From Planctomycetota bacterium (GTDB lineage Bacteria > Planctomycetota > B15-G4 > SIAN01): DNA of 21,076 nt. Where the stretch lies: contig JANNXA010000006.1 of the NCBI GenBank assembly GCA_031409275.1, positions 1 to 21,076 on the forward strand. Reading direction: 5' to 3'. How positions within the stretch are numbered: the first letter of the stretch is position 1; every line of letters begins with the position of its first letter. The position numbers and the translations under genes are program-made. The notes under the pieces were generated by a model. The model was not told the origin of the DNA. It was given only the letters and a program-made list of their open reading frames with translations, and searched no databases. Shown in pieces: positions 1 to 21,076 of the stretch.

Positions 1-567
1 CGCCTCGACCGTGCCGCGTTCGAGTTCCAGCTGATAGGCACCTTCGCGGGTGCGATCGCCGTGTCCCGGGGCCACCCGCAACCGCGTCTGCTCCGACAAC
101 TCGAGCCAGCCGACGTCGCCGACGCGCACGCGCGCGCTCGCTCCGTCACCGCAGACGATGCGGTCGCCGACGCTCAGCGTTTCGGCCGCCGCCTCCGTCG
201 AGCGCTCGCCCGATTCGATGCGCACCCCGCCCTCATGGCGCGCGATCGCGACATCGACGGGGACCGCCGTCGATGGCGTGGCGCCGCCTTGACCGAGCGA
301 CGGTCCGCGATCGAGCACGCGCCACGTCACCCACGATGCGGCCAGCAGCATCGCGGCGGCCGCCGCGCGCATCGCGAAGCGGCGCCATCGCGCGGGCGAT
401 CGCGGCGCGCGAACCTCGTCGCGATCGTCCTCGCGTTCCAGCGAGTCGACGTCGAGCGGCGCCAGTGCGCGCGCGCGCAGCGGTGCCAGCCGTCGTTCGA
501 GATCGGCGACTTCCAGCTCGGGTGTCGCCGTCGGGTCGAAGAGATAGTCGTCGCGCGGCTCGCTCAT
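1..567 (-). CDS. FecR-like transmembrane anti-sigma factor (N-terminal part; runs off the window)
   Basis: Absent from the ORF track because it has no stop inside the window. The ATG at 567..565 overlaps the sigma-factor TGA (ATGA). Manual translation: MSEPRDDYLFDPTATPELEVADLERRLAPLR...RWRRFAMRAAAAAMLLAASWVTW (basic residues then a TM helix)...LSVGDRIVCGDGASARVRVGDVGWLELSEQTRLRV...YQLELERGTVEA. The last part matches the FecR beta-sheet pattern. It lies directly downstream of an ECF sigma gene. Confidence 0.85.
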   Translation of the reverse strand, partial: MSEPRDDYLFDPTATPELEVADLERRLAPLRARALAPLDVDSLEREDDRDEVRAPRSPARWRRFAMRAAAAAMLLAASWVTWRVLDRGPSLGQGGATPSTAVPVDVAIARHEGGVRIESGERSTEAAAETLSVGDRIVCGDGASARVRVGDVGWLELSEQTRLRVAPGHGDRTREGAYQLELERGTVEA

Positions 568-1145
568 TGATGCACTCCACCGCGCAGTCGCTCGCGCAAC
601 AACTCCATGCCACGGTGCAGGTTGACGCGCACGGAGCCGTGCGTGAGCCCGGTCGCCGCCGCGATCTCCGGTCCCGAGAGTCCTTCGATGAGCCGCAGCG
701 CCAGCGTCTCGCGGTAGGCCTCCGGCAGCGCACGCAGCGCGCTCAACGCCTCCGCCCCTTCCGCCGCGAGCTGGGCGTGAAGCTCGGCGCCGGGGGCGGC
801 CAGGCTTTCCGGCAACGACTCGCGCGGCATCGCCTTGCGCGCTCGCCCCGCCAACGACCGGCTGATGGCGAAGAGCCAGGCGCCGAAGCGCTCGGGCTCG
901 CGCAACGCCGCGCGCGCACGCCACGCCTGCAGGAAGGTCTCCTGCAGCAGGTCGTCCACTTCACGCAAGGGCGCATGGGCGAGCAGCAGCGCCCGCACCG
1001 CTCGCGCGAAGCGAGCGTGCAGTTGCGCGAAGGCCGTGCGGTCGCCGGCGCAGGCGGCTCGCGCCAGGCCGACCACCGCATCGCCCTCAATGATCGCGGC
1101 GGGCAGCGTCACCGGCGACCGCGGCACGCATCGACTCGAGGTCAT
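564..1145 (-). CDS. ECF-type RNA polymerase sigma-70 factor
   Basis: Region 2: GDRTAFAQLHARF...VDDLLQETFLQAW...FGAWLFAIS. Region 4: ALRALPEAYRETLALRLIEGLSGPEIAAATGLTHGSVRVNLHRGMELLRERL. The start is uncertain (ATG 1145, GTG 1127 or GTG 1112); the track's 1262 start overlaps the upstream gene too deeply. Confidence 0.93.
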   Translation of the reverse strand: MTSSRCVPRSPVTLPAAIIEGDAVVGLARAACAGDRTAFAQLHARFARAVRALLLAHAPLREVDDLLQETFLQAWRARAALREPERFGAWLFAISRSLAGRARKAMPRESLPESLAAPGAELHAQLAAEGAEALSALRALPEAYRETLALRLIEGLSGPEIAAATGLTHGSVRVNLHRGMELLRERLRGGVHQ

Positions 1146-1617
1146 GCTGGCCCACGAAGACTCCGAAGGTGGAAACGAGGTTGCGTTCGAGCAGGGGCGC
1201 GGGTGCGACCATCGCATGGCGAAGGTGCGCGCGCCAGTCCCCGAGCGCACTGCCGCCTTCACCGTGATCGATGTTCGCGGTCTGGAACGCGACCACCGCC
1301 GATTCGAGCACCGAAAGCAGCGGCTCCCAGCTCGTCAGCTGCGCCGCACCGGCCGGCCCCGCTTGCGGCTCACCGCTCGAGTGGATCGCCATCGGCAGCT
1401 CGGCGGCGGTGACCTTCGATTGGCAGTCGACCCCTTCCGCGAATGGCAACGGAGTCGCGTCGGCCACCTCGATCTCGAAGCAGATCAACGGCGCGCCCCG
1501 CGCCGGCGCGACGGTGCCGACCGGCGCTGCCGAGGCGGCGGCCAGTGCGCTTGCGCTGCACGCGAACGAGATCGCGATCCAGCGCAGCGATGGAGAGATG
1601 GGCCTATCCCTCGTCAC
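1087..1617 (-). CDS. Secreted hypothetical protein (~176 aa) in the ECF operon
   Basis: The GTG at 1617..1615 overlaps the upstream TGA (GTGA). It has a signal-peptide-like N-terminus (LRWIAISFACSASALAAASA) and GC-rich third codon positions. Motifs GAPLICFEIEVADATPLPF and HLRHAMVAPAPLLERNL. Its stop overlaps the start region of the sigma gene. Confidence 0.7.
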   Translation of the reverse strand: MTRDRPISPSLRWIAISFACSASALAAASAAPVGTVAPARGAPLICFEIEVADATPLPFAEGVDCQSKVTAAELPMAIHSSGEPQAGPAGAAQLTSWEPLLSVLESAVVAFQTANIDHGEGGSALGDWRAHLRHAMVAPAPLLERNLVSTFGVFVGQHDLESMRAAVAGDAARRDH

Positions 1618-2525
1618 GAGTCGACTTGGCTCACCGAGATCGACAGCGGCGAAAGGACGCCGCGCAGCCGCGTCGCGAGGTTGGCACACGGCTCCTTGGT
1701 CCAGACCATCAGCGTCTCTCCGTCGCCTCCAGGCGACCACGCCAACACCTGCTCGAGCGACGCGATCGCTTCAGCGACCGGTTGCCACTGCGACGCCGCG
1801 AGCGGAGCTGCGAGCGTCACCGTCGCGCGGGCGGCGCTCTCCGGCCACTCGACCAGCCGCGTCGACTCGGCGCGAACTCGGCTCGCGGTCGCGCGTGGCG
1901 ACGCGCTCGCCAGCGCCTTCGCCAGCGTCGCTTCGAGCTCCGTTGCGGTCGGGGGCGGTGCCGCGAACCGGCCACGCGCCTTGCCATCGGCGCCCACTCG
2001 CCACTCGGTCGCGGCCGGCAACGCGGCGGCGAGCTGCAATTCCAGCGCACCGCACGTCGCCTGGTCGAAGCGAGCGTCGCGTGCCAGCAGCTCGATTTCG
2101 AGCTCGACGACGGAGCGGGTCGGCGGGGCGCCCGACGTGAACCCTTCGCCCGCGAACCCCGCCTTCTTCAGCGCCTCGATCACCTCTCGCTCGAGCAGCG
2201 TGGCGCCAGCGGTCATGGAGATCGTCGCCGTCTTGCAGTCGAAGACGAGGCTCGCGATCCCTTTCAGCGTCGACAAGGCCGCACGGACCTTGGGGCCGCC
2301 GCTTCAGCCAACGCCCGGGATCTTCACCGTGTAGGCCGCGCTGGCGCCCGCCTTGACCGCCGGAGCCGCCGGCGCGGCTTGCACCTGCTGCTCATCGGGA
2401 CTGATCGCGCGCGCCTTCGTGCACGCCGACCCCGCGAGGCAACACCCAAGTGCGAGCAGCACGCCCGAGCGAACCCCGGCACGCGTGCCGCGACTCAACT
2501 GCCACTTCGACGACTGGACCTGCAT
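1614..2525 (-). CDS. Candidate exported selenoprotein with an HMA (heavy-metal-associated)-like domain; in-frame TGA at 2306..2304 (codon 74, putative Sec); ~303 aa
   Basis: Track ORFs 2304..2615 and 1614..2276 share one frame. Read through, it gives AYTVKIPGVG-U-SGGPKVRAALSTLKGIASLVFDCKTATISMTAGATLLEREVIEALKKAGF, an HMA-type pattern with the TGA at the first Cys of GMxCxxC. ATG 2525 has GAGGAG upstream; an alternative in-frame ATG is at 2585. The N-terminus is signal/lipoprotein-like (VLLALGCCLAGSAC). A SECIS-like hairpin follows the TGA. Confidence 0.75.
2266..2303 (-). promoter_or_regulatory. Putative bacterial SECIS element
   Basis: mRNA right after the UGA: AGCGGCGGCCC CAAGG U CC GUGC GG CCUUG UCGACGCU. 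The upper stem CAAGG/CCUUG + CC/GG begins after an 11-nt spacer, has a bulged U, and closes a loop starting GU. A lower stem pairs AGCG with CGCU and CGG with UCG. Folded by eye. Confidence 0.65.
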
Positions 2526-2626
2526 CCTCTGCTCCTCGCGCGCCGCGCCCCGATCGGTCGGCCACGAGCGAGCAGGAGGCGTCATCCCCCGAAGTGTTAA
2601 CCACCGCCGCCACACCCAACGGTGCT

Positions 2627-2738
2627 CACCCAGGTGGCGGGGATCTTTCCTCCGCCGAACCCGCGCCCATCGGCGGCCGAGGGGACGGTGATCGGCGAGT
2701 GTGCGGGACAGGTGGTGGAAAGATCCCCGCCACCGGTG
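2627..2738. repeat. Long imperfect inverted repeat / stem-loop (REP- or MITE-like, or a terminator/processing hairpin)
   Basis: Arm 2633-2656 (ggtggcggggatctttcctccgcc) pairs with arm 2711-2734 (ggtggtggaaagatccccgccacc): 18 bp perfect, 22 of 24 matching. Outer cacc/ggtg and inner cccgcgc/gtgcggg pairing extends it. It abuts the stop codon at 2739. Confidence 0.85.
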
Positions 2739-5700
2739 TCACGGCACGAGGACGCCGAACCAGCGCAGGCTGTTGGCGGCGCGGCCGGTGACCTGCAGTT
2801 CGACGGAGTGGCCGACCGGGAGGAGTGCGGCGGGGAGCGTCAGCGTCATGATCCCGGTGGCGTCCTCGCTGTTGGCGGCGCGGCACTCGAAGTCGAGCTC
2901 GACGTCGCCATCGGCGGAACGCCAGCGAGCGTCCGTCCGGATCGCCTCGAAACCGAGCCACTCCTTGCCATCGAGCGCGAGCGTGAAGCCGGCTCCCGGT
3001 TGCGAGCAAAGGCCCATCGCCGCCGCGAAGCGCAGGCGCACGCGCGACGCGTCACCCGCCAGCGGCTCCGCCGCGCCCGTCCTCCAGCGCACGCTGCCGG
3101 TGCCGTCGAGCTGCCGGCAGTAGTGCATCGGCACGACGCCGAGCCAGCTCGGCTGCTGGAAGTCATCGAAGCGCGCGAGGAGCCGCGCGAAGCCGTTCAG
3201 CGGGCGAGCCGCGAGTTCAGCGCGCGCCGCCGCGATCTGTTCCGGGTTCATCGTGCCGAGCGCGATCGGTCCGCTCTGCAGCCACGCGATCAGGTCGGCG
3301 AGGTCCTGCGCCGCGAGCCCTTCCTCCAGCCCATCCGGCATCAGCGAGAGCTTCGAGGCCTTCACCTCCTTCACGTCTCGACGTGCCAGCACCCGCTTCA
3401 TGTCGTTCGCCTGCAGCAAGGTGAACCCGCCGCTCGACTCGCCGCGGATCAGGCCGGAGAGGTCGCTGCCGTCGTGCAGCACGACGCGGTAGTTGACGTA
3501 CTCGCCATTCACCGCGGCGTTCGGATCGAGGATCGATTCGAGCAGGCGCGGCGCACTGCGATCGCCGAGCGCGGCGAGGTCGGGACCGACGCCGAAGCCG
3601 GTGCCGCGAAATGAATGGCAGCTCGCGCACAACTTGGCGAAACGCTCACGCCCGCGACCGAGATCCCCTCGCAGCTGCAGCGCTGGCTGGAACTGCGCGA
3701 TCACCTGCGCGCGCTTGGGAGTTCCGGCGGGCGCAAGCAGCTTGCCCACGCGCTCGCGCAGCCCCGCGTCGTCGACGTGCAGCAACTGCTCGCGCGCCGC
3801 CGCATCGAGCAGCGTGCGCGACACGGCGCCCGACTCGAGCGCCGCGACCAGATCGACGCGCCACTCGGCCCGCGACAGCAGCAGCGCCAGCGCCTGGCTG
3901 CACAACTGCGGGAGCATCCGTGGCAACGCCTCGAGCAGCAGACCCTGCAGCGGCAGGTCGGTGCGACGAGCGAAGGCGTCGAGCACCGCGTGACCGACGT
4001 CGACCGGCTGCGTCGGGTCGAGGAATCGGGCGAGAGGGTCGAGCAGGTCGAGGCCGCCTTGGTCGAGCGGCGCGGCGCCGCCCTGCCGGAAGAAGAGTGC
4101 GAGCGCGGCGGTCGCGGTCGGCGCGTCGATCTCGTCACGCTTGAGCGCCTCGACCGCAGCGCCGAGCATCTCGGTCAACCGCTCGTCGAGCGCGAAGCCG
4201 CCCGCTGCGAGCCGGCGCGAATCGTCGCGCGCACACGAGTCGACGAACCAATGCTCGTCCGCCAGCTCGCCGTGGCTCTCCATCCCTTGCAGCAACGGCG
4301 CGACCGCGCGCCAACGCCACACCTCGCTTGCCGCCGCATCGTCGTGGCCGACCAGCGCATCGAGCACATGAAGCTTCTCGTGGTGGGATTCCGGCGGAAG
4401 CGCGCCCGCCGTCGTGACGACGGCATCGAGCGCCTGCTGTTGCGCCGACGTGCGCTCCATCACGGCGAGCAGCGCCTCCAGCAATGCCGCGGCGTGGATC
4501 GGCGCCGCGCTGATGGCCGCCGCGCGGATCCACGGATCGTCGGCGTAGGCAACGATCGCCTCGCCGAGCAGCGTGCCCGCGAGGCGGGTCTTGCACTCGC
4601 CGAGCGCCATCACCGATGCCAGGCGCTCGGCGCGCGTTGGCTCGAACGAGGCGCGCGGTGCGGCGCCGTCGGGCAGACTCGTATCGAGCTCCTTCCAGTT
4701 CGCGGGCGTCCAGACGCTCCATTCCGTCACTGGAACGGGCGGCGCCATCGATCCACCCACGTCGTTGGCAGCGCTCGATTCTTCCGTCAGCGCGACAAGC
4801 CATCGCTCGGCCAGCGGCATGCAGGCGGCACGCACGTCGGGCAGCTGGTTCAGCGCTAGCAGATCGCTCACGTCGTCTTCCGCGAGCCATCCCAGCTGCT
4901 CGAAGCACCACGCCTCCTGCACCTTCGCTGCCGGAGTCCGAGCGCGCTGCTTCGTCGCGAGTTGGGCGGCGGCGCGCGCCCCGAAGGAGTCCGACGCACC
5001 GCGCTCCGACTTCGTCACCTTCGCCAGCAGCTCGCGATGCGCCAGATCGCGGACGACGCCGTTGTCGGCGACCAACGCCTCGCGCAGCTCGCTCACGCCA
5101 GTCGCCGCGAGGTCGGCGACCTTGCGCAGCGGCGCCCCCTTCTTCACGACGCGCCACAGCCGTCCCATCGTCGCACCGGCGCGCACGTCGAGTTGCGCGA
5201 GCTTCGCGGCCGGGATCCAGCGCGGGTGCTCGATCACGAAGCGGTACATGTCGACGATCCACAACGCGCCATCGGGCCCGGTCGTCGCCTGCACGGGCCG
5301 AAACCACGGGTCGCGGCTCGCAAGGAACTCGCGCTGCTGCTCCTCTGGCGCGCGCCGTCCGGTGGCGCAGGAGCCGTCGCGATCGAGCACGGTGCGGCGC
5401 ACGACGTTCGCCACCGGTTCGCAGGTGAAGGCGTTGCCCTGGAACTCCGCGCCAAGCCACGTATCGCGGTAGATCCCGAGCCCGCACGCCGCCGTCACTC
5501 GACTGGCATCGCCGGCATCGTTGAAGCGCTCGAGCACCGTGCTGATCTGGAAGAGGCCGCGCGGATCCGCGTCCGCCAGCACGTTCCAGCGCGGATCGAG
5601 CGGCGCGACGAACGGGTTGCGGCGAAGCACGTGATCGGCGAGCGGGAACTGGAAGAGCAACCAGCTCGAGTCGCAGCCGAACCAGCGGCCGAAGTCATCG

Positions 5701-8540
5701 CGCACGCGACCTTGCTGGCTCGTCCCCTCGATCGCCTCGATCACGCCGCGCGCCGGGTCGATGCGGAAGTCGCGGCCGCGGCAGTCGACGGGCGCGAGCG
5801 CCAGCGGCGCGGCGCCGCCCGAACGCCCGAGCGCCTCGTGCTTGAACCCGGTGATCTCGCCGCCGAACAGCCCGCAACTGCCGTAGATCCAGCCGTCGAG
5901 CCCCCACGAGAGCGAGTTGACGCGCGCCTGGTAGTTCTCCGTCGAGAAGCCGGTGAAGAGCACCTGCCTCACGTCGGCGCGACCGTCGCCGTCGCTGTCT
6001 TTCGCGTAGATGACGTCGGGCGCTGCGCAGATCAACGCGCCGCCCCTCCACGCCATGACTCCGGTCGGGAACGGCAACCCCTCCACGAAGACGCCACTCG
6101 CCTCGTAGCGTCCATCGCCGTCACGATCGCAGAGCCACGTCACGCGGCCACCCGGCGCGTAGTTGCCGTCGAGCCCGGTCGGGTAGTCGTTCATCTCGCA
6201 GACGTAGACGGTGCCGTCGGCCGCGAAGTCGATCGCGACCGGGCTTTGCACTTTCGGTTCGCATGCGACCAGTTCGATGGCGAGATCGTCGCGCGACAGC
6301 TCGAAGTGGCGCTGCGAATCAGCGGCGCTCTTCGCACTCGGAAAGCGCGGATCGTCCTCCACTGCCGCGAAGCCGTCGGGCAGCAGGCGATGGACCGCGG
6401 CCACGAGGAGCGCCTCGACGCCGCTCGCCAACGGGCCGGGCCGCCCGTAGTAGGTCATCGCGCCCCCCGCTTCGTAGCCGCCTTCGCGCAGGATGCGCTC
6501 GCTCGGGATGTAGCACGGCACGTCGTTGCTGTAGGCACTGATCCAGAGACGCTCGCGGTCGAGCTCGCGCTTCAATCGCAGCGAGTAGTCGACCACCACT
6601 TCGCCCGGCAGGTAAAGCTGCGCGAGCGCGTCGCCCCATCGCCACACCTGCACCGAGTAGGGCAGCGCCGTCGGCAGCGTCTCGCCCCGATCCAGCCGCG
6701 CGAGCCACTGCGCCGCATGGAAGCCGATCGCCCCGCCCGCCTTGACGCGAGCCTCCCACTCGGCGCGCGCCGGGAGCGGCGCATACGGCAACTCGAAGCG
6801 CTCGATCGCGACGGTCGGCGCACCGCCGTCGCGCAACAGCGGCACCAACGGCCCTGCCAGCAACCGCTCGACTTCGTCGGCGACGCTCTTGCCGTGGCGT
6901 TGCGCGACCCGCAGGTCGGCGGTCGGGCCATCGAGCGGATTGGAGTCGGCACCGCAGCCGATGACGGTCAACGCCACCGCGTCCGCGTGGGTCGCCTCGA
7001 TCGCTTCCGACGCGTAGCCGGCCCAATCACCGCAATGCTGGTTCACCGCGCCGTTGCAGGTGGTGCAGTGGCAGGCGTAGTTCTGCAGCGTGGCGAGCAA
7101 CGAGCCGTCGGTGCGGAACGCGGCCAGCAGCGGCAGCGAGTGGTCGACCGGCCCGCCGACGTTGCGACGGTTGCGCGCGAAGGTGACGCTTCCCTCGCTC
7201 CAGGCAAGTTGCGCCGGCACGCGCGCCGCGACCGCCGCGAGCGCCGCCTCCTCCATGCGATCGACCAGCCAGGCGCTGTAGCGCTCGATCCGCTGCCACT
7301 GATCGGCGGGGATCGGCCGCCCGAACATGCAGTCGATGCCGCCGTCGAGCACCGGCGTCGTATGGGAGTGGGTGACGCTCAGCGTGAATCGCTCGCGCGC
7401 GAGTCCGACCTTCGCCGCCAGCCGCGTCGCCACGGCATCGGTCATTCGTTGCGGCACCGCCGTGTTGTCGAGCGCAAGCTGTACGGCGAGCTCCGGCCCA
7501 TCGCCGATGGCCAACGCGCGCACGAAGAGCGGCTGCGCCGCGCTCGTCGCTTCCAGCTCGCGCGAGGCGTAGCCGCAGAGGCGGATCGGGAAGTCGGGAG
7601 TCACGTCGACCTTCGCGGCACCGACCGGCACGGTGGGCCGCCAGAGGTCGGCGAGCCCACCCGGCAACGCATGCAGCGCAGCGACTTCGGTGTCGCTCAA
7701 CGCGCGCTCGAACCAGGCGACCTCGTCCATCCAGCCCACGTAGTTGAGCCCCAGCACCACTCGCTGGTCCGGCACGTTCCAGGTCCACGTCTGCGTGCGC
7801 GGCGCCAGCGTCGCAGCGAGCGTTCCGTCGAGGTACATCCGCGCGACGCCATCGGCCGCGCCGCTGTTGAAGCGTTCGAACGCCAGAACCACATGCGTCC
7901 AGCGCTCGCCGAAGAAGTCGTCCGCCGCGACCTGCGCCAGAGACTTCTCCGCGAAGGCGAGCGCCTCCCAAGGCTTGCTCGAGGGGTTCCAGACCGCGTG
8001 GTCGGCGTAGGCGCCCATGCGAAAGTGGCGGAAGTCGGCTCGCTTCTCGAATTCGCAGAAGAGGCCGGCGTCGTTCCAATCCTTCGCGGTGACGGTGATC
8101 GGGTCGCAGAAGCCCTCCGGCAGCTCGCCCTGCGGCGCGGCGCGCAGCCAGAAGGAGAGCGTCCCGCTCCAGTCGCGCGCGCGCCACGGCGTATTGCCCT
8201 CGCCGTGGAAGAAGAGCAGCTCGTCGGTGCGGCGATGGAAGCGCAGCGCCTGCCCGCGCAACGCGCCGCGCCGCTCGCGTGTGACCGCGCCGCTCTCGAC
8301 GAGGCCGGGTTCGCCCACCCGCGGCGGCCCCCAACTCGCTCCGTGGTGGAGACGGCCATCGCCGCGCGCGACGTCGGCGTCGAGCCCCGCATCGAAGGTC
8401 GCCGCGAACGTGAGCGACTCGCGCAACGCCGTGCGGACCGGAGCCGCTTGAGCCGCGGCCCGCTCGCCACGACCTGCGATCACGAGCAACGACGCGAGAG
8501 CTGCCGAGTTGGCGACGCGCAGGGCCTTGGGCCACTTCAT
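2739..8540 (-). CDS. Giant secreted fusion (~1933 aa): LamG-like jelly-roll + neutral/alkaline ceramidase-like domain + PVC-type membrane-bound dehydrogenase beta-propeller + HEAT-like repeats + cytochrome c (CxxCH) + extra C-terminal domain
   Basis: Signal peptide MKWPKALRVANSAALASLLVIAG with GGGAG upstream. LamG-like: GTLSFWL...WTHVVL...MYLDG...YVGWMDEVAWFERALSDTEVAAL. Ceramidase-like: GAAKVDVTP...LCGYASR...THSHTTP...NYACHCT...GEVVVDYSLRLK...YIPSERILREGGYE. TIGR02604-like: ELVACEPKVQSPVAIDF...GLPFPTG...WGLDGWIY...WFRPV...GPDGALWIVDMYR. Heme domain: CASCH at 3615-3629, then VGPDL and SLMPDGLE. Confidence 0.92.
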   Translation of the reverse strand: MKWPKALRVANSAALASLLVIAGRGERAAAQAAPVRTALRESLTFAATFDAGLDADVARGDGRLHHGASWGPPRVGEPGLVESGAVTRERRGALRGQALRFHRRTDELLFFHGEGNTPWRARDWSGTLSFWLRAAPQGELPEGFCDPITVTAKDWNDAGLFCEFEKRADFRHFRMGAYADHAVWNPSSKPWEALAFAEKSLAQVAADDFFGERWTHVVLAFERFNSGAADGVARMYLDGTLAATLAPRTQTWTWNVPDQRVVLGLNYVGWMDEVAWFERALSDTEVAALHALPGGLADLWRPTVPVGAAKVDVTPDFPIRLCGYASRELEATSAAQPLFVRALAIGDGPELAVQLALDNTAVPQRMTDAVATRLAAKVGLARERFTLSVTHSHTTPVLDGGIDCMFGRPIPADQWQRIERYSAWLVDRMEEAALAAVAARVPAQLAWSEGSVTFARNRRNVGGPVDHSLPLLAAFRTDGSLLATLQNYACHCTTCNGAVNQHCGDWAGYASEAIEATHADAVALTVIGCGADSNPLDGPTADLRVAQRHGKSVADEVERLLAGPLVPLLRDGGAPTVAIERFELPYAPLPARAEWEARVKAGGAIGFHAAQWLARLDRGETLPTALPYSVQVWRWGDALAQLYLPGEVVVDYSLRLKRELDRERLWISAYSNDVPCYIPSERILREGGYEAGGAMTYYGRPGPLASGVEALLVAAVHRLLPDGFAAVEDDPRFPSAKSAADSQRHFELSRDDLAIELVACEPKVQSPVAIDFAADGTVYVCEMNDYPTGLDGNYAPGGRVTWLCDRDGDGRYEASGVFVEGLPFPTGVMAWRGGALICAAPDVIYAKDSDGDGRADVRQVLFTGFSTENYQARVNSLSWGLDGWIYGSCGLFGGEITGFKHEALGRSGGAAPLALAPVDCRGRDFRIDPARGVIEAIEGTSQQGRVRDDFGRWFGCDSSWLLFQFPLADHVLRRNPFVAPLDPRWNVLADADPRGLFQISTVLERFNDAGDASRVTAACGLGIYRDTWLGAEFQGNAFTCEPVANVVRRTVLDRDGSCATGRRAPEEQQREFLASRDPWFRPVQATTGPDGALWIVDMYRFVIEHPRWIPAAKLAQLDVRAGATMGRLWRVVKKGAPLRKVADLAATGVSELREALVADNGVVRDLAHRELLAKVTKSERGASDSFGARAAAQLATKQRARTPAAKVQEAWCFEQLGWLAEDDVSDLLALNQLPDVRAACMPLAERWLVALTEESSAANDVGGSMAPPVPVTEWSVWTPANWKELDTSLPDGAAPRASFEPTRAERLASVMALGECKTRLAGTLLGEAIVAYADDPWIRAAAISAAPIHAAALLEALLAVMERTSAQQQALDAVVTTAGALPPESHHEKLHVLDALVGHDDAAASEVWRWRAVAPLLQGMESHGELADEHWFVDSCARDDSRRLAAGGFALDERLTEMLGAAVEALKRDEIDAPTATAALALFFRQGGAAPLDQGGLDLLDPLARFLDPTQPVDVGHAVLDAFARRTDLPLQGLLLEALPRMLPQLCSQALALLLSRAEWRVDLVAALESGAVSRTLLDAAAREQLLHVDDAGLRERVGKLLAPAGTPKRAQVIAQFQPALQLRGDLGRGRERFAKLCASCHSFRGTGFGVGPDLAALGDRSAPRLLESILDPNAAVNGEYVNYRVVLHDGSDLSGLIRGESSGGFTLLQANDMKRVLARRDVKEVKASKLSLMPDGLEEGLAAQDLADLIAWLQSGPIALGTMNPEQIAAARAELAARPLNGFARLLARFDDFQQPSWLGVVPMHYCRQLDGTGSVRWRTGAAEPLAGDASRVRLRFAAAMGLCSQPGAGFTLALDGKEWLGFEAIRTDARWRSADGDVELDFECRAANSEDATGIMTLTLPAALLPVGHSVELQVTGRAANSLRWFGVLVP

Positions 8541-8573
8541 CACGCACTCCCTACGACGCCGATGCGCACGACC

Positions 8574-8603
8574 TTGGACGGCCGAATCGAGGAGGCGTAC
8601 ACT
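8574..8603 (+). promoter_or_regulatory. Candidate sigma-70 promoter for the FHA gene
   Basis: TTGGAC (8574-8579), an 18-nt spacer, then TACACT (8598-8603), in the divergent intergenic region ~75 nt upstream of ATG 8681. Confidence 0.35.
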
Positions 8604-8680
8604 CCCGCCCTCCTGCGAAGGCGTCAACTGTCGTCCCCCGTGAAGTGCTGCGCGCCGCGCCCTGCGCCCCGGAACCTGCG

Positions 8681-9565
8681 ATGACCGAGCAAGACCTCGC
8701 CGCCGCCCTCGAGATCATCAAAGGATCGGAGAGTGGCCGACGTCTGCCTCTGTCGGCCGGCACCACGACGCTCGGCCGCGTCGCTGGCAACACCCACGTG
8801 GTCGTCGACTCGACCGTCTCGCGCCAGCACGCCAAGGTCTTCACGCGCGACGGCCGCCACTGGATCGCCGACCAGAACTCGAGCCACGGCACCTTCGTGA
8901 ATGGCGCGAAGATCACGCTGCAGACGCTCGCCGATGGCGACGAAGTGCGTCTGGGCACCACGGTGATGCGCTACGTCGCGACGCAAAAGCAGGTGCCGGC
9001 GGCCCCGCCCGCTGCGCCGGCGCTCTTTCCTGCGGAAGCGCCCACCGGCTCCTTCGAGCTCGAACTCCCCGACGCGGAGGAGCTCGCGCCGCGCAAGCCC
9101 GCGGCCACCGGTCCGGTCCCGCCAAGCCAGCTTCCACCACCCGCTCGCGAGCTGCGCGCGCTCACCGAGGCGGGCGAAGATCCCTTCGCCGACGAGGCGA
9201 AACCGGCCGCGAACAGCGCCCCTTCGATCGAGCTGCGCGGCGAGACGGCGCGCCACTTCGCCTCGCGATCGAGCGGGCAGCCGGTGCCGGCCGCTTCACC
9301 GAAGGCGCAGACCGCTCACGTCCCACCGCCGATCGCCAAGCCGCCGCGCTCCCGCGGCCCGTTCTCCTTCGTGCGAGACGAGCTCGATCAGCGCGGGCCC
9401 GCCGCCCGCATCGTGGCGCTGCTCTTCGCGATCGGCGCGGCGGCGCTGCTCTTCTGGCTCACGCTGCGCGCCTTCGACCTCGCGCCGAAGCACGCACCCG
9501 ATGCCACCCTCGAAGAGGAAGCTCCAAGCGGCCCGTCGCGCCCGATCCTGCCGACCCGCCGCTGA
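8681..9565 (+). CDS. FHA domain-containing membrane protein (~294 aa)
   Basis: N-terminal FHA motifs: TTLGR...VSRQHAKV...WIADQNSSHGTFVNG...LADGDEVRLG. Then a Pro/Ala-rich linker and a C-terminal TM helix IVALLFAIGAAALLFWLTL. ATG 8681 is preferred over the track's 8645. Confidence 0.9.
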   Translation: MTEQDLAAALEIIKGSESGRRLPLSAGTTTLGRVAGNTHVVVDSTVSRQHAKVFTRDGRHWIADQNSSHGTFVNGAKITLQTLADGDEVRLGTTVMRYVATQKQVPAAPPAAPALFPAEAPTGSFELELPDAEELAPRKPAATGPVPPSQLPPPARELRALTEAGEDPFADEAKPAANSAPSIELRGETARHFASRSSGQPVPAASPKAQTAHVPPPIAKPPRSRGPFSFVRDELDQRGPAARIVALLFAIGAAALLFWLTLRAFDLAPKHAPDATLEEEAPSGPSRPILPTRR

Positions 9566-9592
9566 GCCCACCACGGAGAGTGCCGCGCGGCC

Positions 9593-11545
9593 TCACTTGC
9601 GAAGCATCTTCGCGGAACCGTGTTCACCGAGGCATCGCGCTCGCACGACGATGGAGTGCGTGCCGGGCGGCACGACCACGCCGCACAGATGGCCGAAGGC
9701 CGGCGCGATCGAAACGGCAACGCCATCGAGCTCCGCTTCGAAGAGGCGATGCCAGCGCCCCAGATCGCCCGTGACCCAACGCAGCGGATCGGCCACGCGC
9801 AGATAACTGCCGGCGACGACCAGGAACGCCATTCGATCGACCGCGACCGTCGCTCGAACCTGCGGATCGAAGAGTCGTGACGACGTCGAATCGTTCACGG
9901 CGTCTTCGACCGGTTCGAGCGACCATTCGAGCGTCGATGTCGGCAGGTGATCGCCGAGTCCCTCGACTCGTTGTTCCACGAGCACATGCTCCTGCGGATC
10001 GACGAGTTGCCGCACGCGTTCAAGGAGAGCCTCCTCGAACGCGAGGTCCGCGAACACGTCACCATCGAGCGGCCGCGACACGACCTCCACTCCGCCGGCG
10101 AGGAACACCGGCGGCAAGGGACGACGAAGACCGAGCGGCGCGTCCGTCGCGCGGGCGATGAACCGCTCTCCGTCCCACTCGAACGGAACGCGCGCGGCGC
10201 CCGGCACCTCCTCCAACGGCACCATCGAGAAGTAGCCGGTGGCCGTGCATAGGGCCGCGTCGTTTGGCGGCGGAACGAGCATGGCACGGGTGAGCGCGGG
10301 CTGCAGCGAAAGCACGACGTCGTGCAGGTATGCCGGTGCGTTGATGTAGCGGATGCGATCGAGGTCCTTCAGGGAGGGAGCCGCGGCACGCACGCCCTCC
10401 GCGACCTGGCGTGCTTCTCGATTGGCGCTCGCCAACGCGTCGAGACGCGACTCGGCCTGCGTGAAGAGAATCGCCGCGAGAGCGATGACGCTGCCGGCGC
10501 GGGCCACCACGACGACCCTGCGACTCGGGCGACCCGATCGGCACGCCAGCCGCAAGAGCCCCTCGGGCACGGCCGCCGCGAAGAGCAACGCCGAAAGCGC
10601 GTGGGCGAGCAGCGCGTAGCGATCCGTGTGGCCGACAACGGCGAACGGAAAGCAGGTGGCGACCGTCAGCAAAGCGAGGAATCGACACTGCCGCGTCCGC
10701 CACGCTCCCAGCGCGATGAGGAGCCACGCGATCCACGAGATCCACGGCGCGCCGGTCAGCAGATCACCACCGAGGCCACCCTCGAGGTAGTGAGGGACCA
10801 CGTTGCGCACACATGCCCACAGGGATCGCAGCGAGAGTCGCTCGGAACGGTCAGCCGCAACTCCGCCGACTTCGAGCCAGTGCAGATGGATGAAAACCAG
10901 CAGCGCGACCGGCAGCAGCAGGAGGAGCGCATGTCGGCGACGCACGGCAAGGCTCGGCGGCACCAAGCAGAGCAACGGCGGCAAGAGCGCGAGCGGCCAT
11001 GGAGCCTCGCTGCTGGCCAGGCCCATCACCATCCAAACCAATCCGCGCCACGCGAAGCCCCCCCCCCCCGCGCGCGAAGAGCGGATGAACTCCGTGGCTG
11101 CCAGCAACGTGAATCCAACGCCGAGTGACCACGAGGCGGCGACGGGCCACGCCGCGGTGGTGACATTGGGCGGCGCCAACAAGAAGAGCAGCACCCCACC
11201 CGCAACGGTGCGACGCGGGAGCGCAATCGAGCGCCCGAAGCGGGCCAGCGCGAATGCCGCGAAGGCGAAGGCTGCCAGCGCCAACGCTCGCAGCCCCACG
11301 TCGTTTCCGCCGGCGAGCCGATCGACGCCCGAATGCAGCAGGTGAAACAGCGGGCGCCAGAAGGAGTTGATCACTTCCGACTGCGACGGCAGGAAGAGCT
11401 CGGCGGTGGAGAGCAGTCGTGTCTTTGCGCGGATCGGGTAGCTGTCCAGCAGCGTCGGCTCGAACAGGAAGCGGCCAGGCAACGCAGCGATCGCCACCAC
11501 GACCAGCAGGCCGAGCGAAAGCCGAAAGCGGTTCTGTCGTGTCAT
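9593..11545 (-). CDS. Polytopic membrane protein, GT-C-fold (PMT/ArnT/YfhO-like) glycosyltransferase candidate (~650 aa)
   Basis: ATG 11545 overlaps the helicase TGA (ATGA). A first TM is followed by a loop with LLDSY and FWRPL, then many hydrophobic segments and DRYALL. The C-terminus is YfhO-like: FLVVAGSY...AELDGVAVSIAPAFGHLCGVVVPPGTHSIVV. The family assignment comes from motif resemblance only. Confidence 0.65.
   Translation of the reverse strand: MTRQNRFRLSLGLLVVVAIAALPGRFLFEPTLLDSYPIRAKTRLLSTAELFLPSQSEVINSFWRPLFHLLHSGVDRLAGGNDVGLRALALAAFAFAAFALARFGRSIALPRRTVAGGVLLFLLAPPNVTTAAWPVAASWSLGVGFTLLAATEFIRSSRAGGGGFAWRGLVWMVMGLASSEAPWPLALLPPLLCLVPPSLAVRRRHALLLLLPVALLVFIHLHWLEVGGVAADRSERLSLRSLWACVRNVVPHYLEGGLGGDLLTGAPWISWIAWLLIALGAWRTRQCRFLALLTVATCFPFAVVGHTDRYALLAHALSALLFAAAVPEGLLRLACRSGRPSRRVVVVARAGSVIALAAILFTQAESRLDALASANREARQVAEGVRAAAPSLKDLDRIRYINAPAYLHDVVLSLQPALTRAMLVPPPNDAALCTATGYFSMVPLEEVPGAARVPFEWDGERFIARATDAPLGLRRPLPPVFLAGGVEVVSRPLDGDVFADLAFEEALLERVRQLVDPQEHVLVEQRVEGLGDHLPTSTLEWSLEPVEDAVNDSTSSRLFDPQVRATVAVDRMAFLVVAGSYLRVADPLRWVTGDLGRWHRLFEAELDGVAVSIAPAFGHLCGVVVPPGTHSIVVRARCLGEHGSAKMLRK
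11058..11069 (-). repeat. Homopolymer G12 tract (C12 on +) inside the membrane glycosyltransferase-like CDS
   Basis: The + strand reads gaag-cccccccccccc-gcgcg. On the minus strand it reads GCG GGG GGG GGG GGC (A-G-G-G-G), currently in frame. Confidence 0.9.
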
Positions 11546-14500
11546 CGCGGCGCGGGTCGCACGACATCCTCCGTCAGCTCGCAGCGCCCCGCGGCGGCGA
11601 GGTCGACCAGCGTCGCGCGAAGTAGCGCGCGCGTCTTCGACTGGACCGACCTGAAGCCCAGCAGGCGCGCCGCTGCGGCAGCCACGTCGTCGGCCGCGCC
11701 GCCACCGCCGGCGGCCAGAACGTGGAGCAGCGCGTTGGCACGCTCCTCGGGCGCGATCTGCTCGGCAGGACGGGGCGCCTCTTCTGGCGCGGCCCGGCGC
11801 ACGAGCGTCCACGCCTGCGGATCGATCGCGGCGGACCAGACGAACTCGCCGCGCCGCTGCAGCCGACCCGCGGTCGCCAACGCGGCGAGGCGCGCCTCGA
11901 GCTGCTCCTCGATGGCGCCGCTCATCCGGCTGATGCCGAGGCAGCGAGCGGCTCGCTGCAGCAACGGCTTCTCGTGGAGTGGCGCTTCGGCATCGACGAT
12001 CCGCAGCAGCAACTCCTCCAGACGTAGCGCCGCGCCCGGATCGTCGAGGTCGGCGCGCGTGCCCGCGACGACAACTTCGAACGAGCGGTAGAGCGGCGGC
12101 TCGGCGCCCGCCGGCACGCCCGCAGCAGCAGCGGACACCGTCGACGCGGGCTCCACCACCGGCGGCGCGGGGAGCGGTGCCGACGCGACCACGCTTGCCC
12201 TCGTCGTGGGCGACGCCGATGCGCTCGCCGCGCGCTCCTGCGCCGCCTTCGCCGACTCCGCCTCGTGCTCCGCCTTCTCGACCGATTCACGCGCCTCGCG
12301 CAGCGCAGCCTCGACGCGCTCGATCTCCTGCACGCGCCGCTCGCTCCAGTCGGAGGACCAGATGCGATGGATGCGCCAACCCAGCCCCTCCAGCACCGAC
12401 TGGCGCAAGCGGTCGCGATCGCGCGCGGTCGCACCGGAGTGGTAGGCGGCGCCGTCGCATTCGATGCCAAGCCAATGCGAGCCCGGCCGCTGCGGATCGC
12501 GGATCGCGAGGTCGATGCGGTAGCCCGAACAGCCCACCTGCAAGTCGACGTGATGGCCGCGCTCCTCCAGCGCGCGCGCCACGTCGCGCTCGAGCTCCGA
12601 CTCGCAGGCGGACTCCGCGTCGACGACAACCGCCGCCGCCAGCGCGATCGCTCCGCGCTGCGCGTAGTCGAGGTAGTCGCGCAGATGGCGCACGCCTGGC
12701 GCAGCGCTGCGCGAGAGGTCGATCTCGTCGGCGCGCAGCGAAGAGAAGACCACCAGCCGCTCCCGCGCGCGCGTGATGGCGACGTTCAGCCGCCGCTCGC
12801 CGCCGCGCTTGTTCAGCGGGCCGAAGTTCATCGACAAGCGCCCCTGCGCGTCCTTCCCGTAGGTGATCGAGAAGAGCATCGTGTCGCGCTCGTCGCCCTG
12901 CACGTTCTCCAGGTTCTTGATGAAGAGCGGCTCGCCGCGCGCGCCACCTTCGGCGAACGGCTGCAGTTCCTGCCGTTCGAGCAGCGCGGCGTCGAGCAGG
13001 TCCTCGATCAGCTGCTGCTGTGGCTGGTTGAAGGTGACCACGCCGATCGATTGATCGCGACGCTGCGGATCGGACAGGGCGGCGACGATCCACTCGACGA
13101 TCGCCCGCGCTTCGGCTTCGTTGGTGCGCCGTCCCGCCTTGTCGTAGGTGCCGCCGACGGCGACCAACGAGACGCCGAGTCCTTGCGCGCGGCCAAAAGC
13201 CGCTGGAAAGGTGTGAAGGCGGCTGCCGTAGTAGTGGCGGTTGCTGAAGGCGATGAGGCTCTCGTCGCGACTGCGGTAGTGCCAGCGCAGCGGCAGCGAC
13301 GGCACCCCGGCCGCCTGCGCCTCTTCGAGGATGCTCTCGAGGTCGCGCACGAGCCCACCATCGGGGGCATCCGCCGCGACCTCTTCCTCCTCGTCGTCGG
13401 CCAGCGCCCGCTCGAAGAATGCGGTGGGCGGCAGCTGCTTGTCGTCGCCGACCACGACCACGTGGCGACCGCGGGCCAACGCGCCGATGGCGTCGTGCGT
13501 CGGGATCTGCGACGCCTCATCGAAGATCACCAGGTCGAAGAGCTCGCGCGAAACCGGCAGGTATTGCGCAATCGACTGCGGGCTCATCAGCAGGCACGGC
13601 TTGAGCTGCGCCAGCAGCGTCGGGATCTCGGAGAGGAGCCAGCGCACCGACTTCTGGCGCCGCTTCTTCTTCGCCTCGCGCTGCAGCGCCTCCACTTCCG
13701 ATCCGGAGAAGCCGGCGTCGGCGCGCAGCGTCCGGCGAGCCCCCCACTCGGCGACCACGCGTCGCCCTCCCGCGGCGATCAAGCGCGCATCTTCGACTCG
13801 GAACTGCAGCGCGCGTGCGTGGTGGCGCGAACCGTCGAAGTCGCGCAGCGCGGGTGCGGCGCCGATCGCATGTTCCGTCACCGTCGTGAAGAAGGCGCGC
13901 TCGAACGCGGCGGGTGCGCTGGCAGGCGGAAGTTCATCGCGGCGCACCGCATCGACGATTGGCGCGAGTTCGAGCGCGCGCGCGGCCCCTTCGGCACGCA
14001 CCAGGCGCGCGTGGGCGCGCAGCTCGGGCAATCGCGCGAGCCAGAGCTCGGCGGTCGAGCGCGCGAAGCTGAAGCCGTCGCGGGCGCTCGCGAGCCCGGC
14101 GCTCCACGAAGGCGCGACCGCGATCGCCGTCACCAGCGCCGCCAGCGCCGATTCGAAGCGGGTGAGCGCGCCCTCGAGGGCGGTGGCCGTCGCGTCGGGC
14201 GTCGAACCCAACGCGCGCATCGCCGGCGGCGTCGTGATCCCGGCCGCATTCCACTGCGGCACGAGCGCGCGCCAACGATCGAGGAAGTCGGCGACCTGCT
14301 GCAGCGCCGCGGGCTCTGTCGCGACGCCGCGCGCCGCAGCCCCAACCGTCGCTTCGAGGAACGCCGCTTCATCGGCGAATCGTCGGGCGCGCGCGACCAC
14401 GGCGAGCGCTCCCGCGAGGTCGGCGCGCGTGACCTCGACGGTCGGCGCCTTGCCGCGCAACGCGGGCGTCAACGTCGACCAGGCGCCGCGCAGCTTGAAC

Positions 14501-17500
14501 CAGCGCATCGGCGCGATCGCGTCGCCGTGTTGCGCAAAGTCGCGAGCGAGTGCGGCAACGTCGAGCTCGAAGAGGCGCTCGCTCCAGCGTGGAGCGAGCC
14601 GCTCCCGCTCGGCGCGGTCGGCCAGAAGCTCACCGGCCAGGGCCCGCAGCCGCGCGATCACCTCGCCGAGGTCGCTGCGAGTCGCGCACTCGGCGGCACG
14701 GCCCGGCAGCGGCGCCGCCAGCAGTCGCAGCGTGGCCAGCGCGACACGCGCCGCCGGCAACCCCGGCGGAACGACGACGCCAAGCGCCGCCGCGGCGGCA
14801 TCGAGCGCGCGCTTGCTCGCTTCGAGCTGCGCGAGGAACTCCCGCAACAGCGACTCGCGTTCGCGCGCCTGAAGCGGCGTGTGGTCGACCGCTCCGCACT
14901 GCGCGAACGGGTGGCTCGCCAACGGGCCGCTCATCGCCGCGACGGCGGCCGCGGCGGCCAGTTCGGCGACCGCCGCCCGACGCTCTTCGTAGCCGCGTCG
15001 ATCCACCTCCAGCGGCGCGCGCAGCGGCAAGGGCGGCAGCGTCGCGGCGTCGCGCTCGCGCACCATGCGGCCGAGGCATTCGAAGTGGTTCATCCCCAAC
15101 GGCCCGCGCCGATGGAGCGCGGCCGCGTACTCGTCGAGCTCGCGCATCAGCTTCTCGGCGCGCTCGGCCAGCAGCGGATCGTCCTCGCGTCGGACCACTG
15201 GCGCTTCGTCCAGCGTGCGCGCCAGCTCGCTGATCACCTCGTGCTTGGCCGCCCGCTGCGAATGGAGTTCGAGGCAGGCGCTCGCGAGGCCGGCGCGCCG
15301 CAGACGGTTGGCCACCACTTCGAGCGCGGCACGCTTCTCCGCCACGAACAGCACCCGTTTGCCGGCGGCGATGCAGCCGGCGATGACGTTGGCGATCGTC
15401 TGCGACTTGCCAGTGCCAGGCGGACCTTGCAGCACGAAGGTGGCGCCGCGCACCGCCGCTTCGATGGCGACGAGCTGGCTCGAATCGGAATCCAGCACGA
15501 CCCGCGCCTTCGTCGGCGGCAGCACCTCGTCGAGGCGACGCGCATCGACGAACGCGGGATCGGGCAGCGCGCCGCCATCGACCCGCTTCACCAGATGGCG
15601 CACCAGCTCGCTTTCGAGCAGCGCTTCGGAGTTCTCCTCGAGGTCGCGCCACAACAGGTACTTGGCGAACGAGAAGAAGCCAAGCCGCGCCTCCTCCACG
15701 ACGGTGAAGCGCGGCACGCGCGAGACCAGCAGCTTGAAGCGCGCCAGCAACTGCGCGACGTCGACGCCGTGGTCATCCTGCGGCAGCGCGCGCAACGGCT
15801 CGGGGTCGATGTCGAGCTCGCTCTTCAACTTCTCGAGCAGCGCATCGTTCAGGCGCGGCTCGTCGTCGCGCAGCTTGAGCGTGAAGCGGCGGGCGAGACC
15901 GCGCCGCTCCAACGTGACCGGCAGCAACAGGATCGGCGCGAGGCGACGCTGCGTGCTGGCGGGCGACTCGAACCACTCGAGGAACCCGAGTGCCAAGAAG
16001 AGCGTCGAGGAGCCGGTCTCCTCGATGTGGGTGCGGTCGTCTCGAAAGAGCGTCAGCAGTCGCGTCTGCAACTCGTCGAGCGGGTGGCGGGTGAGCAGCG
16101 CCCCTTGCGCGAGGAGATCTTGCTGCTCGGCGGCGATCACTTCGGTGGCGCCGCGCGCGGCGGAGAGCTCCGCGGCGCGCGGATCGGCGGCCGCAAGCAC
16201 GCTCTTCGGCGCGAAGTCGAACGTGCCACCGTTTGCCAGATGGTCCTCGATCGCGGCCAGCGAGCCCGCTTCGAGCACGACGCAGCGCTTGCTGTCGCGC
16301 CAGTGGATCAGCCGGTTGCGCAGCGACAGGTCGAGGAGCTGCTGCTTCCATTGCGTGAGGCGATCGGTGAGCGGCTTGTGGAGCGGCAACGCGCCATCCG
16401 CTTGCGTCACGCCCGGCGTCGCGCGCTCCTCCGCCGCGGTGGAGGCGTCGTGGGGCGCGAGCACGGCGCTGCCCGGCGTCGGCAGCGGCACGATGCCGGC
16501 ACCGCGCGCCGCCTTCACGTCGACCACCTTCTGGAAACGCTCCGGCGCGTCGAGCAGCGCGTTCGCCGCGGCGACCGCCGCATCGAAATCTCCGCCGCTG
16601 ACCAGCACCGTCGGATCGATCCAGAGCAGATCGCCCACTTCGACCAGCTTCTTCACCGTCGCGAGGTGGTCGATCGTGACGCACGGAAATTGATCGGCGA
16701 TGCGCCACACGCCGACGACCGCGTGCCCCTCCACTAGCATCAGCAGCGGATGAAGACCTGCCTGTTCGAGCATGGCCGCCACCAGCAGCGAGAGCTCGAT
16801 GCAGTTGCCCATGCGATGGGCGAGGAGCTGCTGCGGCAGTCGCAGCTTCTGCCCCTGCTTCTCGAAACTCGCCGGCAGCGCGTGGTAGGTGAGCTGCTGC
16901 GCGGGCAACGTCTCGGCCAGCGCGCGCACGACCGCATCGACCCGTTCGCGCCCGCCGCGCGGGTAGCCGGGGAACGACGGATCGCCGGTCGCCGCCCGCA
17001 GCCGGTCGCGGGCCGCGGCCAGCAGCTCGGCGACGGCGGGGTCGTTGGGCAGGACGAACGCGGCGAGCAGTTCATCCGCCAGCGAGCGCGTCCATTCGTT
17101 CCACGCCAGGATCTCGAGCGGGAGTCGCTGCCGTGCGAGGATCGCGAGTCCGAGACGCAACTCGACATGGAGCGCGCCGCTCGCCCGCTCCAGCAACGTC
17201 GCCAGGCGCGGGCGATCGAGCGCGACGTCGGGCGCGTTCAGCGTGTACGTCGCGCCGGGCTCGAGACGCGGCAGCGCGAATCGAGCGGGCGGGCCGAAGT
17301 CGGGGCCGACCTGCAGGCGCAACTCGAGCCCTTCGAGCGCCTGCGCGCCGCGGTTGGTGATCGCAACCGATTCGACCAGCGGCACGCCGTTTCGCTCGGC
17401 AGCGAACTGCAAGCGCGTGGCGTGGCGCACCTCGAGCTCGACCCGCGGTGCGACGTGGTCCGGTGCCGCGGGCTTCGCCTCCTCGCCGCGATCGCTCGCC

Positions 17501-17892
17501 GGAATCTGGCGGCGCCACTGCGCTTCGAGTTCGGCGTCCTCGGCACTGCCGCGCAGTTGATCGGCGACGCTGCGCTGCAGCGCCGCGTAGGCGCCCTCGT
17601 CGAGCCGCTCGGCAGCGAGTTCGAGCGACGCAAGTTCCGCCACCACTTCGGCAAGCCACTCCGCGCCGCGCGGCTCCTGTTCGCAGCGCGCCAGGTCGGC
17701 GGCCGCCTCCGCGTCCTGCAAGTCGAGATGGGCGCGCGACGCGAGCGGCACCGGCGGCATCGCGACTTCGCGGCGCCGCGCCGCCAACAGGCGCAACGCG
17801 AGGCGCAACGTCGCCGCCGGCGGAAGGCGCGCGTGCAGCAATCGCACCAGGGTGTCAGCGGAGTCGAGCATGCGCAGTACGGCCTCTCTCAC
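11542..17892 (-). CDS. DUF4011/DUF3320 SF1 (DNA2/NAM7-like) helicase with a Vsr/MTES_1575-like endonuclease and an N-terminal transglutaminase-like domain (Hhe-like), 2116 aa
   Basis: DUF4011 start: LTQWKQQLLDLSLRNRLI. Helicase motifs: Walker A QGPPGTGKSQT (~15398-15426), VLFVAEKRAAL, LMSPQSIAQYL, FDLVIFDEASQI, VVGDDKQLPPT, HYRSRDESLIAFSN, ENVQGDERD, RRLNVAITRAR. Nuclease: QVGCSGYRIDLAI...GIECDGAAYHS...RDRDRLRQSVLEGLGWRIHRIWS. C-terminal DUF3320-like LGFRSV region. Start GTG 17892 or ATG 17871. Confidence 0.93.
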   Translation of the reverse strand: MREAVLRMLDSADTLVRLLHARLPPAATLRLALRLLAARRREVAMPPVPLASRAHLDLQDAEAAADLARCEQEPRGAEWLAEVVAELASLELAAERLDEGAYAALQRSVADQLRGSAEDAELEAQWRRQIPASDRGEEAKPAAPDHVAPRVELEVRHATRLQFAAERNGVPLVESVAITNRGAQALEGLELRLQVGPDFGPPARFALPRLEPGATYTLNAPDVALDRPRLATLLERASGALHVELRLGLAILARQRLPLEILAWNEWTRSLADELLAAFVLPNDPAVAELLAAARDRLRAATGDPSFPGYPRGGRERVDAVVRALAETLPAQQLTYHALPASFEKQGQKLRLPQQLLAHRMGNCIELSLLVAAMLEQAGLHPLLMLVEGHAVVGVWRIADQFPCVTIDHLATVKKLVEVGDLLWIDPTVLVSGGDFDAAVAAANALLDAPERFQKVVDVKAARGAGIVPLPTPGSAVLAPHDASTAAEERATPGVTQADGALPLHKPLTDRLTQWKQQLLDLSLRNRLIHWRDSKRCVVLEAGSLAAIEDHLANGGTFDFAPKSVLAAADPRAAELSAARGATEVIAAEQQDLLAQGALLTRHPLDELQTRLLTLFRDDRTHIEETGSSTLFLALGFLEWFESPASTQRRLAPILLLPVTLERRGLARRFTLKLRDDEPRLNDALLEKLKSELDIDPEPLRALPQDDHGVDVAQLLARFKLLVSRVPRFTVVEEARLGFFSFAKYLLWRDLEENSEALLESELVRHLVKRVDGGALPDPAFVDARRLDEVLPPTKARVVLDSDSSQLVAIEAAVRGATFVLQGPPGTGKSQTIANVIAGCIAAGKRVLFVAEKRAALEVVANRLRRAGLASACLELHSQRAAKHEVISELARTLDEAPVVRREDDPLLAERAEKLMRELDEYAAALHRRGPLGMNHFECLGRMVRERDAATLPPLPLRAPLEVDRRGYEERRAAVAELAAAAAVAAMSGPLASHPFAQCGAVDHTPLQARERESLLREFLAQLEASKRALDAAAAALGVVVPPGLPAARVALATLRLLAAPLPGRAAECATRSDLGEVIARLRALAGELLADRAERERLAPRWSERLFELDVAALARDFAQHGDAIAPMRWFKLRGAWSTLTPALRGKAPTVEVTRADLAGALAVVARARRFADEAAFLEATVGAAARGVATEPAALQQVADFLDRWRALVPQWNAAGITTPPAMRALGSTPDATATALEGALTRFESALAALVTAIAVAPSWSAGLASARDGFSFARSTAELWLARLPELRAHARLVRAEGAARALELAPIVDAVRRDELPPASAPAAFERAFFTTVTEHAIGAAPALRDFDGSRHHARALQFRVEDARLIAAGGRRVVAEWGARRTLRADAGFSGSEVEALQREAKKKRRQKSVRWLLSEIPTLLAQLKPCLLMSPQSIAQYLPVSRELFDLVIFDEASQIPTHDAIGALARGRHVVVVGDDKQLPPTAFFERALADDEEEEVAADAPDGGLVRDLESILEEAQAAGVPSLPLRWHYRSRDESLIAFSNRHYYGSRLHTFPAAFGRAQGLGVSLVAVGGTYDKAGRRTNEAEARAIVEWIVAALSDPQRRDQSIGVVTFNQPQQQLIEDLLDAALLERQELQPFAEGGARGEPLFIKNLENVQGDERDTMLFSITYGKDAQGRLSMNFGPLNKRGGERRLNVAITRARERLVVFSSLRADEIDLSRSAAPGVRHLRDYLDYAQRGAIALAAAVVVDAESACESELERDVARALEERGHHVDLQVGCSGYRIDLAIRDPQRPGSHWLGIECDGAAYHSGATARDRDRLRQSVLEGLGWRIHRIWSSDWSERRVQEIERVEAALREARESVEKAEHEAESAKAAQERAASASASPTTRASVVASAPLPAPPVVEPASTVSAAAAGVPAGAEPPLYRSFEVVVAGTRADLDDPGAALRLEELLLRIVDAEAPLHEKPLLQRAARCLGISRMSGAIEEQLEARLAALATAGRLQRRGEFVWSAAIDPQAWTLVRRAAPEEAPRPAEQIAPEERANALLHVLAAGGGGAADDVAAAAARLLGFRSVQSKTRALLRATLVDLAAAGRCELTEDVVRPAPR

Positions 17893-17904
17893 GACGGGCG
17901 CGCG

Positions 17905-17910
17905 ATTGTA
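17905..17910 (-). promoter_or_regulatory. Candidate -10 element (TACAAT) for the helicase gene
   Basis: TACAAT on the minus strand, 12 nt upstream of GTG 17892, in a 48-bp intergenic gap. No clear -35 element. Confidence 0.4.
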
Positions 17911-17940
17911 GGGAGTCGCCGCGAACGCGCTCTGCCGCTC

Positions 17941-19113
17941 TCAGCGACGCGCGAGTTCGCGGCGCCACAACCCGGCCAGCGCATCGGCGGCGTCGCGCCA
18001 CGTCCACGGATCGGGCACCACCAACGGCACCCGTTGCGCCGGCGCTTGCGTCGTCGCGGCGAGCGTCGCCATCGCCGCGGCCCACGCCCGCGGCTCGACC
18101 GCTGGCCGGACCAGCGCCGCCACGGTGGCCTTCGCGGCGGCGGCGGCGTCGATGGACGGCAGCACCGCGAACGGCGGCAGCGGTCGCACGATCACCGGAA
18201 GGCCCATGGCCATCGCCTCGTAGATCGGCAAGCCGAACCCTTCGTAACGCGTCGGGAAGAGCATCGCGACCGCGTGTTGCAGCAACGTCGCGAGCTCGCC
18301 TTCGCTGGCGCGACCGACGAATCGAACCTGATCGGCGATGCGCAGCGCGGCGGCGCGCGCCTGCCACGTCGCCAGGTCGCCACCGCCGACGATCACCAGC
18401 GGCAACGACGAAGCGGGCCCACCGGCGGCCTTCAGCTCGGCCATCGCTTCGAGCGCCAGCTCGATTCCCTTCCGCGGTTCGAGGTGGCCCACCGCCACGA
18501 AAAAGCGGCCGCTCTGCAGCGCGTGGCGCTGCAGCCACTCACCAGCGGAGGCGGGATCGAGCGGCGTCGGAGTCGCGACGTTGGCGTTCGCGATGCAAAG
18601 GACGCGATCGGGCGGCAACTCCAGCACTTGCGCCAGTCGCGTTGCCGCCGGCGGCGACACCGTCACGACCCCCGCCCAGTGGCGCGCCTGGCGCGGGATC
18701 CAGTGGCGCGCGGCGACGTAGCGCGGCAGCCAACGCAGCAGCGAGGCGTTCGTGGCGGTGCGCGGCTCGGCCCAGCGCGCGTCGTGGACGGTCACCAGCG
18801 CCGGTACGCCGGACGGGCCGCACGGCGGCACCGTCTCCGAATGCCACAAACGCGCGCGTGCCGCGAGACCCGTCGCAGCGCCGCCGCCGCGAAGGCGCTG
18901 CAAGGAGCGGCGCCACGGCCCGCCCGCCGGTGCCACCTCTTCGATCTCGACACCACCCACCGCCAGCCCATCGAGCAGCTTGCTGCCGCGGGCGATTCGC
19001 ACACCGAGCGGTGGCGCCTCGTCGACCGCGCGCCACTCGCCGAGCCACCCTCGCAGCCGTGTGCGCGCGCCGCTGGCGAAGTCAGGCATCCCGGAGGCGT
19101 CGACCACGATCAT
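17941..19113 (-). CDS. Glycosyltransferase family 4 (GT-B fold), ~390 aa
   Basis: ATG 19113 overlaps the upstream TGA (ATGA). Motifs: MIVVDAS, LVTVHD, VVTVS, VGHLEPRKGI, FPTRYEGFGLPIYEAMAMGLPV. Confidence 0.93.
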   Translation of the reverse strand: MIVVDASGMPDFASGARTRLRGWLGEWRAVDEAPPLGVRIARGSKLLDGLAVGGVEIEEVAPAGGPWRRSLQRLRGGGAATGLAARARLWHSETVPPCGPSGVPALVTVHDARWAEPRTATNASLLRWLPRYVAARHWIPRQARHWAGVVTVSPPAATRLAQVLELPPDRVLCIANANVATPTPLDPASAGEWLQRHALQSGRFFVAVGHLEPRKGIELALEAMAELKAAGGPASSLPLVIVGGGDLATWQARAAALRIADQVRFVGRASEGELATLLQHAVAMLFPTRYEGFGLPIYEAMAMGLPVIVRPLPPFAVLPSIDAAAAAKATVAALVRPAVEPRAWAAAMATLAATTQAPAQRVPLVVPDPWTWRDAADALAGLWRRELARR

Positions 19114-20219
19114 CGGCACGCCTCGTAGAGCGCCACCACTTGCGACGCCGCGCGTGACCAGCGGAACTGCGCCGCGCGCGCGAGCCCACGTTCCCGCAGC
19201 TGCGTCCGCAGCGTTGCATCGCTCACGATGCGCGTGATCGCCGCGCCCCACGCCGTGACCTCGGTCGGCGCCACCAGCAACGCCGCGTCGCCCACCACTT
19301 CCGGCAGCGCGCCCCCGCTCGACGACACGACCGGAACGCCGCACGCCATCGCCTCGAGCGCCGGCAAACCGAACCCCTCAAAGTGCGACGGGAAGAGGAA
19401 CGCGTGCGCCGCTCGATAGAGGTCAGGCAGGTTCGCTTCGTCGATCCACCCTGGAAAGTGGACGTGAGGCGCGAGGCCGAGTCGCTGCGCCTGCTCGCGC
19501 CACGGCATGGCCGCATCGGCGTCGAGTCCCGCCAGCACCAGTGGATGGTGCTCGCGTAGCGCTGGAGCCACCGTCGCGTACGCCGCAAGCAACCCCGCAA
19601 GGTTCTTGCGCGCGCGCGCCGCGCCGACGAAGAGGAGGAACGGCGCGTCGGGAACGAGCGAGCGGACCGCGTGGTCGGGGCGCTGCGCCTCGCGAAAGCG
19701 CGAGTCGACTCCGTGATGCACCACGACGGTGCGCGACGCCGCACGTGGATGGAGTGCGACGACGTGGCCGCGCGTGTGGTCCGACACCGCAATGAGCCAC
19801 CGCGCGCGGCGCGCCGCGAATGCCAATCGCAGCCGTCGCGCGATCTGCAAATCGCGCGCACCGACGCGCGGCTCGCGCCACGGCACTTCGTGCACCGTGG
19901 CAATTGTCGCGAAGCCAGCGCCGCGGCCATTGATCGGCAGCGCCAGCACCGGTGAATGGAGCACTTCGACCCGTTCACGCGCGAGGCATGGAGCAAGGAG
20001 CCGCTCGCGCCAGAACGGGCCCGGTCGCGCGCAGCCGAGATCGACCACGCGGAAGTTCGCTGGCACCGGAAAACCAAGGTCGAGGGGCCGGCGCGCGATC
20101 AGCAGGTAGTCGTGCCCGCCGCCATTCACTCCGAGGGCGCGGATCAGCTCGAGCTGCGCCCGCTCGACGCCCGTCGGCCGGTCGGTCTCCAGCATGCTTC
20201 CATCGAGCGCGATCCGCAT
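19110..20219 (-). CDS. Glycosyltransferase family 4 (GT-B fold, MtfB-like), ~369 aa
   Basis: Motifs: MRIALDG...TGVER, ATVHEV, IAVSDHT, VVHHGVD, FVGAARARKNL, FPSHFEGFGLPALEAMACGVPVVSS...LPEVVGDAA...FRWSRAA. Start is ATG 20219. Confidence 0.95.
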   Translation of the reverse strand: MRIALDGSMLETDRPTGVERAQLELIRALGVNGGGHDYLLIARRPLDLGFPVPANFRVVDLGCARPGPFWRERLLAPCLARERVEVLHSPVLALPINGRGAGFATIATVHEVPWREPRVGARDLQIARRLRLAFAARRARWLIAVSDHTRGHVVALHPRAASRTVVVHHGVDSRFREAQRPDHAVRSLVPDAPFLLFVGAARARKNLAGLLAAYATVAPALREHHPLVLAGLDADAAMPWREQAQRLGLAPHVHFPGWIDEANLPDLYRAAHAFLFPSHFEGFGLPALEAMACGVPVVSSSGGALPEVVGDAALLVAPTEVTAWGAAITRIVSDATLRTQLRERGLARAAQFRWSRAASQVVALYEACR

Positions 20220-20228
20220 GAGGGGCGG

Positions 20229-20234
20229 ATGGTA
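20229..20234 (-). promoter_or_regulatory. Candidate -10 element (TACCAT); near-leaderless GT4 transcript
   Basis: TACCAT lies 9 nt upstream of ATG 20219, and there is no Shine-Dalgarno sequence in between. Confidence 0.4.
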
Positions 20235-20302
20235 GCTCGCGGTCGAAGTTCGGCCCGCCGTCCGATCCGCAGACTCTTCCGATGAATGTGTCGTCGCGTC
20301 CG

Positions 20303-20788
20303 CTACCTCCCGTCGCCCCCATCGTCGCACTGGCCGAAACAGCAGCCGACGCGCTGGGTGAGGTCGCGGAACGCGGGGTGGAGATCGGCGCCGAACTCCT
20401 CGCTCAGCGTGGCGAGCGTGAAGCGGGCGTATTGCTTCTTCGAAAGCTCAGCGAAGTGGCGATCGAGCGGGTCGTGGTCGATGAAACGGCCGAAGAAGCG
20501 GCTGCAGAAGGCGCGGTAGAGCTTCGTGTTGAGGACGAAGGCGTGCCAGAGCTTGTCGATCGACTCGACCTGCTGGATCGGCTGGCCGGGACGCGCGAAC
20601 GGGATGGCGGAGAGCCACTGCAGCAGGCCATCGAAGCGCGAGGCGGCGTCGGCGCGAGCGAGGCCGTAGTGCTGGACGGCGGTGTCGAGCACGGGGGTGT
20701 AGTCGAAGGCGGAGAGCATGGAGGCGTGGAGGGCGCGGCCGCGAGGGGCGGTGGAGGGCGAGGCGAAGGGGGCTGCCGTGGTGGACAT
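20303..20788 (-). CDS. Small GRDP-like ('glycine-rich domain-containing protein-like') hypothetical protein, 161 aa
   Basis: Strong RBS (AGGAGCAGGAG) before ATG 20788. The motif IDKLWHAFVLNTKLYRAFCSRFFGRFIDHDP fits the D-x-x-W-H...Y...C...G-x-F-x-x-H-x-P pattern of this family. The tail is Cys-rich (GCCFGQC). Confidence 0.75.
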   Translation of the reverse strand: MSTTAAPFASPSTAPRGRALHASMLSAFDYTPVLDTAVQHYGLARADAASRFDGLLQWLSAIPFARPGQPIQQVESIDKLWHAFVLNTKLYRAFCSRFFGRFIDHDPLDRHFAELSKKQYARFTLATLSEEFGADLHPAFRDLTQRVGCCFGQCDDGGDGR

Positions 20789-20844
20789 CTCCTGCTCCTA
20801 TCGATGGGGTGGTGAGGTGGCTGGGTGGTGGGATCGGGGCGTGC

Positions 20845-21075
20845 TCACTGCACCGCGACGGTGACGTCGATCGAGTCCATCAAGGGGCCGCGGCCGGCGC
20901 GGTTCTGGGAGTAGCCGCGCAGCGTGAAGTCGAGACCGCTGACGCTCGCGTCGACGTCGGCACAGAGCTGGAGTTCACCGTTGGCATCGAAGGGGGCCAC
21001 CAGCAGCGGCTCGAAGAGCGAGGCCCCGCTGATGTCGGTCAAGACCACGAGGCCCAAGAGTCCTGGCGGACCGGC
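20845..21075 (-). CDS. C-terminal fragment of a hypothetical protein entering from beyond the window
   Basis: The frame is open to the window edge: ...AGPPGLLGLVVLTDISGASLFEPLLVAPFDANGELQLCADVDASVSGLDFTLRGYSQNRAGRGPLMDSIDVTVAVQ*. It is beta-strand-rich with GC-rich third codon positions. Confidence 0.7.
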   Translation of the reverse strand, partial: AGPPGLLGLVVLTDISGASLFEPLLVAPFDANGELQLCADVDASVSGLDFTLRGYSQNRAGRGPLMDSIDVTVAVQ

Positions 21076-21076
21076 G

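Follow-up and report, generated by a model that had tools for sequence, protein, structure and literature searches.

What does a selenocysteine protein do at the head of a cluster that also encodes a stress sigma factor and its membrane-bound inhibitor? The question is raised by one end of the window, a 21,076-nucleotide stretch from a Planctomycetota bacterium whose genome is labelled G000 (other G and L labels denote relative genomes and loci). A sequence-only reading of this end described four same-strand genes with overlapping junctions and tentatively took the first product for a selenium-containing sensor of the ECF pair that follows. The gene arrangement was borne out: all four genes lie on the minus strand, their codon use is coding-like in the codon profile, and both the GTGA at 1617-1614 and the ATGA at the anti-sigma start (567) were verified.

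1614..2525, minus strand: gene 1, 303 aa, predicted lipoprotein; three ferredoxin-like domains of the HMA fold in tandem, and a single selenocysteine, U74
1087..1617, minus strand: gene 2, GTG start at 1617, 176 aa, secreted TPR-like accessory protein of the ECF group
564..1112, minus strand: ECF sigma factor with Pfam r2 and r4_2, 182 aa when started at GTG 1112, alternative start ATG 1145
1..567, minus strand: 5' half of the anti-sigma gene, ATG at 567, 365 aa when whole, end at G000:C11:43922

The sigma start had been placed near 1087-1145, within gene 2. The overlap is real, and the start is probably GTG 1112 rather than ATG 1145, because G004 preserves the GTG and not the ATG; with this start the two genes share 26 nt. 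The anti-sigma gene leaves the contig edge and is completed to 365 aa by contig C11, which shares a unique 141-nt overlap; the junction is crossed with zero differences by Logan contigs from two runs, which may be the source. G000 and G004 each retain an intact sigma and anti-sigma, and their sigmas are 87% identical. The gene next after the anti-sigma sits on the opposite strand.

The selenoprotein assignment rests on two features in gene 1 and on the rest of the genome.

2304..2306, minus strand: in-frame UGA (Sec74), at the first-Cys position of the HMA metal loop, with no partner Cys three residues on
2274..2292, minus strand: SECIS-like hairpin of bacterial type, 11 nt past the UGA, with a 5-nt loop on a 7-bp stem

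The UGA is kept in 35/35 relative loci, duplicates included, with coding sequence on either side. The hairpin shows covariation over 24 sequences, with 95.8% of cells paired, a value that none of 500 shuffles reached, and the rare Arg codon CGT stands at the SECIS in all 24 sequences, compared with 8% use in the genome. Furthermore, G000 encodes selA, selB, selC and selD. These results support gene 1 as a selenoprotein gene, with Sec predicted to be inserted at UGA74, and the product is likely a selenium-containing envelope lipoprotein. Readings of this codon as a genuine stop or as a sequencing mistake were rejected on its conservation, the SECIS pairing and the matching contigs of other runs. 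The relatives gave no three-domain protein with Cys in place of the Sec.

Structure prediction gives gene 1 three beta-alpha-beta-beta-alpha-beta domains (pLDDT 79), and the Foldseek matches of this model include CopA, ATP7B and MerP. The Pfam HMA model PF00403 scores 23.5 bits (E 7e-5), below its cut-off of 24.8, which two relatives exceed with 44.5 and 34.3 bits when Cys is read at the UGA. The MerP model TIGR02052 remains far under its cut-off, and no NCBIfam model passes. Only distant similarity places Sec74 at the leading Cys of the HMA loop in Pfam. Like the MerP/CopZ-type HMA chaperones and the known Sec-HMA proteins, gene 1 has an HMA fold, an export signal and its Sec at the first loop Cys. 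Those listed in Table 1 of PMC13188914 include a cation ATPase E1-E2 with UxxC and a putative mercuric transport protein; no entry matching gene 1 was seen in this table of 119 families. In contrast to both groups, the window protein combines three tandem domains with a lipid anchor, lacks the second Cys of the CxxC and carries the extra Cys97 and Cys280. Neither CxxC nor UxxC is found in its metal loop, which reads U-S-G-G, and no family member has a Cys at +3. Its other cysteines of interest are:

2421..2423, minus strand: Cys35, probable lipidation site after a hydrophobic signal stretch, by pattern only
2235..2237, minus strand: Cys97, predicted to pair with Sec74, in the turn between beta2 and beta3 of domain 1
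1686..1688, minus strand: Cys280, in a conserved E[PR]C motif of domain 3, present in 30/31 full-length relatives

A lipobox-like motif occurs in 26/35 gene 1 loci. Cys97 is invariant in alignment A1 and is also found in the multi-Sec relatives L071 and L072; its presence was a requirement in the locus searches for gene 1. Judged from the fold, it would lie close to U74. The most likely role of gene 1 is that of a periplasmic scavenger, thiol-redox or soft-metal, in which Sec74 and Cys97 act as a pair; the loss of the canonical CxxC tips the balance slightly towards redox. In the loci compared, the neighbours of gene 1 included no recurring metal or redox genes.

The other half of the cluster is an ECF sigma with a FecR-like membrane anti-sigma, as the sequence-only reading had proposed, on the evidence of the Pfam domains of the sigma and the architecture of its partner. 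The anti-sigma consists of a short cytoplasmic helix, a single Ala-rich membrane helix near residues 64-80, a FecR-type beta domain and a helical C-terminal domain. PupR 6ovk is a match for the periplasmic beta domain (E 2e-6), and Pfam FecR gives the window protein 20.3 bits against a cut-off of 24, with four relatives above it; a PDB sequence search with the anti-sigma profile returned designed-protein matches only. For the sigma, the group descriptions compared from the supplement of Casas-Pastor et al. (ECF46, 231, 241, 267, 277 and others) gave no fit.

The same order, an ECF sigma and then a one-helix FecR-domain anti-sigma, is seen in FecI/FecR signalling (E. coli FecIR-FecA; Pseudomonas PupIR and FoxIR). 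The window system differs by its helical C-terminal domain and by having no adjacent TonB-dependent transducer, visual inspection of the ORF lists from related loci revealing none. It also comes with an autoregulatory-type motif, an accessory gene for a secreted TPR-like protein and a selenoprotein that is the predicted target. FecR-type proteins cleave themselves at a Gly-Thr site. This site is absent from the window anti-sigma, in which Gly211-Cys212 replaces it: the Gly-Cys is invariant in 32/32 anti-sigmas and aligns gap-free, if weakly (E 0.21), to Gly181-Thr182 of E. coli FecR. A Gly-Cys at the position of self-cleavage points to a possible thiol-sensitive variant of an anti-sigma type that is well studied.

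Gene 2 is the usual accessory gene of this ECF system. It belongs to a family with 333 representatives, which rules out a spurious frame, and a search of the Atlas yielded unnamed clusters and a TPR lead. The window copy has 176 aa compared with about 240-280 aa in the family, and the conserved core of the family is missing from it, in two internal stretches of about 22 and 64 residues. Assembly error is not supported as the source of these deletions, the X1 and X2 contigs being identical (their runs are possibly the source of the assembly). Gene 2 is probably an optional periplasmic co-regulator that is weakened or dead in the window genome.

What ties the selenoprotein to the sigma factor is a promoter-like motif, which in the window stands as follows:

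2576..2602, minus strand: predicted ECF-dependent promoter, TAAC -35 at 2599-2596, 17-nt spacer, CTC -10 at 2578-2576, some 50 nt upstream of the gene 1 ATG

The motif TAAC-N17/18-(C/G)TC precedes 13 of the 14 training ECF loci, none of which is linked to gene 1. It was recovered in held-out ECF loci (5/6 and, with a slightly looser pattern, 12/16; 16/21 when their one shared locus is counted once) and, training and held-out loci together, in 29/35 across the phylum. The same motif is found before 23/33 gene 1 copies with enough upstream DNA, including 18/28 not known to be linked to the ECF, compared with 29 of 3819 genes in G000 as background; all these motif counts include duplicates and close kin. 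A scoring matrix trained solely on 13 ECF loci of other genomes gives the window site 21.5, the best score in G000, followed by 17.1. Strict patterns, picked after the sites had been seen, leave 5-9 sites per genome in G005, G007, G043, G422, G424 and G426, always including the ECF locus and gene 1; in the last three genomes the -10 is CTC at the ECF and GTC at gene 1. The motif is absent from one gene 1 clade (8 loci) and from L123 and L070, a set that includes G045 and G236, both with the anti-sigma. Before the distant Sec-HMA genes it was found in 0/10 loci that the pattern recognised, out of 23 in the set. A search of 15 genomes for a wider regulon gave only weak recurring candidates besides the ECF locus and gene 1.

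Within the operon, a scan for TAAC sites and the sigma70 consensus found neither; a generic promoter and terminator scan gave no result, and an Rfam search no match. With the top promoter-like site of the genome ahead of gene 1 and none inside, the four genes are a probable single operon, in agreement with the sequence-only reading, and would be transcribed together.

These observations are best accounted for if the overlapping genes form a self-amplifying envelope-stress operon, with the selenocysteine lipoprotein as the main output of an autoregulated ECF, a reading that we consider reasonably probable. The FecR-type membrane anti-sigma likely keeps the ECF sigma inactive; the sigma is predicted to bind the TAAC-N17-CTC site ahead of gene 1, leading to selenoprotein expression. 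Across Planctomycetota the selenoprotein gene is mostly found away from the sigma/anti-sigma genes, which gene 2 often accompanies, and each of the two units has a motif copy of its own; in the window's family the sigma genes are placed downstream of the selenoprotein promoter, without a separate copy. The selenoprotein is thus likely a target switched on by the stress sigma rather than its sensor, and gene 1 is the most likely target because the motif precedes both ECF loci and unlinked gene 1 copies. Of the tie first proposed between the two, the functional part is supported, by a motif shared even where the genes are apart, and a needed sensor role is not. TAAC/CGTC-type elements have been described for autoregulated ECFs (PMC7826278). 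In the same source, SigF-NrsF, an ECF16 system for metal and oxidative stress, is likewise autoregulated, with a TAAC-type -35 and periplasmic Cys in the anti-sigma; NrsF, however, is a six-helix DUF1109 protein, unlike the window anti-sigma with its single membrane helix and FecR domain.

Another sigma could read the motif, because G000 has 62 sigma70-family matches above cut-off and several ECF groups use TAAC-type promoters (PMC7826278). The neighbourhood would then be incidental: with many ECFs per genome, a different one would serve the motif, and one rearrangement would have put the sigma genes behind the selenoprotein, where they are now decaying. Damage in the genus fits such decay, although some of it may be assembly error: besides the deletions in gene 2 of G000, the locus of G003 no longer has the sigma and has gene 2 fused to the anti-sigma, though gene 1 and the motif are still there, G001 retains only an anti-sigma remnant and G002 has shortened genes. 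We regard this account as rather unlikely, as the motif stands at the ECF's own locus in most cases across the phylum and is rare genome-wide, and as the sigma/anti-sigma pair persists intact in two genomes.

The distribution of the genes bears on a second alternative. Linkage of gene 1 to the ECF module is not supported as a general trait; it was found in 6/26 informative loci, all in one clade, with 2 changes on the tree. The anti-sigma is present in 62/401 Planctomycetota genomes and the three-domain gene 1 in 6/401, all 6 with the anti-sigma. The remaining 56/62 anti-sigma genomes gave no three-domain match, in a survey of incomplete genomes with 6 candidates scored per genome; gene 1 is therefore not a required sensor, and it carries a target-type motif. 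The selenoprotein might still act inside the signalling: once induced by the sigma, it would feed back on the anti-sigma, for instance through reduction of Cys212 or removal of a metal from it, and so close a redox or metal loop. This resembles the original sensor idea. The invariant Gly-Cys at the FecR Gly-Thr position is consistent with it, as are the shared periplasmic location predicted for both proteins, the co-occurrence of gene 1 with the anti-sigma, and the loci L113 and L115, where gene 1 lies immediately before the sigma and gene 2 is absent, together with the erosion of gene 2 in the window. However, most anti-sigma genomes gave no such gene 1 match, and the usual accessory gene is gene 2. 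We consider this feedback unlikely.

The order of the genes invites a third explanation, in which selenium gating is its selected purpose. Without selenium the ribosome would stop at UGA74, about 690 nt would remain untranslated, transcription would end early and the sigma feedback would fail. The sole predicted promoter lies upstream of the UGA, and the genome has a probable Rho (485.6 bits, below the 509 cut-off). Selenium-dependent truncation of a transcript at the Sec codon has been shown for fdhF-Sec of Treponema primitia (PMC3892789), which has the same early in-frame UGA and SECIS in the transcript; there the effect was measured inside one enzyme gene, and in the window it would hit a regulator. 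We nevertheless hold gating as a purpose to be very unlikely. Linkage is confined to one clade, and G005 and G007, of the window's own family, keep gene 1 and the ECF module separate. Coupling of the downstream starts to the stop at 1614, on which the polarity idea was built, applies to gene 2 alone, and it is not a conserved device, as the overlap occurs in 2/6 linked loci and gaps of 33-87 nt in the other four. Moreover, sigma and anti-sigma would presumably drop together, and gating could therefore permit a response, not signal one. Selenium-dependent polarity as a side effect is possible. A scheme in which sigma feedback needs Sec decoding and the selenoprotein resets the anti-sigma at its Gly-Cys site, as a selenium-licensed stress switch, seems to us quite unlikely; if true, selenocysteine would be translational gate and redox feedback partner in one signalling loop. 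The linked lineages are a natural setting in which to ask whether Sec decoding can gate a transcription factor.

Under the preferred reading, with the selenoprotein as target, an uncatalogued selenoprotein family gains a predicted regulator and promoter, and a widespread ECF/FecR-type system, in 62/401 sampled Planctomycetota genomes, gains a predicted promoter and target. A literature search of titles and abstract openings, with coverage mostly outside subscription papers, returned no description of a selenoprotein in an ECF regulon.

One further element lies in the stretch that separates the promoter from the large gene upstream:

2628..2739, no strand assigned: dispersed inverted repeat with 37-nt arms

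One arm gives 34 BLAST hits in G000, and the repeat is not specific to the selenoprotein/ECF system.

Four minus-strand genes with coding-like codon use open the window, which is contig C6 of genome G000.

Genes of the four-gene unit
2525-1614, minus strand: gene 1, putative selenocysteine (Sec) lipoprotein (open reading frame, codon use)
1617-1087, minus strand: gene 2, secreted accessory protein (open reading frame, codon use)
probable GTG start at 1112, minus strand: ECF sigma factor (Pfam regions 2 and 4)
start at 567, minus strand: FecR-type anti-sigma factor, the contig beginning inside the gene (open reading frame, codon use)

The gene order and the GTGA and ATGA overlaps described in the sequence-only reading were confirmed. 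For sigma, GTG 1112 is a more probable start than ATG 1145, because the related genome G004 keeps the GTG and lacks the ATG. Contig C11 of the same genome (G000; 5.6 Mb, 69% G+C) overlaps the anti-sigma end by a unique 141 nt, giving a complete protein of 365 aa, and the next gene 3' is on the opposite strand. Logan contigs of two sequencing runs, possibly the source runs, span both stretches in one piece with zero differences. The unit is real and probably co-transcribed.

Relatives of gene 1 were found in Planctomycetota assemblies, and every one of the 35 relative loci (with duplicates counted) has UGA at codon 74, a conservation not built in by the locus search, because its pattern left that codon out. 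A 7-bp hairpin begins 11 nt 3' of the UGA; across 24 sequences its pairing reaches 95.8%, a value that 0 of 500 shuffles equalled (relatedness inflates the figure), and two of its pairs show double-sided changes. Furthermore, all 24 sequences retain the rare CGT codon for Arg, against 8% use in the genome, and G000 encodes tRNA-Sec, selA, selB and a UGA-containing selD. By these sequence tests, gene 1 very likely encodes a selenoprotein, as had been proposed. Protein databases contain the family only as its post-UGA part, and no family like it was noticed in the accessible part of Table 1 of a 2026 review (PMC13188914), which covers 119 selenoprotein families; as far as that source extends, this selenoprotein is uncatalogued.

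The predicted structure has three ferredoxin-like domains behind a signal stretch, and a lipobox-like motif occurs in 26 of the 35 loci. Fold matches include CopA, ATP7B and MerP. The metal loop of gene 1 has Sec and lacks the second Cys. Both Cys97, which the locus search pattern demanded, and Cys280 are conserved; by fold topology, Cys97 should sit close to Sec74, a placement that MerP presumably supports. The protein is likely a periplasmic thiol-redox or soft-metal scavenger that would pair Sec74 with Cys97. More distantly related multi-domain HMA genes, at L071:1504-2226 (minus strand, genome G159; one TGA per domain) and L072:1504-1980 (plus strand, G381), contain up to three in-frame TGA codons, and both retain the domain 1 turn Cys. 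Many Planctomycetota genomes also have HMA genes, in places tandem (L073-L093), whose GMT-U-xx-C or GAT-U-AT-U loops contain TGA; these probably encode unannotated selenoproteins too.

The survey of gene 1 comprised 36 loci (the window, 34 from locus searches, and L070), and removal of two duplicates and 8 loci with too little downstream DNA left 26. The module, that is, the sigma and anti-sigma genes, often with gene 2, lies 3' of gene 1 in 6 of these.

Loci with the module downstream of gene 1
Window: gene 1, then module
L094 (G004): gene 1, then module
L096 (G003): sigma gone, gene 2 fused to anti-sigma
L106: gene 2 at contig end
L113 and L115: sigma directly 3' of gene 1

All six fall inside one 14-row clade (support 97/95) of a 34-row tree, on which linkage needs two changes, and in G005 and G007, of the same family as the window, gene 1 and the module are on separate contigs; linkage was not general among these relatives. 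Nor is the stop/start coupling at the end of gene 1 conserved, the overlap occurring in 2 of the 6 linked loci and gaps of 33-87 nt in the other four. Among 401 sampled genomes of the phylum, which are incomplete and related so that counts are tendencies, 62 have the anti-sigma and 6 a three-domain gene 1 (E below 1e-50). All 6 also have the anti-sigma, and the 56 other anti-sigma genomes gave no three-domain gene 1 match, which argues against gene 1 as a necessary sensor.

PupR is a structural match of the modelled anti-sigma (E 2e-6); four relatives pass the Pfam FecR cut-off, and the window's protein falls slightly below it. In FecR-type systems, a Gly-Thr bond is described as the self-cleavage site in the available portions of PMC9249621, PMC7186176 and PMC11637429, whereas this family has a Gly-Cys, invariant in 32 of 32 anti-sigmas, that aligns ungapped, although weakly (E 0.21), to Gly181-Thr182 of E. 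coli FecR. The gene 2 family (333 representatives) consists of secreted, TPR-like helical proteins. Gene 2 is optional in the module, because it precedes sigma in 13 of 19 ECF loci of one set but in only 1 clear case among 16 more distant ones. In the window, gene 2 has lost two stretches, ~22 and ~64 residues long, and with them the Arg pair that is invariant in its family. None of the ECF group descriptions compared from PMC7826278, among them ECF46, ECF231, ECF241, ECF267 and ECF277, fitted the sigma factor. At L018:5951-7386 (minus strand, G003), gene 2 and the anti-sigma's periplasmic half form one continuous reading frame, sigma and the membrane helix being missing, and G001 and G002 also have deletions at the module locus; these may reflect decay or assembly error.

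A predicted ECF promoter, TAAC-N17/18-(C/G)TC, lies upstream of 13 of 14 ECF loci unlinked to gene 1. Of two held-out sets of ECF loci, it recurs in 5 of the 6 in the first and 12 of the 16 in the second (one locus shared). With a matrix built from the 13 loci, the site at 2602-2574, before gene 1, is the best in G000 (21.5; next 17.1). No TAAC occurs on the coding strand from 2560 to 1, and four other linked loci likewise have none within ~170 nt 5' of gene 2 or sigma. Among gene 1 copies whose sequence extends 280 nt or more 5' of the UGA, the motif precedes 23 of 33, and it precedes 18 of the 28 not known to be linked, versus 29 of 3819 G000 genes; 8 of the 10 motif-less copies form one clade, and the motif was absent from 10 distant Sec-HMA loci recognised by pattern (of 23). 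Strict patterns, picked after seeing the sites, find 7 sites in G005, 5 in G007, 9 in G043, 7 in G422, 5 in G424 and 8 in G426, in each case including the ECF locus and gene 1; in G423 and G015 they catch one of two sites and a looser pattern the other. The part of PMC7826278 available reports elements of TAAC/CGTC type for ECF35, ECF120 and ECF16, a precedent that supports an ECF promoter. With 62 sigma70-family proteins in G000 and TAAC-type elements known for several ECFs, another of these proteins could read the motif.

On the simplest view, the ECF sigma would regulate its own expression and have a small regulon that includes the selenoprotein; gene 1 would then be an output of sigma, and in one family the sigma genes lie downstream of the selenoprotein's predicted promoter. 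In this variant of the ECF/FecR-type systems, the predicted target is an uncatalogued selenoprotein. For the selenium polarity proposed earlier, fdhF-Sec of Treponema primitia offers a precedent (PMC3892789), and the layout permits it, because 688 nt separate UGA74 from the true stop and G000 encodes a probable Rho. It is best taken as a possible side effect, since sigma and anti-sigma would fall together and a minority of loci would be affected. A bolder but improbable reading is a loop licensed by selenium, in which feedback would act on the cysteine of the anti-sigma.

Gene 1 neighbourhoods showed no recurring metal genes, and within the predicted regulon metals are hinted at solely by a secreted, His-rich protein of 121 aa in three related genomes (L258:1560-1925, L272:1560-1922 and L302; G422, G424 and G426), which starts 30-32 nt past the motif and has no Pfam match and a sub-threshold Atlas CopC lead (0.86). 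Two related esterase-like genes, at G000:C11:209-940 (minus strand) and L276:1651-2871 (G043), share 32% identity, each stand after a motif site and are a possible further regulon member. Putative DNA-alkylation-repair and glyoxalase-type genes flank gene 1 in several lineages (L097, L100, L102, L107/L108 and L118), and one such gene, at G000:C7:124513-125292, follows a weak motif site.

A REP-like inverted repeat occupies 2628-2739, one arm having ~34 BLAST matches across G000, and a comparable pair lies in the G004 intergenic region. The gene at 2739-8627 (minus strand) encodes a very large protein (~1940 aa) that combines LamG, ceramidase-like, DUF7133 and cytochrome c domains; it is the immediate upstream neighbour of gene 1 in G000, G003, G004 and L106, and in G001 it lies upstream of an anti-sigma remnant. 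By eye, 11542-17892 (minus strand) encodes a helicase/nuclease fusion-like protein of 2116 aa, and 17941-20330 (minus strand) holds two glycosyltransferase-like genes.

Follow-up and report, generated by a model that had tools for sequence, protein, structure and literature searches.

A planctomycete gene split by annotation at a single TGA raises the question whether this codon ends translation or is read as selenocysteine (Sec), and what a Sec at this position would do. The gene lies in a 21,076-nt stretch of a Planctomycetota bacterium (contig JANNXA010000006.1; called the window here, to which all coordinates refer), i.e. on contig C6 of the source genome G000 (5.6 Mb, 93% complete), in which we found no paralogue of it. 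An earlier note, made from the sequence, had proposed a ~303-residue exported selenoprotein with Sec at position 74 (U74) of an HMA-like domain, split by gene callers.

Results

A single reading frame interrupted by one TGA

Translation of 2525..1614 on the minus strand yields 303 codons with one internal stop, the TGA at 2306..2304, confirming the broken single frame claimed earlier, and the sequence context quoted for it matches (Table 1). ORF finding returns this frame as two ORFs, 2304..2615 and 1614..2276. The ribosome-binding site claimed for the upstream part is present as GAGGAG, 6 nt ahead of the start ATG (2525), and the downstream part has the weak start ascribed to it: gene calling starts the 3' half at a TTG at 2276, which falls within the stem of the hairpin described below and has no ribosome site. 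The readthrough protein matches the Pfam HMA model with residues 66-124 (E 7e-5), scoring 23.5 bits at a gathering score of 24.8, which 6 of 9 scanned orthologues pass; neither half alone gives a match in the same search. A contig assembled from run X1, a possible source of the same DNA, shows 0 differences across 1500-2700; runs X3-X5 gave no coverage of the TGA.

Table 1. Features of the selenoprotein gene and its surroundings in the window
Feature	Position	Strand	Description
Whole gene	1614..2525	-	303 codons and terminal TGA; predicted exported three-HMA-domain selenoprotein
In-frame TGA, codon 74	2304..2306	-	very likely Sec; opposite the first metal-loop Cys of MerP in the alignment (1osd)
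SECIS-like hairpin	2274..2292	-	7-bp stem, loop CGUGC (2285..2281), 18 nt after UGA, -8.8 kcal/mol
Signal peptide	2421..2525	-	hydrophobic stretch; predicted lipid anchor at lipobox-like Cys35 (2423..2421), loose pattern
Domain 1	2130..2342	-	about residues 62-132, HMA fold with U74 and C97; 1mwz match, Pfam PF00403
Domain 2	1845..2123	-	about residues 135-227, ferredoxin-like, no conserved Cys/Sec; secondary structure of the model
Domain 3	1617..1841	-	about residues 229-303, HMA-like, metal loop without Cys; 2ew9 and 2ofg matches
Cys97	2235..2237	-	tip of the beta2-beta3 hairpin; likely substitute second ligand; invariant (34/34)
E278-P279-C280	1686..1694	-	beta3-alpha2 loop of domain 3; E and C invariant (50/50 rows)
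Ribosome-binding site GAGGAG	2532..2537	-	sequence; 6 nt from the start codon
Upstream GnTAAC motif	2596..2601	-	likely promoter -10 element; 76 nt before the ATG

The TGA is conserved at one column of a three-domain family

Homologues were collected from related genomes, from a GTDB-wide scan and from metagenomes, the patterns of the latter two scans being built from a hairpin-Cys motif and not from the TGA. Among 60 related genomes 9 matched, 7 with full-length orthologues, one with a single-domain member of the superfamily described below (L028) and one with a spurious match that was rejected (L029). The GTDB-wide scan gave 12 loci (11 of the 12 records Planctomycetota, one unclassified), and 23 of 46 candidate stretches from metagenomes were confirmed. 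In the 7 orthologues from the related genomes, in 12/12 GTDB loci and in 23/23 metagenome loci a TGA precedes the hairpin Cys by exactly 23 codons. After merging repeats and dropping the duplicate metagenome loci L078, L097 and L098, 34 distinct genes including the present one remained, all with the TGA at the same column and each with exactly one internal TGA. These genes share 20-97% identity (median 34%), fall into 29 clusters at 90%, 19 at 70% and 12 at 50%, and show coding conservation on both sides of the column. All named relatives of the three-domain family are Planctomycetota.

The homologue check proposed in the earlier note, i.e. TGA or Cys at this column with both flanks conserved, thus gave TGA in 34/34 genes with conserved flanks, and the Trp, Arg or Gly that the note had named as signs of a nonsense mutation or sequencing error did not appear; no TGG or TGC occurs at the column in the 34 genes. 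We found neither a Cys nor a Trp version of the three-domain architecture in motif-based scans, which would miss a diverged one, and Cys occupies the Sec column in MerP/ZntA and, among the wider relatives, for example in P0028. Halves existing as independent genes, the other contrary outcome considered in the note, occurred in none of the loci read, and the apparent halves in databases begin beyond the TGA column or stop at it. In a protein database search with 150 of 213 matches listed, the best 21 all start past the TGA column and stubs stop just before it; in a second search 8 of 8 matches were truncated forms.

A conserved SECIS-like hairpin follows the TGA

Bacterial SECIS elements are described in the Fig. 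2 legend of PMC13188914 by a loop of 3-9 nt, a stem of 4-16 bp, a G within the first two loop positions, a distance of 16-37 nt from the UGA and an MFE of at most -7.5 kcal/mol. The hairpin downstream of codon 74 lies within all four ranges (loop 5 nt, 7 bp, 18 nt, -8.8 kcal/mol). The hairpin itself is more stable than shuffled sequences (z -2.8); in longer windows its stability does not exceed that of shuffles (z -0.17 with 50 nt, and 0.69), and an alternative fold wins at 34 nt. Because of this missing excess in longer windows, the case for a SECIS element rests on conservation. The codons forming the hairpin are strongly constrained compared to the same amino acids elsewhere in the same genes: Arg is CGT in 34/34 (5% of the 521 Arg codons elsewhere), Leu is TTG in 24/25 (5% elsewhere), Ala is GCC in 27/27 (31%) and Val is GTC in 34/34 (64%). 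Over 24 distinct rows, 90.6% of cells are paired with two-sided changes at 2 pairs, slid controls reaching at most 56%, and the covariation score is equalled by 2 of 500 shuffles, the tested structure having been derived from those same sequences, which favours it. The window contains a single instance of the combined TGA and hairpin pattern, compared to 0 in 100 shuffles, and the whole genome likewise contains one. The hairpin was absent from the earlier note, as were the three-domain architecture and the wider multi-Sec superfamily.

Decoding of the TGA

The source genome contains selA, selB, selD and tRNA-Sec (selC), each above its curated cut-off, so that the check for the Sec machinery suggested in the earlier note returned the complete set; selD carries an in-frame TGA of its own. 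A crude TGA and hairpin scan of this genome gave 57 candidates, about 15 of which resemble known selenoprotein kinds by eye, with numerous thioredoxin-like, peroxiredoxin-like and MsrA-like ones. Across genomes, selA was found in 14/14 testable ones with a full orthologue (the source genome and 13 others), carriers that include kin and are thus not independent, compared to 290/401 in the phylum sample.

Two readings without Sec have to be weighed. The TGA might be a true stop, which would make the locus a pseudogene, a misassembly or a pair of small genes; gene callers do split the gene, and TGA ends 2112 of 2514 long coding-like ORFs in the source genome. We consider this very improbable, given that the same TGA is found in 34 genes down to 20% identity with both flanks conserved, that rare codons are fixed in the hairpin only, that all 14 tested carriers have selA, and that a stop here would remove the first strand of a domain that folds confidently only when the two parts are joined. 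The dominance of TGA as stop rules out for this genome a code in which TGA is Trp (code 4), and a reading as Trp or another residue is, if anything, still more remote. A Trp does stand at the column in some superfamily database proteins (P0023, P0041, P0043, P0047, P0107 and others). In two clusters these W forms stem from contigs no longer than 1.4 kb and the members on longer contigs end exactly before the W, and to judge from the protein records the W forms are best read as artefacts of gene calling with code 4.

The internal TGA is therefore almost certainly decoded as Sec, with SelB reading the hairpin. On its sequence evidence we regard the gene as real and well supported, and very likely a selenoprotein gene; the machinery, the conserved TGA and the split ORFs together support the ~303-residue protein with U74 proposed earlier.

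A predicted exported protein of three rigidly packed ferredoxin-like domains

The signal or lipoprotein-like peptide noted earlier recurs in the family, a hydrophobic N-terminal stretch being found in 33/34 members (the sole miss is at a contig end) and a lipobox-like Cys in 29/34 by a loose pattern, with four full-length members lacking it. The protein is predicted to be exported and lipid-anchored at C35.

The HMA fold is that of MerP, CopZ/Atx1, ZntA and the N-terminal domains of CopA/ATP7B. The structure prediction called for in the earlier note, an AlphaFold run on residues 60-303 with 50 sequences, gave three ferredoxin-like domains in a fixed, rigid packing (pLDDT 94, pTM 0.84), with domain 1 being HMA-like and Sec located at the first Cys of MerP. 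Domain 1 shows the beta-alpha-beta-beta-alpha-beta HMA fold and superimposes on the N-terminal domain of ZntA (1mwz) with Z 10.8 and rmsd 1.8 over 70 residues, and on Ccc2a with Z 10.4. Domain 3 matches a domain of ATP7B (2ew9, Z 8.7) and ZiaA (2ofg, Z 8.4), and for domain 2 the best Z, from a weak test, is 7.9. Almost all of the best structural matches are HMA domains. A Foldseek search of the whole model against solved structures gave no three-domain match, the best TM-score by query being 0.30. A search of the ESM Atlas with the 3' part gave a best match of 0.84, providing leads only, and prediction of a homodimer of the 220-residue 3' part scored 0.00, which gives no verdict.

A putative metal site rebuilt around Sec74

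In the alignment with MerP (1osd), U74 falls on the first Cys of the metal loop. Of the GMxCxxC loop this position alone is kept, as Sec; the Met is lost, and the +3 position is Asn in 25, Gly in 7 and Ala in 2 of 34 members, in agreement with the loss of the second Cys that had been noticed before. The three distal Cys residues suggested earlier as partners of the Sec fared differently: Cys97 (34/34) and Cys280 (50/50 aligned rows) are invariant, and Cys158, present in 2/34, is rejected as a metal ligand. The three-domain family has no conserved His.

Of 71 Sec-containing HMA domains, the hairpin Cys alone is found in 34 and a helix Cys/Sec alone in 28, with 9 having neither and 0 having both; the domains were picked by pattern and include near-duplicates, and L087, counted as neither, was mis-parsed and does have the hairpin Cys. 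Since hairpin Cys and helix Cys/Sec never co-occur, Cys97 is the likely substitute ligand, and since the hairpin Cys probably arose once, this exclusivity counts as one event and not as 34. In 8 related domains Sec is found without any Cys partner, so that a second ligand is not obligatory. The hairpin Cys occupies a column where most helix-Cys domains have Phe/Leu, and F38 of MerP presumably lies beside the metal loop. HMA topology and the MerP structure would likewise place C97 beside the metal loop, near U74, and topology would put C280 near the domain junction, away from U74. We see about an even chance that domain 1 swapped its helix Cys for Cys97 and that the protein binds a soft metal ion between Sec74 and Cys97.

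A broader superfamily of exported HMA proteins carrying 1-4 Sec

The family profile matched 72 of 401 genomes of the phylum, with a TGA inside the match in 57 by hand count, all 57 having selA; in the two selA-negative genomes the profile matches contain no stop. The wider group, whose TGAs were read in the fetched loci, comprises exported single or tandem HMA proteins with 1-4 TGA, mostly with the same hairpin downstream. Its Sec loops follow the pattern U-xx(x)-C or U-xx(x)-U or have a solo U, and close members keep GMxU-xx(x)-C/U. Two members with three domains and three Sec each, L049 and L051, match along the family profile with E 5e-31 and 4e-29 (Z=1000), and in domain 1 they carry the solo Sec and hairpin Cys of the three-domain family. 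Together with L053 and L061 they share the hairpin, signal peptides and tandem domains with this family and differ from it in having 2-4 Sec and lacking C280. Per-domain HMM cross-scores support a match of domains 2 and 3 to the domains of the tri-Sec relatives weakly, with no clean assignment. We regard the three-domain family as new, lying within a wider group of exported HMA repeats with 1-4 Sec.

Genomic context and a likely promoter element

No gene, and in particular no metal-handling gene, is a conserved neighbour across 14 family loci, and mer neighbours are absent. Conservation is limited to close kin: the two orthologues of the same genus have in common only the DUF7133/cytochrome c gene upstream and a region downstream, which in the window encodes an ECF sigma factor. 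Among 20 superfamily loci (47 of 163 ORFs scanned) one, L103, has metal-handling neighbours, i.e. ArsR, CusB-like and RND-pump genes. Searching the 93% complete source genome gave no MerT match and no MerA above cut-off; two heavy-metal P1B ATPases are located elsewhere in it.

A scan for a sigma-70 consensus and for a terminator found nothing. The GnTAAC motif upstream of the gene is found in 23 of 31 upstream regions of orthologues, at 36-89 nt, and in the source genome in 45 upstream windows compared to 4 internal ones (3329 crude gene calls), including those of ORFs read by eye as secA, metK, tpiA and fur. From this sequence pattern it is likely a promoter -10 element, which supports that the gene is transcribed on its own.

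Discussion

Sec in HMA-type proteins is already known, and the arrangement of a solo Sec with a relocated Cys represents a new family within this known kind. The protein resembles MerP and other HMA domains (PF00403; TIGR02052; 1osd, 1afi) in the fold of domains 1 and 3 and resembles MerP in having Sec74 at the first metal-loop Cys and in its predicted export. Unlike these proteins, it has Sec for Cys, no second loop Cys, no Met and the invariant C97 and C280; unlike MerP, it consists of three rigid domains with the site in one of them, is mostly lipoprotein-like in its family and is encoded outside any mer/cop operon. The MerP model TIGR02052 (cut-off 92.55 bits) does not match it.

The closest described selenoproteins differ in architecture. 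NF041115, the UxxU metal-binding (seleno)protein termed a putative mercuric reductase in reviews, is likewise an HMA-fold selenoprotein and gives weak matches in 9/50 family rows (best E 3.5e-7), but the model has 74 positions with UxxU and the present protein does not match it; against its cut-off of 95 bits, three family members reach at most 23.7 bits and the superfamily members scanned at most 70.6. NF045683, a MerT/CopZ fusion-like heavy metal transport selenoprotein, shares a CopZ-like domain in a selenoprotein, whereas the present protein has no MerT-like membrane part, and scores reach at most 53 bits compared to a cut-off of 375; this profile found no match over 101 genomes, controls being equally silent. 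Table 1 of PMC13188914, with 119 families, contains P1B ATPases with UxxC and NF041115 with UxxU. The present protein has Sec in a metal-transport or MerP-like context as do the Sec P1B-type ATPases (TIGR01525) and the row 'Mercuric transport protein MerP' (two sequences) of the GOS survey (PMC2398784), but unlike the ATPases it is not fused to an ATPase and has no UxxC; for the GOS proteins, compared by their table entry, a relation to the family is possible. Neither the 119-entry 2026 catalogue of PMC13188914 nor NCBIfam 20.0 lists the family, and no exported tandem-HMA protein with a solo Sec is described in them or in the text consulted of PMC2398784. A full-text literature search of main articles, including passages of PMC13326102, PMC12013277, bioRxiv 10.1101/2022.07.06.499078, PMC1976440, PMC3466566 and PMC9312934, gave no description of the three-domain family. 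The word Planctomycetes is absent from the text available to us of the selenoprotein papers searched for it, PMC13326102, PMC12013277, bioRxiv 10.1101/2022.07.06.499078, PMC2398784 and PMC9312934 included.

We favour a model according to which Sec74 and Cys97 would hold Cu+, Ag+ or Hg2+ in a two-coordinate Se-metal-S site facing the periplasm, which might act as a soft-metal scavenger, buffer or chaperone independently of a mer/cop operon. Domains 2 and 3 could serve as rigid scaffold or docking surface, and C280 might form another reactive site or play a structural role. More tentatively, the proteins may represent an obligate-selenium family with a rebuilt HMA site, as a branch of a phylum-wide, unannotated set of exported 1-4-Sec HMA proteins forming a periplasmic selenium-based trap or shuttle for soft metals (Hg, Cu, Ag) outside mer/cop operons, with Cys280 as possible third donor or relay.

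Selenium could alternatively serve redox chemistry on an HMA scaffold in the periplasm, Sec74 attacking an oxidant or disulfide, Cys97 resolving the product as selenenyl-sulfide and Cys280 relaying electrons from DsbD/TlpA-type partners. According to PMC13188914 a redox function is presumed for most selenoproteins, three invariant chalcogen residues would fit one catalytic and two resolving ones, the host is rich in thioredoxin-like, peroxiredoxin-like and MsrA-like TGA candidates, and metal-transport neighbours are missing from the 14 family loci. We regard this as possible yet doubtful, since both the fold and the location of the Sec correspond to metal-binding HMA loops, loops of the GMxU-xx(x)-C/U type are retained in close superfamily members, and topology puts C280 at the opposite domain end from the metal loop. 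The same topology, placing C97 and C280 at different ends, also speaks against a sensor or sink, in which Sec would act as selenium or mercury trap or as redox switch on a docking surface and C97-C280 would form a structural disulfide. Such a role is suggested by the presence of two, and only two, invariant Cys in a protein predicted to be exported, the rigid domain packing (pTM 0.84), relatives with up to four Sec and the fact that solved HMA domains also serve as protein-binding surfaces; with C97 occurring also in the tri-Sec proteins L049 and L051, which have no C280, it appears improbable.

If the soft-metal model holds, a selenium-based trap or shuttle would be present in a considerable fraction of the Planctomycetota, 57 of the 401 genomes sampled having a TGA-containing match, and binding of Hg or Cu would connect metal handling with the use of selenium in a phylum that is widespread and largely uncultured. 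The family is fully hidden by annotation, its best 21 database matches all being the truncated 3' half, and with its apparent absence of Cys homologues it belongs to a class that standard searches for Sec/Cys pairs miss. Solo-Sec, Sec/Cys, Sec/Sec and Sec with hairpin-Cys sites on one scaffold provide a natural test of selenium in a metal-chaperone loop.

Sequence elements upstream of the predicted selenoprotein gene and its neighbourhood

The inverted repeat upstream of the selenoprotein gene is a REP-like element; its 18-bp arm occurs 56 times in the source genome G000, allowing up to two mismatches, the copies often being paired or clustered. The GnTAAC motif was found in 45 upstream versus 4 internal windows of 3329 crude gene calls in G000; it is a candidate for the housekeeping -10 element of this lineage. 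Among the neighbouring genes, the possible anti-sigma factor following the ECF sigma factor gene gave no Pfam match.

Features in the window, the source genome G000 (contigs Cn) and relative loci (Lnnn)
Feature	Location	Strand	Remark
GnTAAC motif	window 2596-2601	-	enriched upstream of G000 genes
Inverted repeat	window 2633-2650 and 2717-2734		perfect 18-bp arms, 66-nt spacer
ECF sigma factor, then possible anti-sigma factor	window 564-1097	-	
Laminin-G/ceramidase-like/DUF7133/cytochrome c fusion	window 2739-8627	-	1,900 residues
FHA protein	window 8645-9565	+	
DUF4011/helicase/MTES_1575 nuclease/DUF3320 protein	window 11542-17892	-	
Two GT4 glycosyltransferases	window 17941-20330	-	
TGA-plus-hairpin candidates, motifs assigned by eye	C7:86341, C7:112758, C43:53376, C51:406320, C51:271010, C28:70576, C51:106506	-	
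Same	C47:5887, C34:159256, C45:88346, C37:62433	+	
TGA-plus-hairpin candidates, no known family assigned	C23:25248, C34:64177, C14:295797, C14:123038	-	
Same	C43:63697, C34:79169	+	
Shortened orthologue	L027:1486-2283	-	genome G003
Exported tandem-HMA genes	L049:1471-2286, L068:1198-1848	-	3 or 4 in-frame TGA
Same	L051:1423-2253, L053:1411-2271, L061:1453-2157	+	3 or 4 in-frame TGA
Three-domain relative	L052:1297-1908 and upstream	-	G066:C158
Three adjoining exported HMA-like genes	L063:839-2677	+	
Two-Sec HMA gene region	L103:5600-11995		G192:C1

Variation of the predicted Sec site among relatives

The orthologue at L027 lacks approximately 30 residues of domain 1 spanning helix 2 and strand 4, and despite this gap it retains the TGA, the hairpin and both conserved Cys residues. 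Some of the five exported tandem-HMA genes carry U-xx-U pairs with a single hairpin for both TGA codons, and the middle domain of the L052 protein has two TGA codons side by side (UU) with the hairpin downstream of both. The trio at L063 comprises a Cys form, a U-xx-U form and a third gene with a U-x-x-U motif preceding a Cys-free HMA domain; similar clusters are present at L108 and L109. At L103, an ArsR regulator, a CusB-like fusion protein and an RND pump are encoded divergently from the two-Sec HMA gene, the opposite flank of which holds a second RND gene.

Nine database proteins (P0023, P0041, P0043, P0046, P0047, P0048, P0107, P0122, P0124) have Trp at Sec columns, probably reflecting gene callers translating TGA under code 4 on short contigs. 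Such tryptophans offer a means of spotting hidden selenoproteins.

Further selenoprotein candidates

G000 looks selenoprotein-rich. TGA codons with hairpins lie within TlpA/thioredoxin-, peroxiredoxin-, MsrA-, AhpD- and glutaredoxin-like motifs, assigned by eye. Among the remaining candidates, the sequence context is U-S-x-x-W-R-x-V-like in both C34:64177 and C14:295797, and the hairpin loop of C43:63697, CGUGA, resembles that of the three-HMA-domain selenoprotein family.

Follow-up and report, generated by a model that had tools for sequence, protein, structure and literature searches.

A conserved stem-loop resembling a bacterial SECIS element follows an in-frame UGA in a gene for a predicted exported three-repeat HMA protein of Planctomycetota

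The locus and its predicted protein

The window, i.e., the whole stretch of 21,076 nucleotides analyzed here (contig JANNXA010000006.1 of the Planctomycetota assembly GCA_031409275.1, positions 1 to 21,076), harbors on its minus strand an open reading frame which extends from an ATG at position 2525 to a TGA at 1614 and which contains, as codon 74, an in-frame UGA (2306-2304) predicted to specify selenocysteine (Sec). This UGA is followed by an 11-nt spacer and then, at 2292-2274 on the same strand, by CAAGGUCCGUGCGGCCUUG, a hairpin consisting of the arms CAAGGUC and GGCCUUG and the loop CGUGC. The UGA, the spacer, and the hairpin letters, as reported in a sequence-only reading of this DNA, were confirmed on the minus strand. 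A promoter and terminator scan of positions 1400 to 2800 found none, and an Rfam scan of positions 1500 to 2800 returned no match at an E value of up to 1. No RNA run was listed among the sequencing runs that contain the locus. The UGA was fully covered in only one run, and because this is a possible source run, the coverage does not constitute independent support.

Between the upstream gene and the putative selenoprotein gene lies a REP-like inverted repeat (2628-2739), whose 37-nt arms are 81% complementary and 38 nt apart; its 20-nt core occurs in 47 copies in the genome (with at most 2 mismatches), often as inverted or tandem pairs. The upstream gene itself (2739-8627, minus strand) encodes a 1962-aa product with laminin-G, ceramidase-like, DUF7133, and cytochrome c domains, and a DUF7133/cytochrome c gene is also located upstream of the homolog at two other loci (L027 and L068). 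At the contig end, which truncates it, the region 1-1262 (minus strand) carries an ECF sigma factor gene with a 4-base overlap with a downstream membrane-anchored ORF, the latter resembling anti-sigma factors of the FecR type. The remainder of the window includes a gene for an FHA-domain protein (8645-9565, plus strand), a gene for a 2116-aa protein with DUF4011, AAA helicase, MTES_1575 nuclease, and DUF3320 domains (11542-17892, minus strand), which is possibly a defense gene, and two GT4 glycosyltransferase genes (17941-20330, minus strand).

Read through the UGA, the gene (1614..2525, minus strand) would encode a predicted exported selenoprotein of 303 amino acids with three HMA-fold repeats. 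Its sequence begins with a predicted signal peptide (2421..2525) ending in a lipobox-like Cys35, and a loose lipobox pattern of our own design matches 25 of the 32 distinct N termini. HMA-like repeat 1 (residues 64-132; 2130..2336), delimited by Pfam and by a structural model, contains both Sec74 and Cys97. Pfam family PF00403 aligns with residues 66-124 (E = 7e-5; 23.5 bits, with a gathering cut-off of 24.8), the UGA falling inside this match, where the HMA metal loop has its first cysteine, and a weak match to MerP (E = 0.07) was also obtained for this repeat. The loop reads USGG, and the second cysteine of the CxxC motif is absent at the sites examined. Cys97, within a DCK motif (2235..2237), is invariant in two alignments and is placed by the model in the β2-β3 turn. 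HMA-like repeats 2 and 3 (1620..2120) lack Sec, and this region carries a conserved Cys280 within an EPC motif (1688-1686). None of Sec74, Cys97, and Cys280 varies among the 8 closest sequences. A tblastn search with the protein against its own genome returned no paralog.

An AlphaFold2 model of residues 63-303 displays three β-α-β-β-α-β repeats (pLDDT 90; pTM 0.74), the predicted structure showing the ferredoxin-like fold that characterizes HMA domains. Foldseek matches include ATP7B, CopA, and MerP, in addition to efflux-pump domains of similar topology. The predicted protein shares the β-α-β-β-α-β fold of the MerP, CopZ, CopA, and ATP7B domains (PF00403), with a target TM score of 0.77 and an rmsd of 2.6 between MerP (1osd), which is likewise exported, and the model. 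It differs from these domains in that CxxC is replaced by U-S-G-G and in that repeats 2 and 3 are devoid of loop cysteines.

The proposed Sec-Cys site and related HMA proteins

Sec74 would stand where the HMA metal loop has its first ligand, and Cys97 in the neighboring β2-β3 turn would substitute for the missing second cysteine of CxxC. In the HMA topology this turn and loop 1 lie at a common end of the fold, and Cys97 is thus likely to be the partner of Sec74, their nearness in the predicted fold being deduced from topology. We take Phe38 of MerP, which we assume to lie beside the metal site, to be the equivalent of Cys97; a pairwise alignment puts that Phe two residues earlier than Cys97, and a literature search located no paper on MerP Phe38. 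Together, the two residues might form an extracytoplasmic two-ligand Se/S site for soft metals, e.g., Cu(I) or Hg(II), a proposal to which we assign about an even chance. If Sec74-Cys97 is indeed the site, it would represent a new ligand arrangement on the classic metal-chaperone fold.

Relatives of the protein were sought with a profile. Of 401 genomes of the phylum that were sampled, 73 matched it, many of them with one to three in-frame TGAs, the weak hits including ordinary Cys-type HMA proteins; the exported HMA-fold selenoproteins to which the gene belongs are accordingly a widespread group. The 30 best loci mostly encode exported proteins with one to three HMA repeats, the first ligand being specified by a TGA. 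Among 38 hand-listed Sec sites of this wider family, 27 have a CGUG loop, at 18 nt (6 sites), 21 nt (9), 24 nt (10), or 27 nt (2) from the UGA, and it is absent at the other 11; its distance shifts with codon insertions in the metal loop. At the same 38 sites, a near second Cys or Sec was found at 25, a turn Cys at 2, neither at 11, and both at none, as would be expected if one replaces the other.

A rival view, which concerns only the product step of the favored explanation and takes the SECIS as real, is that the protein is a redox catalyst in which Sec74 attacks the substrate and Cys97 resolves, perhaps with a relay to Cys280. The joint conservation of these three residues is in keeping with such a role, as are the affinities of 20 other Sec candidates scanned in the genome (13 matched thiol-redox families in Pfam, 2 matched FG-GAP/ASPIC, and 5 gave no hit) and the flanking ORFs, among which (35 of 71 scanned) no metal-transport family was identified and none was shared beyond close kin. 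However, metal-chaperone ancestry is suggested by the HMA fold and by the numerous relatives whose loops read GMT-U-x2/3-C/U, and the mutual exclusion of the near second Cys/Sec and the turn Cys at the 38 listed sites argues in the same direction. We therefore favor the Se/S soft-metal site, at about even probability, and regard the redox relay as a tentative option with roughly a one-third share of our confidence.

Several members of the wider family carry more than one such site. Eight loci (L044, L045, L048, L052, L055, L056, L057, and L061) encode exported tandem-HMA proteins with two or three in-frame TGAs, most of these TGAs being followed by a hairpin of their own, while some tandem-HMA loops contain two TGAs 3 to 4 codons apart which seemingly share one hairpin. 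At L047, near positions 1737-1740 (minus strand), repeat 2 of an HMA-like gene contains two TGAs in direct succession, and downstream of them lies an 8-bp hairpin whose loop is GUC. With up to three putative SECIS elements per mRNA at spacings of 18 to 27 nt, the family would offer a test set for the spacing tolerance of SelB and for the bacterial decoding of several UGAs within one gene.

With regard to catalogued families, the protein resembles NF041115 (UxxU metal-binding) and NF045683 (MerT/CopZ-like selenoprotein) in carrying Sec at the first HMA-loop ligand, and it differs from both in the lack of a second loop Cys or Sec, in its three repeats, in its export signal, and in the extra Cys97 and Cys280. 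No relevant model of NCBIfam 20.0 matches the protein, and neither NF041115 nor NF045683 gave a hit at an E value of up to 1. Multi-repeat relatives reach up to 71 bits on NF041115, and the relatives remain below the cut-offs of 95 (NF041115) and 375 (NF045683). Membership of NF041115 was rejected, the loop being USGG rather than UxxU or UxxC, as was that of NF045683, which has a cut-off of 375 bits and a MerT-like membrane part. The HMA-related selenoproteins given in Table 1 of PMC13188914 are a UxxC ATPase, a UxxU metal-binding protein, and a mercuric transport protein, and that table holds no selenoprotein of the present three-repeat architecture. A literature search returned no paper on the family, which BSepDB or the supplements of papers could contain. 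The SECIS is apparently an ordinary element of known type, and the selenoprotein subfamily is apparently uncatalogued. It is, with a probability close to one half, a Planctomycetota subfamily with a rewired HMA site of loop-1 Sec and turn Cys, formed by an exported lipoprotein which would trap or shuttle Cu/Hg or relay redox equivalents to the third Cys. The value of the locus is carried more by the unmasked gene than by its hairpin.

Structure and conservation of the stem-loop

Numbering the U of the UGA as +1, the 5′ arm of the upper stem spans +15 to +21 (2286..2292, minus strand) and its 3′ arm +27 to +33 (2274..2280), enclosing the apical loop CGUGC at +22 to +26 (2281..2285), 18 nt after the UGA, in which G23 and U24 correspond to positions 2284 and 2283. 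Both arms are supported by folds, by an alignment, and by RNAalifold. An optional lower stem pairs 2303-2296 with 2273-2266 (feature 2266..2303). The hairpin is present in every fold starting at the UGA and is absent from the minimum-energy fold of an 81-nt context; the minimum free energy is −15.6 kcal/mol for 41 nt and −7.8 kcal/mol for the 19-nt hairpin alone.

The sequence-only reading had cautioned that hairpins form easily at such a GC content, and the caution was well placed. Hairpin energy did not differ significantly from that of dinucleotide shuffles (z = 0.25, −0.40, and 1.39 for three minus-strand spans), so that single-sequence stability constitutes no evidence, and in this genome of 69% GC as many as 407 of 3000 random TGA triplets (13.6%) pass a consensus SECIS test, here our own implementation of published criteria. 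A CGUG loop on a stem of at least 6 pairs, a motif defined after the hairpin had been seen, follows only 69 of the 98,772 TGA triplets of the genome. The proposed comparison with synonymous recodings gave a divided outcome: 6.9% of 5000 recodings fold the segment +13 to +36 as stably as the real sequence, whereas the pairing probability of the specific helix (0.90) is reached by only 2 of the 5000. By itself, then, the hairpin proves little, and it is its conservation among sequences that decides.

Homologous loci were gathered in several ways. A search of 61 genomes produced 10 matches, namely, the gene itself, 7 full homologs, each with a single TGA at codon 74, and 2 others, namely, a spurious hit and a TGA-containing gene for a distant HMA protein. 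Scans with a peptide pattern located at least 21 codons downstream of the UGA, and thus outside the hairpin, yielded 12 loci in a genome collection (11 of them titled Planctomycetota or a family within it) and 22 loci in metagenomes. In total, 36 loci were examined, comprising 22 metagenomic and 14 genomic loci, the present one included and duplicate fetches of the same genes omitted. The codon at this site is TGA at all 36, which represent 24 distinct 45-mers with the gene itself among them, and the same stem-loop is present at every one, as the sequence-only reading had asked of TGA-bearing homologs; both features are retained while the protein diverges to about 30% identity. Counts over these homologs overstate independence, since the sequences are kin. 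No Cys-coded version of the exact three-repeat subfamily was encountered among the loci examined and 150 listed library hits, Cys forms being seen among more distant HMA proteins, and a comparison of Sec with Cys sites was uninformative because it caught only 2 “Cys” sites, one of them spurious.

For the alignment, 20 sites (14 close and 6 more distant with the same spacing) were used, 18 of which are distinct. Within these 18 sequences the 7-pair helix with its 5-nt loop is paired in 92.9% of 126 cells, and its covariation, a check which the sequence-only reading had called for, amounts to 0.334, compared with 0.209 in shuffled alignments (none of 500 reached the observed value) and no more than 0.106 upon sliding of the helix. 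RNAalifold returned the 6-pair core +16..+21/+27..+32 alone, and pair 15-33 is unpaired in 7 of the 18. The sequence-only reading had modeled U20 as a bulge; in the gene itself, U20 instead pairs with G28 (probability 0.73, compared with 0.27 for the bulged register), and pair 20-28 is a standard pair in all 18 sequences (UG in 8, CG in 5, and UA in 5). The bulged register was rejected, its pair 21-28 being broken in 5 of the 18. The lower stem of that same model does form in the gene itself, where most pairs have probabilities of 0.74 to 0.92, but it is not conserved, only 50% of cells being paired across homologs, and a conserved lower stem was consequently rejected. Given the invariable pairing of U20 with G28 and the half-paired lower stem, U20 is regarded as paired and the lower stem as incidental. 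The working core therefore appears, from the aligned sequences, to be a 6-bp stem (+16..+21/+27..+32) with the loop CGUGN, requiring neither a bulged U nor a lower stem. The homologs thereby indicate which features appear to be needed in this lineage, i.e., a perfect 6-bp stem and a CGUG loop, the bulge and the lower stem appearing dispensable.

A large part of the stem falls on positions 1 and 2 of the codons for a conserved helix, KVRxAL. The hairpin could be a side effect of the conservation of the peptide KVRAAL in DNA rich in GC, with the UGA perhaps read as Sec by way of another signal. The energies indistinguishable from shuffles and the 6.9% of equally stable synonymous recodings are compatible with this explanation, as are the predominantly nonsynonymous stem positions and the scarcity of two-sided changes, which affect only 2 of the 7 pairs and do not exceed the shuffled level (273 of 500). 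However, the invariant positions in the 24 distinct homologs (+18..+25, +27, +29, +30, and +32) comprise loop bases C22, G23, U24, and G25 and also the silent positions +21, +24, +27, and +30, which are fixed against codon usage. Within the hairpin, Val is encoded by GTC and Arg by CGT, the codon that supplies G23-U24, in 24 of 24 homologs; elsewhere in the same genes CGT accounts for 6.5% of 306 Arg codons, TTG for 7% of 443 Leu codons, and GTC for 63.5% of 498 Val codons. Where the same peptide motif recurs in the later, Sec-free repeats, CGT is used in none of 19 instances. Furthermore, pair 17-31 (AU in 12, GC in 2, UA in 2, and unpaired in 2 of the 18) is altered at both of its bases in 4 of the 18 sequences. 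When each homolog was recoded in 300 trials, the observed pairing was reached in at most 5% for 20 of the 24; one homolog (L033) folds otherwise, with a pairing probability of 0.01 in its 45-nt context. An origin of the hairpin as a mere by-product is, therefore, considered very improbable.

Bacterial SECIS elements conform to a consensus (PMC13188914) of a 3- to 9-nt loop, an upper stem of 4 to 16 bp, a G at loop position 1 or 2 with G or U as the next base, a UGA-to-loop distance of 16 to 37 nt, and a minimum free energy of −7.5 kcal/mol or lower. The present element, located within the coding region directly 3′ of the in-frame UGA, agrees with it in its 5-nt loop, its 6- to 7-bp stem, its C22-G23-U24 bases, its 18-nt distance, and its energy; it departs from none of these published features, and its lower stem is not conserved. 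Compared to the E. coli fdhF SECIS, whose key bases are U17, G23, and U24 (PMC8659212), the upper stem likewise begins 11 nt after the UGA and G23 and U24 occupy identical positions. It differs in having a perfect stem of another sequence closed at +21/+27 and in lacking a bulged U17, position 17 being a paired A, so that the analogy to the fdhF bulge drawn by the sequence-only reading does not hold.

Decoding of the UGA

The genome, which is 93% complete, encodes a tRNA-Sec (76 bits; anticodon UCA) together with SelA, SelB, and SelD, all over their cut-offs. The selD gene contains an in-frame TGA of its own, followed by a 9-bp hairpin with the loop GUU. Of the 10 carrier genomes tested, 9 have a SelB that exceeds its cut-off; SelA was found in 54 of 61 relatives, for which reason co-occurrence says little. 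A second match over the tRNA-Sec cut-off (G000:C50:268209-268302; 49.2 bits) is presumably a long-arm Ser or Leu tRNA.

The view of the sequence-only reading that this is a functional SECIS which supports Sec decoding is borne out by a UGA and stem-loop conserved at about 30% protein identity, by fixed synonymous codons, by compensatory changes, and by a full set of Sec genes. The stem-loop at +15 to +33 is very probably a bacterial SECIS, through which the UGA would be read as selenocysteine via SelB to give one predicted exported protein of 303 amino acids. By analogy with E. coli, the SelB·GTP·Sec-tRNA(Sec) complex would bind the 5-nt loop a short distance 3′ of the ribosome, with SelB recognizing G23-U24, and would compete with release factor 2, the UGA then being read as selenocysteine. 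In this manner the hairpin would restore a gene which public annotation interrupts at the UGA, and two annotated fragments would become one predicted protein.

Least probable of all is that the UGA is a true stop (in a pseudogene or between two small genes) or a tryptophan codon, for even though databases call only the downstream part (public calls for the family start after the UGA, and the alignments of 23 among the 24 top library hits begin no earlier than profile position 22, the UGA being position 12) and several more distant library proteins have W at the UGA site, TGA is maintained at all 36 loci despite protein divergence, it takes the place of the first Cys in the HMA motif and lies inside the Pfam match, and 1633 of the 1953 long ORFs of the genome end with it. 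As the main stop, TGA is no general Trp codon, and a Trp code was rejected. The library proteins with Trp at the Sec position (P0027, P0046, P0049, P0054, P0060, P0065, P0066, P0067, P0071, P0079, P0080, and P0090) are probably cases in which a gene-calling program applied code 4 to a TGA, as deduced from the TGA found at the related loci L058 and L062-L064.

A genome-wide scan listed 50 read-through candidates. From these data 25 Sec-candidate sites were hand-picked, comprising the gene itself, SelD, and further sites, the majority of which have Cys-like redox motifs. In the comparison with other Sec sites of the genome proposed by the sequence-only reading, a G[G/U] loop occurred at 25 of the 25, the scan having required the loop G and not the base after it, and CGU occurred at 5; one unrelated gene carries a CGUGA loop at the same 18-nt spacing. 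The genome contains about 25 in-frame TGA sites with hairpins (L090-L109 and others), indicating a large selenoproteome, with candidates including AhpC/Prx, TlpA-like (4 copies), thioredoxin-like, MsrA, glutaredoxin, and CMD proteins.
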